The translations under genes were made by a program, and so were the position numbers. A DNA stretch of 59,181 nucleotides, counting the filler, from Porpidia crustulata (lineage: Eukaryota), in the NCBI GenBank assembly GCA_964255105.1. It is 2 parts of 2 records of this genome, joined end to end, with 100 filler letters (N's around TTAATTAATTAA, not from the genome) between each part and the next. Parts side by side here need not be neighbours in the genome. Positions count along the whole stretch, not along the records: positions 29,886 to 59,181 come from CAXUWE010000026.1; 1 more part is not named here. One strand, 5' to 3'. Shown here one piece after another: positions 1 to 59,181 of the stretch; position 1 is the first letter of the stretch, and every line of letters begins with the position of its first letter. Below the pieces are notes generated by a model. The model was given only the letters and a program-made list of their open reading frames with translations. It did no database searches and was not told the DNA's origin.

Positions 1-25
1 GGGTTAGGAGTAATAAGGGGGTTTT

Positions 26-145
26 GCCCTAACCCTAGGTGCCGTTTTCGAACTAGGGGTGTAATCGAAGGAGGGGTTTATACGAGTAGTCATGACCAGA
101 AGCACGCTAGTAGCCCGGATGTGTGAACGAAATAAAATTTTTCCA
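26..145 (+). promoter_or_regulatory. Candidate ribosome-biogenesis promoter elements: CCCTAACCCTA telobox-like site and AAAATTTTT RRPE-like site upstream of DBP2
   Basis: gccctaaccctagg at ~27-39 and aaataaaatttttcc at 131-145, 130-250 bp upstream of the DBP2 ATG. Function is inferred from context only. Confidence 0.35.
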
Positions 146-271
146 AATTTCGATCCAACATCACACCTTACATTAACCTCAGCACAACCTTGATCTTCGT
201 TACACTTTCTTATCTTCAACTCTGGTCTATTTTCTAGCAAAGCTATTGCGACTCAAAGTTGAAAAGTAAAG

Positions 272-2834
<2,563 letters not shown>

Positions 2835-3114
2835 ACTGTTCATTCGTTTTTAGAGGATGTGTTGCATTTCAAAGTGGTGCTTGTGGCGGACTTGACCGTT
2901 GTCAATTCGCATATTTCGGTGTTTCATGGCGATTTTGTGCTATCCGCAGAATTTGGCAGCACGCACCGGTATGTGCATTTAGATTTTCTTATGTCCCGTT
3001 GTGCGTTCCTAACTGTCCTGACGCAATTCAGCCGTAACTTGCTTGTATCCAAGCAAGTACCAGATTGTTCTCAGCAGGAACTTCAAGCACCATAAATTGT
3101 TGTCTTAGAGATAT

Positions 3115-4021
<907 letters not shown>

Positions 4022-4502
4022 GACTTAGCTCTGTAGGACTTCTGCAGACTGTGAATTGTTTTTCAGGCCTTGTTATCTGTTATTGGCGTCCAGAATCGAT
4101 AATATAGGTGAACGTCACAGCCTCTTGGTCCGAAGGATCTGATACCTCAATGTCATGGATCTGATATCAATCATTTACTGTCCTGGAATAATAAACCATA
4201 TAAAATTTAAAAGCATGTTGTGAACCCCGATGATTCCTTGTCAAGATTCGTATCTATGATTTTGCACTTGATAAGCACGCGAACAGTGAAAAAAGCCGAA
4301 CCGCAAATGTCGAGCTCCCGTCCACATCATTAAACTTGCTACTGCAATTTTGAAGATATTGTTCATAATCAACCGTTCTATCCTTATCATCTATACTTTT
4401 TTTTCCTGCCCGCGCGGTAGACGCTAGCGGCTCTGGGTAGATCGGTAGGTATCATAAGGTAAGGTATCTTGGTGGTAATATGACACGCCTCGACGTATCC
4501 AG

Positions 4503-4508
4503 ACGCGT
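4503..4508. promoter_or_regulatory. MCB-like element ACGCGT upstream of ATR/MEC1
   Basis: Perfect ACGCGT ~55 bp before the ATG of a DNA-checkpoint gene. It is a single 6-mer and could be chance. Confidence 0.3.
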
Positions 4509-4561
4509 CCCCCGGCCGTGAGTGAAAGTCGTCGGTGGCAACAATACATTAATAAATTATT

Positions 4562-7500
4562 ATGGCCCCTAGTAGAGGCACCCTGAACAGCAATTTGATC
4601 AGGCTAACGCAACAGACCGAAAACCCACCGCCGTCAACACTCGCCGCTCAAATTGTTAACAACCTAACGAAGAAAGCGCACTCATGGCAAAACAGAGAAA
4701 GCTTTCAGCAATTGCTGAGAGAAATCCTTGACGCTGAGGACGAAAAGGACGGACAATCTGACTCCATCGAAACAAATGTTGAGGTGAATCACAAGATTAT
4801 ATATGTGGTCATCAGAAGTGGAATTGAGGGTTTGTTTCGAGATGATCCCTTCAATAAGAAAGCCGGTTTGGTAGAGCAAGGTCTTCGCAGTGTTGCCGTG
4901 ATAGGCTTAACAATCAAACGATCCCCAGAGGTGTTGTTCTTTACGCCTAAGATCGGTGAATTTGAGCCTAAACTAAATGGCCCATTGTTCCTATGGCTGA
5001 TTCCTATCCTTTTATCGGTTCTTGCCTATGAAGGGTGTGGTGGTATTCAGACAGCAACTCTGCAATTGCTACAGACTATCTTAGGTACTGAGCGCAGGAC
5101 ACACTGCCCGGGCATAAAGCCGCAAAGCGTTCTCAAATACATCCAGGGTTGCCTAAAAGGCAAGCCAAGCGCCTATGTACTAGGTTTACATACGGCTAAA
5201 TTGGGTTTGCATAGATCTACTCTTCATTGGCGAATCTTCGTGCTCAACCCATCTGGGAACCCATGACTTGGATCAAGCGGTAATCCCGACAATGACAACA
5301 ATTTCCGAAGTCTGTCCCGCAATCCTGGACAAAGACGACTTAAAGCACTCTTCACAGGTTGTGATCAGGAGTTCGTCACAAGTTTTTCCTATTGTGCTTG
5401 GTGTACTTCCAATCCTTTGCTTTGCTTCTATCGACGAGCCCGGAAATGCGAAGAAAGTGTTTGATATTGGTCCAGATTATGCATGGATACTGGGCTGTCT
5501 AAAACGCATATGGACTCTAATTGCACCTCATGGGGTGCCTTCAACAGCAGATGAGGTTTTATCAAAAAGGCTTGTGATTTTTCTGGATACGAATCGTGTT
5601 GTGGCGTCCCGTCTTGCAGCAGTCAGGTGTGAGTCTGGCATCGCACCTAGGATCTTTATACTGTTGGCTCAAGCTGTTTCTACTCTTCTCCTTGCCGATC
5701 AATCAACCCAGTTGTCCACTCTCCTTAATAAATCCATTTGTCTCAGTCTCCTTGAAATAGCAAGTCTAAATTATCGAGCACTACATAGCTTCCAGGTGTC
5801 TAACGAACACATCTTACCTACTCTTCTGGACATCAAGGACAATGATTGCTTTGACGGATTGGAGAACGATTTTCAGGTACGCTTTAGCGATTTTGAGAGA
5901 ACAGCACAATGCCTTAATCATCTTTACAGCAAGCTATTCTACTAGCAATCCAGTTTTGCCGATCGGTTCCCTCGCCAGAAAGCCATGATCAAGGCTTCTC
6001 ATTCAGCGATCCTGACCTACAACAAACTTGTGTTGATTATTTCTACAGGTCCGGGCTTCTACTCGAAAAAGACAATAACAGCAGGCCCCTGAAACGAACT
6101 CGGATCTCCCTTCCGAACAAAGCTCGGCCAGATGCTGAGATCCAAGCAAATCTAATGCTTACGCTGAACAGATTGTTAGGTACTAAGGGGCGTACGAGTA
6201 TGTCTGATTTAAGTGAGATCATAGCGTAGGTACTTATTATCCTGAAGAGCTCCTACCTGGTCCTGATGTCTACTAGAAACTCATATCCAAAATTGTCAGA
6301 GAACAATCAGTGTTTGTTCTACGACATTGTTGGTCGGTTGGCTTGTACATATGCCCAAGCCCTTTCACCGCCTTCTCCCGATACTGAGGGGCAGCTTTCT
6401 TCTACCCAATGCTCTTCATGTGATGCTCAATCGAGGGTCACTGTTGCAAGACCTGTTTGGGAGGATGCTAATTCTGAAGCGCTGCTCTCGATAATGGCCG
6501 AATTACTGCAGCTTCTTCAAATCCAAAAGCGAAGGCGGACTCGAGTCGCCGCTATGCTAGCATTAAAAAGAATTCTTTCACACTGTGGAAATGTCACTCA
6601 TTTGGACCTTGAAACGTCTGGTTTTGGTCAGTGGTGTTTACAAGCGTTGCGTAATTCGATGAGAGACCTGCGCGTTGCTGCTGGGTGAGTTCAGCTTGGC
6701 TACTTGTTCTTTTGGCTTTGCTTAAGACTTCTAGGCGAACATTACCTATATTTCTAGAGGACTCCGTCGATGATAGCATTTTGCGTAACAACCGTATTGT
6801 GGCTCTGGACTTCATGCGTACGCTCTCTGAGAAGAGTGAACTTATACTACAGGAAACCTGTATCCTAGCCTGGGGGCAGATTGCGCGGTAGGCCTGCGTG
6901 TGCACTTGCGCGGCATAGACAAAATCTGACTCGATGTCCAAAGAATATCAACCGGAGATGAAACGAACATCATTCTACTTCGACTCGTAGAATATTTAGG
7001 TCACCCGCATTCGCTTGTGTACGGATTAGCATACGACGAGGTCTGTCAGTGCTTTAGATCTATGAAACAAAATATTCTAACGCTGAGAAGATCCAACGAA
7101 TCTCAAGCTACTTATCGATAACACCAATGCGGATGTTTTCACCCTTTTGGCGCACAATAGCAATAACGGTAGTACGGGATCTGCAACGGCGTCCCCAAGT
7201 TGCCCAGCAAATGTCGGACTTGTTGGCAATGTCTGTTACTGATTTTCTGCGGCTTACGCAGTACTATACCACTCCCTACCTTGTCCTTACTAAGAAATGC
7301 GATATCCTACAAAGAGTTGCAGGTGCTTGTGGTCGTTCAATCAAAGATCAATGCATGGACCATAACAATCTAGCCGCGATTCTTGCTTGTATCCTACTAC
7401 AGCCCTTAAAAGATGCAGAAGAGACTATCATGGGGTTGCTTCGCAGCGTGTCCCCGGAATTTGATCACGTTGACTGTGGAGAATTGATCAAGGGAGAGCC

Positions 7501-10500
7501 AATGCTAACAGCGTCAGAGTTACTCAAGGCCGCTAGTGAAGAGGATGACTTAAAAAGATCACGAGTAAGCTGTGACTGACCCGTCGAATGCAATGGGCTA
7601 ATGATGGTTCTCCAGGCCCATCAGGCGCTTAACTTCGTTGCGGACATTACCCATGGTAAAGCTGCGCCTAGTAGGAGTTCAGGTCGCAAGACTGAAGTTC
7701 TAGGCCCATTCTTTGAGACCCATGTTCTTGGTATAATGGCATATCTTTCCGACACGATAAACGACGGGAAAGGCCCCCAGCCGATGCCGGAGAAACAACG
7801 CTGTCTTGGGGCCATCAGAGAAATGATAAAATTGGCGAGGAGCCATTTAAGTAACGCGCTACCTCAGGTGCGAGTCATAGCAGTACTACGATTGATCTAA
7901 GTTAACTTTAAATCTCAGATATGTGCGTGCTTACGCTCCGCAATAGAGAATAAAGAGCTCTCTGATCAGGCTTTTATTGCATGGATCATTATGATAGGCA
8001 ATATGGGCGAAGACGAGCTCGGGAGTCTTGTAGACCCAACGTTTGCCATCATTGCTCAGCATTGGAACGACTTCGGGCCGAGAACGCAGACCCAAGCACA
8101 CGAGATGGTTAGCAACTTACTCAGATCCCACACGGCAATGGTCCGTGACATAGTGAACACCATACCTTCCCTTGCAGGAATTACTCTCATGACTAAATTT
8201 GAGGAAGAGCTTGGCAGATCTAGGGCACAAATGGACCTGAAGCACCAGTACCATGCCTTCAGTCAGCGTTGTCAAAATGAAAACGTTACTGTAGTAGCTA
8301 GAGCGTTGGTGGAGATGGAACCTTACCTTGACAAGCACCAGGATTTTCTCCACGAGGCCGCAGTAAGCGAACAGCCGGATCCAGTGATATCCCAACTCAC
8401 TCGTTCCATACTCGATGCTTGTGTTCTCTTTAGCGAATCAAACACAGATATTTCTACCCTTTGTGCGAAATGTCTTGGCCTTATAGGTTGTCTAGATCCT
8501 ACGAGAGTCGAGGCGGTTAAAGAAAAAAGAGAAGTGCTAGTGGTATCGAATTTCGGTGATGAGTATGAGACGATCGATTTTGTTGTTTTTTTTCTCCAAG
8601 AGATTCTGGTGAAGGCTTTTCTCTCAGCAACCAGCCCAAAAGCCCAGGGTTTTCTTGCATATGCAATGCAAGAGCTGCTAGGCTTCTGTGGTCTCACGGC
8701 ATCAGTGACACTTCGCCCGCGAGAGGTACACATGAGTGACAATTATGCCAGATGGGTTGCGCTTCCCGAGTCCGTTCGGAACACTTTGACGCCGTTTTTG
8801 ACCTCCAAATATGTGGTCACGCCAGGGGTGGCACAGGCGACATGCGACTACCCTCTATATACAGCCAATATGAGTCATGGACAATGGCTTCGAAGTTTTG
8901 TGTACGACCTCCTCAGAAAAGGAGTAGGAGAGAACCCACAGATGATCTTTCCAGTCTTTGCACTTCTTATACGGACTCAAGACCTTTCTATCTCAAGCTT
9001 TCTTCTCCCATTTTCTGTCTTGAACATTGTCATTGATGGGACAGAGCGTCAGAAAACAGAGATTGGAAAAGAATTACTCACGGTACTCCGACACTCGTTA
9101 CCAGAGGGTAGCAGTGCAGTACGCGATAACATCATACTGTGCAGCCAGGTAAGCCACCTCTCTATGATACTGCGATAGATGGCCGACTTATGTGTGCAGA
9201 ATGTCTTTCAAGTACTGGACTATCTTGCACGATGGATGCAGGAAAAGAAGAAATCAATTGGTATTGCAAGGGTGGCAGCTGCAAGGCTCGGGAGGCTACC
9301 TCCTGAAGTCGAGGAGATGAACAACATGTCACAGGTAGAGAGTGTGGAAAAAACTCTTGGCGTGGTGCCTGCCGAAGTGATCTCTCGTCGAGCTGTTGAA
9401 TGCAGATCATACGCCCGCGCTTTATACCATTGGGAGCAATACATACGGCAGCAAAAACAGCCACGTGGTGCGGATAATGGTCGCACGAATCTTGAGCCAC
9501 TATATGAAAGGTTGCAAGATATTTACAAACAGGTTGATGAGCCTGACGGTATAGAGGGTATCTCTGCTCACTTACAAGTACTCAACATTGATCAACAAAT
9601 TCTCGAGCATCGTAAAGCGGGACGATGGACCGCAGCCCAGAGTTGGTATGAGTTGCAACTCACAGAAAGACCAAATGACATCGATGTGCAGTTCAATCTC
9701 TTGACTAGTCTCAAAGAGTCTGGCCAGTATGGTAAGTCTTCCAAAAACCGAGCAGTTATTGATCTAACCACTGATCGATAAAAGACGTACTTCTAAACCA
9801 AATTGAGGGCTTTCAACCATCTCAACCTAGCGCTTATTTGTCTCTGCCCTTTGCTGTTGAAGCGTCTTGGGTGACTGGAAAATGGGCAAAACTCAAGAAG
9901 TATCTCTCTGAGTCCAGCTTGGCCCCGGGTGATAACTTCAATATTGGAGTTGGTAGGGCGCTCTTGGCATTGTCCCAGAACGAGACCGACCAGTTCTCAA
10001 ATACCTTAGACGACCTGCGCCAGAACATCGCAAAAAGCCTTTCAACGTCAAACACATCATCATTGCAAGCTTGCCATGATACTATGCTTCAATTCCATGT
10101 ACTTACAGAGATCGAAACAATTAGTGGCACGCGGAATAAGGAAAATGTGGATAACATAAGCCTTTTGAAGTCTTTGAACCAGCGGCTGAATGTCCTCGGA
10201 GCTTTTTTATCAGATAAACAATACATACTGGGGCTGCGGCGAGCGACAATGCAGGTCTCAAAGTGGGTCGTCAGATCTCGTCTCCTATATGTCTGCTAAC
10301 TTCATAGACGCAATTTCGAGAAGATTGCCGTGGCGTCTGCTTGGCTGACGAGTGCTAGACTCGCACGTAAGGGTGGCTTCACACACCAGGCATTTAACGC
10401 GGTTCTCCATGCGTCCCAGCTTGGTGATGACTCTGCGACTATTGAACATTCTCGGCTCTTGTGGAGCGAAGGCCATCACCGCAAAGCAATCCAGAGCCTA

Positions 10501-12558
10501 GAGGGTGCTATTGCTGCGAATGCGTTCAGATCATATGACTACACCCAAGCGAATGAGTCTATGACTGCACACAACCAAGGTAGACAGCAGCAGCAGAACC
10601 TACCTAAGGCTAGAGCTCATCTGTTGCTTGCCAAGTGGATTGATAAGGCTGGCCAGACACAGTCCGACGTAATTATCGGCCAGTATAAACAGGCTGTCGA
10701 TTCTCATAACAGGTGGGAAAAGGGCCATTACTACCTCGGTAAACATTACAATAAGCTCCTTGAGTCAGAGAAAGCGAAGGTGCCCGGGAAGCAAGCCCAA
10801 ACTTTCATCACTGGTGAGACAGCAAAATTGGTAATTGAGAATTATCTTAGGTCGTTGGCTTTTGGCGCAAAATATATTTACCAAACAGTACCCCGGATAT
10901 TGACTCTTTGGCTCGAACTCGGAAACGACGCCGAATTACCTTTGGACCCCAAGTATGGGACTGACGAGAACTTCCGTAGCCACACTGCTGCGCAACGACG
11001 AAAGCTACTCGGGGCCGTGCATACACAGTTAAAGAAGTACATGGACAGATTACCGCCTTTTGTGTTCTACACGGCGCTCGCTCAGATCGTAGCTCGCATC
11101 TGCCATACAAATCGAGCGGTCAATGACATACTTATTGACATTGTCGCTAGAGTTGTCACCCACCACCCTAAGCATGCTCTATGGACTTTACTAGCTGTTG
11201 TGAAATCCTCGTCTAAAGAACGAGCAAGCAAAGGCCTCGCATGTATGACAAAGGTATTTGAGTATTCGAAGAAGCTGAGGAACGAAACCGATGTTGGCGA
11301 ATTGAGGGCGCTTATTCAAAGAGGTCAGAAGCTCTCCGACCAGCTGCTCCACGTTTGCGAGGCCGAAATTCCTGGTAAACCTTCCACATTGAGCATTAGT
11401 CGAGACCTGAGTTTCAACCACGGCTTTCCCCCTTGTAAACTTGTGATACCCCTCGAGTCGACGTTGACAGCGAGCCTCCCTACGGTAACTGATACGATGA
11501 AAACGCACAAAGCATTGTCCAAAGAGCCTTTGACTATTTCATCGTTCCTCGACGAGGTGTCGGTCCTGAATTCTCTCCAAAGGCCACGCAGAATAAGTGT
11601 TCGAGGCTCAGACGGCCACGTCTACGCACTTCTCTGCAAACCCAAAGACGATCTACGCAAGGACCAACGACTAATGGAATTTAATGCTATGATTAATAGG
11701 TCCCTGAAGAAAGACGCCGACTGCAGCAAACGCCGCTTATACATCAAAACTTATGCCGTAACCCCGTTGAACGAAGAATGCGGCCTCATCGAATGGGTGG
11801 ACAATCTTAAAACCCTCCGCGACATCCTCCTCAACATCTACAAACAGAAAAGTATCCAGCCCAACTTTAGTGAACTCCGCAATCTTCTCAATGAAGTCAC
11901 CTCTTCGCCCAAAAACCTCCCAATATTTCGTGATAAAATCCTTGCGCAATTTCCCCCAGTTTTCCACGAATGGTTCGTCGAAATGTTTCCTGAGCCGGCT
12001 ACCTGGTTCACTGCACGTCTGCGCTACACCCGTTCCTGCGCCGTCATGTCCATCGTCGGCCACGTGCTTGGCCTCGGCGATCGCCATGGTGAAAACATTC
12101 TTTTCGAGGAAGGCAACGGCGGCACCTTCCACGTTGACTTCAACTGCCTCTTCGATAAAGGACTCACGTTTGAGAAACCTGAACTGGTGCCATTTCGCCT
12201 CACGCACAACATGATCGACGCTTTCGGCGCCTATGGCTATGACGGACCTTTCCGAAAATCTTCCGAACTGACATTGCAAATCCTACGCCAGAACGAAGAC
12301 ACGCTGATGACGATCCTGGAGACATTTGTGTACGATCCGACAACGGATTTCATCGGCAAGAAGAAGAGGAAGGAGAATCCGGTGGTACCAGATACGCCTG
12401 AAGGGGTGCTGGAGCAGGTAAGGAACAAGGTAAGAGGATTTTTGGGGGGAGAGAGCGTGCCTTTGAGTGTGGAGGGATATGTGCAGGAGTTGGTGGCGAT
12501 GGCAACGGATGAGTGGAGACTGGCAAGTATGTACATCGGGTGGTGTGCCTTTTTTTAA
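4562..12558 (+). CDS. MEC1: PIKK checkpoint kinase ATR/Mec1/Rad3 (UvsB), multi-exon
   Basis: Chain of ORFs joined by introns. HEAT/UME region, FAT domain (SYARALYHWE, DEPDGIEGIS), kinase motifs CKPKDDLRKDQR, LGLGDRHGENIL and HVDFNCLF, and a FATC end MYIGWCAFF*. Confidence 0.95.
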
Positions 12559-13188
12559 GGCCATCATTATTGTGCAATTGGTTGAAGTCAAATTCTTTCG
12601 TAATGGGAGTGGTTTGCCCTTGCAAAGTGATAAAAGGTCAGGGCCCCTATCTGATGTGCTCGTCAAATCTTTGTCAACCTCATATGGACCGAATCCCACA
12701 AAGTTCTCGTGATACCCACTTGGATCTCAAGATGAAACACCGTTCCCTCGTTCACCCGCCAACTTTTCATCAAAGGCATCAAGGAAAAGTTGTTAGTAAA
12801 TAGTACCACTCATGGAGGAAGCGACTTAAACAGTATCGCTTGATCCAGAATTCTACAGTCTACTGTGTGTGTATCTGCCGAGACCCCACTGAAACGGTTT
12901 ACATGAAATTCTCAAGTCGTAGAAATAAGCACATAATTCGCCTGGCGATCATAAGGATGAGACGATTTGCAAGCTCTCAACGCATAGATCTGGAGCTGGC
13001 AGCGACGTTCCCTACCTGTCGTTCAAGTTCTTTAACCATGGGTGCGTTATTGCACCTGTCAGAGCTGTCCGCTGAGATGGGATAAGCGAGCGACTGGGGC
13101 GTCTAATGCATCTGTAGGCCAATATGAAGGGGAGCACGAGACGCCATTCTCGATAAGGGCGGGAATACGGTCCAATGGTTCCCAACCG

Positions 13189-13850
13189 ATGATTAATTCG
13201 GTATGGCCGCGTGTAGTCGACAGGTCTATCGCTCGAACATTCTCCCGAAGTTTGTTCACATCGAGAAGCCTCGTCATGTCATCGCCGAATAAGGGCCACA
13301 GCAGCACAGCGAGGGCTCAGCTTTCGATATCTACGGGTCAGGACGCAGACGAGGTCACTCGCCGATTAGATCTCTTGCTCCACGAATCTGGCGGTCGATG
13401 GTCTCTGAGCGGGAATGGCAAATGCTTGGAAAGGACTTTTCGCTTCAAGACTTTCAACAGCGCATGGGTTGGGGCATCTCAACCGTGAAGTCATCGAACG
13501 GCTAGCTAAGATCCACAGAATTTCATGAATGGAGTGGCCGTGCAGTGCAAAAAAGAACGACATCATCCGGAATGGTCAAATGTAAGCAGATTTCCACAAA
13601 TTCTAACATCAAACAAGTGGGGAAACCGCGTGTCAACTGAATCGCGAGTTCTGCACAGATGTACAATAAGACCTTCATTAGATGGACCACGCATAGGCCT
13701 GAAGGGCTTTCGATCAAGGACGTGATCATGGCTGCTTTTTCTGATGAACAGGGCAAAGTCAACGGCGAAATCGAGCCAATACCAGATAACTTGGACGACG
13801 GCTTTCTCACCAAGGGAAGTGCATTCGTCGATGATCTAACGCAGAATTGA
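13189..13850 (+). CDS. Pterin-4-alpha-carbinolamine dehydratase, probably with a mitochondrial presequence
   Basis: LERTFRFKTFNSAW|xFMNGVAVQCKKERHHPEWSN|xYNKTFIRWTTH..GLSIKD across two introns. Arg/Ser-rich N-terminus; the start codon is uncertain (13189 or 13276). Confidence 0.88.
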
Positions 13851-14146
13851 GATCCCAGTTGGGTCGCAGCGCCTGTTCAATCTCTAACAGCTTGAATTGG
13901 GTATGCGTAGGCAATGTCTAATGATCTATCGGTATTACAAATGCTCTGAAGATAGATAATCAAGAAAACGCCGTTATGGTGCCTGTGCTTAAGAATGTTC
14001 GGGCCAAAGTCTAGGTCACGTTAAGGTTATATACAGTCTACTCGTCCGTTCCGGTCAAGAATAACGTCCCCTCAACGCTACGGCGGCGATACCTTCGGCT
14101 GATAGTTGGCGCTTCAACTCCAAGGTCCCCATCGCTCCGCCGTCAA

Positions 14147-15225
14147 TTACTGCGCTTTCTTCGCCGCCCTTGCCATGCGGCGCTCCCGCCTCTTTTTAGC
14201 TGCCTCCGGACCAGACTCGGTATCCAAAACGTAGTCCCACCATCTGAAGCTACTTGAGTAGTTCCCGATGAAACGCTCGTGGTGAGTATCATGATGCTCA
14301 GCGCCTGCCCAGAATGGCAGAAAATGGTGTAAGCTCCACGGAAATTCGTAGCCACTGTGCGCATCGATGGCTTGAAATAGTCGGAAGACGATCCAGACAT
14401 ACATTGTGAGAATGTGCAGGTTTCCAGTGAGACTACACCACAAGATCGGAGAGCCTACTGTGCCAAGACCAAGGATCATAACTTCGATCGGAGAAGCATA
14501 TTCTGCCGCGAGTCCAAATGGCGCGGAATATTGATGATGGATTTTGTGGATGTTCTTATAGAGAGGGCCCCAATGAAGTGCTCGATGCGACCAATAATGC
14601 CAAGTGTCTTCCAGCACAAAGAAAACAGCTATCTGATAAGCCATAGTAAGGAAAGAGGGGAACGGAACGCTCGTCGAAAGACCAAAGTATTGCGCCATAG
14701 GATGGAAAAGCCTGGACAATATCAGCAGTTATTACACATTCGTAAACTGTGCACAGAATCTCATCTACCAAATCTGAGGCAGTTCAACGGTGAAGTGGGA
14801 TAGCAACACCAGTTTAGCGCAATTCCATTGCTCTTGAATGGTAGGAATCTTTTGCTACCAGGATGTGAGCATTTGATGAATCTTTAGCAGAGCGCCGGGA
14901 AACCCTACATTCTGGATTTTGTACTTGTTGAAGTGAGATATCCGATCAATAATCATCCAAGGTAGGGAACGCCCAAAGTACACCGCCTCGTGCATCACAA
15001 AGGACATGATACCAGTGGCAAGGACATCATGCTGCATATACGCGTACCAAGATGCCCACAAGCGCTCAAAGACATTTAATTGGACGTTGTACTTGGACAC
15101 TTGATCGAAATGACCCCAATAACTTTCGGGGGGAGCCGAGAAAATGGATGCACTTGAGTTCCTGGATGACGAGTCTATCAGCAGGTGGCTAAAAACGAAG
15201 AAGTATGCTTCTGCATTTCTTACAT
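14147..15225 (-). CDS. ERG25: C-4 methylsterol oxidase
   Basis: His boxes [14 protein letters not shown] and HHDTHH, plus [12 protein letters not shown] and [12 protein letters not shown], and a C-terminal KKAQ ER-retrieval signal. Three introns; the start codon appears to be split AT|G by intron 15162-15223. Confidence 0.94.
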
Positions 15226-15657
15226 CGTATGAACTCCGAAGGATTTGCAAACAAGGTTGGACAGAGAACGAGTTGCATTCAAAACGGACAGAAACTGAAG
15301 TAGGTAGATACCGTATATATAGCTTAGCGAGTTCTTTATTCGTCACTAGTGCGCGGCAAAGATCTGTCACCCGGGACGCTGGATTTCCGTGGCCTGATGC
15401 TAGAGTTGTGGTACTCCGTACAGGCCGTAGATCCCTGCGCACGCAGAAGTGTTCAGCCCTACAGACGTGCAAACGTGTAAAACCGCCATTACTTCAACAA
15501 GGTACTTACTTCAGCTGGAGGTCCTCACCTCTTATCTAATACATTCAGCTTACTACTTGTCCAGTGGCTCATGGAAAGTATCGAGCCCCTGTGGGTGGGG
15601 AGAATGAGAATAATAGGAGGATAACAAGACTGGATCCTACTCAGGACTTGTACAACC

Positions 15658-17843
15658 ATGTCATTCGTGACCGAGTAAGATTGTTGGAACGACGCATAAA
15701 CTTTGCTACGAGCTGATTTGATCCAGCCATGTTCGCCGGATCGATGGGCAGCTTGATAGACTGCAGCTCCCCAAGTTTCCCTCCCCACCAAGTTCCTCAG
15801 GGACAAGCTCTGCGGAGGATGATTTGAAGGATGCACACAAGGGCAGCAACGACACTTCTAATTCGCCTCGTGTATTACAGCTCCAAGCGGCAATTCAAGC
15901 GATTTCCGCCGCTTCATCCTCACGTGTACCTCTTCAGCCCGCCCGAATATATACTATCCTTGAGCAAACTCGCTCCACAGCGTCTTTGACAAGCAATAAT
16001 GAGACTACGGGAGCAAAGCAGGCATTGCTAGAACGAGAACTGGAATGGCTTTTGATCAGCAAAGCTACGATTCAGACCTACGGCCTTATATTAAATGGTT
16101 TATTGGAAGAGACCATTCCTCTGAGTCGTGACATCTGGTATTGGGATGAGGTTCTAAGCTCTTCTACAAATACGGCGCTATACTCTTTGCAGACCTCTCC
16201 TCACCGCCTGTGGCAATGGGCGGGTGACGTTTATCGTGATGCTCGGCAGAGAATGCAGTCGCTCCAGATCAAGAGCGCAGGTGAAACGCGAGAAGGTTGG
16301 TCGGTAACAGACCGCTGGCGCGATTTCTATGGATTAGTCCAAAAAATTGCACGCGATCGCTCACTGTCAAATATGCGTTTAAATATTGTATCTCCTTTGA
16401 CACTGTGTCATTTAGAGGCCCGCGACAAGCAACGTCGTCTAATGAAACTGCGAGAGATGAGTGCTTCTGGGCTTGGCATATTAATGGATGAGGGTCTGAC
16501 TTTTGACGTCGATGACGAAGGAGGCATGGTCTCTAAAGACCGGAACGAGGAGAGCAGAGAGGAGTGGAAAAGTGTCGTTGCTAAAAGTATCGTGCTGATG
16601 GAGATTATCCTTCGTAATGTCACTGTGCTCGAATTCGGGCCTGGCGATTTCGAAGATACGATCTTCATGAGCGTTGAGGATGATCCAGGGCATCATGCTG
16701 TCGAAGGGCAGCAGTCTTCTCCGTCTGCCTGGCTTGCCGGTCGACTTCAAAAGATTTTGAAAGTGCACATGCCCGTACACGCTGTGATATCGAGGAATCT
16801 GGCAAAAGATTACGGCAGACCTTCGAGAGTAACTAGGTATTGGCCGCTAGCCACTTTGCTAATCTTTTCCTCGAGTACAATCCTCCGTATTACTGTCAAG
16901 CGCAAGGCAGAAATCGCAGTCTGGATTCGTGACTTCGGGAAAACCACGATGGACTTCTGGTACAATTGGGTAATTGAACCAATCAAGAAGGTCATTGGGA
17001 CCATTAGGCATGATAAAAATAGCGAGATCGCTCTCATGAGCAAAGAAAGCTTAGAAGGCGACCGAGCGAGCTTAGAGCGGATGGTGGTAGACTTTGCAAA
17101 GGATAATACTAATTCCTCCAGAGGGGGTCCTTTGAACGAGGTTGAGATTGCCGATGTCCGAGCCAAGGTCAGAGAAGGAGATTTAACCCCAGTCTTGAGG
17201 GCCTACGAAAAAGATCTTCAAAGGCCTTTCGTTGGGACCGTCAGAGGCAACTTAGTTCGAGCCTTACTCATCCAGGTTCAAAAAACCAAAGTCGATGTTG
17301 AGGTCGCAATAAGTGGCATCGATTCCTTGTTGAAAAGCCAAGAGCTCGTTTTTGGGTAAGCGTTACTGTATTCACAGAAACTGATTGTGGCTGTACGACT
17401 AAAACAGAGTAGCTTCGTAGGTTTAACACCGGGCGTTCTGGTATGTTTTGGATTGTCTCGTTGGTTTAGCGGTTTGTTGGTTGGCCGGAAAGGTAGGAAA
17501 AAAGGTAAAGCCCAGGGTCAGATGATCCGAGTGCTACGGTAGGTTTGCCAGCGATGTCGTTCGATCTGGCGTCTGGCAATCTAATTGGCCTTTCAGGAAC
17601 ATCGACCGAATACTCAGCGCTTCGACCCCATCTAACAACGGTATGCTATCGTATAAGGAGCATGGCTTACTCCTGTGTGAGGTCCATGTACTACGAGAAA
17701 GGGCCCAGAAAGTGTTACCGGGAGAGATTAATGCGGAGTTTCTCGAAGACATGAATGATTTGGTGGACCTGAGGACCGGCGTTGACCGCCAGGTACGCGT
17801 CGTAGATAGGATCAGATGGGCCTATCTCGAGTGGCTTCAATGA
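15658..17843 (+). CDS. NCA2: Nuclear control of ATPase protein 2 (ATP synthase regulation)
   Basis: MSFVTD|HVRRIDGQLDRLQL start, IWYWDEVL, YGRPSRVTRYW, SLERMVVDF, LLIQVQKTKVDVEVAISGIDSLLKSQELVFG. Divergent from ERG25. Confidence 0.88.
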
Positions 17844-18342
17844 TGTTAATCTGTACTCTGTTCTATCAAGCATAGCAATTGCGCTGGGCATCGGAGGGGG
17901 TAGGCAGATCTTTGGGACGAGATTGATCTCCATAGATAGATACACATATAATCCTGACATGTCCTACCGGATTCTTTAAGCAGGGTATGCAAAACGAGGA
18001 CTCAGAAGTAAGGTAGGCTAGTGGAGCGTAAGATAGGTAGGTACGTGGGTACGTAGGTACCTACCACGCAGGTAACGTTGTGCCGTAATTAAAGCTTCCT
18101 CAACCGGTTTCGTAATCTTCGTATGATACAGAAGCGTCGGTCTAAGTCCAGTCCACCATTAAGTCAACTCGCAGACACCACAACGAACTTGTGATCAGGA
18201 ATAATTGCAGTCCACCAATACTCAGTCTACAATTTCATCAACAGAAGTTGGAGGTCAGAAACCAGGGCGAACCAAGTAGGCGTGTGCCAATCCAGAAGCC
18301 TTATAGAGCTGCCGCTACTGCATCTGTTCAACCTGCGAGATC

Positions 18343-19084
18343 ATGGCCGGAACTCGGAATTATGATTTCCTTGTGAGTTATACCTCTTTGGACTTCCTAG
18401 TAGTTGCCTTTGAAACGTTCTGCACTAATAGGCAATAGATCAAACTTCTCTTAATAGGCGACTCCGGCGTTGGCAAGTCATGTTGTCTACTTAGATTCAG
18501 CGAAGATTCCTTTACTCCTTCCTTCATCACAACCATTGGCATCGACTTCAAGATCAGGACAATCGAGCTGGATGGTAAGAGGGTTAAATTGCAGATATGG
18601 GACACAGCAGGCCAAGAAAGATTTAGGACCATCACGACTGCGTATTACAGAGGTGCCATGGGCATACTGTTAGTCTATGACGTTACCGACGAGCGCTCAT
18701 TCAACAGTATGCCCCTTATTCTTACGAGTAGGAAGTTAGCAGAGCTGACAAGGAGCAGACATCCGCACTTGGTTTTCTAACGTCGAGCAACATGCAACGG
18801 AAGGCGTTAACAAAATACTCATTGGAAATAAATGTGATTGGGAAGAGAAACGAGCTGTTTCTGTTGAGCGAGGTCAGCAACTAGCAGATGAACTTGGCAT
18901 TCCTTTCATGGAGGTTTCCGCCAAAAGCAACATCAACGTCGAAAAGGCATTTTACAGCTTAGCAGCAGACATTAAGAAACGAATCATAGACACAAGCAAA
19001 TCCGATCAGGCGACGCCGCAAGGTGTCAACGTATCAGATCAGAGTAACAGTATGGCATCCGCGATGGGAGGGAAGTGCTGCTAA
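18343..19084 (+). CDS. SEC4: Rab GTPase Sec4/Ypt2/Rab8
   Basis: [63 protein letters not shown] and a C-terminal CC prenylation site. Two introns. Confidence 0.93.
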
Positions 19085-19809
19085 GTGAAGATTAATTATT
19101 GTTTGGCGCTGGTTGGTTTTAGCGAGCGGTATCAATTTGTGGGTTTCAATTGACTATTGTGGCAATGCGAAGCTCGGCGCAAGGTTGCGGTATGCCAGGT
19201 CGTTCTTCGCATATGTTCTGCATATTACCTATGAGAAGACACGGTGACAGCTCTTCCTCAGTGGTAATGCCCAATCACAAAAGTTTGGGGCCCAGATGCT
19301 GTGACCATGCGGGCAATAATCTAGTACTTCAAGGTTCTCATCTGGGCATCGGAACCTTTCGATAGCACTAATGTCCTACGAGATATGGTACGTGCCAGGC
19401 AATCACTATTTCTGAACGTTGACTTCACTATCAACGTCTACAATAGTGTGTGAAGCCCCTGTTCAGGCGTTTGTTCGAGTTTTTCTTGCGGTCCCGATTT
19501 CTACGAAATGCTTGAGGAATTAGTCAAAGGAACGCCATGATGACCTTGGGCAGAGATAAACCCACTGCTACCACCTCATTCTACCTGAAATCACTTTCTT
19601 GTCAATAGACGATCCATGATAGAGGTGCTAGGAGTCAAGATGCATTATATCGCTATTCCATGCTCAAGCATTCCTATAGTCTCTAGGCCTATGAACAATC
19701 AGAGTCATGAATGCTGCCCGTGACGATCCTAGTGCTTAATGAAGACTCCGTCCGCGTCTGCGCGCATCTTCTGTGTTTTTCGATGTATTCTATTCCGAGG
19801 GAGGGTATA

Positions 19810-21199
19810 TCACCAGATATACTCCGCATGGACCAAATAAGGCGGCTCGTCCTGTAATGACGGGTCCCTCGATACAAGAAATGGCCTCCGATGCCACGCC
19901 CTCACAAAGCGTCTTGCCTCGTGTTCGTCTTCAAATGTGATAATCCACCTGGGATATGTTCGTTTTACACTGCCAGGCCCCTCGTCACCCTCGCTCTCCT
20001 CAGATCGAAACTCCTGCAATTCATCCAGATCCGCTAGCGAAGTAGATCCATCTATCTTCTCAATTGACTTTCGGCCGTTCAGAAGAGCCCATTCCATACC
20101 CCTGTCCCGGCCATCCTGAGCTATTGCGTCTCGTACGATGTTGATTTGGGGCTGATGTCCAATCACCCAAAATAGTACAGCTCTCCCGGCCTTCTCCACT
20201 GGCTTAACAAGCTGGATATATCCGCGCCCGTTTACTAATCTCTGAACGCCAGTCGAGTATGGGGGGAAGAGGACTTTGAGCGACAATGTTTGTGACGGGG
20301 GACAAAGTGCGTAGTCTTGGAGCAAAGTATCAACGTCTTCGCCTTCGATCAACATCCCTGCAGGGGGCGCCATTGGGGATTGTAGAGATGAAGGCGTGTG
20401 AGTAGTTGCAAGACGATGGGTATGTACCACATGATTTTGATACGCGCGGGCATAGGCTGGATTAGGAAAGAGAAGGAAGTAGTGACCTAGAGGCTGAAGG
20501 GTTGCTTGATCACGACCAGGAATAACTTCGATTGATGCATCAGTAAATAAGTGAGGTGGTGGGTAGGTTGTTTAAAATCAAACCTTTCAAGGGATCACCG
20601 GGGCCCTTCCAATCCTCGATATGCTGCCCTTTTGGCGCGATGCGGCGAAAATCACTTTCGTCAAGAGATTTGCTAGCCCGCTGCATCACTAGGATAGCTA
20701 TATCCCATCGCCTGAGAGCTGCCTTGGAAGCTGCTTTGGTAAGTTTGCCAGAACGATTTCTATCATCTCTAAGATTCTCCTGTTCATCCACATCATCAAG
20801 GTCCGGCGGCGGCAGGCGGGGAATTTGTTGGTCTAGAACAGAGGACTGTCGGTCTAAGTCTGAAGGCCTCTTCACTTCCTCGGGGAAGAGCTCTTCAAAA
20901 AGAGACAGTCCCTGGTGTCTGGACTGATAATGCTTACTGTCATGTTTCTGGGAATCCTGAGACTTAAGCTCTTGGTGTTTTTGCTCGTGATAGTTTATAC
21001 CTCTGTGCTTAAAATCGGAGTACACAATGTCTTGCGTTTGACGCTCCTGTTGCTCAGGCTCTCGGCGCTGCGGCAGCGGGGCCCCCTCCCATCGAGCCCA
21101 GCCACCCTTAGGATCATGAAGCCATCGTGGATGGCATGGACGACCAGATATCCATGCCAATGAGAATAATTGAGATGGCCCAAGCCGCAATGCTAGCAT
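19810..21199 (-). CDS. Conserved-looking fungal hypothetical protein (two exons)
   Basis: Two long ORFs (SLFEELFPEE; ASKSLDESDFRRIAPKGQHIEDW; RWIITFEDEHEARRFVRAWHRRPF) separated by an intron near 20515-20575. Divergent from AFG2 at 240 bp. Confidence 0.65.
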
Positions 21200-21438
21200 C
21201 AAAGACCTGGCAGTGTTCCAATTGGATTTGCAATGTGTCGAGGCGGTACATTCGGATTTGAGGGATCCCACCGAGTACTCGCCAAGGGTTGGTGGGCACG
21301 TGGGTACGCGTATGTACTCTGTAAGGGGGAGCGCTAAGGAATTTAGAGTAGTGATTTTCATAGTCGCGTTGAATGATAGCTTTCCAGTTGCAATATTTTG
21401 AGATGAGGAACGAGCAAAACCCTAGAATCTGCTGAGCT

Positions 21439-23724
21439 ATGGAAACAAAGGCGTACGTCGTGCGACCGTTCTCAAAACCCGCGCGAACAGATTGGAAAGA
21501 CGTCTTTAGAATCCATCTCTCACCAACCACAATGCTACTACTCGAGCTCCATACTGGTAACACCTGCCAGATCCAGAGAGCCGACGAGATTTTAGGCCAT
21601 GCTATCGCGTGGCCTGCTTCTGAGAAGATTTTAGACTCGGTAGTGCAAACGTCAAAGGCTCTCCAGACACTCTACAGCTTGAAGCTAGGTGATAAAGTTT
21701 CCATTCTACGTAATAAAGTTCCTGTCGAAGATGCAAAATCTGTACATTTATCCGAATTGTATCCTGAAGTTGCCGGCATTTCTCCTCCTTACACTCCGCT
21801 CAATGCGCTTGAAAGGCCACACTGGTCATGGCTCCTGGAGCATATCCTTGAAAAGGCGGAACATCTTGGCCCTGGCATGGTCTTCGAGAACGTTGAGTTG
21901 AGAGGCGAGAAGAGGTCTTTCAGAATTTCCAGTATTAATGCAAAACATGATTTGGTCCTGTTTCGAGCTCGTCCTAATTCGAAGATTATCATCAAAGATA
22001 ATGTTCCCACGGAGAGTGGGAAATATGCTTCTGCCCATGAAAAATTGAAGATTTCTGATCATGACATCGGTGGTTTGACGAGACAGATACAGAAATTGAA
22101 TAAGCATTTAGCAGCCTATGGTGAAGAGCAGCGTAGAATAAAATATCCTGTGTACTATCGCCGACATCGCGGTGGCATCATCCTTCATGGGCCTCCTGGT
22201 ACCGGAAAGAGCATGCTGCTGCGGAAAATCTGCGCCGCGCCATGGCATAAGGTGTTCCATATTGATAGCGCCCTCAATGGACACGGCATCGTTAGCAGCG
22301 AGGTGCTGACACAGAATGTCTTCGATGACGCCCTTCGCTACCAACCTAGCGTAATCATTGTAGACAACCTCCAATCTGTGGCTGGAAAACGAGATCTAGT
22401 GGAGGACAGGAAGTTTAGTATTGCTAATAAGTTATGTGAAGGTCTCGATCGACTTGGCGATGCTCATGTGCTTGTGATAGCCGCGACAACCTCACTGGCA
22501 GGGGTTGACGAAACTTTGAGGAGGCCGGGACGTTTCGAATTTGAAATAGAGATACCGGTCCCGGACTCATCAGCGCGGACGGAGATACTTAAGGTTGTTA
22601 CTGGCCTGCCCAAGACTGCGGAAAATGAAGGACTTGAAAATTTAGGCAATCGAACGCATGGGTTTGTCGGTGCTGACCTTGATATGTTGACACAGCTGGC
22701 AGTGGATAACGCAATAGAGCGCACCTTACCCCTACATAGCAATGAGGATGGAAGTAAAGCTGATGACGGACCAGTAATCGAGATCGAAGTGGCCGAAGCA
22801 GATTTCAACGATGCGCTGCTCGATGTACGGCCTATTGCTATGCGAGAAGTATTCCTCGAGACTCCACAGGTCCAATGGAGCGACATTGGTGGACAAAAGT
22901 TCGTCAAGAAGATTCTTAGACAGGCGGTGGAGTGGCCCTTCAAGGTATGATTATAGGTCACAGATTACGAACCAAACACCCTGATTATGGTGTAGTTTCC
23001 AAGTGAATTACAGCGACTTGGCATCGAGCCAAGGAAAGGTCTCGTATTATATGGTCCTCCGGGCTGTTCAAAGACACTGATCGCCAAAGCCATTGCCACT
23101 GAAGCTGGTCTCAATTTCATTGCTGTCAAGGGTGCTGAGCTACTAAGCATGTATGTCGGAGAATCAGAGCGAGGAGTGCGAGAGGTCTTCCGTAAAGCTA
23201 GAGCGGCGAGTCCCAGCATTATTTTTTTCGATGAGATAGATGCTCTGGGAACATCAAGAGGAGGGGCGGGTTACCATGGATCACTCAATGTTGTTACGAC
23301 TTTACTAAACGAGCTCGATGGGATCGAACTCTTAAAGCGAGTATTCGTACTTGCCGCTACCAATAAGCCCGAGGTGCTTGACCCAGCGCTCTTACGTCCG
23401 GGAAGACTAGATTCAGTGCTTTACGTTGGACTCCCGGACGTTGAAGCCAGAAAAGAGATACTGCAGCTACGAATACTTAGGATGGATATCGATGACACTG
23501 TAAACACTGTTGCTCTGGGAGAAGCTACAGAAGGCTACTCCGGGGCTGAGGTGGTCAGCATCTGCCACAAGGCTGGATATGCCGCCTTAGAAGACCAAAT
23601 TGATTCTGGTGTCGAGCAACAAGTGGGCCAAAAGCACTTTGAATTGGCAATGGCAGAAGTGCATCGAGGCATTACTCCAGCAATGATACAGAGCTATAAG
23701 GAATGGGGCGCAAAAAGGCCATGA
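21439..23724 (+). CDS. AFG2: Type II AAA+ ATPase Afg2/Drg1 (SPATA5) family
   Basis: Two AAA modules: GPPGTGKS and LRRPGRFEFEIEI; WSDIGGQ, GPPGCSKT (Afg2-type Walker A), FFDEID and LLRPGRLD. Intron ~22945-22996. Confidence 0.88.
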
Positions 23725-25130
23725 CTTGAAGTCCACCCTACGAATGCGAATATATCGCCTGCGTGAAGACGAAATGAAAATTGAAGTAGCAAGAGAGTTT
23801 GCAGCAGTCTCATCCAGGACGTTTTCCAGCGCATGAGTGCTATCATCAAACGCAGCTACGTCAAAGTGTCAAAGCCAGCCTTTCACTAGATTGTGAGGCC
23901 TTGAGACAAAATCGCAATCAAATCCATTGATGTGGACATAATGGGAATACCAAAGTTCTCCTGTTAATTAAAGCACGTGGGTCCACCACCCATATAATGT
24001 TCCAAGGCTTAGAGTGGTATTGATATGTTGAACTCTCCTCGTTATCTCTGCGCCAGATTCGATCACGAAATGACCGAAGCTTGAGACTAAGGCGAACTTC
24101 ACTCGGCCACGGTGCCAAAGCCCGACAAGTTCCGACTCCGCAGTAGCTCCCTACTCAAGACAATAGGAGAAATCTCACTCATCCATCATCCAAAAGACGA
24201 GACGGGCTCATCCAAGGCCATCGTTACAAGTGCATGATAAAAGTCCAAAAGATGATGTTAGAAGGATGTATGCGAAATCATGCTTATCTGATGGTTTTGT
24301 GGTCTTTAAACGTTAGGCAGGCAGTAAGGCAATGTTTACAGAGCCAGTAATATATCAAACGATAGACTTACTGAATTCCGAAATGGGAACCAATTATATC
24401 ACTGCGAGCATATTAAAGTAAACATTCATGGTACAACCATATAAATGACAGAATAATTCGCCTAATGTTTGATGGTTGAGGAGCATCCGCCGAGATGGTC
24501 GATATTCCTCCCTACATTCAAGTGACTGCCACATTGCTAACAGGGCCAGGCACACATTCGTGATAGTTAGCAAAAAGAGCGATGCCGTGAAACTCGATCC
24601 GGATAAAATTAACTTTTGTATCTATCAAACATCACCTCAATGCTATTAAATCAAGTGATAACGAGCGCAGAAAGATGAAAGTAGAATGACACACTGCCAG
24701 ACTACGTGAAGCCATACACCAATAGAATTGGCTTTTCCTGCTTCTCAGAGTCAATGACCGCGAGCCAGAAATCCATCGAAATTATATGAACAATCGCATT
24801 ACACAAATTCAGGTTAGTTCCATGTCATCATAATAGTTTGTAGCTTCATGTCGCTGTTGCACTGACAACATTTTGTGTGTGATTTTTGGTTTCTTCAGGA
24901 TGCGAGGCAGTCACCTGCATGTACTGGTCCACAATTAGACTAGCCGACCCTAACTGTTGGCCACTTGGCTTACTGTCCCGTTACGAGTAGGGGTACAGCG
25001 GCGTCCGTATTTTCTACAGCCAACCGGTGTCGGTGGTATATGGATGTCTTTGTTCCAGGACCTATGAAAATACCTTTAAAGCTTGTGGAACATCTACGAA
25101 CATTACGATAACCCCTCCAGATTTACCACC

Positions 25131-26279
25131 ATGCCATCTTTAACCCCAGAGCGTGGCCGTTCGCGCTCGCGACAACAAGTGTCATCCGCAGCCCAATCAC
25201 GAACTCCTTCGAAGCCGCGATCATCCCCACGACGCTCGATATCGCCTCGCTCCGGCGGTCGGTCAAGGACACATAGCCATACGTCTTCGGTCCATAGAGG
25301 ACCTGTTAGTGAACGCAATGGGGTGAAGAGTGTACGAGATCGAAGTCGGAGCCGGACGAGAAGCCCCACCCGAAGTCGAAGTGGTGGCCGAGGGGGACGA
25401 GGACGTAGAGACCGCGATTATACGCGTAGTCCCAGCAAGGAAGCGCTTGTGCCAAAGAGCTCTAAGGTATACCCTAAGAAACTTGATTTATTGATTGATT
25501 TCATGAACCGCAGCTTACAATGCGTAGATCGTAGTGGAGAAGCTCACCAAGAATGTCAGCGTAGATCATCTTCGCGAGATATTCGGTACCTATGGTGCTA
25601 TTCGAGATTTAGATTTGCCTATCAACGCACAATGTACATCATTGTCCTTCCATCGACGTACTCCAAGCTAATACCACTAGTCATGACCAATCGAGGCACG
25701 GCCTACATTATCTACAACAATACCCCAGATGCAGAGGCCGCAATCGCGCACATGCATGAAGCCCAGCTTGACGGTGCTGTGATTAGTGTTTCGATTGTGC
25801 TACCGCGCCGGAAATTCTCCCGCTCTCCACCTCCTACTCGACGAGGCGGGCCAACGTTTGATCGCTTCGAAACACGTGGGCCACCTCGAGGAGGCTACAG
25901 AGGGGACCGAGGGGGACCACCACCTCCAAGCTATGAACGTCCAAGATATGGAGGTTACCGCTCTCCACCACCACCTCGGCGCGCATCACCTCCAAGACGA
26001 TATGGAGGACGACCAGGCCCGCGAGACCGCGACTTGGATACCTACCGGCCACGCTCATATTCACGATCAAGGTCGCCGCGAAGGACTCGATCACGTTCAT
26101 TTTCGTCTAGATCTCCAAGTCGAACTCCGCCCCGAAGGAACAGAGGTGGAGGGCGCCGGAACAGCCCGCAGCAGCCAAGAGGGGCCCGGAGAAGAAGCCC
26201 GAGCTACTCCAGCTATTCTAGCTACAGCGGTCGAAGCCGCAGCAGAAGCAGAGGTCGATACGCACGGGGGAGAAGGTGA
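25131..26279 (+). CDS. RNPS1-like SR/RRM protein (ASAP/exon junction complex)
   Basis: RS-rich termini flanking the RRM IVVEKLTKNVSVDHLREIFGTYG...NRGTAYI...AIAHMHEAQLDG. Introns at ~25467-25528 and ~25633-25680. Confidence 0.85.
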   Translation: MPSLTPERGRSRSRQQVSSAAQSRTPSKPRSSPRRSISPRSGGRSRTHSHTSSVHRGPVSERNGVKSVRDRSRSRTRSPTRSRSGGRGGRGRRDRDYTRSPSKEALVPKSSKVYPKKLDLLIDFMNRSLQCVDRSGEAHQECQRRSSSRDIRYLWCYSRFRFAYQRTMYIIVLPSTYSKLIPLVMTNRGTAYIIYNNTPDAEAAIAHMHEAQLDGAVISVSIVLPRRKFSRSPPPTRRGGPTFDRFETRGPPRGGYRGDRGGPPPPSYERPRYGGYRSPPPPRRASPPRRYGGRPGPRDRDLDTYRPRSYSRSRSPRRTRSRSFSSRSPSRTPPRRNRGGGRRNSPQQPRGARRRSPSYSSYSSYSGRSRSRSRGRYARGRR

Positions 26280-27889
26280 CTGAACCACAGCCTTGCGACG
26301 TGTGAGATGGAAAATCGTGGCGAGCAACCAAGGTCTGGCGTTGATTATTCGTGACAAGGTTGCCTAAAAATGCTGTTGGGATCCTCGGGTTTGTCTCATC
26401 TTAATCATTTTAGGACCACAGTACGTATCCGTGGGCTCCGGTCTGCAGAGGTTTGATAGGATACCAAGATGCTTGATCGAGATAGAAATTGTAGTAATTA
26501 GGCATTTTCTTGCTTCAATCACCGGATGTGTTGAAAAGCTACTTTCTGGCAACGCGCAGCCACGATTATTCCTGTTACCTCATCGTTGCGCTTTAGTACC
26601 TGACATTAGCGTACCGAAGGAAATTACCTTTTTCAGGGTAATGATTGCGACTGATAGCTAACCTAAAGCTTAAACTGAGGTCTTTTTCCCCGAGGAGTTC
26701 ATGCCGAGACTCCTCGACCACCACCCAGATGCGACTTCCTAGCGAATCCCATGATTGTAGTGCTCGTAGAGCAAGCTACAGATTTCGTCCACGTATGTCG
26801 TACAAAGGCAAGCCAATAATGTAGTTGTTTCCTGCGAGAATAACTTCCCTGTTCCGGGAGGGTACATTCAGCTACTGCTCGGTTCGGGTGATCAGCCGTC
26901 TGGAGTGGCGAAGGATGCAGCGCCCGTCGGTGGCTTGACAACATGAACCTCACATCAACGAATGCTGCGACGGCCTTGCAGCCAACCATGTGACTTCAAT
27001 CACATGTTGGTCTGCTTGGAATGGTTTTGAAAAACGTGATCAAGTGGACGAAGGTGAGGCTTCTGCATCCCAGTGCTCGCCAATCCGAAACAATGGACCT
27101 AGTACCGGCAGATGACCAAAGCCAATGAGAATCCATAGTCCACCTTCCCATGTTCACCTCCTTGAACTCACATACCAATACGAGTACATGGTAGGTGATA
27201 TTACTCAGTCTCAGTCTCATATACGACGCCTACCATGTGACATGAATAATTGGTACCGCTTGGCTCAATTTCGTTGTATCTCAATAACCCAATGAAACGG
27301 AAGGTAAGGTGTTCAGAGGTCACAAAGACTTGCACGAGTCGGTAATTGCAGGGTGCATGCATCACCGTATCGACTTTGCTATTGGCTATCATTTGCTGCC
27401 ATAGGTCAAAGATGCTCCCTTTGCCCCTTCTTTCTTTGTGACCCATGGTTCCTTTGTTGCCTTCCATTGTATACCTTGCCTGCTTGCCTAGCCTCATCCC
27501 TACCCCTACCTTATCACTCTTCATTTCCGTCAATAACACATCTATGGCGCCTACCAATTTAATCCACCCCCGCCTGTGTCTTGACTCCACCTGCTGTTTT
27601 TTCCCCGTCCTTTCCTTCCTGCTCTTCCGATCAAATCTCTAACAATTTCACTCTTTTGGTTTACCAGAGCTGGCCTTCACTCTCATTTCTGCTAGTCAGA
27701 TATCGCCTTCCTGCCAGCCAGACGACTTATTGCTTCTTCCTTCCATACACACATACTTTACAAATTGCAAGCCACGGTCTTGCTACCACATTCCTTTCAT
27801 ATGCCAAAGTTGGCATCACTTTTGTTGTCCCTCGGCCGCCAAATAAACCATCACAGACTCCAGTAATTTTCAGCAAAGGAAATCTCAAT

Positions 27890-28834
27890 ATGCGTACCCT
27901 CATCTTCGGCTGTGCCCTCTTGGCCGTTCATGCATTAAGCTCTCCAGTCCGCAAGCGAGATGTCGTTACGAAAGAAGTTATTGTCATGGACGAAGTCATC
28001 GTTACCGTCACAGTTATGCCAGGCAGCGGACCGGAGTCAGCGACTCCAGCTGCGGCTTCTATCCAAAAGATAGCCTTTCCTTTCAATAATTCCCCCAGCG
28101 ACAACACCAACGACAACAATAAGAACTGGAACTGGGATACACGGAGCTGGTCCTGGGCCCACTCTAACCCAACGTCTTCTTCCACCTTAATGCTCTCCTC
28201 AACTCTAACAGTGGCCTCCACATTAACTCCACCACTATCGCCTCCAAGCACTACTTCACCACCATCTTCCCCTTCAATTACCGCGGCCCCTTCGTCTTCC
28301 TCCACAAGTCACACATCATCGGCTGCTCCTTCATCTTCATCGCCACCGAGCTCGGCGTGTGATGGCTCGCCTAAGTCCGGTGACGTCCCAGTTCTCTGCA
28401 CTGTCAACAAATGGCGCAAGGCCTACGGTTTATCCGATCTCCAATGGGACTCTAACCTGCAAGCTAATGCGCAAAAGACCGGTACCGACGACGGCGGTGT
28501 GAACGAGAAGCACGAGCTTAATCCCGGCTCTATGGCCCAAGTCATTACTCCAGGTCTACAAAAAGCACTGCCGGGCAAGGACATGGGTGGCGACTCACCT
28601 TTTGAACTGGCTTACGTTGGATGGTTATGTGAAGTGGCTAGCGACCCGCAATTGGCCAACGGCAACCAATGTGGCATCGTGAAGAACATCGAAAATATGA
28701 TGTATTCTGACTCTGGGCATCACGACATCTTGAACTCTCCAAAGTACTCTAAGATCGGGTGCGCTTTTGCAGCCAACCCTGCCGCTGCCAATGACTCACC
28801 ATACCAGGGGCTTTGGGTCTGCGATCTATCTTGA
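27890..28834 (+). CDS. Secreted CAP/SCP (PR-1-like) domain protein with a Ser/Thr/Pro linker
   Basis: Signal peptide MRTLIFGCALLAVHALS, Kex2 KR site, S/T/P stalk, VNKWRKAYGLSDLQWD and SGHHDILNSPKYSKIGCA CAP motifs. Confidence 0.8.
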   Translation: MRTLIFGCALLAVHALSSPVRKRDVVTKEVIVMDEVIVTVTVMPGSGPESATPAAASIQKIAFPFNNSPSDNTNDNNKNWNWDTRSWSWAHSNPTSSSTLMLSSTLTVASTLTPPLSPPSTTSPPSSPSITAAPSSSSTSHTSSAAPSSSSPPSSACDGSPKSGDVPVLCTVNKWRKAYGLSDLQWDSNLQANAQKTGTDDGGVNEKHELNPGSMAQVITPGLQKALPGKDMGGDSPFELAYVGWLCEVASDPQLANGNQCGIVKNIENMMYSDSGHHDILNSPKYSKIGCAFAANPAAANDSPYQGLWVCDLS

Positions 28835-29159
28835 GTGCCAGACTTACCCCTTTTTGAATCCTGGTGGTTCAGAAATTGTATTCCTTCACTGTACATTTTG
28901 ATATGGTATTGTGATATGTATTCTCGACTTGATGGCAAGATTAGCTGGGCATGCTCTCAATGAGTATCTGCAGTTTTGCAATGTCAAGGTCATGAAAGCA
29001 TATTATTTGAAGGGAGCTATTTGAAGCTACGCTAGAAATGAAAAGCATATTCGTGGTACATGATATTGACCGTAGTGTGGTTCAGATAAGCAGCGTCGTC
29101 ATATGCAAAGGTGTGACCGTTTGGGAGAGAAACTAAAGATACCCACTGACCGTCCACCC

Positions 29160-29785
29160 TTTGCCTACCCATACACCCCCTTCCTTTAAACGAGGTTTGG
29201 TTTTAGGGTTATAAAGCAATCCCTCGTTAACTTTAAAAAATAAAGCAATTACTGAGGTTGTTTTCTAATGTCCGGACAGTAAAGATTAATTGTAACAATA
29301 TTCTCGCTTTAGTATGTGCTACGACCGACCCCGGGTGTACTAGTTTACCGGATTAGGAAGCTAGTGGGCTAGGGCATCACCCCCCAACTGCACCACTAAA
29401 AGGCGAAATTCCAAGTCGACAGACATGCTACTAGTACTATTATATATGTCAGGTGATGTTCGTAACAGTATGTTCGATAATTAAAACTTAATCCGATTTA
29501 TGTTCTGTTCTAATATTGAATTCGATTAAACATCTATGTTGAACTAAAAGGGCGGCCGCCACAGTAGCTACAGCACTATGGTGAGCTATATTCCAGCACT
29601 TCACCTACTCTCGTAGCGCTGAAGATGCGGACAGAGGGATTCGAACGCGCAACCTACCGAACCCTCGGTTAGGCTCTACCCCTCAGTGGGTTTTACGACA
29701 CGTCTCACGCCTGCACTAACCCGGGCTCATAACTGTTAGGGGCCTCCTAACTACCTAGCTATGGGGGTAAATCAACGAAGAAATA
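29160..29785. repeat. TpA-rich non-coding tract at the contig end, likely a RIP-degraded repeat or transposon remnant
   Basis: Dense TA dinucleotides (ctactagtactattatatatg, taattaaaacttaa), no ORFs, and the assembly breaks here. Confidence 0.4.
29625..29692 (-). pseudogene. Degenerate tRNA-like sequence (tRNA pseudogene or SINE head)
   Basis: The minus strand reads GGTAGAGC (D-arm/A-box-like), ACCGA..TCGGT hairpin, then GTTCGAATCC (T-loop/B-box). The acceptor and T stems do not pair well. Confidence 0.35.
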
Positions 29786-29885
29786 NNNNNNNNNNNNNNN
29801 NNNNNNNNNNNNNNNNNNNNNNNNNNNNNTTAATTAATTAANNNNNNNNNNNNNNNNNNNNNNNNNNNNNNNNNNNNNNNNNNNN
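29786..29885. other. Artificial contig-joining spacer (44 N + TTAATTAATTAA + 44 N)
   Basis: Symmetric 100-bp spacer whose core is a self-complementary 12-mer giving stop codons in all six frames. Confidence 0.95.
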
Positions 29886-30300
29886 GGTTTTTTCTGAGTG
29901 GGGGGGGTGTGATGAACGAGTGGTGATGGGTTCTTGGGGTTGGAAGGGCGCATCCGTACGAGGAGGTCGCGTATGAGGTGTACAGGTTGGAGGATGTGTG
30001 AGGGATGGAATCGGTGAGGGTAAATAGGGATGGGGAGGGCTTGAAGAAGAGGTTGACAGGCTTTATATTTGACATTATTAAACAAGCACGGAACATGATA
30101 CATGTACTTTACATCCAGCGTCCATTGCGAAGAGGAAATGCAACCGAGAAGGAGAAAATATTATATCGATCGACAGACAATAGTCCAAATCCAAAATCCG
30201 AGATTCCCGGCTCTTGACCTACCACCCATGGACCCAGTTTTAGGTGTGATAAGATTACCTGAGTCCCTAATTTCCTCACAGATAAAAAAACAGCGGTCGT

Positions 30301-33300
30301 TCAAGTCTTCACTTCGGCGCCCCCGACTGTCTCGACACTCGCACCCTTACTGGCATCATCGACATCGAGCGGAGTATCCCCATCTTCCTCATCGTGTCGA
30401 GGCCGGATGATTTCCACGCTTAGCTCCGGGTCCTTGGAATACACCCTCAATCCTACCACGCACACAGCGTTCCATGGATCGTCGGCAAACTCCGCGTTCT
30501 CTTCATCGTCTTCGGCCGCCGCATCTTGGACGGGCTCGGCCAGAGGAATTTCGGGAGGGAAGTCAAGATCGCTGTCAATGGAGCTATCGAAGGATGCATC
30601 TGAGTCGTACTGCCAATCGTCCTGACCCGCTATAGTCGAAGGTGCAACGGCCACGGCGGCGGTGATAAACCCGCCGTTGACATGGACTGAGGGGATCGAC
30701 TGCAAAGCGTTGTGAAAATGTTCGGCCTTGGGTTCGGCTAATGCGTCGCCGGGTGTTTCGACTTCGCTAGGCTTGTCGACGTTGACTCTGGTTGCTGAGT
30801 TGGCGACATCTGATTTTAGTGTGGGGTTCTTATCCTCCGGTGGAAGGCCATTTGTTAGCTTTCCTTCCGCTACTGCTATTGCTCCACTGTTCTCTGCCTC
30901 ATGATTAGAGGGTGCCGAATCACCAACATCTGGGTTTGGCCTGGTGCTCTTAATCTCCGGCGTGATCCCATTCTTGAGCTGGTCTTCATGCTGAGTATTC
31001 TGAGGCAATGCTGCTGATGTAGCCGGCGCATCCGACTGCAGTTCAGTAGATTGAGGCATAGCAGTAGTGGCGGCTGTAGCCTCATTTGCAGATCGGCCAT
31101 CGTCAGTAATGTCCCCATTTACATAGGATGCAGCGGTAGCCTCAGTTACAGGAGCATTCTGAGGCAAAGCTGATCTCTTCTTAGACCTCTTGCGCTCATG
31201 CTCTTCTTTCCTTTTCGCGTGACGCTTCTCTCTGGCTCTTTGCTTTTTCTCGAGTTGCCATTGTTTGAGTCGCGCAGCCCGGACCTCTTCGCGTTCCTTT
31301 TTCTTCGCAGCTGCCTTCTTCTTTTCCTCGCGCTCTTTGCGTTGGGCCTTCTCCTTATCCGTCTCCTTGACCTGCCCCTTTGCGTGTGCGAGGTCATATG
31401 CCAGCCCAACCTGTGTAAGCTTTTCTGGCCTGTCCTTGCAAGTCTGCTTGATGATCTGCTCCGGAGTAGGGTCTGTAGGCCACCTTTTGGAGGTAATTTT
31501 CATCAAGACGGAGTAGGTGCCGGGTTCCAGTTCAAGATCTGCACTGACTGATCTAGACATCCGATAATTTCCATGGCTACGGACGATATAGTCGTTTTCG
31601 CCATCTTTCTCGAGTCGGAAGTGTAGTGAGAAAGTATACTGTCCTTCCAATCCTTTGAAATAGCGATCATCAAGCTGTTTATAATTAATTAGAATTATTT
31701 ATATTGGAGAATTGCGACCTACCTGAGATAGGACGATGACGACAGGGCCCCGCTTCGTGAGGGTTATACTGAATTTGGTATCATTATAGTCCGGTGACCA
31801 GGATACGTCTACTGTTGTCCATTGCTGCGTTATGTGCCATTCTGACCCAAAAAGACGTGTGCGGTTAAAGCTTTGGTAATTGCGAAGAAGGTCCTTGTAT
31901 GACATCCAGAACATCTGCAGGGAGTAAGCAAGGCGCATAATCAACATCGAAGTTCCAAGGATCTTACTCCATCATCGCCAAATCTGTGATCCAAAAGTTG
32001 CATCCATTCAGGGGTCCATTGCTCAGACCCGTCACTCCAGGCCCCTCGCCATTCCCCTTCACCCCAAGGATTTCTGAACACATCCTCAGCGGTTGAAGCC
32101 ACGAATCAGTGTTATCCACTCACCGAATCCGCACAAGTCTTTCTCCTTTGACTTCTCGAGCATCCATGACCGAGTAAGCGTGTAGCCCAATGACGCCTTT
32201 CCTGTCGCCGCTATCTGCACCTTGCCATGTGTCGAAACTTCCGGTCCCACAACCAAACAGGAATTCCTTGTTGACTTTCAGAAGTTCTTCGGTCCAGAAC
32301 TGGTCAATGTCGAGAATATCAGTAGTGAACAGTTCGGTAGTCACGCCGCCCGTTAAATCCTCGACAGCTTCCCTGCTAGTTGTCAGCAGATGAACCTCTA
32401 CTTGAATTCGGCGTCCTACCCAGTAAAGCCTCCATCAATAGCACTGTAATCACCATGCGCTTTGGCGTATGCCTTTTCCAACAGAGGTAGCCAGGTCTCA
32501 TTTTCGCTGCTACATTTTGCAAAGTATAGTGCGTCCGAGCCTGTTTGACATGACTTCCGATATTTCTCTTCCGCGTCTTGTCTGTTGGTTTGTGCAAATG
32601 TCCGCTTCTCGTCTGGAATGCTTTCGTACCAATCCGAAGCGATGAGATATAATTTGTCATCGATTACAGTTTGAATCCACTCGCCATCTAATCTTATTAG
32701 CAAAATGAGTTTGCAAGGAAGATGAAAATAATCTACCTCGATGGAAGACAAATCCGTAGACTCCAACCTTCTCGTCACGTTTTACACATATTCTGTCAAT
32801 CAAGTTCTTCTCATTTCCAAGCGCACACAGTGCAGAAAGAAACCAACAGTCTCCGCTTAGGCCTTGACGTACATCGCTTGCCGTGGCACCTTCGTGGTAG
32901 AATACAGGCTCTTCGAAGATATCCTGCCGCGCCGTAGCTCTTAGTGATGAAATTTACAACAAACCCAAGCTGTAGATGACTCACCGGCACACGCTTGACG
33001 GATTTTGGAAGAGCTGAATCGCCGTTACGCCCAAATAACCCGTCTAGACAGTCCCGCGGACCAGGGCCGGCCCGCTTCAGGTCGAATTCAATGTCGAAAT
33101 GCGGATCTCGGTATTTCATGTTCACCCTTCGACATTCCTTGGCGATCTTTTCGACGGCAGCGATGCATTCCAAAGCTGCTTGGTCATAAGATTTGAGAGC
33201 CGCCTGACCATGCACGACGCCTTTAGGAGACTTTGCAGCTTTGGTAGTGGCATATGCATTTGCCGGCAGTATTCGCTGAGGCTTCCCCGGAAATTTTGAT

Positions 33301-33428
33301 GTGAAGCAAGCCCAGAATTCATCTATACTGTCCTGGGGAGTCTTGGTCCTGAGTTTCTTGCTGATGGGTAGGGCCGGTGCTGAAGGAAGCGGTAGTCCCA
33401 TATCCGGGTTTTCTTCTTCGTACTCCAT
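30301..33428 (-). CDS. Calpain-family (peptidase C2) cysteine protease, multi-exon
   Basis: Catalytic triad motifs DVRQGLSGDCWFLSAL, GLHAYSV and R|NPWG, with LLEKAYAKAHGDY, domain III, a charged coiled coil, and the end DPWNAVCVVGLRVYSKD. Confidence 0.9.
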
Positions 33429-34394
33429 TGCAGAAAGCGCTCCACCCCAGTCTTGTCAGATGGCACAGAGATTTGAGAGCAATAAGCTTCTAGTATGGAG
33501 ACCACATGAATATGTGGATTGCAGAACAAGAAGTCTGCTTTGCCCTGAGGTTGAAGAAGTTTTCAGCCGTCGCCCATGCAAGCCCTTATCGACATCCATG
33601 CCGGGCGCAATATCAAGCTTGTCGGATTTACGAATCGGAAATCAGGGGTTGAAGGCTGATGCGGCTCAGCGGCGTCAATGTACAAATAGGGTAATGATCA
33701 TATAAATTCATGGTCTTGGTTGGTGCAGGCTTTATTATTAATAATTCAGTATTATTATTTTGGAGTTTGGTGCTTCACCACTTGGGCCCTATGGCCCTCT
33801 GGTGCTGTGCTCGGTGGCTCGCTAATGCCACCAGATTTCCTTGGAATTCATATGATAGGGCTGAGCACTCAAGCAATGCCACGGAGGTCCGCTAAGAACG
33901 TGGCGGCGGGATTCTTCTCTAGCGCGCATCATCTAGAATCTCACGATCGCTACAGATAGACAGCTTGCTTGGACACAATAAAAAAGGGGTCGACCGTACA
34001 AGGATCATTCTCTGGGTTTGACCCGGGAAGGTTGGAGTATTCTGTGCTAGAGATTTGCAGAAACCTCGTCCGCAATGAGACGTGAGATGTCGCGGGAATT
34101 AAGCGGAGAGAGAAGCATTGGGTGTGAAGTAGTAAAACAAAGGATTGATAGAGCTATATGAATCATGCGGCGCCGAGAGCGCCCCGCCCAGTCATTTATC
34201 CTACGAATGCCTTAATTTTGAAACCAAAAACCTCGACGCCATAACTTACATACAAGGCACCGGGCTGAAATATCTGCTACCCTGTCCTAATGATATTGAG
34301 CCTAACAATCATCGCATAACGCCATACCATGCAGAAGCTACTCCTCAGCCTATTGTCGGACCGGAGAAGAGGTATCTCTGATTCAGTGCAGTGC

Positions 34395-35496
34395 TCAATG
34401 GAACCCATTGGTCTTCCCTCTACCAGAATAGGCGCTGCTTCCGGCTTCAAAATATGGATGAATACAAGCTTGCTTAGCCGAGAGACGTCCTGCAGGATCA
34501 TAACCCAGCATTGCGTCGAGGAGATCTAGTCCATTATCGTCGAGATTAGACACTAGAGGTCTCGAGTAGTCGCGGGACCATTTAGGAAACGAAGGCTTGA
34601 AGTCTGGGAATGAAGTGACGCCGGGCCACGCATGGTCATCGGGGGTGCCCAGGAGCCTGAATTGTGGTCAGCGTCCCTTGTCGACATGATAAAGAAGCTT
34701 TTAGGCATACCGGAATATCTTGAAAATCTCATCGATCTCCGAATCCCCCGGGAAGAGTGGTTTACGCGTGCACATTTCCGCAAATATGCATCCAACCGAC
34801 CACATGTCAACACCAGTCGAATACTGGCGGCCGCCAAGCAATATTTCCGGCGCACGATACCATAAAGTAACCACTTCGTGTGTGTATGTTCGTAAGGGTA
34901 CACCAAAAGCTCTCGCCAATCCAAAGTCTGCCAGTTTCAGATTGCCGTCACGGTCAATGAGGAGATTTTGCGGCTTTAGGTCTCGATGAAGTACACGGTG
35001 GCTATGGCAGTATCGCACTCCTTCTATCAACTGGCTCATGAACTTCTTCACCATGTTATCGCCTAGGCCCAATCTTCCTAGATCGGGGCCGGAACCCTCT
35101 GGAAAGGCCTTCCCTCTGCCACCATCACTGACTGGGAGTGCCTCCATGTACTTCTTCAGGTCAAGGTCGAGAAATTCGCAGACTAGATATAGCTTGTGGC
35201 CGTCCGCGTGGACAATATTCAAGAGACGGACGATGTTCGGGTCGTTCATCTCCTTCAAGAGTGAAATTTCTCGGATGGCTGTGCTCGGTACCCCTTCATC
35301 TTCAGCTTCTAATCGGATCTTCTTTAGTGCGACAATACGCGTGGGATGCGTCAAATCCCGAGCTTTGTAAACCACACCGTATGTACCTAACAGATGGAGT
35401 CAATAAGACCCTTTGGTACTAAGGGGCATGCTGAGAGGCGCAAAGGGATGCCTTGGTACCTTCTCCAATCTTTTCGAGTTTTTGGTAATTCTCCAT
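34395..35496 (-). CDS. CDC28: Cyclin-dependent kinase 1 (Cdc28/Cdc2/NimX)
   Basis: [73 protein letters not shown] and GDSEIDEIF. Two introns. Confidence 0.97.
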
Positions 35497-36001
35497 TGTA
35501 TGTATGCGTATTCGGACGGAAGGTTATGTAAACCGATTGATAGAGACTGGAAGGACGTGTAATTTCGAAATTCGAGTTGGTTGAGGTTCAATTCTACCGT
35601 AAAGTATGTCCTTTGGGGCCTCTCTGGTGTGATATTTGGCGAATCTCAGTTCAATTGTAGCCACAGAAGTAGAAGTCCATTTCAAAGGGCCATCCTTTAT
35701 ACGCCACGTAGGAACTATGTAGTTGTAGCGATTGGTGAGGTGAGGAGAGATATCGTGTTGTCACTCAAATAATCACGATGTAAACAGAGACTCCTCAGGC
35801 TCGTAAATTGCAAGGGTACGGTTTAGCGCCGGAAATCGGAAATATGGCTCTGGTTTCTTGAGGAACGCGAGACCGTACAGCACCAAACTCCATGCATCAA
35901 TCACCAAGGAATGATAGATGTCCTCGAGCAAAATGCTTTCATCGGAGTAAATTTTTCACCGGCGTGCAGTCGTGGTTCAGGATCAAGTCTATTGAGTCTC
36001 A

Positions 36002-37156
36002 ATGGCTCGTATCAGAGGCTTAGATCCTCGCCAAAAACCGCCCGAGTCTGTAAAGGCCGTTTACAAACATTACGAAAAGCTTACGGCTGAAAGGATTGAT
36101 AGAGACGCTGAGGTCGTCGATTTTGTGCGCGGTCTCAATTGTCCGCAGAGAAGTAAAATTACCAAAGTCGGAAATATGACAGGCTGCAAATTGGAGAACT
36201 CTGGCTCTCGCATTAGCATTGGAGAAGCGTCAGAGAGCGACTATGTTTCGGTTCCAGTGTATCAGCATGAAGGATTACCAGGTGAGAGCCGATACGATCT
36301 ATGGACCCGAGTGTTTGGATTTGATGATGCAGGCCTACACTTAATACCCTCCTTGTTCTCTCAGGAAATGCAACAAGATCTACTGTCATGTTTGATGCAT
36401 GAGGTTCTGGCTGACGAGAGGCACACGAACAATCTGCATTTGCACTATCGAATCCCGTACCATGCTACTCATGACGAGAAAGAAAGTGACCCGCTTCTAG
36501 GGCAAATATCATTCAATGATCACTGTGAGAACGGTGCCTCATTCTTTAACATTCCTCCAGAGTCTCGTGAATCCTTCATTCCCCTTGACCCAAGTATTCA
36601 CAAGCCATTGTCGATCTCTCAATTTCTGCACAAGAAGTTACGATGGATAACTCTAGGAGGCCAGTACGACTGGACTGCAAAAGCATATCCTGCGGAAGAA
36701 CCTCCGGCTTTCCCCAAGAAGATTGTAGCTTTGATAGGCAATCTTTTCCCTAACATGAAACCCGAAGCAGCTATTATGAATGTATATACTCCAGGCGACA
36801 CATTGAGTGTGCATCGAGACGTGAGCGAATACTCTGACAAGGGTCTTGTCAGCATCAGTCTTGGCTGCGACGGAGTGTTCGTTATAGGCCTGGTGGAGGG
36901 AAAGAATAGGAGTCAAAGCTGTCTCACGATTCGCCTTCGGTCAGGCGATGCAATCTATATGAGCGGGCCGTCACGCTTCGCTTGGCACGGCGTCCCCAAG
37001 ATTATTCCAGATACTTGTCCGCAATGGCTGAGAGATTGGCCTGCGATTTCGCCATCCAAACCTTTGAGAGGTGGCCAGCCGAGCAGGTACGAAGCTTGGC
37101 GAGGCTGGACATCAACAAAGCGGATCAACCTGAATGTGCGACAAATGAAAGATTGA
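36002..37156 (+). CDS. AlkB/ALKBH1 (Abh1)-type Fe(II)/2-oxoglutarate dioxygenase
   Basis: KLRWITLGGQYDW, YTPGDTLSVHRDVSE (HxD), LRSGDAIYMSG.SRFAWHGV and RINLNVRQ. Probable in-frame intron at ~36282-36332. Confidence 0.9.
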   Translation: MARIRGLDPRQKPPESVKAVYKHYEKLTAERIDRDAEVVDFVRGLNCPQRSKITKVGNMTGCKLENSGSRISIGEASESDYVSVPVYQHEGLPGESRYDLWTRVFGFDDAGLHLIPSLFSQEMQQDLLSCLMHEVLADERHTNNLHLHYRIPYHATHDEKESDPLLGQISFNDHCENGASFFNIPPESRESFIPLDPSIHKPLSISQFLHKKLRWITLGGQYDWTAKAYPAEEPPAFPKKIVALIGNLFPNMKPEAAIMNVYTPGDTLSVHRDVSEYSDKGLVSISLGCDGVFVIGLVEGKNRSQSCLTIRLRSGDAIYMSGPSRFAWHGVPKIIPDTCPQWLRDWPAISPSKPLRGGQPSRYEAWRGWTSTKRINLNVRQMKD

Positions 37157-37433
37157 GAGTCTAAAGATCGGAGGCGATTTCGTGGTCGTTGGTGAATCTA
37201 CTCTGCCAAGCTATGATAAGAACTCCGACTGTAAATGCTCGAAGAAATCCCGTCCACAATTCAGTTTTAGATTAAAAGCTCGAACGCAGCAACACGTTTC
37301 CGCGTGTGCAGCAACGACTATTCATCTCAATCCATCGTTCCAAAGCGCGTTCGATTGCCTGGGAAAGCGCGTTCTATTGATACAATACTCATCAGAAAGA
37401 AATTACATCTGCGAGATCCTGACGCGAAAAACA

Positions 37434-38933
37434 TCAGGTTGAAAAAACTCTCGATTTCACGCTGTGCCAAGACTCCCTAACAGGTTTGGGAACCTCATGA
37501 ATTGTACAGTATCCACATTTCCCCACTCCTTGGAGCGACTTCCTGGAAGGTTCCATGAGGCATCCCTGTTCCGGTCCGAAGAATGTCGTTTGTGGTTCGC
37601 TGGCTGGAGAGAGATCTTCTAACCGAGAGACCTGCGCTGAAGATGTAACCTTGCTGATACTGATGCTGGTGGTAGTTTCCTCGTGGAGAAAGCTCAACGA
37701 CAAGCCGTCATCGGCCATGCGGCGGAAGTCGTCGGCGGACTCGCTTGTATATTGCAGAAGATCGAGCCCCTCAAAAACGATAGGAGAGTGGAGCTTGGCC
37801 AGTTCGGTAACATTGTCGAGACTGAAACGTGTAATGGGCGTGCCCTTTGGTACTTGAACCTTGAGTCCGAAAGGATACAGGGGTTCCAATTTAACCTGCT
37901 GGTTAGATTTGACCGTTTCATTGGCATCAATAACGCTGTACATTGGTACGTCGGCACACAAAAATTTGAGGCCAAGCTCATCCTCACAAATCTTATAAGA
38001 CACATCACTGTCCGTTGGCTTGCGACCGAGGCTCAAAGAGACATTCGTAATATCCAGATAGGGAGTGCTGTGCCAAGGAGTCACGGGAAACGTGCTATAA
38101 CGGTTGTGAGGCAACAAGGCCACTGAGATTTTGCGAGTATTATCACTCATATGGATCGATAGACGAATGTGTAACGGGGACTTGCTGGCCACCAAGGCGG
38201 AAAAGGCCTTGCCACGTTCAATCATGCCACGCGCCACCCTAGAATTGTACTTCTTGGCAGCACTCTTGCCCATACCCTTCTCGCGAAAGACTGTCGCCAA
38301 ATCCAATTCTAGGAATTTCATATAGCCTCGATACGTTAAAAGGGCATTATTGTCCTTCTTAATGTCTTCATTAAAGTCATACCCTGAGGGAAGGAAAGAG
38401 ACAAAAAGACGTTCCTTGAGCTCTCCAATGCGAGTTGCATACTCTTCAGCAGTAGTCGGTGGGCTCTCGCTACCAACCAATTCAAAGATGTCCGTGAATC
38501 TCAAGTGTTTCAGTCCCAGACTCGCGGTGATACGGCGAAGACCCTTTGCATAGTCGAAAACTTCCTCGTCGGAAACGCCCAGCAAGTCATTGTAACAAAC
38601 ACCGTCGCTAACAATAGTGACGTGGCCACCAGGCGGATATACTTGCTCAATGCCTGCACCGATAGAGTTGAAATGTTGGAGAGACATGCGTTCACCCACG
38701 TCTGGATCGGGGCCGAGGACCTTGGATTCATGATTGGGGCTCTTGAATGGATACGCAGGCACCACCATATTTACGGGTTCTTGTTTAGCAACAAAGCTGC
38801 GCAGTGTGTCCAACATTTTGGGTTCCATCACGTCTTTATACTTATCGCGTGGGCCGCTGATACGGTACGAGGCAATGACCTCAGCGATGCGCTCAACCTG
38901 AGCCTCATCGACGACCGGTCTCGTTGTCGTCAT
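37434..38933 (-). CDS. Isocyanide synthase (Dit1/PvcA family) with a truncated, degenerate TauD-like C-terminus; intronless
   Basis: [51 protein letters not shown] and TPWH are PvcA/Dit1 motifs. The start could instead be 39050 or 39053. Confidence 0.92.
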
Positions 38934-41317
38934 ATTTGAAGTCTTGAAGAAGAGTGTCTTGGTGACACTGAGGCGGGATGGGCCCAACGCCTGAGGAGGC
39001 TCGACAGCCCAAGTCTCAAAGCTGGACGTAACTGTAATGGTGTTGGACATCATAATGGCTCGTTATGATGACGAGGAAGAGGATTGTTGAAGTGGTAATG
39101 AAACAACAACGAGAAGAATCAGAAGTTGGATACCAACACTCATGGGAGGTAAAAGTGGTGCATCTGGCCGAGTACACACTATACTATAAAAATACCAGCC
39201 ATCTTACGGCCTCGTGCGCCTTGCAGTCTACCATGTGGCTTCCTCTCGTGTTCCTTGCATTCTACCCTGTGGCCCGCCTTGTATTCTTTACAATCTACCC
39301 CGTGGCTGTGTCCGATTGAACCAGTGTAAGAGATCACGTTATTCCGCGGTGACCGTAAGCTCCGCGGGCGTCTAATCGCTCGGGGCTTCCATTTTTGGAC
39401 GCTCAAAAGTGAATGGTTTCTCCTCCGGTCTTGGTCCGGCCCCTTTCCGCATTCTCATAAATAGATTCTAAAATTATTCTTTTCTCACAACAGTGAAGCG
39501 AATCTCCAGACTAAGACAACTTCATTGGAGCTCCGCCGCAATTGACCGTTCTTCACTGAACATCTCCGATCACCATTTTCGCCCCCTCTTTGAGAACGAT
39601 CAGCTCCATGTTCGTATCTGGAAGGAAAATCTACCATAGCATGAACATTGCACACAAAAATCATCCAAGTTGACGTTCTTAGGTCTTACAAAGGTGATCT
39701 TGTGGAGATCGATGACTGTGAACGATGGCTTGCCACAGAGACATTCGGCGTGCAAACGGAGCAGACAAAAGCACTTTTCCAAGAAGGCGATGTTCTTAGA
39801 AGAGTAGGGAAGCAAAGAATATCAATAGCTAGTAAACACCACAGCAGCAAAAAGTACTTCATAATGTCGACAGCAGATCTACTTCAAATTTTACTCCGGT
39901 GATTGTGAGCTGAGAAGTACACCACAAGCAAAGCCATGAACCTGTCTTTGCAATTCCTATTTTCGTCGATCTTTCACCGTTTCTGCAGCCAGATACTTAG
40001 CAAAGCAAGAGTAGGGCAAGCGGAGATGGCATTCCTTCCAATATCGCCGTTCAAAAAATCTTCGGTCATGTGATTCCCAATCTAAAGGAGAATTTTGATT
40101 GAGAAACGATGGGATATAAATATCTAGAGATCGAGATGGAGACTGCTTGTGGATATTTGGTCACCCAATAAAATACAATTTGAACGCTGTTGACAGGAGC
40201 ACAAACAGCTTATAGGCGCATGCTGGATCCCAATAAGATACGACTCTACCTATTGTGTAGACTCTCATACCCCTGTTTCATCCACTGTCATCTGGACTCA
40301 ACGCGATTACCGCGGACACTCGTCAGCCTTCTCGTACGCGCCTTGCACCCTTAGAAGAACATCGAGTCTGTTACCTGAGCATCAACCACGAGGTGCGGCT
40401 ATGAGGCTGAAGTGTCGGACCAGCTAGCGCACAAGATTTGAGCCAAGCAAGGAAAGCAAAACCAATAATGGTGAGGGGATCAAGCGGTAACGACGAGGGA
40501 CTGGCGCAAGGCGCTTCTCAAGGACGAGGCGCAGACCTTCCCTCTCTTTTGGTCATGAGGTAGTAGTGATGCTTAGGCCAAGCATTGTCACGGGGCGCGC
40601 CCTCATCGGAAAGCGAGAAATCACGCCATTCGTCGGGTGGTGAACTTTTACCAGTATACGTGATATAGCAAAGTGTGAATAAAGCCTCCGTCGTGACTAC
40701 GAAAGTAGTACTTTGCACTCGCATTGTAGAGGAAATGTGCTCGCGTCTTGACGGGCTTCTCTAATGTCGAGGGACAGAGAAGCTCATATAAGCGTGGGTG
40801 TATGACAGCTGTATGTTGGACTGCTTACGAACCAATACGCCAAGGAGATCGGACAGACAACGTTCTGTCACGCAAGCCTTTCAATTGCGAACTATGTATG
40901 TTGAAAAGCATTCCTTTGATACAGTAATGGCCTGGACAACTTCTGAAATTTGAGCGAGGTACTTTCAGGTATATATTAAGCGCGCTTTGTCATTTACGCC
41001 GACTCCAAATGCTTGTCCGCGGGATGCTGACCTGCGTAGTCCGCGTATATGCGGTCGGCAATCCTTGCCTCCGACGACAGTGAATATGCTGGCGGTGAGC
41101 AATCAAACAATAAAGCCATGGAAATTCGATTTCGACGGGTGAATGCTCGGTGGCGCAGCTGATTGGGCTGGACAGGGCAAGACATAATAATAGGAAGTCA
41201 TGCCATTCATCTTGCATCCCCCCCTCCCCCCTCCAACACTCTGGAAAGCGCACACGACAGTCGGTAGGATACTATCTCTCCATCTACTTTCTCACTTACA
41301 CTTGTGCTCCATTCATC

Positions 41318-43378
41318 ATGGCTATCACAGCACCTACACCAAGGCACACGTTCACTGAGCGTGCTGCAGCGGGCAACCTGAACGACGCTGAGATCCTCAA
41401 CTCCAACAATGCAGCTGGTTCGGATCCGCCCGAAGACTCTGACGTTGTCGTCGCCGGTGGTGGCATGCATGGTCTCATCTACGCCATCCACTCGGCCAAG
41501 TACAAGCCAGGCAACCTCAAGATCTCACTCATGGAAAAGAGCGCCAAGCCAGGATACAAGATCGGCGAGAGCACCCTGCCTCTGTTCTCGTTGTGGTGCA
41601 AGATGCACGGTCTCACAGGCGAGTATCTCCTGCGTCTCTTCGGCCTCAAGGACGGACTGTCCTTCTACTTCCTCGATCGGGAGAACCAAGGCAAGTACAC
41701 CGACTTTGCCAGCAATGGCACGCCAGGCCTCTTTCTGAGCGGCTTCCAAATCGAGCGGACCATCAGTGAGCTTCTCTTGACAGTCCTTGCACAACGGAGT
41801 GGTGTCAATGTATACCATGGAAGGCAAGTCGACTTTAATGCCAGTAAGATTCAAGGTGGTGTCGAGAGTAATAAAGTTGGAATTGCCCAGGGCAAGCATG
41901 ACGGCAAGCCGGCGGTAACGATTGACTCTTCGCTCCTTGTTGATGCGACAGGCCGATTCCGCCAGCTAGCTTCGAAGAACGCTCCTATCCACCGTTTCGA
42001 TGGTTGGAATTACGACGGCTTCTGGGCTTATTTCACGTGCCCGAAAGATGAGAGCAAGATTCCTCTCCGTTTCTACGAAGGTCTACACACCAACCACCTA
42101 TGCTTTCCCGAAGGTTGGGCCTGGGTCATTCGCTTCGCCTCGTGGGAAGGTAGCCCGATTGCCAACTTGATGGACATGATTTCGTATTTGCTCGACTGTG
42201 CCGAGGCTGGGATTCCGGGCGACCAAGTCCCAAGCTCAGAGGAGCTCGCTAAGATGTTTGGACTCAAGTTCCGTTGGCTGACAAGCATTGGCTTTGCCGT
42301 CCGTAACGACGTCAAGTACCCCGAAGACATGTCTCAATACGGAACCAAGGAAGGGGAGCGTAAATTCAACTACTTTGTCCAAAAGTACGATGTCATCAAG
42401 GAGTTCATGACCAACTTCGAGCTGATCGATGACCTCTACGGCCCCAACACGACTTGGTTCATCCGCAAGTCGTTGACATATCAGTCTCCCGTCGTCTCCG
42501 GCCCAGGCTGGCTCGCCATTGGCGACGCATGCGGTTTCACCAACCCGCTCCATTCCCCTGGCATCACGGCCGCCATGTCCACCTCAACGTACGCCGCCGA
42601 GCTCACGCACACGGCCCTCGAGACCGCCCAGAGAGCCGACAACGCCGAGGCCGCCGAGCTCTCGATCCGCAAAACCCTGGCCCCCTACGACGACTTTACC
42701 AAGCGCCTGTACCCGGCGCTCAACCAGATGAACCGCTTCAACTACGTCTGCTTCCGGGAGCCCCGCCTTGGCCCGCAGGTCTCCTGTCTCTGGCAATTCT
42801 TCGCCGGCATCGGCATCCCCGACTGGCAGCTGATCCGACAAGACTACAACCTGACCTTCCAGACCTACGTCCCGCACTCGGTCAACTGGGCCTGGGGCTC
42901 CATGGTCCCCGAATACGACGCCGTCGCCCGCAAAGCCATCAAGCTGATCGCGCCCATCCCACTCGCCGACCCCGTCCCCGACGCCGTCGTGCGCGAGCTC
43001 CTCGCGTTCTCGAACCGCATCAAGGACACCGCCGTGGCGTCGAACCGCTTCAACTTCCGCTGGGACGGCCTGCTGCGCTACTACGACATCTGCCTCAACT
43101 ACAGCGAGGCCAAGACGACCAAGGACAAGTTCGCCCGCCAGTGCGCCGGCTGCGCGTCCTGGCTCGTGCTCCGGCCCGACTGGCGCAAGTGCTACTCGTG
43201 CGGCTTGGAGCGCTCGGCCGAGGAGGCCGCCATCACGTGGAATCCGCCGTTAGCGGTGGATGAGGTTAAGGCGCTCGTGAGGGCGTCGGACGCCAAGCCC
43301 GCTGCGAGGCGGGAGAGGGAGGAAGCCGCGGATGCGGCGCCTGCTTTTGCTGCACTACCGACGGAGGTGGCTGTGTAG
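41318..43378 (+). CDS. Zn-binding flavin-dependent halogenase, MalA-like; intronless
   Basis: GGGMHG Rossmann motif, YKIGES, LFGLKDGL (catalytic Lys), DATGR, the halogenase WxWxI motif as WAWVI, GDACGFTNPLHSPGI and a C-terminal CAGC-x12-CYSC. By recall it is collinear with malbrancheamide halogenase MalA along its length. Confidence 0.9.
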   Translation: MAITAPTPRHTFTERAAAGNLNDAEILNSNNAAGSDPPEDSDVVVAGGGMHGLIYAIHSAKYKPGNLKISLMEKSAKPGYKIGESTLPLFSLWCKMHGLTGEYLLRLFGLKDGLSFYFLDRENQGKYTDFASNGTPGLFLSGFQIERTISELLLTVLAQRSGVNVYHGRQVDFNASKIQGGVESNKVGIAQGKHDGKPAVTIDSSLLVDATGRFRQLASKNAPIHRFDGWNYDGFWAYFTCPKDESKIPLRFYEGLHTNHLCFPEGWAWVIRFASWEGSPIANLMDMISYLLDCAEAGIPGDQVPSSEELAKMFGLKFRWLTSIGFAVRNDVKYPEDMSQYGTKEGERKFNYFVQKYDVIKEFMTNFELIDDLYGPNTTWFIRKSLTYQSPVVSGPGWLAIGDACGFTNPLHSPGITAAMSTSTYAAELTHTALETAQRADNAEAAELSIRKTLAPYDDFTKRLYPALNQMNRFNYVCFREPRLGPQVSCLWQFFAGIGIPDWQLIRQDYNLTFQTYVPHSVNWAWGSMVPEYDAVARKAIKLIAPIPLADPVPDAVVRELLAFSNRIKDTAVASNRFNFRWDGLLRYYDICLNYSEAKTTKDKFARQCAGCASWLVLRPDWRKCYSCGLERSAEEAAITWNPPLAVDEVKALVRASDAKPAARREREEAADAAPAFAALPTEVAV

Positions 43379-43751
43379 ATGATCCGTTGACTTTGTATTC
43401 TAATGACGCTGTGGTCTTCTGATTTCACTGTGGGTGTCCTTAATTTATGCTGTGGGTGGGGATGAATGAATCAACGGTTTATGCGCTTTCGGATTATTGC
43501 TGGTCACGAGATCTGACGTGTGAGGAGGATGGACAGAATGCTGCTTCTCGGGCTTGGCGCGGTTGTATGTAGAATAGAAGCTAGAGAAGAATATGTGAAA
43601 GATGACTACGCTTTCCCGTGAGAAAGTGATAGTCAAGCAATTGGGTCACTGAATAATTTTCTCCATCTTGAAATCACCAAAACCCCCAAATCTATTAGAT
43701 TGACCTCAAAAACTCCCACAACTCTACGCTTCCAATCCTACGCTTCCAATC

Positions 43752-46310
43752 TCACATGCATTGCCGATGCAGCGCCAATTTATTCCTCGCCAGCGGCGAT
43801 GTCGCTTGCAACGCCTCCAACTCGCTCATGACGGTATTGACATGCCACTGCAGCACGCTGACCTTCTCCCGCCCGAACCGGCCCGTCCACGAGCCACTCC
43901 CGTTGCCGTTCGCGGCGTGATAAGGGGGAAAGCTCTCCACCGAGCGTTCGGCATATGGGTAAAAGTCGTTCGCGGAGGCGCTGCCGGGAGACGAGTTGAC
44001 CGCCGCTGCCCTCGACATCGGTCTGGAGGCGCTGGCGTTGGCATTGGCGTTGGCGTGCTTATTCGGTATGAGCAGGCCCAGCCCGTCGGCGGATTGCGAC
44101 GCGTGGAGCAGAACGTGACCGACGAGGGCGGCCGACGACGCGGGCTGGATGACGCGCCGGAAGGTGCCCGGGTAGGGGCGTTTTTCGCCGTTGGCGCCGC
44201 TGGCGAGGTCGATGACCATGCTCCGGGCGCCTTCACCGCCGAGGTTGACCATGTGCGGGGCGCCCATGCCGATGTTGCGGCACTGGGAGAGGACGAGGGT
44301 GCAGGCGTCGATGCAGGCGTCCATGCACATCATGCGCAAGGGCCCGGCGGCGGTGGCGTCGTGCATCAGGTGGAAGGCTTCGTGGCGGAAGAGTTTGAAG
44401 CGGATGAGACCGAGCTCGAGACTGAGGTGGACGTTTTGCACTTGGAGCGCTCGTTGGAGGGAGATCCGGTGCTCGTTTGACGTGTGGCTGCTGCCGCTTC
44501 CGTTGGCTCGCCCTCTTCCGTTGGCTCGCCCTCTTCCGTTAGCACTGCCGTTGACGTTATTGCTTGGACCGCTGTATTCTCCTCCCCGTCCGGCACAACC
44601 ACCGAGCAATTGATAGAAACCCAGCTTGTTACCTAGCGCATCCAGCTCAGAGCAAAGCTCGGCGGCTTGAGCAGGCAAGATGGGACCAGGGCGGATGATG
44701 CAATCCTCTGCCCTACGCGAGAGGCTGGCCAAGGTTAGCGCATATTCTAAAAAGTATCTAGTTTGACTCAATCTCTCCAAGTGTTCCGGTTCCGTTACAG
44801 GCGAGTGCGTTCCATCATCAGGAACCCCTGGAATCTTTGACGGAGGATCGCTGTGCATTTCGGGACGAATGAAGTAGCTGCCATTATGGTAAACGCCAGG
44901 TGACGTCCAGTCAAGAACACATAAAAACGACCAAAGCTGCCATCGCCATTCACGTTCTTCGAGTGGCACATCGTCATCGCAGGGCGAATCCAAAGAAGCT
45001 TCGGCAGCGGAAGAAATCGTATCAAGGTGCAGCTTGAGGTATTCGGAAGGCGCTGCAAACGACTGGGCGGCTAGAAGCAGTAGAATCTTGATGGCCACAA
45101 TCCTCAATAGTAAAGTCGGGGCATAAGTTGAAGCATGCCCTGCTTGTTGGAAATTCGTAAGAGAGTCGGCTGGAAAAGTCTGTGCTCTTGGTAACGCAGA
45201 CGTGGTCGCCTCAGCGCCAGAGGTGAAAGAGTCCAAGTCTAAGTCTGTAATCAAGGACCTTGCCTTTCTCCACAGATCTCTCGCAAACGCGTCAATATCG
45301 ATACGAGCAATGCCGAGCTCCTGTGCTTTGACCGCGTCAAGATTTACAGCAGCAAGACTTACCCATGCAAGGATAAGTGACACCTTGACGTCAAAATGAT
45401 TAAGAGAAACGGGCGAGCCACTATTCTCCACTCCTTTCCGTACTTGCTCCACTTCTTCGAGTTCAGAGACCAATTGGTAAACGTCAATAAATCCAATCAG
45501 CGATGCAGAAGCGTGAAGCTAACGACATTGAACGCCAAAGCAAGCTGTAAGCCAAACTACTGTTCTTTTGATTACACAGCAAAGTTAAACTCACGAATTG
45601 CGAAAACAAGCCCCACAATAAAGGACTTTCAGGAAGCAAGGCAGCAATTCGAGACTGCGTCCATCGTTTCCGATCAGGACTTTGTTGTGGAGAATCTGAT
45701 CCTGGAGATAACATAGAACACATGGTTAGAATGGGCTTCTTCCAGTAGACACTGGTAGAAGAACAACGAAGGGAGCTCGCACTACACCTACCAAGTAATG
45801 GACTTATATCTTGCGGCGTGCTCGGTTTGGCCGAAAGGCCTTCCAAAGATGCGGCTCTTTCCTTATATCGGATAGTCTCAATCAACTCTAAATTAGACGT
45901 TTTGAGCTCCTTGACTACTTCGGTGAGCTTCAAAATTAAGTTTGGAAGCTGTTCGAGGCTTTCTCGATTGTTTTTCCTACTCGAACCGAATGGCACGCCA
46001 GGATCAGTTGTCAAAAATCATTGAACCAAAAATGCCAAGCTCGGACGAGACGTAATTACTCTGGTCTCTGGCCTTCCTCCCAGGTACACGATTGACCTTC
46101 GCCTCGTGCCTGACAAGCGCCACAGGGATCGGAACGATCGCATTTAAGCTTCCGCCGTCTGCACGAGTGGCAGCTTAAAATCTTCTTGTCTTTACCCGTC
46201 TTCTGTGGCGGTTCAGGCTGTGGAGGAGCCGAGGGCCCCTGCGAATGACTGTTGGTGCTAGATGACGATGCTTCTGGAGCTCCATTAGGTACGTTTGTCT
46301 GCATCGTCAT
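43752..46310 (-). CDS. Zn(II)2Cys6 transcription factor 1
   Basis: CHSCRRRKLKCDRSDPCGACQARGEGQSC binuclear cluster and EREWRWQLWSFLCVLDW fungal-TF middle domain. Multi-exon; divergent from the MFS gene. Confidence 0.88.
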
Positions 46311-46725
46311 GTGCAGTGGTGGACTTGAGGTCTGCTTGTTTGACCAACAAGTAGTAAGGCGGATCAATGTCGGTGTTGCGGTGAGGGAGCGAGCAGGTAC
46401 CTAAGTACCTAAGAAACCCACGCGACTTCGTAAGGCTATCCTTATCTTATCTCGTATCTTAGCGCCAATCTGACGCGGAACCGTTTTGGGCTTCGGAGTC
46501 TAAGTGAGAATCCGCGGAGCTTTACAAGTCTCCGTACTTGCATACTCTACTCACGGTAGGCTTACCGTGCCGATGTCAAATCAAATCACAACAAAGTAAT
46601 TTAGGCCGGTGCCTTCAAAACGCCCACCTTCATCCCCCACACTTGATCCAACTTCATCTGGTACAGTAGATTCTTTTCCTACCGCCGGCGTCCACTTTGA
46701 TCCTCTCCACTTTGCAGAGGTCATA

Positions 46726-48330
46726 ATGTCTACTACCGGCGGATCTCCAATTCTACACGATGGAGCCCTCAGTAAAGAGGAATCAGAGCGATCCGATAAC
46801 ACCGTTGTAGGGGCTGGTGGCGCTGGCGAGCCGGACGCAATTGCTTCGCCTTCCAATTTTTCGTCTCCACTTCAAGAGGGTGTCTTTATCTTTGTCATTG
46901 GCTTGTCCCAGCTCTTTTCAGTCGGAGGTCTTGGAAATGCGGCATATTCGGTGGAAGAGATCGGTCGTTCTCTCAACGCGACCAGCAACGGACAAACGTC
47001 GTGGTTCCTGGCAGCATACTCGCTGGCCGGTGGTGTCTTTGTCTTGATCACTGGACGGCTGGGAGACCACTTCGGCCATAAGTATGTCTTCATGTTCGGA
47101 TGGTTCTGGTTGGCCATCTGGTCTCTTATCTGCGGCTTCGCACACAATGTCATCCTCTTCGACTTTGCCCGAGCAATGACTGGTATCGGCAATGGCGCCC
47201 TGGTACCCAACTCGTTTGCTCTCTTGGCGCGAGCGTTCCCGCCCTTTTCGACCAAGAAGAACATTGCATTTGCTTTTCTTGGCTTCTGCGCTCCTTCGGG
47301 TTACATCTTTGGTGGTCTCATTGGTGCTGCATTTGCTCAAAAAGTTACCTGGCAATGGGGCTTCTGGTTCTGGGCGATTGGCTCCCTATTCCTCGGCATT
47401 GCGACTTTTGTCATTGTTCCACACCGCATTGGCTCCCCATTGCCTGGACTCAGTTTCAAGCAATTTGACTACATTGGCACCTTTCTCGGCCTATCCGGTC
47501 TCATCTTCTTTGCCTTTGCATGGAATCAAGCATCTGTGGTTGGCTGGCAAGTGCCTTACACGTACGCCCTTCTCATTGTCGGCATCGTCTTCATCGTGGC
47601 CTTCGCCTATTCTCAGTCACACGCCTCGGCACCAGTCTTACCCAACACGCTCTGGACACGCAAAGGATTCTCTCCTATCGTGATAGCGATGTCTTTTGGC
47701 TGGATGTCCTTTGGCATTTTCCTTTATTACACGACCATCTTCATCCTCACAATACACAAGGAAACCCCTCTCGCTGCCGTAGCAGAAATGACCCCTCTAG
47801 TCATCGGAGGCATCTTTGCCACGGCATCGGTCGGCATTTTCATTCAAAAGGTTCCAGCTCAGTACATCTTTGGCGTTTCCATGTTCTCGTTCTTCTTCGG
47901 TAACCTAATGATGAGTTTTGCCGAGTACTCCAAAGTCTATTGGGCCTTTATCTTTCCAGCTTGCTTCTTCGTCGTCGGAGGACCGGACCTTTCCTTCGCC
48001 TCGTCTGGTATTCTCATCTCCAACGTGGTCATGCCAGAGGAGCAAGGTGTGGCCGGGTCGTTCATCTCAACGGTGGTGCAATACTCGATTGCCGTCGGCC
48101 TCGGTATTGCTGCCACGGTAGAGTCGCACGTCAATAAGGGTGGCCGCGATCTTGTTCGTGGGTATCGTGGTGCCTTCTGGCTCGGCATGGGATTTGCAGC
48201 TGTCGCCTTCTTTGTGGTTGTGATTTTTGTTCGTGATCACCGCTTCGATGGGGTGAAGAATGCCGAGAAGGAGGTCAACGGTAGTCATGACACCATTGAA
48301 GAGGCTGCAGCAGTGAAAGGCGACTTCTGA
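46726..48330 (+). CDS. MFS drug:H+ antiporter, DHA2 (Atr1-like, ~14 TMS); intronless
   Basis: SWFLAAYSL, motif A GRLGDHFGHK, ARAMTGIG, FDYIG and EEQGVAGS, with many hydrophobic segments. Confidence 0.92.
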   Translation: MSTTGGSPILHDGALSKEESERSDNTVVGAGGAGEPDAIASPSNFSSPLQEGVFIFVIGLSQLFSVGGLGNAAYSVEEIGRSLNATSNGQTSWFLAAYSLAGGVFVLITGRLGDHFGHKYVFMFGWFWLAIWSLICGFAHNVILFDFARAMTGIGNGALVPNSFALLARAFPPFSTKKNIAFAFLGFCAPSGYIFGGLIGAAFAQKVTWQWGFWFWAIGSLFLGIATFVIVPHRIGSPLPGLSFKQFDYIGTFLGLSGLIFFAFAWNQASVVGWQVPYTYALLIVGIVFIVAFAYSQSHASAPVLPNTLWTRKGFSPIVIAMSFGWMSFGIFLYYTTIFILTIHKETPLAAVAEMTPLVIGGIFATASVGIFIQKVPAQYIFGVSMFSFFFGNLMMSFAEYSKVYWAFIFPACFFVVGGPDLSFASSGILISNVVMPEEQGVAGSFISTVVQYSIAVGLGIAATVESHVNKGGRDLVRGYRGAFWLGMGFAAVAFFVVVIFVRDHRFDGVKNAEKEVNGSHDTIEEAAAVKGDF

Positions 48331-48906
48331 GATGATGTGACCTTCGGGTAGCTTACAATTTTGGTTCCATTGACCTTGTCTACACTCCGCACGACTCGAC
48401 GCTTCGTCTAGAAATAGGTTAGCTTGCAGCAACAACAAACATATTACTCTAGAATTTCCAGACAGACATGCTATGGAAATTACAACTGCCGCAACAACTT
48501 GGATCTCACGGCAGGACACCTTACACTCTTTGACATCTGAGCGTCACTCCCCAGCCACAAGAAGCCTCATTCAAAAGAGAAGCGCATATCCAATTCTGCG
48601 GCACTAGCTACTTAGTGGTCTAAGCACAATTGGCGCACGTCATCGCCGTAACATCCCCTCCCCCTCAATGGGACGGCTAACCGACTTCATGAGGCTAGCC
48701 CTAACCCTAGATTAGCCGTCTCTCTCTGGCTCGTATCGGCTCGGTCCGCGGACGCTACAAAACTCCACGGATTCCGGCCAAAGTCCGGTTGCTTGGCACT
48801 CTATATACATACCTTACTTGAGAGATAAGGAAGTGTGATGGTTGTTGGTACGAGTCTGAATTTGCACTTTAGATTGTGAAGTCAAAATAAGCAGAAAAGA
48901 TCAAAA

Positions 48907-49713
48907 ATGCCGACACACCGCATCCTCTCACTGGTGTACGACGGGTTCGAGGCGCTAGATCTCTTTGGGGCCCTGGGTGCCATCGTCCCACGCAGCGACT
49001 ACTACACCCTCAAGCTGGTTAATATCCACAATCTGGGTGCACCGCACGGGCTGGAATCCTCCATCAGGAATGGTATCGGCACTTTGCCCAGCCTTTCATT
49101 GGCCGAAGCGCTCAAGGAAGAGGGGCAGATTGACACCCTCTTTATCCCTGGAGGGTTCGGTATGTTGCCGTTGGTTTGGGAGCCCTTTTCGCTGCAGCAG
49201 ATTGGTCAGCTTGTCGACCGTGCCGCCAACGTCTTTACCGTCTGCACTGGATCCATCCTGTTGGCTGCCACCGGTCGGCTCGACGGTCGCAAGGCAACCA
49301 CAAACAAGCGCCTTTATGAGGAGATAACACCAAAGTGTACGTGTTGTGGGTCACCGTAGCTGTCGCTTTCGTTCACATTGACCTTACATCTAGACCCTGG
49401 CGTCCAATGGCAACAGCGTGCTCGCTGGGTACAAGAGGGCAAGTTTTTGACCTCTTCGGGGGTGACGGCGGGTATTGATGCCGCTTTTGCTTTCATATCC
49501 AACACTTGGGTTTCCCCCGAGGATCGTAAAGCCAACCCCACTCCACAACAAGCAAGTGCCGAGGGAGATGCAACGGCTATCCCAGGCTTCAACAAAGAAA
49601 AAGCACTGGGACATGCCCACTTTGTTGCATTTGGTTTGGAATACCGATGGCACATGGATCCCGCTGACGATCCATTTGTCGATTCGCCTAAAGGCACTAA
49701 TGGTACTCTGTAA
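48907..49713 (+). CDS. DJ-1/PfpI (ThiJ) family protein, isocyanide-hydratase-like
   Basis: YDGFEALDLFG, LFIPGG, nucleophile elbow VCTGS, GRLDGRKATTNK and RWVQEGKFLTSSGVTAGIDA. Intron 49337-49393. Confidence 0.88.
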
Positions 49714-49988
49714 ATACGTTTCTCTGAAGTTTCACAAATTAGTTCTATGTCTAACCAAGAAACACTTGAAAGATGTGGCTGTATATTTTCTTTTTTGCGT
49801 TGCCCTAACATGATCTGCATTCAACAAATTGACGAGGATGTGACGTACCTAAAAAGAGAGAGGAACGGTGACTTTGACAACCGCTCTACTTGCATAGACT
49901 CAAAGAGAGGCGACGAGTCGTTTCATTCGCACTATCTACTATTTCGTAAGACAGGCCACGAGAATTGCTGCGTGCCAAAGGACCCAAG

Positions 49989-52775
49989 CTACAGGGAGGA
50001 GCGGCTACCGTCACCCGAGGCATAGGTTAATAGAAACTTGGCTGCTACATATGCATCAGCGCTTGAAGGTGTCGTTGCAGCTTCGCTTCTCCCGCTCAAC
50101 TTGGTAGGTCCGCTCGCTATAGACGAAGGTGACGCATGTATGACCCGAGTGCCATCGATATTGCTATACACATCGCCAAACTCCGGTGTTCCGAAGCTGC
50201 TCAATGACTGCGCCGCGCCGGAAGACTGCCTAAGTGGTACCAAGCCGGATAGGTTTTGCATGTCTGCTGTAGCCGAAAAATAACCATTCTCGGTGGGAGA
50301 TTTAGGAGTAGCGATCTCCAAAGATTGCCAAAAGTCGTAGCCCGGATCGTTGGAGAGCATTGGTAGCACATCAAAGTCTTGGAATCCACCAGTAGTGGTT
50401 GCTAAAGGCATAGACATGTCCAGAGCGAATATCGAGTTTAGATTGGCTTCCTCCGCTGTCGTACTTGCGTTTAGGGTATTTCCTTGAAGACTGTCCAAGG
50501 TATCCATGACTTTGTTCTTGAGTGATTTTCTTGCATTGCTGTCAGATCTTACTCCTTGTCCTCCTTGTCCTCCTGGACGGTTTCCTGTTGATTTTGCTCC
50601 ATTGCCTTCTTCGTTGTTGTCGGACTCCTCTTCCTCTAGCCTCATCAAGGCTTCGAGTGCAAGAAAACTTCGCCGAGTAGAGGCTTTGTCTTGTTCTAAT
50701 TGAGGGTCTTGTAGGGACGGTGGACCTTCTAAACCGTTTCGAGTCCGTAATAGCTCGATAGCTTCCCGGATCTTGTCTCTTGTCATTAATCGACTTAATT
50801 GGGCACCTGAACAATCTACACCTTTGTGCTTGGATGAGAATAGCAAATCAAGGATCAGTACAATAGCGGCGTTGAACAGCTGGGTTTCGCTAGTGGACAG
50901 AGAACCACAAACAGCGCACCGTGCTTGTATCTGCCCCTGAGAGCTGATAATGTTCTGTGCTAGCAGCTGACAGGATGAGCGGCCATCCTGTGACGAGAGA
51001 CTAGCCCGATGAAGTCTCAAGAAAAGACTCCATAGCTGCTGATGTAACATCCATCGCTGTACAGGTATTGCTGCCATGGGACCTGTTGAAGTGAGTCCCA
51101 TGGTGCTTCCCAGTCTAAAGTAAGACGGCAATCCAGCAACAAAGTTTTCATACTGTTTGTTCAGATGGTGTCGCATTTTTGCACCTTCAGTTGTCTTTTC
51201 TTGTCGTGGAGCTTGGCTAAAAGGACCGCGCAAGTCGATGGACTCGCGCGCGAAAGCTGCTATTTCTAAAGCGTGGACTGTATATGAGAGCATAGTGAAC
51301 TCGGATCGAGGCCGCTCAGTAATGTAGCCATGGACATTGATCGCCAATGTTGTGGGACAGAGATCGTCATCATTGATATGCAACGGCACCCGAGTGTTGA
51401 ACTGTGAGGGATGAATACTATAGTAATCCAGCGCTTGTCCGCGTGACCAATCTCGCATCACAAGTGCCCACCTATATTTCAAACAAATCAGAGATCAATC
51501 TCTAAAGCGAGGGTTTTGCGTTCAAATGACTTACCAGATACGAACACCGATTTCTGTTCGTACGTGAGGCGGCTCCGTCGACATTAACGGGCTATCTTCA
51601 GGGAAAGAGATGGGCGATGCAGACGCTACCAATTTTGCGTCACCCAGTCGATGTAAACCTAGTTTCTGGGCTCCAGAAATTGCGTTGACCAAGATAGCAT
51701 CGAGCGCTAAGGATCCCCCTTGGCCTTGGAGCAAAAGCATGATGGCAGCTTGTAGACTGGCAATTGAACCACAAAATAGTGAAACCTCTCCTTGAAGGCA
51801 ACGCAAGGCAAGTGACCTCCATGTCCTGGAGTGTACATCTGACGCTCGAACTTCTTCCACATAAAGAGTCAGAGGTGAAGGAGACCAGCCAAGTAGAGAT
51901 GGTGTGGGATGGAAGGCGAGAGCGAGCACGAGCTATAAAAGAGAACATGAGCGTACGCTTCATGTGCGGTATAGTGGAATACGCACCGCCAAGAGGTGAC
52001 AGGCAATTGCATCCATGGAAATCGTATTAGACAGGGCCGTGACTTGTGCTTCTGACGAAGCAAGACTCAAGCAGCCACAAAATGTTTCTGCATGCTTCAT
52101 AAATGTCGGTGTGTGTACAATGTTGCCCAGAGGACCTTGACAACGGGTAACGAAAACTTGGTAGAGGAGGCGAATCATGTCTAAACCGGGCATAGCATCG
52201 ACAATTTCTCGAATCAATGCAAGTTGTACACCTTGTCTTTGTGGATTATTGGCATTTAACCAGTACACATTGGGGTACTCTGGTGCCACATAGGATAATG
52301 TCTGTTTAGAGACAGCGGACGGGTAGGCGTTGGTGCGAGATGTTCCATCGACAAAGTCTTCGAGGACCTGCGCAGCCTCATCTGCTTCTGTTCCCTGGTT
52401 TTCCAATGCATTGCTGATAAAACAGACACATGTCAATGAGAGGTTCGTGAGGAGCCATCTTTGAGCAGAACTCACGTCTCCGGGTCCCTTCTACCACTGT
52501 TATCCGTCTTTGCCCTTTTTACCCTTGGCTGACGTTCGTCTTTGGTACAAAGATGGCCGACATTGCGCTTGACACATTCCATCTATATGAACAAGATCAG
52601 TCACAAAGTTGATGGTGCATCGAAACCGGCGACATACACATGGTTCCTCTCTGTCACATTTCAGCTTGGATGCTCTGCATCGAGCACATGACTGAGTAAA
52701 CTTGCGCACACCAGACTCCGAACTGAAAGAGGCTTTGGTGCTGGCGTGCCCGTCCTTTGAACTGTGGTCAACCAT
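49989..52775 (-). CDS. Zn(II)2Cys6 transcription factor 2
   Basis: CARCRASKLKCDREEPC|MECVKRNVGHLC, AQKLGLHRLG, EIGVRIW|WALVMRDW and PLHINDDDL fungal-TF domain. Multi-exon; divergent from ICS-TauD. Confidence 0.88.
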
Positions 52776-53638
52776 CGTTGGTGGGCCATGAGTATTGGGC
52801 AAGTGCGGCGTTCCCGTTCAGCTAGCAAGAGGCCGGACGAGCCGAAGGACGCATGGATGAATTAAGTCCATGGACATGTACATAGTAGCACGGGTTGGAT
52901 ATGGTAGAGTAGTTCGTGGATAGTGTTATTGGGGCTTTGCCCTGATTGGTGGACAGCCTAGATAGATGGATATTCACACTAACTGACTTTGCTCATTCAT
53001 TCAACCTTGATCTCAACGTGTCTATTATATCATGAAGCATAAGTAACCTAATCATCTAGATCTACGACGCTACGACTTGAATTTCAATTCAGACGGTTCT
53101 ATATGGTTTAAAGATAAATTCGAAATCCATGAGTGACGTTGCTCATCAAGCAATGCCCTGGTCTATGAATAACCGACCTATCCATAGAAACACCCGTCTG
53201 AGCTGTGAATGGAAGTTATCTAAGAGTTTTGTGCAATATGTGACATGTGCATCGTCCGCTGCTGATCAGGTGCCAAATGTGCGACCCAAACCCGCACATA
53301 AATCCACCTCCGTCGGAGTCCGTGTGTGGCTATACAGCGATTCTACCAACTCCGCCGCCTCCGATTCAATATTGATGGAAGAGAGTATGAAAGCATACTC
53401 GGACGGAGGAATAATTCACGCTCGGATCTCCTCATGACTACACCGTAAGCGTCTGAGTGGTGCGGAGCAACGTGAAGTGTGATCGAGAACCCTCTTTCGT
53501 GTCTGAGGAGAAGTGTCAAGTACTACTGACATCTCAAGAGATAATAATGAGCTAAGACGAAGACATGACCCTCCTGAATCAAATTTGAGTATCGATCCTT
53601 TTCTTCCTCAATATCTCCCTACAATCTTTCTCGACAGC

Positions 53639-55573
53639 ATGCCTTCCGCAACCTACATTCCTCCTACAGAGACCCAAGTCTCCAAGATCCTTTCCATCAT
53701 CTCGGCCTACCGCCACCGTTCAGTCAACGTCCCAGACCGCTTTGCCAAATTTGTTCCACAGCTCCAGAAGCAATTAGCCGATACTGTCTCCAAGAAGGAG
53801 CCTGTGAGTTTCGTCTTGCCGGCTTTTCCTTTCAAGGCACCAGCCGAGGACAATAAGAGCAAGACCCTAGGCTCGTTGCCTGATAAGGCGGAAGAAATTG
53901 CTTTGCAAACGCTCGATGGGTTTGCCGATTCCATTGCCGAAATCTACGAGGGTGGCGCCAAAGTTGTGATTGTATCGGATGCTTCCGTCTATGGAGGTAG
54001 AGAAAGCATAGTATCCCTTTTGAAAATGATCGAGTTGCCAACACTGCTGTATAGACATTCTACAAGTCTCAGACGCCGACGCTTTTGCTTACCAACACGA
54101 ATTGCGAAAGCTTGCCTCGTCCCTTGATCTCAAGCACCTCGAATTTGTACGTCCAGGTACGCTAGCCGGCATCGTTCCCAATGATGCACAGATGCTCGGG
54201 GAGTACTCTACCCAGGTACAACAAACTCGCAATCTTCTCGATGGCCCTCTTGCTCAACAAATTGAGGCAAGCGAGGATGAAAATGTGCAAGCAACGAGTA
54301 AGCACTACGATACGGCTCTTCCAAAAAATGAAGATCCAGAGGCTTTCAAGGCCGCAATGCTGAGGCGAGGAAAGGTACAAGCTTCGTATTGATAGCCAGT
54401 CATATATTTGCATGTTGCTGATACTATACACTGCTTACTCAACAGGCCTACGCCAAGCTAATTGCTTCGACATCACGATCGTCTATCCGTCTGTCCATCC
54501 ACGAGTCGAACAACGTCGGCAAAATAACTCTTGATCTCTTTCCTCCATCGACCAACCTAAGCTTTCTCACACCGTGGCATGGGGCCGTCGCGATCCTTGC
54601 GGATGCAAGCGTGCGTGTCGTCGATGCATCGACAGTAGACAAGGTCAAATTCGACGTTATAACCAATGCTCAAGGACAACCTTGGCTGCTACGTGAAAAA
54701 TCTGACCTCTTCTACTTCCCCGGCATGATACTGGACTTTGAACCGCTCTACCCATGTGGTATGCTTGTCAAGCCGAGGGAAGGCCACGATCCCTATAAGT
54801 TCGAGGATGTGGACATGCAGCGCGTGCGCCGCCTTGCCCTTTCTACTGCACCCTTACTTCTTCGAGGGTTCACCATGAAGGTGCAAAAAGAAGTCTTCCG
54901 CGCCAAAGCTGGCGAGCTGGGCGAAATTCAAATGTGGCCGTTCGGCGATATTCTCGAGGTTCGGGAGAACGCCAGCTTTAACATGAACAACGTTCTCACC
55001 AACGAAGCCATGCCTTTCCACTACGACGGCGTTTTCAAGACAATCAAGGACGAAACGACCGGCGAACCGATTTCCGTGCCGCCGCTGTTCCAAATGTTCC
55101 GTAACCGTGCCGCCGACCAGCAAGTCGGCGGCCTGACCCTCTTCTCATCATCCCGCAACCTCCTCGCTCTCCTCGGCCCAGACACTATCCCTCTCACCGA
55201 CCTGCGCAAACTCAAATGGAAAACCTTCACCGCCGTCAACGAAGCCTTCGGCGGCACTGAGCTGCTCCTACCCTTCATCGCCTCCCACCCGGAAACGGGC
55301 GCCGACACCTTTCGCTTCCACGAGCCCTGGCCCGCCAGCAAGTGCATTGGCGCCACCAGCGAACCAACCCTCATCGAGGTGCCGGGCCTGCCCGATGCCG
55401 AGAGCGTGGTGCTGTGCGACAGACTGACCGCGCTCATGTACGACCGCCGGGTGGTGCTGCGTCACCAGTGGAGCGAGGGAGATTTCATCTTCAACGACAA
55501 CGCCACGACGCACCATACGCGGACGGCGTTTGAGAGCGGTCATCGGGAACTTTGGCGCGTGCACGTTAACTAG
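53639..55573 (+). CDS. Isocyanide synthase-TauD/PvcB Fe(II)/2OG dioxygenase fusion (XanB-like architecture)
   Basis: ICS motifs VLPAFPFKAP, LGSLPDKAEE, IVSD, IRLSIH and TPWH, then TauD motifs LLLRGF, MPFHYDG (HxD), GGLTLF and HQWSEGDFIFNDN..HHTR. Introns 53997-54054 and 54375-54445. Confidence 0.92.
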
Positions 55574-56444
55574 GTGCCGGGCAATCCTGTAGCTTGATCT
55601 CTCCCGTCTTTTTATCTGTGGATATTCTCTTTGGCTTTGGACGTTCGCTTTCGCTCGGTCGAAGTAGAACGATTGAGCAATAAATCCGAGCTTGTTCCTA
55701 CGCCGTCTGGGTTCTGCTCTCTCATTGTCGTCATACCGCCTGCAAGATTGGCACTTCAAGTCTTGGAGCGAACAACAGCACGTGAAACCCGTTGGATTGA
55801 TGCTCCACTACCTTTCTTTCACTTAAGCGGTCAAATTCACTATCAAGAAATCATCTGATTTCCATTATCATTTGTTTCGTTATCGCTGCCTCACATCTAT
55901 AATACATCCACTCATCTCATTTCCTCCCCCTTCCCAAAAACCTCTGACAACTCTTTATGAAATATTCAATTCACCCCTCCTATCACGGAAACAAAATTCT
56001 CTGCATCCCCAGATCCAGAAAATAAACTCGCCAAACGCACACTAGTTTGTCCTTGGAAAACCAGACGCAGCGAACATATCCAAACAAGTGGCGAAAGTGG
56101 GAAGAAGAAAAACATCCACAATTTCGTGGAAAAATCGCAGCGAGCCCCCGAAAAAGAAGCAACATGGATAAGCGCAAAATAGGATTTCCGTGTTTCAATA
56201 ACAAAATCAAGGATAAGTAGTCAAGATGATATTCAGCGGTTTCGCTGCACAGGTGAGTCGTGAAACAAAACCACCTGTAGATACCACTCTTAAAAACACC
56301 CTCTGTATGCAGTATCAGCGACAGGTTTTTTCATAAGCTGTGTTGCCGACGAGCTGAACTGCTCGAAATCGTAACCTTCCTATCTGCATATGTACTAGGT
56401 CAATCTATCCTGCTCGACGCTGATGGTCGCATGTCCATTATTCA

Positions 56445-57473
56445 TCAGCCACGTGACCCTCCCCTGATCCCGCCTTTTCCTACCACCGCGGGTTTCCGCT
56501 GCCTGGATCTACTCACCCCGGACGAAAACGTTTGCGACGAGGTTTCGGGACGGTCATTCCACGGGGGGAACGTCTTTTGTTTTTTGTTCGCGATGCTTTC
56601 GAGGTGGCCGTGACCGTCGTGCGGGTACTCGCAGCCGGGATAGCAGCCTTCGCGGCCGCGCTTGCCAGTGGGGCTGGATTGCCCGGACTCGTCGCTGGTG
56701 TGGAGGGCAAACGGGTGTTGCTCTTCGAGCCAGGTGAAACTGCCGTCGTCGAGGCCGGTTGTTGTCACGCAGGGTCTGGCGGACGTGTTTGCGGGTGCGC
56801 TGGTGGGATCGAAGGGTAGGGCGGAGTAGAAATTAGACAGGAGCTCAGTGAACGTGCCAAGGCTGTCGATGTCGGGGTCCAAGAGGTTGTTCAGAGGAGA
56901 TGGTACTGGGCTTGTGGTTCCCACGGAGCCGGAAACGACTGAGGTGGTGGTGGTGGCAGTGGGGGATACGACTACGTTTTCTGGATCGCGAGGGAGGCTG
57001 TATTTCTGCATCTGCAGAGTCTCTGAAGGTGGCAGTGTCTGGTTGATGTCGAGAAAAGATTGCTCAGAGCTGTAAGCGCATTCTTGCATTATATTACCGG
57101 GCGTATCCGCAGGCTGGCGTTGTTGCCAGCGCTCTGCGGCCCATGCGACCCATGAGGAATCCATGTCGCGTGGAGTCAAGCCAGAGACGTTGCCTTGTTG
57201 CTTGTGATTGGTGAATGATCGGCCATTGCTGGAGTCGTCTTAGGTGGCGGAAAGCAAAGCAAAGTAACTTGTAGCGCTACTGCGGGAGCGCCGCGGTGTA
57301 CCGTCGCCGGTGTTCGCTGGCGATTGGTAGAGCGACGACGAGGCGGAGCTCGACGACGATGTGCCGACCATTGAACCAGGTTTGTTCCGTCGGCTGAGTG
57401 CTAGCCAATGAACCCATTTCGAATCCGGATCCTTTCCTCTCGGTGTATATTGTCCGCCGGTAGGATATTGCAT
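56445..57473 (-). CDS. Hypothetical low-complexity (S/T/P-rich) protein; gene structure uncertain
   Basis: A 244-codon GC-rich ORF plus an upstream 77-codon ORF, possibly joined by an intron near 57230-57280. No recognisable domain. Confidence 0.3.
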
Positions 57474-59181
57474 GGTAGTCGTGGGCCTAGAGTCTTCGGT
57501 GGAACAGGCAGCAGTACATACCCCGAAAGAGCTTTAAAGGCGTCAAATGTCGAGGGTATCACAATGGCCACCTCGTAGGGGAGAATTGCAGGTGGACTGA
57601 GCTGCATTGTGTAACGTACGATAGACGTCCCCTAAATACAGCGAGTGCAGGATTCCCAGGCGATCGAGGGGTGGTATGTGTTGCCGGAGTTGATGCAGTC
57701 GTGCGGCATGGGCGGCCAAGGATCCTAAGGGGTCGGCCAGACCAGCCACTGTGTCGCTGGAGCTGCGGAGAATTATTCTCGGGCTGCCACTATACAAGGC
57801 GTACCATGTTAGAGTTGAGAGGCAGGTCATGGTGGGCGTAACGTTTGCAAATCAATACGAGTGCGTCGTCAGGCATCAGAGTGGCTTTGCACCTCCACAT
57901 CCGTGGTTGAGCGTACGCATGCTTGATGCATCATTGCTGGCGTTATCACTGCTCGTAAAATGATCGTAAGACGACACGAGAATGTTTGCAAATATGAGTC
58001 ACATCAAGGGTAATGATTTCTGAGATGAGAGCAAACGTTGATCCATGATTTCGGATTCGAGATATGCGGATATCAAGCTAACATGGAAACAGTAATAAAT
58101 ATCCACGCATATGCACACGTTCAGCCGCAGAGAAATGCACCGATTCACCCAAAAACACTCTCCCTCACACACACACACTCACGACTCCTAGGAGTAAGTA
58201 CCGAGGTCGGTCGCTCATCTTACCAGGATAAGTTTAGTAAAACCAGTGTGGTCAATGAGCGGGTGCAGCGCCGTGAGAGCGTGCTAAATCAGCGTCCTTC
58301 CGGCGGGAATGCGGATGACGTTCGTAGGTTATTACTTTCCCCCATCACAGCTTCTCCCGTTATCCTACAGATATTAAGTAATTGTACCACGCCCCACGGC
58401 ACCATATACGCCTCCACCCTGACAGACAGATGCTAGGTAGTCACCTACACGACGTTCCTAGTACAAAATGAATGGATATCACAACAGCAGGCCCCTTCTA
58501 TCTCGCCAAGCCGGAGGATTTGACTTGACTAGCGAGCGGCACTGCCTAGTATTCTACCTGCAGAGGACCAAGGACTGCTGAAGCTTGGCGAACTGGTGAT
58601 GAAAGTCTCTCAGACATTGAAGTTGAGTGATGAGTGAGCTGACTGTGCTGACTGTGACGCCGGAGCAGGCAGGCCGGACAATGCGAGACATGGAGTCAGA
58701 GTCAAGCCGACCGAGTTCCAGGGTCTCCTGACAAGGTTCCGGAGCGATCATATTAATAATAGCTTTGAATGATGGGACTGGACTCAATCGAAATCGTTCG
58801 ATACTGTCGTCGACCGCCATCCAGGTTTCCATGCTGATTTTCACATGGCAGGGGGGATTTATGTACGTTGCGCAACGTGTCGGGTTTCACCAAAACCAAA
58901 TTCCACGTGGAACCGGGACAGGGACCAACGTTCTACGCAGTCCTCAATTGGCCAATGAGCTGGATTTGACTGATAAAACCCAAAGACAAACTTGAGCCAC
59001 GTTTGATCCGTATTTAGCCCATATCCAGCCCCATTCAAACATGCATCCCAACGGAAATATGCGATACCGATGTCGACATGCCTACGTTGGCCTCGAGCAA
59101 CTTGGCCTCAATTGAACTATTATATAATATCTGAAAGGCAAAATTGCTATCTAGACCCCTGAAAACAGGGCTGCATTAAGG

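Follow-up and report, generated by a model that had tools for sequence, protein, structure and literature searches.

Described isocyanide synthase clusters

The ICS4G cluster of Aspergillus fumigatus, which includes icsA (AFUA_4G01370) and icsB (AFUA_4G01420), is drawn with two isocyanide synthases (ICS), C6 factors, transporters and a ThiJ/PfpI protein (Lim et al. 2018, mBio, PMC5974471). In the available text of that paper it is handled as distinct from the xanthocillin (xan, 5G) cluster, and expression of icsA and icsB was absent under every condition tested. The same cluster corresponds to the entry 6_Aspergillus_fumigatus in Table S4 of Nickles et al. (2023, preprint copy PMC10153163). 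That entry lists DIT1_PvcA+TauD, DIT1_PvcA, Trp_halogenase (7e-13), DJ-1_PfpI, two Zn_clus and MFS_1, and additionally HAD, GST, DAHP_synth_1, FAA_hydrolase and RPE65. Trp_halogenase is tabulated in this cluster for A. fumigatus, A. clavatus, A. fischeri and the Penicillium species P. polonicum and P. antarcticum; the A. clavatus and P. antarcticum clusters are similar and also contain DAHP synthase and/or GST (first 15 of 22 rows each). The survey text further describes a family, GCF 1, that holds two ICS backbones, but its ICS proteins are called monodomain, which has no obvious fit with the fused ICS described below. Our literature search found no reported product for the ICS4G-type cluster.

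Three other systems are relevant. The xan cluster is built around an ICS-TauD protein, accompanied by a hydratase-like DJ-1/PfpI protein and a transcription factor for the pathway; it contains no PKS, NRPS or terpene core and also encodes the P450 XanG and the methyltransferase XanE. The bacterial PvcA/PvcB and IsnA/IsnB pairs combine an ICS with a separate Fe/2OG dioxygenase. Finally, MalA and MalA' of Malbranchea aurantiaca, the late-stage indole halogenases of malbrancheamide, belong to a prenylated-indole NRPS cluster.

Gene content of the locus

We analysed a stretch of 59,181 nucleotides (the window) from a lichen-forming Lecanoromycete. Its cluster comprises seven genes (Table 1), and the Pfam matches confirm the domain types given in the preliminary description: two ICS, a halogenase, two Zn2Cys6 factors, an MFS transporter and a DJ-1/PfpI protein.

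Table 1. Features of the cluster, with gene models and Pfam matches (E-values)
Feature	Coordinates	Strand	Model and Pfam match
ICS1	37434..39053	-	isocyanide synthase, single exon, 539 aa; DIT1_PvcA 8.1e-79 (ORF 37434-39062)
ICS1-halogenase divergent intergenic region	39054..41317		2.26 kb
MalA-type flavin-dependent halogenase	41318..43378	+	single exon, 686 aa; Trp_halogenase 1.3e-12 (ORF 41114-43378)
Zn2Cys6 transcription factor 1 (TF1)	43752..46310	-	multi-exon, intron positions approximate; Zn_clus 3.4e-7 (ORF 46056-46400)
MFS transporter	46600..48330	+	MFS_1 3.7e-30
DJ-1/PfpI protein	48907..49713	+	249 aa, one intron (49337-49393); DJ-1_PfpI 1.7e-11 (ORF 48880-49359)
Zn2Cys6 transcription factor 2 (TF2)	49989..52775	-	multi-exon; Zn_clus weak, 0.0026, below cut-off (ORF 52500-52817)
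ICS-TauD fusion (isocyanide synthase + Fe/2OG dioxygenase)	53639..55573	+	601 aa, introns 53997-54054 and 54375-54445; DIT1_PvcA in three pieces, TauD 3.4e-33 (ORF 53507-55573)

All seven reading frames are open, that of the DJ-1/PfpI gene once spliced. The start of ICS-TauD, previously set at 53081, had to be moved to that in Table 1; the revised model is the sole GT-AG solution yielding a protein of the length seen in orthologues, and a tblastn search with A. clavatus P0383 gave 72-82% across its three exons. TF1, with its start Met taken at 46310, has the full Cys6 motif. In TF2 the zinc-cluster motif is interrupted by a 55-nt intron (52637-52583), and splicing restores the full CX2CX6C...CX2CX6C pattern. 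The first Met of the long MFS ORF is at 46726, and an additional exon upstream of the ORF is possible.

Of 19 ORFs scanned in the cluster region, 10 had a Pfam family match; an AlkB-like 2OG oxygenase domain was also found among them. The cluster directly follows a housekeeping block, as originally described, to which the AlkB-like gene belongs: the upstream ORFs (matches in 11 of 26) encode a DEAD helicase, an ATR-type kinase, a fatty acid hydroxylase, NCA2, AAA ATPases, CAP and a protein kinase. The stated lack of PKS, NRPS and terpene synthase domains was likewise borne out in all 96 ORFs scanned, which also gave no match to DAHP synthase, GST or HAD hydrolase; P450 and methyltransferase domains were not detected in the window ORFs scanned. 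The region between ICS1 and the halogenase produced no Pfam match better than E 0.1 (26 ORFs of 47-93 aa and five longer ORFs), and its segment 39381-40634 aligns with intergenic DNA of a relative at 67-72%.

Both isocyanide synthases belong to the ICS4G family

ICS1 matches the isonitrile synthase 9DHM (1.4e-27) and PvcA 3E59 (2.5e-26) in PDB and is collinear with a 537-aa relative, P0122. Its C-terminus carries a truncated TauD remnant that looks non-functional: alignment to ICS-TauD is limited to residues ~390-432, which match the N-terminal stretch of the TauD domain. In ICS-TauD, by contrast, the HxD...H iron ligands and the C-terminal Arg align with those of 7TCL and PvcB 3EAT. The window thus shares both the ICS domain and the dioxygenase, iron ligands included, with the bacterial PvcA/PvcB and IsnA/IsnB pairs. 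It differs from them in having the two fused in one protein, at an identity of only ~30% as judged from the alignments, and in possessing a second ICS devoid of the dioxygenase.

Counterparts outside lichens are found in Aspergillus and Penicillium. For exon 3 of ICS-TauD, identity is 81% with A. clavatus P0383 and 78% with A. fischeri P0388, and 71-77% with Penicillium proteins; two of the Penicillium proteins matching ICS-TauD bear the source name 'Isocyanide synthase A'. For ICS1 the figures are 71% with A. clavatus P0154 and 65% with the P. oxalicum protein named 'Isocyanide synthase B', and the A. clavatus pair lies on contigs of equal size (1035561). As an aside, the dioxygenase is assigned to different members of the IcsA/IcsB pair in the available text of PMC5974471 and by the source names.

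In a tree of 31 ICS-TauD rows, the window and four Teloschistales rows form a group (SH-aLRT 89) whose sister is an Aspergillus/Penicillium group (97), and both are nested in a 19-row clade with support 100 and a stem of 0.74. With A. fischeri and A. clavatus proteins standing in for A. fumigatus, both window ICS are therefore orthologous to the Aspergillus/Penicillium pair (71-81% identity to the A. clavatus and A. fischeri proteins). The two clusters have further features in common: besides an ICS-TauD fusion and a single-domain ICS, ICS4G (as tabulated) and the window each have a Trp_halogenase-domain protein, a DJ-1/PfpI protein, two Zn_clus proteins and an MFS transporter. Gene order is different, and the hosts are a lichen fungus on one side and Aspergillus section Fumigati/Clavati and Penicillium on the other. 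Taken together, we are confident that the region forms a real unit, orthologous to the ICS4G cluster family.

The preliminary description had instead framed the locus on the xan cluster, the P450 and methyltransferase being replaced by a halogenase and a second ICS. This framing does not hold: because the XanB-named sequence falls in the other main clade, apart from the tightly conserved clade that contains the window's ICS-TauD, the locus is not a modified xan cluster. A xan variant whose product would be xanthocillin-like and derived from Tyr, halogen replacing the methyl decoration, is accordingly very improbable, for although the ICS-TauD fusion, DJ-1/PfpI protein and cluster transcription factor are part types in common (xan composition as given in the available text of PMC5974471), XanB-like proteins are only ~33-36% identical to ICS1, neither the dimerisation P450 nor the methyltransferase is present, and ICS4G and xan are themselves treated as separate clusters in PMC5974471. 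Relative to xan, the window has a second ICS and a halogenase in addition.

The halogenase is MalA-like

The Pfam match of the halogenase covers its N-terminal 75 residues only, but in PDB it matches MalA/MalA' (5WGR-5WGZ) over the full length (E=0, 1053-1056 bits, residues 5-661 versus 2-649), and it is 65% identical to the Malbranchea protein P0041. Lys108 is a signature residue of flavin halogenases, for which GxGxxG and WxWxI are named motifs. The catalytic Lys108 is kept in the window and is Lys in 99 of 110 aligned relatives; the four Cys of the C-terminal zinc site (597, 600, 613 and 616) are all in place and present in 108-109 of the 110 rows. The FAD-binding GxGxxG and the WxWxI segment were found as well in the PDB alignment. 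The assignment to the MalA type made earlier is thereby upheld.

The window protein differs from MalA in its genomic context, an ICS cluster, and around Glu494, which in MalA is said to contact the indole substrate. The window has Ile (MAFFT) or Gly (HMMER) at this position, with a 5-7-residue insertion in the same loop, and Glu occurs in 3 of the 110 rows; the residue thus looks MalA-specific and not family-defining. Since Glu494 is not conserved, MalA is little guide to the substrate of the window halogenase. No Aspergillus protein stood among the best 120 of 191 halogenase matches, so the halogenase of the Aspergillus cluster is suggested to be orthologous to that of the window solely by the Pfam match of like strength in Table S4 of PMC10153163.

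Linkage of the halogenase to ICS genes is conserved

The best matches of the window come from lichen-forming Teloschistaceae. In a metagenomic relative, 8 of 11 loci are collinear for ICS1-halogenase-TF1-MFS-DJ1-TF2; the 11 loci probably represent one species, have a halogenase 87% identical to ours and, as taken, end before ICS-TauD. In related loci TF1 is matched by three collinear ORF pieces (67-83% identity), TF2 by four, and the MFS transporter is 78-82% identical. The ICS1-side flank of the relative, with cation efflux, catechol dioxygenase and DUF7924 genes, is unlike that of the window.

Locus tags extend the pattern. ICS-TauD and the halogenase are adjacent in Letrouitia (L6R41_006245/006246), and ICS-cluster genes lie near one another in Blastenia (Q9170_003126/003132). 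In Penicillium, ICS1 and the halogenase are N7537_005895/005897 of P. hordei, the halogenase and ICS genes of P. malachiteum lie near one another (N7493_001735/001730), and both ICS genes of P. ucsense are PECH_003735/003740. Moreover, at least 12 of 50 ICS1 orthologues are on a contig equal in size to that of a listed halogenase match, equal size being a proxy for the same contig and, at Mb size, indicating a common scaffold and not adjacency. By the same proxy, ICS1, ICS-TauD and the halogenase occur together on three contigs (78539, 42778 and 28330 bases). The preliminary description would have been undermined by a lack of conserved linkage; with the halogenase conservedly linked to ICS genes in Teloschistales and Penicillium, that objection fails, and the notion of a discrete isocyanide-type cluster is supported.

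Does the halogenase serve the cluster? Chlorinated anthraquinones are reported from Teloschistaceae, and the enzyme could be a bystander serving such a pathway, the cluster product being a non-halogenated isocyanide. Members of the same subfamily do occur, with no ICS1 orthologue among the ICS1 matches listed, in Sordariomycetes (66-74% identity) and in Malbranchea, where MalA belongs to an indole-alkaloid cluster. In the tree, no single resolved clade unites the ICS-linked halogenases, and in Calcarisporiella the halogenase (contig 305921) is apart from the genes for ICS-TauD, which lie on contigs 58277 and 1570740. Against this, halogenase and ICS genes lie next to or near each other in two fungal classes, as seen from tags and contigs in Teloschistales and from tags in P. 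hordei and P. malachiteum, gene order is kept while the flank changes, and Table S4 of PMC10153163 lists Trp_halogenase inside both Aspergillus and Penicillium ICS clusters. We consider a bystander role unlikely and membership of the halogenase in the pathway probable.

More doubtful still is that the 'halogenase' has another role, for example as a flavin monooxygenase, or that the cluster is a relic no longer yielding a product. Silence in the sole organism tested (PMC5974471, available text) and the lack of conservation of the MalA Glu494 could be read this way, but Lys108 and the zinc site are kept, the frames are intact, and ICS-TauD branches stay short even between classes (78-81% identity), a pattern that speaks for purifying selection and against decay.

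Proposed pathway

The best explanation overall, to which we assign a probability of roughly 0.7, is that the locus is the lichen fungus's version of the known but uncharacterised ICS4G (icsA/icsB) cluster, working as follows. The match to the bacterial PvcA/PvcB and IsnA/IsnB pairs predicts isocyanide formation and vinyl desaturation. The ICS domains would act on an aromatic amino acid, Tyr or Trp, turning its alpha-amino group into an isocyanide, and the intact Fe/2OG TauD part of the fusion would carry out a decarboxylative desaturation that gives an aryl vinyl isocyanide, in the manner of IsnB/PvcB-type enzymes. ICS1, having lost its dioxygenase, may supply the same step in trans or activate a second amino acid. 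The MalA-type halogenase is predicted to chlorinate or brominate a free intermediate on its electron-rich ring via a Lys108 chloramine, drawing reduced flavin from a reductase presumably encoded elsewhere.

The DJ-1/PfpI protein matches 3MGK (2.2e-12) and the isonitrile hydratase 6NI4/3NON (1.4e-9), and its nucleophile-elbow Cys ('CTGS') aligns with that of the latter. Of the earlier label 'isocyanide hydratase', the fold and the aligned Cys stand; this is likeness rather than demonstrated activity, and we refer to a putative isocyanide hydratase-like protein. It might turn the isocyanide into an N-formamide, for self-protection or as a pathway step. The MFS protein would export the product, and the two Zn2Cys6 factors would govern a normally silent cluster. 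A halogenated Trp/Tyr vinyl isocyanide or formamide, as originally proposed, is a plausible prediction, and DAHP synthase in the tabulated Aspergillus clusters (PMC10153163) counts in favor of an aromatic substrate. That the end product is indeed a halogenated aromatic isocyanide or formamide stands at about even odds.

The preliminary description had also implied that the gene combination is new. We found no characterised pathway or product, in line with its statement, but the combination itself already appears for A. fumigatus in the available parts of PMC5974471 and PMC10153163. What is new is the cluster in lichen-forming Teloschistales, a group with no genome in the 2023 survey (PMC10153163), and its compact form. 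The Aspergillus/Penicillium versions are tabulated with DAHP synthase and GST, joined in A. fumigatus by a HAD hydrolase; because the lichen cluster is without all three, the lichen and Aspergillus/Penicillium products need not be identical.

Gene content and boundaries of the cluster

Pfam scans of stop-to-stop ORFs from 36–57 kb of the window gave a match in 10 of 19. All seven genes of the preliminary description were present with the domains it had assigned: a single-domain isocyanide synthase (ICS1), an isocyanide synthase fused to an Fe/2OG dioxygenase (ICS-TauD), a flavin halogenase, an MFS transporter, a DJ-1/PfpI protein and two Zn2Cys6 factors (TF1 and TF2).

Cluster genes in the window and their Pfam matches
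Gene	Position	Strand	Pfam match (E-value)
ICS1	37434-39062	-	DIT1_PvcA, 8.1e-79
Halogenase	41114-43378	+	Trp_halogenase, 1.3e-12 (covers only first 75 model residues)
TF1	43752-46400	-	Zn_clus, 3.4e-7
MFS	46600-48330	+	MFS_1, 3.7e-30
DJ-1/PfpI	48880-49359	+	DJ-1_PfpI, 1.7e-11
TF2	49989-52817	-	Zn_clus, 0.0026 (under cut-off)
ICS-TauD	53507-55573	+	DIT1_PvcA as three pieces + TauD, 3.4e-33

ICS1 (539 aa) and the halogenase (686 aa) are each encoded by one exon. The ICS-TauD model begins at 53639 and is interrupted by introns at 53997–54054 and 54375–54445, the sole GT-AG combination yielding 601 aa, the length of its orthologues. The DJ-1 gene model covers 48907–49713, with an intron at 49337–49393. 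Both TF1 and TF2 have a full Zn2Cys6 motif, which in TF2 becomes visible only once a 55-nt intron is spliced out. The G+C content is 0.54–0.58 at 42001–46000 (halogenase and TF1) versus 0.45–0.50 across most of the window.

Elsewhere in the window, 11 of 26 scanned ORFs had a Pfam match, and the encoded proteins include a DEAD helicase, an ATR-type kinase, a fatty acid hydroxylase, NCA2, AAA ATPases, a CAP protein and a protein kinase. The scans thus bear out the proposed layout of a housekeeping block followed by the cluster. They also agree with its description as free of PKS, NRPS and terpene synthase genes: none of these domains, nor P450, methyltransferase, GST or DAHP synthase domains, was detected by Pfam in the window ORFs scanned. 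None of 25 ORFs from the 3.6 kb 3′ of ICS-TauD and from the 2.26-kb ICS1–halogenase gap had a Pfam match, and a further scan of 26 ORFs returned nothing better than an E-value of 0.1. In the gap, Pfam scans revealed no remnants of GST or DAHP synthase genes. Within this gap, positions 39381–40634 are 67–72% identical to the corresponding DNA of a relative over about 1.2 kb and contain no ORF with a Pfam match; the stretch could be regulatory DNA common to both or give rise to a non-coding transcript. Shared promoter words were dropped as a regulatory signal, because the comparison of four promoter regions yielded just two 8-mers common to three of them and no longer shared word.

The DNA alignment between the window and the relative stops about 70 bases past the ICS1 stop. 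Beyond it, cation efflux, catechol dioxygenase and DUF7924 proteins in the relative replace the AlkB-like gene and the kinase of the window, neither of which has a match in any of 11 related metagenome loci. Because the alignment ends there and the flanks encode different genes, we place the cluster edge beyond the ICS1 stop. The AlkB-like 2OG-Fe(II) oxygenase gene (PF13532, 5.1e-34; 35996–37156, + strand) is convergent to ICS1 and lies 280 bases from its stop; since it is missing from the corresponding flank of related loci, it probably lies outside the cluster. In one of these loci (L007, positions 1–5300) the catechol dioxygenase beside ICS1 is of the intradiol type (Dioxygenase_N/C).

Probable membership of the ICS4G family

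We asked whether such a set of genes had been described before. A. fumigatus has a '4G' cluster (ICS4G) with two isocyanide synthase genes, icsA (AFUA_4G01370) and icsB (AFUA_4G01420), together with C6 factors, transporters and a ThiJ/PfpI protein; according to the same account, it is missed by BGC predictors, was silent under every tested condition and has no product (Lim 2018, PMC5974471). The domain listing for 6_Aspergillus_fumigatus comprises DIT1_PvcA+TauD, HAD hydrolase, Zn_clus, DJ-1_PfpI, DIT1_PvcA, GST, DAHP_synth_1, Trp_halogenase (7e-13), Zn_clus, MFS_1, FAA_hydrolase and RPE65 (Nickles 2023, PMC10153163, Table S4). In the same table, Trp_halogenase occurs in at least 125 rows. Among the first 30 of these, E-values near 1e-13 belong to A. 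fumigatus, A. clavatus, A. fischeri, P. polonicum and P. antarcticum, and the Fusarium and Verticillium rows are weak (~5e-5). For the A. clavatus and P. antarcticum clusters, most of the same parts are found among 15 of the 22 rows of each (PMC10153163).

As far as these domain listings go, the seven part types of the window have therefore already been recorded together in the ICS4G family, and the novelty implied earlier for the combination of genes does not hold (Lim 2018; Nickles 2023). The earlier statement that no characterised pathway has this combination does stand: our literature searches found neither a published product or test of this cluster nor a characterised pathway pairing an isocyanide synthase with a halogenase, and what they found on halogenated isocyanides was cyanobacterial and inorganic chemistry only. 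The kind of cluster is known yet uncharacterised. What is new here is its presence in lichen-forming Teloschistales, its compact seven-gene form and the conservation of the halogenase–ICS linkage across classes. For lichens, the literature searched held general mentions only of isocyanide synthases and no report of an isocyanide. The genome table of Nickles 2023 (PMC10153163) has 8 Lecanoromycetes rows and 0 from Teloschistales, and a study of Teloschistales (Llewellyn 2023) mentions neither halogenase nor isocyanide.

The most telling comparisons were those of the two isocyanide synthases. Exon 3 of ICS-TauD shares 81% identity with a protein of A. clavatus, 78% with one of A. fischeri and 71–77% with Penicillium proteins, two of which bear the source name 'Isocyanide synthase A'. 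For ICS1, identity is 71% to a protein of A. clavatus and 65% to 'Isocyanide synthase B' of P. oxalicum. The ICS1 orthologue set comprises 50 proteins with identity down to 42%; outside it are other ICS-TauD proteins, one XanB-named among them, at no more than 36%. In the source names, 'A' denotes the 601-aa ICS-TauD and 'B' the single-domain type. In the relevant text of Lim 2018 (PMC5974471) it is the opposite, IcsA being single-domain and IcsB the ICS–dioxygenase. Because the two disagree over which protein carries the dioxygenase, gene names here follow domain architecture.

A 31-row ICS-TauD tree, built by quick search with SH-aLRT as the only support measure, groups the window protein with four Teloschistales proteins (support 89). 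Sister to this group is an Aspergillus/Penicillium group (97), and the two lie within a 19-row clade that has full support (100) and a long stem. The other main clade holds the XanB-named sequence, which disfavours a variant of the xanthocillin (xan) cluster and does not bear out the earlier xan-like framing. Since the lichen and Eurotiales groups are sisters with no nesting, we do not claim recent transfer between them. One record labelled as the fern Adiantum nelumboides (P0208) is an ICS-TauD protein 74% identical to that of the window and lies inside the fungal clade, which suggests fungal DNA within a plant assembly. Calcarisporiella thermophila, a species placed outside Dikarya, has three ICS-TauD paralogues, two of them with locus tags three numbers apart.

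Linkage of the halogenase and isocyanide synthase genes

The closest halogenase matches (73–87% identity) come from Teloschistales lichen fungi, namely Xanthoria, Usnochroma, Wetmoreana, Blastenia, Gyalolechia and Letrouitia. Judged by these matches, a fungus of this order is the most likely source of the window. We compared 11 metagenome loci bearing the halogenase, ten of which, at 87% identity, probably derive from one species and count as one observation. Eight of the 11 are collinear with the window for ICS1–halogenase–TF1–MFS–DJ1–TF2, two run into contig ends with a consistent order, and one is a 2.6-kb contig with the halogenase alone. The loci were taken with 10-kb flanks, so that the compared synteny reaches TF2, short of ICS-TauD.

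Locus tags add indirect evidence. ICS-TauD and halogenase carry tags 006245 and 006246 in Letrouitia, and 003126 and 003132 in Blastenia. ICS1 and halogenase carry 005895 and 005897 in P. hordei, and 001735 and 001730 in P. malachiteum; in P. ucsense, the two ICS genes are 003735 and 003740. Taking equal contig size as a proxy for the same contig, which is weak for Mb-sized scaffolds such as that of Parajaminaea, 12 of the 50 ICS1 orthologues share a contig with a listed halogenase match. Eight ICS-TauD matches could be tied to a halogenase match, seven by equal-sized contigs and that of Letrouitia by adjoining tags. All three genes are found on contigs of 78539, 42778 and 28330 bases. In the basidiomycete Parajaminaea, all three gene types are on a single 9.9-Mb contig.

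The conserved linkage of halogenase and ICS genes, proposed earlier as a test, is thus observed both in collinear related loci and in neighbouring tags of Teloschistales and Penicillium. However, the halogenase is not exclusive to ICS clusters: close relatives occur in Sordariomycetes without a listed ICS1 orthologue, and in Calcarisporiella the ICS genes lie on other contigs than the MalA-like halogenase (65% identity). The 120 halogenase matches listed include no Aspergillus protein, which leaves the Aspergillus cluster halogenase a putative orthologue. A 41-row halogenase tree places the window protein in a 'MalA core' clade (support 100) alongside MalA, the Malbranchea flavin halogenase, a Sordariomycete group and the Penicillium proteins linked to ICS genes. 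This tree is compatible with one or several lineages of ICS-linked halogenases.

Predicted competence of the enzymes

Residues 5–661 of the halogenase match solved MalA/MalA' chains (E=0), and the protein is 65% identical to its Malbranchea counterpart. We aligned it with those 109 of the 120 listed matches that have at least 600 aa. The position of Lys108 is K in 99 of the 110 rows, the window included, and the four zinc-binding Cys are kept in 108–109. In the other 11 relatives His replaces this catalytic Lys. Judged from sequence, the window halogenase looks competent. In contrast, MalA Glu494 is nearly unique to MalA (E in 3 of the 110 rows); the window protein has I or G there, depending on the aligner, and shares with close relatives a short insertion in this loop. 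Because of both differences, its substrate cannot be predicted from MalA.

The TauD part of ICS-TauD aligns to 7TCL (4.9e-22) and PvcB 3EAT (5e-17), and the HxD...H iron ligands are present. ICS1 has matches to 9DHM (1.4e-27) and PvcA (2.5e-26), both isonitrile synthases. As its C-terminal 200 residues can be aligned only to the first ~45 residues of the TauD part, we regard ICS1 as a single-domain synthase with a dioxygenase remnant. The 'CTGS' elbow of the DJ-1 protein aligns with that of isonitrile hydratase (1.4e-9).

Proposed pathway and its implications

Family knowledge suggests the following scheme for all steps. The ICS domains would convert the amino group of an aromatic amino acid to an isocyanide; an aromatic substrate is suggested because the Aspergillus versions carry DAHP synthase. 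The fused TauD domain would then form the vinyl isocyanide, in the manner of IsnB/PvcB-type enzymes, and ICS1 might supply additional isocyano acid or activate a second amino acid. The MalA-type enzyme may halogenate a phenol or indole ring on a free intermediate. Hydration of the isocyanide to a formamide by the DJ-1 protein could serve self-protection or be a pathway step, the MFS protein would export the product, and the two Zn2Cys6 factors may turn on an otherwise silent cluster. With neither a P450 nor an NRPS-like coupling enzyme in the lichen form, the product is most simply expected to be a monomer. We put at a little over one in three the chance that lichen fungi of the Teloschistaceae produce an aromatic vinyl isocyanide bearing a halogen, or the corresponding formamide.

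The prediction is chemically concrete, an isocyanide or formamide showing a Cl/Br isotope pattern, and the compact seven-gene lichen version is suited to heterologous expression. Core-enzyme predictors overlook isocyanide clusters, and of the three ICS clusters in A. fumigatus just two have a known product; excerpts of a 2024 review of A. fumigatus BGCs name products for no isocyanide clusters other than xan and crm. If correct, the proposed compound would, as far as the literature searched shows, be both the first isocyanide of a lichen and the first halogenated isocyanide of any fungus, and the same class would be the one silent in A. fumigatus. The unusually strong conservation of ICS-TauD between Lecanoromycetes and Eurotiomycetes (78–81% identity) would then point to a function of ecological importance, for example metal binding or antimicrobial defence in the thallus. 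The family, with its two ICS genes and MalA-type halogenase, is nearly intact across lichen fungi, Aspergillus and Penicillium, and extends ICS metabolism to lichens.

What the first reader, a model, noticed from the sequence alone, without database searches (positions are those of the whole stretch)
37434..37900. Two ICS paralogs show complementary degeneration: one kept the synthase, the other kept the dioxygenase
Seen: after its ICS domain, gene 1 reads [11 protein letters not shown]...[13 protein letters not shown]. This aligns by eye with FEPLYPCGMLV...LALSTAPLLLRGF, the start of the TauD domain in gene 2 (~54740-54870). Gene 1 then decays into low-complexity sequence with no HxD...H triad. 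Gene 2 has an intact TauD but a shortened, divergent ICS core (SDASVYGD vs [17 protein letters not shown] vs [13 protein letters not shown], with the following helix shortened). Inferred: both descend from ICS-TauD fusions and have subfunctionalised, perhaps acting as a heteromer. This recalls the two-PvcA-plus-one-PvcB arrangement (AmbI1-3/WelI1-3) used for cyanobacterial indole isonitrile.
Basis: partly seen in the sequence, partly recalled or inferred. Interest (0 to 1): 0.8.

Follow-up and report, generated by a model that had tools for sequence, protein, structure and literature searches.

The report
Isocyanide synthase with gutted dioxygenase domain
In a fungal gene cluster for isocyanide natural products, one of the two core enzymes still carries a small, well-kept remnant of a dioxygenase domain that its partner enzyme has kept whole; the cluster type is already published but its product is unknown.

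Summary
Gene 1 (37434-39053, minus strand, one 539-aa ORF) is a canonical isocyanide synthase (ICS). Residues 386-458 of its tail are homologous to the N-terminus of the TauD-type dioxygenase domain of ICS-TauD fusion proteins: profile-profile E 6.3e-9, against 20 shuffles scoring no better than E 0.1. The catalytic core with the HxD...H triad is missing.

Gene 2 has three exons and encodes 601 aa. It is an ICS-TauD fusion with an intact TauD domain. Its ICS domain is about 17-20 aa shorter than those of fungal relatives and differs at 9 of 42 family-wide conserved positions.

- This is not recent decay. The pair belongs to the published, uncharacterised icsA/icsB ("ICS4G") cluster type of Aspergillus fumigatus.
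- The two genes appear to share a contig in 12 other assemblies.
- The remnant is folded and almost as conserved as the ICS domain.
- Aspergillus and Penicillium orthologues also keep a C-terminal TauD piece, so the core was lost by internal deletion.
- Gene 2's ICS domain is under strong constraint and is not degenerating.

Trees link both genes to intact ICS-TauD proteins of Calcarisporiella. A division of labour is plausible but untested. The heteromer idea got no verdict. Interest is moderate.

The parts
37434..39053 (-). Gene 1: IcsB-type isocyanide synthase, one ORF, 539 aa plus stop
   Evidence: ORF. Orthologues of 499-586 aa, 100 to 59% identical, one named 'Isocyanide synthase B'.
38019..38801 (-). 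ICS (DIT1_PvcA) domain of gene 1, residues 85-345
   Evidence: Pfam E 8e-79. AF2 model matches PvcA 3e59 at Z 31.8, rmsd 2.6, 301 aligned. All 42 near-invariant positions kept.
37680..37898 (-). Folded remnant of the TauD N-terminus, residues 386-458 (strand-strand-helix-strand-helix-strand)
   Evidence: hhalign E 6.3e-9 against ICS-TauD fusions, with controls. pLDDT 84-92 in the tail-only model. 62-80% identity to orthologues. Foldseek's top three PDB hits are P.IsnB and PvcB, best E 4.7e-3.
37434..37679 (-). Poorly conserved, predicted disordered end of gene 1 (residues 459-539 and stop). It includes a decayed trace, CGYCTIHEV, of the C-terminal TauD piece that Aspergillus/Penicillium orthologues keep.
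   Evidence: pLDDT under 50 for 460-511 and 524-539; strand 514-520 about 68. Identity to orthologues 10-39%. No TauD-like reading frame downstream of the stop.
53639..53996 (+). Gene 2 exon 1 (IcsA-type ICS-TauD), N-terminal part of the ICS domain
   Evidence: GT..AG borders and an end-to-end match to 601-603 aa orthologues. Pfam DIT1_PvcA profile positions 3-71, E 6.2e-25.
54055..54374 (+). Gene 2 exon 2, the divergent and shortened middle of the ICS domain (TSKHYDTAL in place of TYRGYxKFL)
   Evidence: No Pfam hit alone at E up to 0.1. Changed near-invariant positions. Spacing 128 against 143-162 aa in fungal relatives.
54446..55573 (+). Gene 2 exon 3: end of the ICS domain (RLSIH, TPWH), then the TauD domain from about 54722, with HYD at 55019-55027, and the stop
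   Evidence: Pfam DIT1_PvcA profile 200-271, E 2.9e-14, and TauD E 3.3e-33. Alignment to P.IsnB 7tcl, E 4.9e-22, and PvcB 3eat.
41114..43378 (+). Cluster neighbour: FAD-dependent, tryptophan-halogenase-like reading frame
   Evidence: Pfam Trp_halogenase E 1.3e-12, N-terminal 78 profile positions only.
46600..48330 (+). Cluster neighbour: MFS transporter
   Evidence: Pfam MFS_1 E 3.7e-30.
48880..49359 (+). Cluster neighbour: DJ-1/PfpI protein, the family that includes isocyanide hydratases
   Evidence: Pfam DJ-1_PfpI E 1.7e-11. ThiJ/PfpI genes are drawn in the A. fumigatus isocyanide clusters (PMC5974471 figure legend).
49989..52802 (-). Cluster neighbour: probable Zn2Cys6 transcription factor, in several reading-frame pieces
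   Evidence: Weak Zn_clus hit, E 0.0024, below Pfam's cut-off, in 52500-52802. The other pieces have no Pfam hit.

Best explanation
Shown here:
- Genes 1 and 2 are the two backbone genes of a conserved fungal isocyanide cluster of the icsA/icsB (A. fumigatus 'ICS4G') type.
- Gene 1 is a canonical ICS. Its former C-terminal TauD dioxygenase domain has been gutted by deletion.
- A 73-residue N-terminal piece survives as a folded, conserved sub-domain. It has no conserved iron-binding residues, so it cannot act as a dioxygenase.
- Gene 2 is an ICS-TauD fusion. It has a complete PvcB/IsnB-like Fe/2-oxoglutarate dioxygenase and a shortened ICS domain that is changed at conserved sites yet strongly conserved among orthologues.
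- Both genes belong with the same group of intact ICS-TauD proteins.

Inferred:
- Gene 1 makes an alpha-isocyano acid from an amino acid and ribulose 5-phosphate.
- The TauD domain of gene 2 carries out the PvcB/IsnB-type oxidative step on an isocyano acid.
- Gene 2's own ICS domain either has a changed substrate or is a non-catalytic binding domain.
- The remnant in gene 1 is kept because it packs against and stabilises the ICS domain, or serves as a contact surface.
For: Family and architecture.

Remnant homology: hhalign E 6.3e-9 and 1.4e-5, with reversed and shuffled controls at scores 11-19 against 67. 25 non-orthologous proteins align through the remnant, 16 of them with Pfam TauD. Foldseek on the tail-only model ranks P.IsnB 7tcl (E 4.7e-3) and PvcB (4ylm, 3eat) first of 350,542 chains.

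Internal deletion: the C-terminal piece in Aspergillus/Penicillium orthologues aligns to the last TauD strands, E 2.7e-4, score 30.1. None of 40 shuffles exceeded 21.6.

Constraint: remnant identity is 80% to close relatives and 62% to Aspergillus/Penicillium, against 81% and 68% for the ICS domain. pLDDT is 84-92.

Gene 2: HxD...H is present. Nine of 42 conserved ICS positions are changed, yet the ICS domain is 79-81% identical to orthologues.

Common origin: the ICS tree joins Calcarisporiella and IcsB at 97/91. The TauD tree joins Calcarisporiella and IcsA at 99.

Conserved pairing: relatives of both genes show the same longest-contig length in 12 other assemblies. P. ucsense has tags PECH_003735 and PECH_003740 on a 32.5-kb contig.

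Published cluster: PMC5974471.

Cluster content here: transporter, DJ-1/PfpI, Zn-cluster factor.
Against: - No activity, product or expression data exist here.
- Pfam itself does not see TauD in the tail.
- The structural match of the remnant is weak. No Foldseek hit reaches E 0.001. With VIA-align, 7tcl at Z 5.5 is tied with unrelated alpha/beta folds at Z 6.0. The model was built from an alignment that contains full TauD domains, which may bias it.
- The sister relation of the two ICS domains has weak support, 61/20. The remnant is no closer to gene 2's TauD (29% identity) than to other families (31-40%).
- Gene 2's ICS domain keeps K104, D118, S149, D150, R297, S299, H301, K308 and TPWH. 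It may therefore be fully active, which would make gene 2 self-sufficient.
- I could not see which residues are catalytic. No paper on the new ICS structures 9dh4/9dhm was found.
- Contacts between the remnant and the ICS domain could not be measured, because no model coordinates are given.
Confidence: 0.6

Rival explanations
1. Two independent, fully active synthases. Gene 2 works alone like XanB, with ICS and dioxygenase in one chain, and makes a vinyl isocyanide. Gene 1 makes a second, different isocyano or formamido building block from another amino acid. The two units are joined or used in parallel. The remnant is only a structural leftover needed for folding.
For: Gene 2's ICS domain scores about 200 bits on Pfam DIT1_PvcA in orthologues. 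It keeps most invariant residues and is as conserved as its TauD domain. The two ICS domains are only 32% identical, which fits different substrates. XanB-type fusions are reported as working enzymes (PMC5974471, passages).
Against: The TYRGYxKFL motif is present in 7 of 7 bacterial and 12-13 of 13 other fungal sequences examined. In gene 2's family it is replaced by TSKHYDTAL, and the region is 17-20 aa shorter than in fungal relatives. That is unusual for an enzyme with unchanged chemistry.
Confidence: 0.28
2. Obligate heteromer. The TauD remnant of gene 1 docks on gene 2, so that gene 1's synthase feeds gene 2's dioxygenase directly. Gene 2's ICS domain acts as a non-catalytic adaptor.
For: The remnant is conserved and folded without any catalytic residues. 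The two genes appear together in 12 other assemblies. A changed ICS domain kept under constraint is what a pseudoenzyme adaptor would look like.
Against: Nothing here shows contact. The N-terminal strands of TauD-family enzymes are not, to my recollection, their usual oligomer interface (recalled, not tested). A purely intramolecular structural role explains the conservation equally well.
Confidence: 0.1
3. The similarity of the tail to TauD is chance or low-complexity noise, or gene 1 is a decaying pseudogene.
For: Pairwise BLASTP is only E 0.005. There is no Pfam hit in the tail. The last 80 residues are poorly conserved and predicted disordered.
Against: The profile-profile score of 67 compares with 11-19 for the reversed profile and 20 shuffles. 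Alignments are collinear in 25 unrelated-lineage proteins. The ORF is intact, with ICS-level conservation of residues 386-458 across about 50 orthologues.
Confidence: 0.02

Closest known systems
A. fumigatus ICS4G cluster, icsA (AFUA_4G01370) and icsB (AFUA_4G01420); Lim et al. 2018, PMC5974471 (passages read)
   Same: Both have two ICS genes in one cluster, one 'monodomain' and one ICS-dioxygenase. Both have a C6 transcription factor, a transporter and a ThiJ/PfpI protein. Orthologues of both window genes carry the source names 'Isocyanide synthase A' and 'Isocyanide synthase B'. The A. fischeri orthologue of gene 2 is 78% identical over exon 3.
   Different: The paper treats one enzyme as single-domain and does not mention a TauD remnant in the passages I read. 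It also assigns the letters the other way round from the NCBI names (IcsA single-domain, IcsB ICS-DOX). The product is unknown and the genes were not expressed under its conditions. I did not fetch the A. fumigatus proteins themselves.
XanB-type ICS-TauD (ICS-DOX) fusions and bacterial PvcA/PvcB, IsnA/IsnB
   Same: Gene 2 has the same two domains in the same order. Its TauD domain matches P.IsnB 7tcl (E 4.9e-22) and PvcB 3eat (E 5.1e-17). Gene 1's ICS domain matches PvcA 3e59 at Z 31.8.
   Different: Gene 1 has lost the dioxygenase core but kept 73 residues of it. Gene 2's ICS domain lacks the TYRGYxKFL motif and is shorter than in fungal relatives.
Calcarisporiella thermophila ICS-TauD proteins (P0137, P0139, P0144)
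   Same: They are the nearest intact relatives of both window genes. Their ICS domains are 39-47% identical to gene 1, and their TauD domains are 46-60% identical to gene 2, with tree support. Two of them show the same 58-kb contig length and have tags three apart.
   Different: Both of their domains are canonical by Pfam. They look like the undivided state. Their genomic neighbourhood could not be fetched.
Cyanobacterial AmbI1-3 / WelI1-3 (PMC4236562, passages read)
   Same: Two ICS-type units and one dioxygenase unit in one cluster.
   Different: I1 and I2 are at least 78% identical recent duplicates, and AmbI2 is reported as redundant. All three are separate proteins. Here the ICS domains are 32% identical, one is fused to the dioxygenase, and the other carries a dioxygenase remnant.
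Nickles et al. 2023 survey of fungal ICS clusters (PMC10153163, sections 18 and 20 read)
   Same: The paper proposes that monodomain ICSs arose from ICS-TauD ancestors by loss-of-function mutations. It also describes a cluster family (GCF 1) that holds two ICS genes from an old duplication.
   Different: It gives no sequence trace of the lost domain. I could not tell whether GCF 1 is this cluster type, because its figures and supplements were not seen.

Membership tests
Isocyanide synthase, Pfam PF05141 DIT1_PvcA (gene 1) | Significant match to the family profile over its full length | tested here: met
   E 8e-79, profile positions 2-263 of 273.
Isocyanide synthase, Pfam PF05141 DIT1_PvcA (gene 1) | PvcA fold | tested here: met
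   AF2 model against 3e59_A: Z 31.8, rmsd 2.6, 301 aligned.
Isocyanide synthase, Pfam PF05141 DIT1_PvcA (gene 1) | Family-wide conserved residues | tested here: met
   All 42 near-invariant positions are kept in 12-14 of the 14 gene 1 orthologues examined.
Isocyanide synthase, Pfam PF05141 DIT1_PvcA (gene 2 ICS domain) | Significant match to the family profile | tested here: met
   Exon pieces give E 6.2e-25 and 2.9e-14. Full-length orthologues give E 1e-58 to 1e-60, about 200 bits against 250-315 for other fungal ICS proteins.
Isocyanide synthase, Pfam PF05141 DIT1_PvcA (gene 2 ICS domain) | Family-wide conserved residues | tested here: inconclusive
   Nine of 42 are changed in the family majority: S105A, N107G/D, G151A, N155G, G159 variable, Y241S, G243H, F247A, A274K. 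The rest are kept. Which of these are catalytic is not known to me.
TauD/TfdA Fe(II)/2-oxoglutarate dioxygenase, Pfam PF02668 (gene 2) | Profile match and the HxD...H iron triad | tested here: met
   E 1.9e-33, profile positions 16-266 of 267. HYD at 418-420 and the distal His align with P.IsnB 7tcl.
TauD/TfdA Fe(II)/2-oxoglutarate dioxygenase, Pfam PF02668 (gene 1 tail) | Profile match | tested here: not met
   No Pfam hit at E up to 10. Only the first part is homologous by profile-profile comparison.
TauD/TfdA Fe(II)/2-oxoglutarate dioxygenase, Pfam PF02668 (gene 1 tail) | HxD...H iron triad | tested here: not met
   No conserved triad. The window's HEE at 456-458 is HEG, HEA or HQQ in orthologues. 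The tail is a remnant, not a member.
icsA/icsB (ICS4G-type) fungal isocyanide cluster | Two ICS genes, one with and one without a dioxygenase domain, together with a transcription factor, a transporter and a ThiJ/PfpI protein | tested here: met
   compared with the figure legend and text of PMC5974471. Direct comparison with AFUA_4G01370 and AFUA_4G01420 was not done.
AmbI1-3 / WelI1-3 arrangement | Two near-identical IsnA duplicates plus a separate IsnB | tested here: not met
   The ICS domains are 32% identical and one is fused to TauD. I1 and I2 are at least 78% identical (PMC4236562).

The most novel reading that the evidence does not exclude
The 73-residue TauD remnant of gene 1 has been re-used as a docking module that binds gene 2. 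The changed ICS domain of gene 2 is a pseudoenzyme that receives the isocyano acid. The cluster would then encode an obligate two-chain machine, with one working synthase and one working dioxygenase, each paired with the dead copy of the other's domain. It would have been assembled by complementary loss after duplication of a Calcarisporiella-like ICS-TauD gene.
Probability: 0.1. Interest if true: 0.65.

Novelty: new variant of a known kind. Interest (0 to 1): 0.4.

Why it matters
Fungal isocyanide clusters are a recently recognised class of natural-product pathways with metal-binding and antimicrobial products. The icsA/icsB type is widespread but has no known product.

Three points come from this work:
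- The 'single-domain' synthase is in fact a former fusion with a conserved, folded dioxygenase remnant.
- Its partner's synthase domain is altered at otherwise invariant sites.
- Together these give a concrete, testable model of who does what in the pathway.

The result also supplies sequence evidence for the published suggestion that monodomain ICSs arose by loss of TauD. It warns that domain-based classification of ICS backbones can miss such remnants.

Tried and rejected
- Complex prediction. Gene 1 residues 45-539 were run with gene 2's TauD domain. The result was no verdict: score 0.00, controls not run, my alignments not used. It says nothing for or against binding.
- RNA evidence for the gene models.
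- Whole-genome search. No genome is held for this window.
- Earlier scan notes (one search was a word-format error). Nothing on this genome. The two notes shown, on a phage and an archaeon, do not bear on this finding.
- Literature on catalytic residues of ICS and on the new structures 9dh4/9dhm/9dhn. Nothing usable was found, so I cannot say whether gene 2's changed positions line the active site.
- Search for a paper holding 'isocyanide synthase', 'TauD' and 'truncat': none. The locus tags of icsA and icsB occur only in Lim 2018.
- A hidden exon carrying the rest of TauD downstream of gene 1. Rejected: no such frame in 36800-37433, and an AlkB-like gene on the other strand starts 278 bases away.
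- An intron hidden in the poorly conserved linker 459-511. I judged this unlikely, because the frame stays open in the unspliced ORF calls of many relatives. It was not tested with RNA.
- VIA-align of the whole gene 1 model found P.IsnB only at rank 40, Z 5.1. For the tail alone it was rank 3, Z 5.5, tied with unrelated folds. This is weak support only.
- Nine of the 25 proteins that align through the remnant have no Pfam TauD. They may be cut gene models or further cases of loss. This was not resolved.
Full report
WHAT IS THERE

The window is fungal: genes have short GT..AG introns.

Gene 1 is one open frame on the minus strand, 37434-39053, 539 aa. Pfam places a full isocyanide synthase domain (DIT1_PvcA) at residues 85-345, E 8e-79. 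An AlphaFold2 model has mean pLDDT 80.8. It superposes on PvcA 3e59 at Z 31.8, rmsd 2.6 over 301 residues.

Gene 2 lies 14.5 kb away on the plus strand. I built it from three exons with GT..AG borders: 53639-53996, 54055-54374 and 54446-55573. The 601-aa product aligns end to end with 601-603 aa proteins of Aspergillus, Penicillium and lichen-forming fungi. It is an ICS-TauD fusion. TauD scores E 1.9e-33. HYD lies at residues 418-420, and a distal His aligns with that of the isonitrile-pathway dioxygenase P.IsnB, 7tcl.

THE OBSERVATION

The two genes compared directly give only a weak match: BLASTP, 49 residues, 29% identity, E 0.005 for that one comparison. Pfam finds no family in the tail alone, even at E 10.

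Relatives settle the question.
- A profile of the tails of about 50 gene 1 orthologues was compared with a profile of gene 2's family. The result was E 1.4e-5, score 43.9.
- Against 21 other fungal ICS-TauD fusions, it gave E 6.3e-9, score 67.1, probability 95.9%.
- The reversed profile and 20 column shuffles scored 11.4-19.3, E 0.1-0.8.
- A phmmer scan of 1.84 billion representative proteins with gene 1 gave 150 listed hits. In 31 of them a single aligned stretch runs from the ICS domain through query residue 425 or beyond.
- Six of the 31 are gene 1's own family. Of the other 25, 16 carry a Pfam TauD domain. In at least 11 of those the Pfam TauD envelope starts 19-36 residues before the end of the stretch aligned to gene 1.
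- A model of the tail alone has pLDDT 84-92 over its first 70 residues, arranged strand-strand-helix-strand-helix-strand.
- Foldseek found no PDB match at E 0.001. Its three best of 350,542 chains are P.IsnB (7tcl, E 4.7e-3) and PvcB (4ylm, 3eat). Other TauD/TfdA enzymes follow.
- With VIA-align, 7tcl is rank 3: Z 5.5, rmsd 3.2, 88 aligned. It is tied with unrelated alpha/beta folds.

So the tail's first 73 residues (386-458, window 37680-37898) are a true piece of a TauD domain. The structural support is modest, and the model's alignment contained whole TauD domains.

First, the remnant is not decaying. Identity of the window protein to five close relatives and to eight Aspergillus/Penicillium orthologues is as follows.

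| Region (residues) | Five close relatives | Eight Aspergillus/Penicillium orthologues |
|---|---|---|
| ICS domain (50-345) | 81% | 68% |
| Remnant, 386-432 | 80% | 62% |
| Remnant, 433-458 | 70% | 62% |
| Linker, 459-511 | 39% | 10% |

Second, the Aspergillus/Penicillium orthologues end in a 50-residue block that is 76% identical among themselves. This block aligns with the last strands of TauD, the region of the distal His. The scores are E 2.7e-4 (score 30.1) against the ICS-TauD fusions and E 2.8e-3 against gene 2's family. None of 40 shuffles exceeded 21.6. The catalytic middle was therefore lost by internal deletion, leaving both ends. In the window's lineage the C-terminal end has decayed further: it is 12-17% identical and only a moderately confident strand remains at 514-520. 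No TauD-like frame lies beyond the stop.

Third, no iron triad is conserved in the tail.

GENE 2'S SYNTHASE DOMAIN

It is shorter. From the SD motif to RLSIH there are 128 residues, against 143-162 in ten other fungal ICS proteins and 135 in two bacterial ones. Its middle exon alone gets no Pfam hit at E up to 0.1. Full-length orthologues score about 200 bits, where other fungal ICS proteins score 250-315.

I examined 42 positions that are invariant or nearly so across fungal and bacterial ICS proteins. Gene 2's family has changed nine, including the TYRGYxKFL motif, which reads TSKHYDTAL. It keeps K104, D118, S149, D150, R297, S299, H301, K308 and TPWH, in gene 1 numbering. The 42 positions were defined on an alignment in which gene 1's family is the majority. 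The other fungal and the bacterial groups agree with them.

This domain is not drifting. It is 79-81% identical to orthologues, close to the 81-85% of the TauD domain. I could not learn which ICS residues are catalytic.

ORIGIN

In a maximum-likelihood tree of the ICS domain (61 rows), gene 1's family is one clade (100/99). It groups with three intact ICS-TauD proteins of Calcarisporiella thermophila (97/91). Gene 2's family sits on a long branch. Gene 2's family, gene 1's family and the Calcarisporiella proteins form one side of a branch in the best tree, but with weak support, 61/20.

In a quick tree of the TauD domain (32 rows), gene 2's family groups with the same three Calcarisporiella proteins (SH-aLRT 99). 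Domain-wise BLAST agrees. Gene 1's ICS domain is 39-47% identical to theirs, gene 2's TauD domain is 46-60% identical, and the two window ICS domains are 32% identical to each other.

The simplest reading is one ICS-TauD lineage that duplicated. One copy then lost the dioxygenase core, and the other changed its synthase domain. The remnant itself is no closer to gene 2's TauD than to others, so this last step rests on the trees.

CONTEXT AND LITERATURE

Between the two genes lie the following:
- an FAD/halogenase-like frame;
- a frame resembling fungal transcription-factor domains (a lead only, from the protein atlas);
- an MFS transporter;
- a DJ-1/PfpI protein;
- a probable Zn-cluster factor.

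Lim et al. 2018 (PMC5974471, passages read) describe the A. fumigatus 'ICS4G' cluster. It has two ICS genes, icsA and icsB, one single-domain and one ICS-dioxygenase. The figure legend for the A. fumigatus isocyanide clusters (read; the figure itself not seen) lists C6 transcription factors, transporters and ThiJ/PfpI proteins among their genes. The genes were not expressed under the paper's conditions, and no product is named.

Sources name orthologues of gene 1 'Isocyanide synthase B' and of gene 2 'Isocyanide synthase A'. That is the reverse of the domain assignment in the paper's text.

Two gene 1 orthologues carry the UniRef name 'TauD/TfdA-like domain-containing protein'. Some automatic signature therefore already touches the remnant.

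This includes tags five apart on a 32.5-kb contig of P. ucsense. That they share a contig is my inference from those numbers.

Nickles et al. 2023 (PMC10153163, sections 18 and 20 read) propose that monodomain ICSs arose from ICS-TauD ancestors by loss. They also report a cluster family with two ICS genes from an old duplication. I could not tell whether that family is this one.

No paper in the library holds 'isocyanide synthase', 'TauD' and 'truncat' together.

The cyanobacterial AmbI1/AmbI2 pair is at least 78% identical, and AmbI2 is reported redundant (PMC4236562). That is a different situation.

HOW IT PROBABLY WORKS

The anatomy, the homology, the conservation and the cluster type are shown.

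By analogy with PvcA/PvcB and IsnA/IsnB, I infer the following:
- Gene 1 makes an alpha-isocyano acid.
- Gene 2's TauD domain performs the oxidative step to the vinyl isocyanide.
- Gene 2's altered ICS domain either uses another substrate or only binds the intermediate.
- The remnant is kept as a structural part of gene 1 or as a contact surface.

I put about 0.9 on the anatomy and descent and about 0.4 on this division of labour. The main rival, at about 0.28, is that both synthases are active and gene 2 is self-sufficient like XanB. An obligate heteromer is possible, at about 0.1. The one prediction I ran gave no verdict and counts neither way.

VERDICT

The locus is a new member of a published, uncharacterised cluster type. 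The conserved, gutted dioxygenase domain is a detail I did not find in print. Interest is moderate, 0.4.

Noticed in passing
window 36002-37156 (+): An AlkB-like 2OG-Fe(II) oxygenase (Pfam 2OG-FeII_Oxy_2, E 5e-34) ends 278 bases from the stop of gene 1, convergent with it. It could be a housekeeping repair enzyme or a further cluster oxygenase.
   Followed up: no
window 41114-43378 (+): A long frame of 754 codons, stop to stop. Only its first part matches tryptophan halogenase / FAD-binding profiles (E 1.3e-12). It lies in the most GC-rich stretch of the window (0.58 at 42-44 kb). It is a possible tailoring halogenase or monooxygenase of the cluster.
   Followed up: partly
window 43752-45518 (-): A 588-codon frame with no Pfam hit. 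The protein atlas places it near fungal-specific transcription-factor domain clusters (score 0.94), which is a lead only. Together with the Zn-cluster frame at 49989-52802, the cluster may hold two regulators.
   Followed up: partly
P0137 and P0144 (Calcarisporiella thermophila, tags 9058 and 9061, same 58,277-base contig length): Two intact ICS-TauD genes apparently lie three genes apart in an early-diverging fungus. This may be the undivided form of the icsA/icsB pair. The locus could not be fetched.
   Followed up: partly
P0053 and P0134 (Parajaminaea phylloscopi): A basidiomycete yeast has relatives of both genes on what appears to be one 9.86-Mb record. Both sit on long branches. The gene 1 relative is cut to 443 aa. 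This may reflect transfer or an old origin of the pair.
   Followed up: no
against PMC5974471: Naming clash. The paper's text calls IcsA single-domain and IcsB ICS-dioxygenase. NCBI records call the 601-aa fusion 'Isocyanide synthase A' and the TauD-less protein 'Isocyanide synthase B'.
   Followed up: no
gene 2 orthologues P0098, P0105, P0109, P0112 against P0108, P0113: Gene 2's protein is about 80% identical between lichen-forming fungi (Teloschistales names) and Aspergillus. That is unusually high for a secondary-metabolism enzyme across fungal classes.
   Followed up: no
P0169, P0173, P0177, P0183, P0202, P0213, P0227, P0261, P0297: Nine ICS proteins from other lineages align with gene 1 through the TauD remnant but have no Pfam TauD. 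They are either cut gene models or further, independent cases of TauD loss that leave the same N-terminal piece.
   Followed up: partly
window 34553-35400 (-), 21436-23724 (+), 27563-28834 (+): Housekeeping-looking neighbours: a CDK-like kinase in exon pieces, a two-AAA-domain ATPase, and a CAP-domain protein. They suggest the cluster's left border lies near 36-37 kb.
   Followed up: no

Follow-up and report, generated by a model that had tools for sequence, protein, structure and literature searches.

MalA from Malbranchea aurantiaca and MalA' from M. graminicola (PDB 5WGR and mutants) are iterative, late-stage dichlorinases of premalbrancheamide. In the accessible portions of two reviews, MalA is described as the sole characterised member of its family, acting late on a free, complex substrate (PMC8407142, PMC9144378), and the second of these, from 2022, counts 277 uncharacterised MalA analogues in fungal genomes (PMC9144378). 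The mal pathway genes encode the NRPS MalG, the prenyltransferases MalB and MalE, and MalC and MalF (PMC11433161). Among fungal isocyanide pathways, the xan cluster of Aspergillus fumigatus comprises, according to the available text of Lim et al. (2018), XanB (an isocyanide synthase (ICS)-dioxygenase), XanA (an isocyanide hydratase homolog), XanG (a P450) and XanC (a regulator), and the same text reports no expression of icsA and icsB of this species under the conditions used. Isocyanides have been linked to metal binding, antimicrobial or pathogenesis-related activities (Lim et al., 2018; Nickles et al., 2023).

We analysed a 59,181-nt stretch of DNA from Porpidia crustulata (GenBank assembly GCA_964255105.1), here called the window, in which an intact MalA-type halogenase gene is accompanied by ICS genes instead of the NRPS/prenyltransferase context of the MalA gene. 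Since this intact halogenase lies within a conserved fungal isocyanide cluster, it probably makes a halogenated isocyanide.

The halogenase gene and its MalA-type motifs

The halogenase ORF starts with ATG and runs for 686 codons to a stop, without internal stops. On translation, its bounds and every residue named in a first-pass annotation of this DNA were found at the positions given there. The gene and its motifs are as follows:

41318..43378, plus strand: MalA-type flavin-dependent halogenase, 686 aa, intronless, by homology to MalA/MalA'
41456..41473, plus strand: GxGxxG FAD-binding motif (G47-G52, GGGMHG), from the translation
41648..41650, plus strand: Lys111 in GLKDG, aligned with the MalA catalytic Lys108
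42116..42130, plus strand: WxWxI motif (W267-A-W269-V-I271) in GWAWVIR, by alignment
42812..42847, plus strand: pocket loop G499-Y510, with Gly in the place of MalA Glu494 and then 7 residues absent in MalA, by alignment
43142..43201, plus strand: Cys609, Cys612, Cys625 and Cys628, aligned with MalA Cys 597, 600, 613 and 616; putative Zn site

The MalA-like identity that had been proposed extends over the full length of the protein. In phmmer searches, the five MalA' sequences in the PDB (wild type and mutants) matched at E=0 with 1049-1056 bits (query 5-661 against chain 2-649), after which the next PDB match dropped to E=1.6e-11, and in BLASTP the protein was identical at 433 of 664 positions (65%) to a M. 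aurantiaca record (P0042). A match this far beyond chance confirms the protein, as judged from its sequence, as a member of the MalA-type Cys4 family. The top PDB match was the C112S/C128S mutant of MalA' (5WGV), because Ser naturally occupies position 112 of the halogenase; at position 128 it carries Ala.

The halogenase has in common with MalA the GxGxxG motif, the catalytic Lys, WxWxI followed by Arg instead of Pro and, in MalA numbering, Ser129, His253, Phe489 and the four C-terminal Cys. The active-site Ser and His, expected to be kept, are Ser132 and His257, and the W267 and W269 codons stand at 42116-42124. Across an alignment of 58 homologs, G47 and G49 of the FAD motif are unvarying, Lys occupies the catalytic position in 53 sequences, with His there in some Agaricales members, and all four Cys are present in 57. 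The gene is, judging from a dN/dS of 0.114 over 685 codons against an 87%-identical relative (locus L002), under purifying selection with its catalytic equipment kept. Its GC3 is 0.76, compared with 0.45-0.56 in housekeeping genes of the window.

Isocyanide synthase genes around the halogenase and in related loci

An isocyanide substrate had been suggested for this enzyme, and the neighbourhood fits the suggestion: the halogenase is flanked by two ICS genes and by a gene resembling isocyanide hydratases, a linkage seen again in relatives and in a table already published. The other features of the cluster are:

37434..39053, minus strand: ICS1, single-domain isocyanide synthase (IcsA type), 539 aa, intronless (Pfam DIT1_PvcA, E=8.1e-79)
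39054..41317, no strand assigned: 2.2-kb upstream region common to ICS1 and the halogenase, between the divergent genes
43752..46400, minus strand: TF1, Zn2Cys6 regulator, about three exons, ORF bounds (Zn_clus, E=3.4e-7, in ORF 46056-46400)
46600..48330, plus strand: MFS transporter (Pfam MFS_1, E=3.7e-30)
48880..49359, plus strand: DJ-1/PfpI (ThiJ) gene, isocyanide-hydratase-like, at least its first exon (Pfam DJ-1_PfpI, E=1.7e-11)
49989..52817, minus strand: TF2, second putative Zn2Cys6 regulator, ORF bounds (weak Zn_clus match in ORF 52500-52817, E=0.0026, 18.3 bits, under the cut-off of 21)
53507..55573, plus strand: ICS2, ICS-dioxygenase fusion (IcsB/XanB architecture), three exons by tblastn (Pfam DIT1_PvcA and TauD)

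ICS1 and the halogenase stand head-to-head and are divergently transcribed. The PDB matches of ICS1 include an L-tyrosine/L-tryptophan isonitrile synthase family protein (9DHM, E=1.4e-27) and PvcA (3E59, E=2.5e-26), and the protein is 66% identical to a cluster (P0151) containing Aspergillus section Fumigati records named 'isocyanide synthase family protein'. ICS2 matches PIsnB (7TCL, E=5e-22) and PvcB (3EAT, E=5.2e-17) in the PDB and shares 73-86% identity with lichen, Aspergillus and Penicillium proteins of the ICS-dioxygenase type. At its dioxygenase signature positions it carries Lys (55037-55039) and His (55319-55321), the pair of residues that marks decarboxylating, vinyl-isonitrile-forming enzymes of the PIsnB type (PMC9467999). 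Isonitrile hydratase InhA (6NI4, 3NON) is among the best PDB matches of the DJ-1/PfpI gene (E=1.4e-9).

A hidden gene between ICS1 and the halogenase was rejected, since tblastx showed stops in every frame and the six small ORFs there have no Pfam match; by blastn, positions 39381-40634 share 67-72% identity with L002, against 80-84% in coding parts. Comparison of the four cluster promoters found two 8-mers in three of the four regions and no 9-mer or 10-mer. To the left of ICS1, a 2OG-FeII_Oxy_2 gene (35996-37156) and the kinase beyond it were rejected as cluster members, being missing from the relative's flank; synteny is absent there, and the cluster block therefore ends at ICS1. Pfam scans found no NRPS, prenyltransferase, PKS or P450 domain in the 33 ORFs of at least 150 aa across the 59 kb or in 41 smaller ORFs of the 33-59 kb part, so that mal-type neighbours (NRPS, prenyltransferases) were not found around the halogenase, in agreement with the setting outside an NRPS/prenylated-indole context that the first-pass annotation had described.

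The cluster recurs in relatives. Among 11 metagenome loci with halogenases 81-87% identical to the query, ICS1 is visible at nine, the exceptions being L005 (contig end) and L006 (a 2.6-kb contig), and the TF1, MFS, DJ-1/PfpI and TF2 genes follow one another in identical order at nine of the 11, synteny extending to all three TF1 pieces; at the loci of the 87%-identical relative, synteny covers the block up to TF2, where the loci stop. Longest-contig size matches, an indirect proxy for linkage, paired the halogenase with ICS1 homologs in 13 cases and with ICS2 homologs in seven. Linkage of the halogenase is also indicated by neighbouring locus tags in Letrouitia (L6R41_006245/006246) and Blastenia (Q9170_003126/003132) and by neighbouring accessions in Penicillium hordei (KAJ5602939/KAJ5602941) and P. 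malachiteum (KAJ5738575/KAJ5738580). Locus L020 is an independent case of halogenase-ICS linkage: its halogenase gene contains introns, the protein shares about 58% identity with the query and, about 3 kb upstream, the opposite strand carries an ICS-TauD gene. Within 10 kb of three distant family members (L013, L015, L016), no ICS gene was found.

Halogenase counterparts in Aspergillus and Penicillium are 77-82% identical to the query, and those of icsA/icsB loci are among its nearest named relatives (cluster P0012, 82%, which contains many A. fumigatus strains, A. fischeri EAW25550.1, P. oxalicum and A. saccharolyticus). The BGC '6_Aspergillus_fumigatus' is listed with the domains MFS, Zn_clus, Trp_halogenase (EAL84273.1), DAHP synthase, GST, DIT1_PvcA, DJ-1_PfpI, Zn_clus, hydrolase and DIT1_PvcA+TauD, and Trp_halogenase appears in ICS BGC rows of, among those listed, A. 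fumigatus, A. clavatus, A. fischeri, P. polonicum and P. antarcticum (Nickles et al., Table S4). The entries EAW25550.1 (A. fischeri), OQD71940.1 (P. polonicum) and OQD86190.1 (P. antarcticum) fall in clusters represented by proteins with 82% and 77% identity to the query; EAL84273.1, which is absent among the 15 members listed for P0012, presumably belongs there as well, going by the A. fischeri entry. The co-occurrence of halogenase and ICS genes is thus already visible in a published supplement, and what would be new is its interpretation. The word 'halogen' has no occurrence in the main texts of Lim et al. (2018) and Nickles et al. (2023), nor has 'chlor' in Lim et al. In the literature searched, we found no paper on a halogenase in a fungal ICS cluster and no halogenated fungal isocyanide connected with this cluster.

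Pocket loop and family phylogeny

A pairwise alignment with MalA had been set beforehand as a test of the first-pass annotation; in it the catalytic Lys is kept and the pocket is not identical to that of MalA. Three comparisons (phmmer, BLASTP and the 58-sequence alignment) agree that Gly499 stands in place of MalA Glu494 and that the following loop is longer by 7 residues, which in BLASTP with P0042 form the biggest gap, immediately past the position of residue 494. The first-pass annotation had read this stretch, AGIGIPDWQLIRQD, starting at 42803, as an insertion replacing the Glu segment. The replacement of Glu stands, but the long loop is the family norm, occurring in 56 of the 58 aligned homologs with the short loop only in MalA and P0052, and it is therefore MalA that bears a deletion and not the halogenase an insertion. 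Glu at the MalA Glu494 position occurs in only two of the 58 family members and so marks the MalA lineage, not the whole family. The replacement of two nearby Cys, also proposed earlier, is correct for this protein, in which Ser115 (GLSFYF) and Ala131 (DFASNG) occupy the MalA Cys112 and Cys128 positions and Leu replaces Asp252. It is not general, however, since beyond this halogenase only a few of its close kin show it, and Cys/Cys is retained in the counterparts from Aspergillus, Penicillium and most lichens.

The pocket loop is near-invariant in Aspergillus, Penicillium, lichen, Calcarisporiella and L020 homologs. Such constancy across ICS-linked counterparts of very distant fungi is as expected if a substrate is common to them. 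MalA Glu494 lies close to the indole N-H, and the E494Q mutant is inactive, while the active-site glutamate of tryptophan halogenases is missing from phenol halogenases, according to the available portions of one review (PMC8407142). If this rule may be carried over by analogy to MalA Glu494, the lack of the glutamate that activates the indole N-H would make a tyrosine-derived, electron-rich phenol a likelier substrate than an indole. That preference would turn on a single missing residue, and another base in the longer loop could substitute for it.

A phylogeny of MalA homologs with their neighbourhoods was part of the checks proposed earlier. Quick trees put MalA among ICS-linked lineages, but this nesting is not robust: a constrained tree with MalA and P0052 outside the other 54 ingroup rows outscored the quick free tree by 26 log-likelihood units, that placement was not rejected in the AU test (p-AU 0.87), and a careful 41-row tree grouped MalA and P0052 with Eurotiales sequences at a support of only 82/92. 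Because of the AU test and this modest support, we claim only that the short loop is the derived state, as outgroup comparison suggests, and the ancestral role proposed for the family is likewise an argument from outgroup comparison.

Candidate role and comparison with known systems

On balance, we lean towards reading the gene as a working two-component flavin-dependent MalA-type halogenase with a tailoring role in a conserved isocyanide cluster with two ICS genes, which is the counterpart of the A. fumigatus icsA/icsB ('ICS4G') locus. It would most likely tailor an aromatic, probably tyrosine-derived, isonitrile metabolite. A separate flavin reductase, expected from the family, would supply FADH2, which with O2 and chloride or bromide would yield hypohalous acid; this would be captured and steered by Lys111, and an aromatic ring in a C-terminal pocket, for which the Cys4 site would serve as a brace and loop 499-510 as a wall, would be halogenated by electrophilic substitution. 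The likeliest substrate would be a product of ICS1 and ICS2 that derives from an aromatic amino acid: an isonitrile, a vinyl isonitrile or its formamide. A smaller substrate, as envisaged in the first-pass annotation, is likewise a prediction.

The same clustering evidence would fit equally well if free Tyr or Trp were halogenated first, in the manner of bacterial tryptophan halogenases, and the halo-amino acid then converted by the ICS enzymes. A DAHP synthase adjoins the halogenase in Aspergillus loci, pointing to aromatic amino-acid supply, and early halogenation is usual for L-tryptophan halogenases in the portions of the 2022 review available (PMC9144378). We consider this timing rather unlikely, given that the characterised MalA works late on its substrate and that its indole-activating glutamate is missing here. 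The gene could also have a role in vivo other than halogenation, as a flavin monooxygenase or as part of a silent relic cluster: the MalA mechanism as described cannot run without Glu494, the Aspergillus cluster was silent in one study that looked (in the available text of Lim et al., 2018), and His replaces the catalytic Lys in some Agaricales members, so that not every family member need halogenate. Lys111 and WxWxI are intact here, however, and a WxWxIP motif is thought to block monooxygenation, as stated in the accessible portions of a review (PMC8407142); the low dN/dS and the 82% identity to Aspergillus counterparts speak against decay, and we regard this alternative as improbable.

Clustering by itself is no proof that genes share one pathway, and the ICS genes could be mere neighbours of a halogenase that serves an unrelated one. 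Teloschistales lichens contain chlorinated anthraquinones, and a role in chlorinating these pigments, for example, could be considered since lichen fungi of the Teloschistales supply the nearest named homologs and ICS neighbours are missing at L013, L015 and L016, which branch deep in the family. We nevertheless hold an unrelated pathway to be highly improbable. The scans of the window turned up no PKS, the 77-82% identical Aspergillus/Penicillium counterparts have the same pocket loop and also lie within ICS loci, the ICS linkage is repeated across many contigs and, independently, in a distant clade, and a literature search on Teloschistales and halogenase found no paper.

The tailoring of an isonitrile, the reading we prefer, would give many of the uncharacterised MalA analogues a concrete, testable context, namely a compact isocyanide cluster that is also present, and silent, in A. 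fumigatus. A broader scenario is possible but doubtful: the icsA/icsB-type cluster, from A. fumigatus to lichen fungi, would make a ring-halogenated aromatic vinyl isocyanide or formamide, isonitrile tailoring would be the original job of MalA-type halogenases, and MalA would have branched off later, losing 7 loop residues, acquiring Glu494 and entering an NRPS pathway for indole alkaloids. If true, no halogenated isocyanide would have been assigned to a fungal ICS cluster before this one. If the preferred reading holds, the locus would point to a new class of halogenated isocyanides or formamides, the remodelling of the MalA pocket would be explained, and a stand-alone small-substrate halogenase would be at hand for biocatalysis. 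The cluster may also have spread horizontally, a possibility compatible with the high GC3 of the halogenase and with the 82% identity between its lichen and Aspergillus versions.

Among other known systems, the fungal phenol halogenases of the Rdc2/RadH type are more distant. RadH aligns only to the N-terminal FAD part (query 38-272, E=5.8e-11), the type has no Cys4 C-terminal domain, and membership of the Rdc2/RadH family was ruled out, homology being limited to the flavin domain; the two have in common the lack of a glutamate, that of tryptophan halogenases in the one and MalA Glu494 in the other. The window resembles the xan (xanthocillin) cluster in its ICS-dioxygenase fusion, ThiJ/PfpI isocyanide-hydratase-like gene, fungal regulator and transporter, and differs from it in that the dimerisation P450 was not found in the window and a single-domain ICS and a halogenase are added. 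It is also like the bacterial tyrosine isonitrile enzymes PIsnA/PIsnB (Photorhabdus, rhabduscin) and PvcA/PvcB (Pseudomonas) in the PvcA match of ICS1, the PIsnB/PvcB matches of ICS2 and the PIsnB-type Lys and His, but ICS and dioxygenase are fused in ICS2, and the window genes are fungal and intron-bearing.

The icsA/icsB locus of A. fumigatus is the closest counterpart. Gene order in the window and in the Aspergillus loci is not alike, the latter have an extra DAHP synthase, GST and HAD-type hydrolase, for which no counterpart was seen in the window, and the Aspergillus halogenases have Cys/Cys at 112 and 128 and Asp at 252 where the window protein has Ser, Ala and Leu. The two-ICS architecture of single-domain ICS1 and ICS-dioxygenase fusion ICS2 is nevertheless the one described in the available text of Lim et al. 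(2018), with ICS1 66% and ICS2 78-81% identical to the Aspergillus proteins, and the C6 regulators, transporter and ThiJ/PfpI isocyanide-hydratase-like gene of ICS4G-kind clusters are all present in the window. The pocket loop is identical in the Aspergillus counterparts save for one variable Gly/Asp position, and each of the seven cluster genes of the window is matched by a same-domain gene in the A. fumigatus BGC listing.

The halogenase gene and its neighbours

The MalA-type halogenase gene is a single open reading frame (41318-43378, +) of 686 codons, with an ATG start and no interruption. When all PDB chain sequences were searched with phmmer, five sequences of MalA', the Malbranchea indole chlorinase (wild type and mutants), matched residues 5-661 of the query over chain residues 2-649 at E=0 and 1049-1056 bits; the remaining PDB matches were partial on the query, with E values of 1e-11 or weaker. 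Identity to the Malbranchea aurantiaca protein P0042, which has Asp at 494, is 65% (433/664; BLASTP). Pfam detects Trp_halogenase on N-terminal residues 42-116 only (E=8.6e-13). Against the copy in L002, the locus of a relative with an 87% identical halogenase, dN/dS is 0.114. The residues and coordinates named in the first-pass annotation are all correct on the translation of this frame.

Active-site and putative Zn-site residues of the halogenase
41648-41650, +, catalytic Lys111 (MalA Lys108)
41660-41662, +, Ser115, Cys replaced (MalA Cys112)
41708-41710, +, Ala131, Cys replaced (MalA Cys128)
41711-41713, +, Ser132, kept (MalA Ser129)
42086-42088, +, His257, kept (MalA His253)
42116-42124, +, W267 and W269 of the WxWxI motif (MalA W263, W265)
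from 42812, +, Gly499 plus 7 extra residues, Glu replaced (MalA Glu494)
43142-43201, +, Cys609, 612, 625 and 628, putative Zn site (MalA Cys597, 600, 613, 616)

The setting outside an NRPS or prenylated-indole context, claimed from the first reading, was borne out by Pfam scans of 33 ORFs of at least 150 aa window-wide and of 41 shorter ones from 33 to 59 kb, which detected no NRPS, prenyltransferase, PKS or P450 domains; isocyanide synthase (ICS) genes are present instead. The genes in the leftmost 35 kb of the window are ordinary ones, among them those for a DEAD helicase, an ATR-type kinase, NCA2 and AAA ATPases.

Genes around the halogenase
37434-39053, -, ICS1, single-domain isocyanide synthase, divergent from the halogenase
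43752-46400, -, TF1, Zn2Cys6 regulator (ORF bounds)
46600-48330, +, MFS transporter
from 48880, +, DJ-1/PfpI gene, best PDB matches include isonitrile hydratase InhA
49989-52817, -, TF2, second likely Zn2Cys6 regulator (ORF bounds)
53507-55573, +, ICS2, ICS-dioxygenase fusion, three exons

In the PDB, ICS1 matches PvcA and a protein of the L-Tyr/L-Trp isonitrile synthase family, and the entries nearest to the ICS2 dioxygenase domain are PIsnB (7TCL) and PvcB. In alignment, this domain carries Lys at the position of PIsnB K107 and His at that of N188, the corresponding PvcB residues being Leu and Cys; Lys and His there are marks of vinyl-isonitrile-forming enzymes (PMC9467999). Just past ICS2 lies a 264-aa ORF (56445-57239, -) that matches nothing significantly in Pfam; its GC3 is 0.67. 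GC3 is 0.76 in the halogenase (41318-43375), 0.69 in ICS2 exon 3 and 0.66 in the DJ-1 gene, and 0.45-0.56 in seven housekeeping ORFs of the window. The halogenase (10001-12055; 0.65) and DJ-1 gene (0.66) again have the highest values in L002. High GC3 could reflect codon bias or foreign origin.

The pocket loop across the family

The first-pass annotation described a pocket altered relative to MalA, with an insertion in place of the Glu segment. The alteration stands (Glu494 to Gly499), but the loop is not an insertion on the query's side: in an alignment of 58 family sequences the longer loop occurs in 56, the most distant clades included, and the short loop, acidic at position 494, is confined to MalA (P0042) and the unnamed protein P0052. 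The loop is near-invariant across ICS-linked counterparts from Aspergillus, Penicillium, lichens, Calcarisporiella and the metagenome locus L020. Ser115 together with Ala131 is a local peculiarity that the query has in common with the homolog P0008; most counterparts retain Cys/Cys, and those of Eurotiales also retain Asp at MalA position 252.

MalA and P0052 share a strongly supported group with the ICS-linked sequences in quick trees (SH-aLRT 100) and in a careful 41-row tree (100/100). A position outside the other 54 ingroup rows was not rejected by the AU test, and the tree constrained in this way outscored the quick free tree. In the 41-row tree the pair joins the Eurotiales sequences at only 82/92, and its exact position inside the group is unstable. 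From outgroup comparison, we infer that the long loop is ancestral and the MalA state derived. An ICS neighbour is seen among ingroup members and also in the outgroup lineage of L020.

Some homologs depart from the catalytic pattern. In five Agaricales proteins (P0067, P0069, P0071, P0075, P0109), which may not be halogenases, His replaces the catalytic Lys and the four Cys are kept; in most of them Tyr also replaces the second Trp of WxWxI. P0055 from Paramyrothecium foliicola (1009 aa) combines a family member with an acyltransferase domain (PF01757) and has Val, Val, Thr and Thr in place of all four putative Zn-site Cys.

Linkage to isocyanide synthases and the proposed role

Scanning metagenome contigs with the family alignment gave 24 loci, in 11 of which (L001-L011) the halogenase is 81-87% identical to the query. 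These 11 look like one species sampled repeatedly and were therefore counted as one relative. Searches with the window proteins (tblastn) found ICS1 in 9/11, L005 ending at a contig edge and L006 being a 2.6-kb contig, and the order TF1-MFS-DJ1-TF2 is also kept in 9/11. The 2.2-kb spacer between ICS1 and the halogenase is non-coding and 67-72% conserved. Left of ICS1, the 2OG oxygenase and kinase of the window were not found in the relative's flank, which carries a cation-efflux gene, a catechol dioxygenase and a DUF7924 gene; the conserved block thus begins at ICS1. The AlkB-like 2OG-FeII_Oxy_2 gene (35996-37156, +), tail-to-tail with ICS1, is probably outside the cluster, since it is missing from that flank. 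In L003 (5363-6989) the ICS1 match splits into two pieces near residue 493-498, with 49% identity over its final 45 residues; a frameshift in this copy or a faulty assembly may be the cause.

Linkage was also assessed from homolog searches with the halogenase, ICS1 and the large ICS2 exon, and from the members of the protein clusters so found, taking an identical size of the longest contig recorded for two homologs as an indirect proxy. By this proxy, halogenase and ICS1 homologs are linked in 13 cases (232868, 160829, 78539, 52474, 51961, 42778, 38760, 28330, 28038, 17604, 16885, 6642 and 6068), and halogenase and ICS2 homologs in seven (78539, 51961, 50692, 42778, 38760, 28330 and 20751). 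Locus tags and accessions give further pairs: in Letrouitia, L6R41_006245 (ICS2 type) adjoins 006246 (halogenase), and pairs occur in Blastenia (Q9170_003126 and 003132), Penicillium hordei (KAJ5602939, ICS1 type, and KAJ5602941) and P. malachiteum (KAJ5738580 and KAJ5738575). The distant, intron-bearing halogenase of L020 (~58% identical) has an ICS-TauD gene ~3 kb upstream on the opposite strand. No ICS was found within 10 kb at L013, L015 and L016, three loci of the family's deepest branch. Two halogenase copies stand in tandem on one contig in L019 (7-998 and 3743-5868), and contig Ga0307508_10001909 (L020/L023) also holds two, the second at the contig end. The ICS-dioxygenase P0436, which shares 74% identity with the window ICS2 exon, is filed under the fern Adiantum nelumboides and is probably fungal DNA within a plant assembly.

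Judged from sequence, the most likely product of the gene is an active halogenase, with the tailoring of an aromatic isonitrile-pathway metabolite as its role. In support of this reading, the catalytic motifs are intact, selection is purifying, and the gene is repeatedly linked to two ICS genes and to one resembling isocyanide hydratases. The enzyme would incorporate a halide and may act late; early halogenation of a free amino acid is possible but rather improbable. That the gene has a non-halogenating or silent role is unlikely given the same motifs and selection, and a place in an unrelated pathway, such as that of lichen anthraquinones, is slightly less likely still beside the repeated ICS linkage.

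For a tailoring halogenase, a tyrosine-derived phenol would be the favoured substrate, given the absence of the activating Glu and the likeness of the dioxygenase to enzymes acting on tyrosine isonitrile. As described in PMC8407142, MalA Glu494 sits beside the indole N-H, E494D has weak activity and E494Q is dead, and the active-site glutamate of tryptophan halogenases is absent from phenol halogenases.

The Aspergillus and Penicillium counterpart

As described by Lim et al. (2018), the A. fumigatus '4G' cluster comprises icsA (AFUA_4G01370; single-domain ICS), icsB (AFUA_4G01420; ICS-dioxygenase), C6 regulators, transporters and ThiJ/PfpI isocyanide-hydratase homologs; it was silent under the conditions of that study and has no assigned product. 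Searches with the names of this locus found no other paper, and 'halogen' does not occur in the main texts of Lim et al. (2018) and Nickles et al. (2023). Trp_halogenase (PF04820) has at least 125 entries among the predicted ICS clusters of Table S4 (Nickles et al., 2023). The first 30 comprise 14 from Aspergillus/Penicillium (E ~1e-13) and 16 weak ones from Fusarium/Verticillium (E ~5e-5), which are probably other flavoproteins.

Genes of 6_Aspergillus_fumigatus, in accession order (from Table S4 of Nickles et al., 2023)
1, RPE65
2, FAA hydrolase
3, MFS
4, Zn_clus
5, Trp_halogenase (EAL84273.1)
6, DAHP synthase
7, GST
8, protein without domain
9, DIT1_PvcA
10, protein without domain
11, DJ-1_PfpI
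12, Zn_clus
13, HAD-type hydrolase
14, DIT1_PvcA+TauD

The Table S4 entries EAW25550.1 (A. fischeri), OQD71940.1 (P. polonicum) and OQD86190.1 (P. antarcticum) belong to 90%-identity clusters represented by P0012 (82% identical to the query) and P0017 (77%); many A. fumigatus strains fall in cluster P0012. Identity to the Aspergillus protein P0482 is likewise 82%, that of the ICS2 exon (54422-55573) to the Aspergillus ICS-dioxygenases P0424 and P0429 is 78-81%, and that of ICS1 to Aspergillus is 66-67% only. The halogenase and ICS2 values are unusually high for different fungal classes; strong constraint, or a cluster that spread horizontally, may account for them.

In the A. fumigatus listing, all seven cluster genes of the window have a same-domain partner. 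Since cluster membership and gene partners match, the window holds a compact counterpart of the A. fumigatus locus, and the halogenase belongs to the regular gene set of the icsA/icsB-type locus. The listed Aspergillus loci (6_Aspergillus_fumigatus and 8_Aspergillus_clavatus) differ in that a DAHP synthase and a GST, neither of which was found in the window, adjoin the halogenase; the DAHP synthase may indicate that aromatic amino acids are supplied by a dedicated enzyme.
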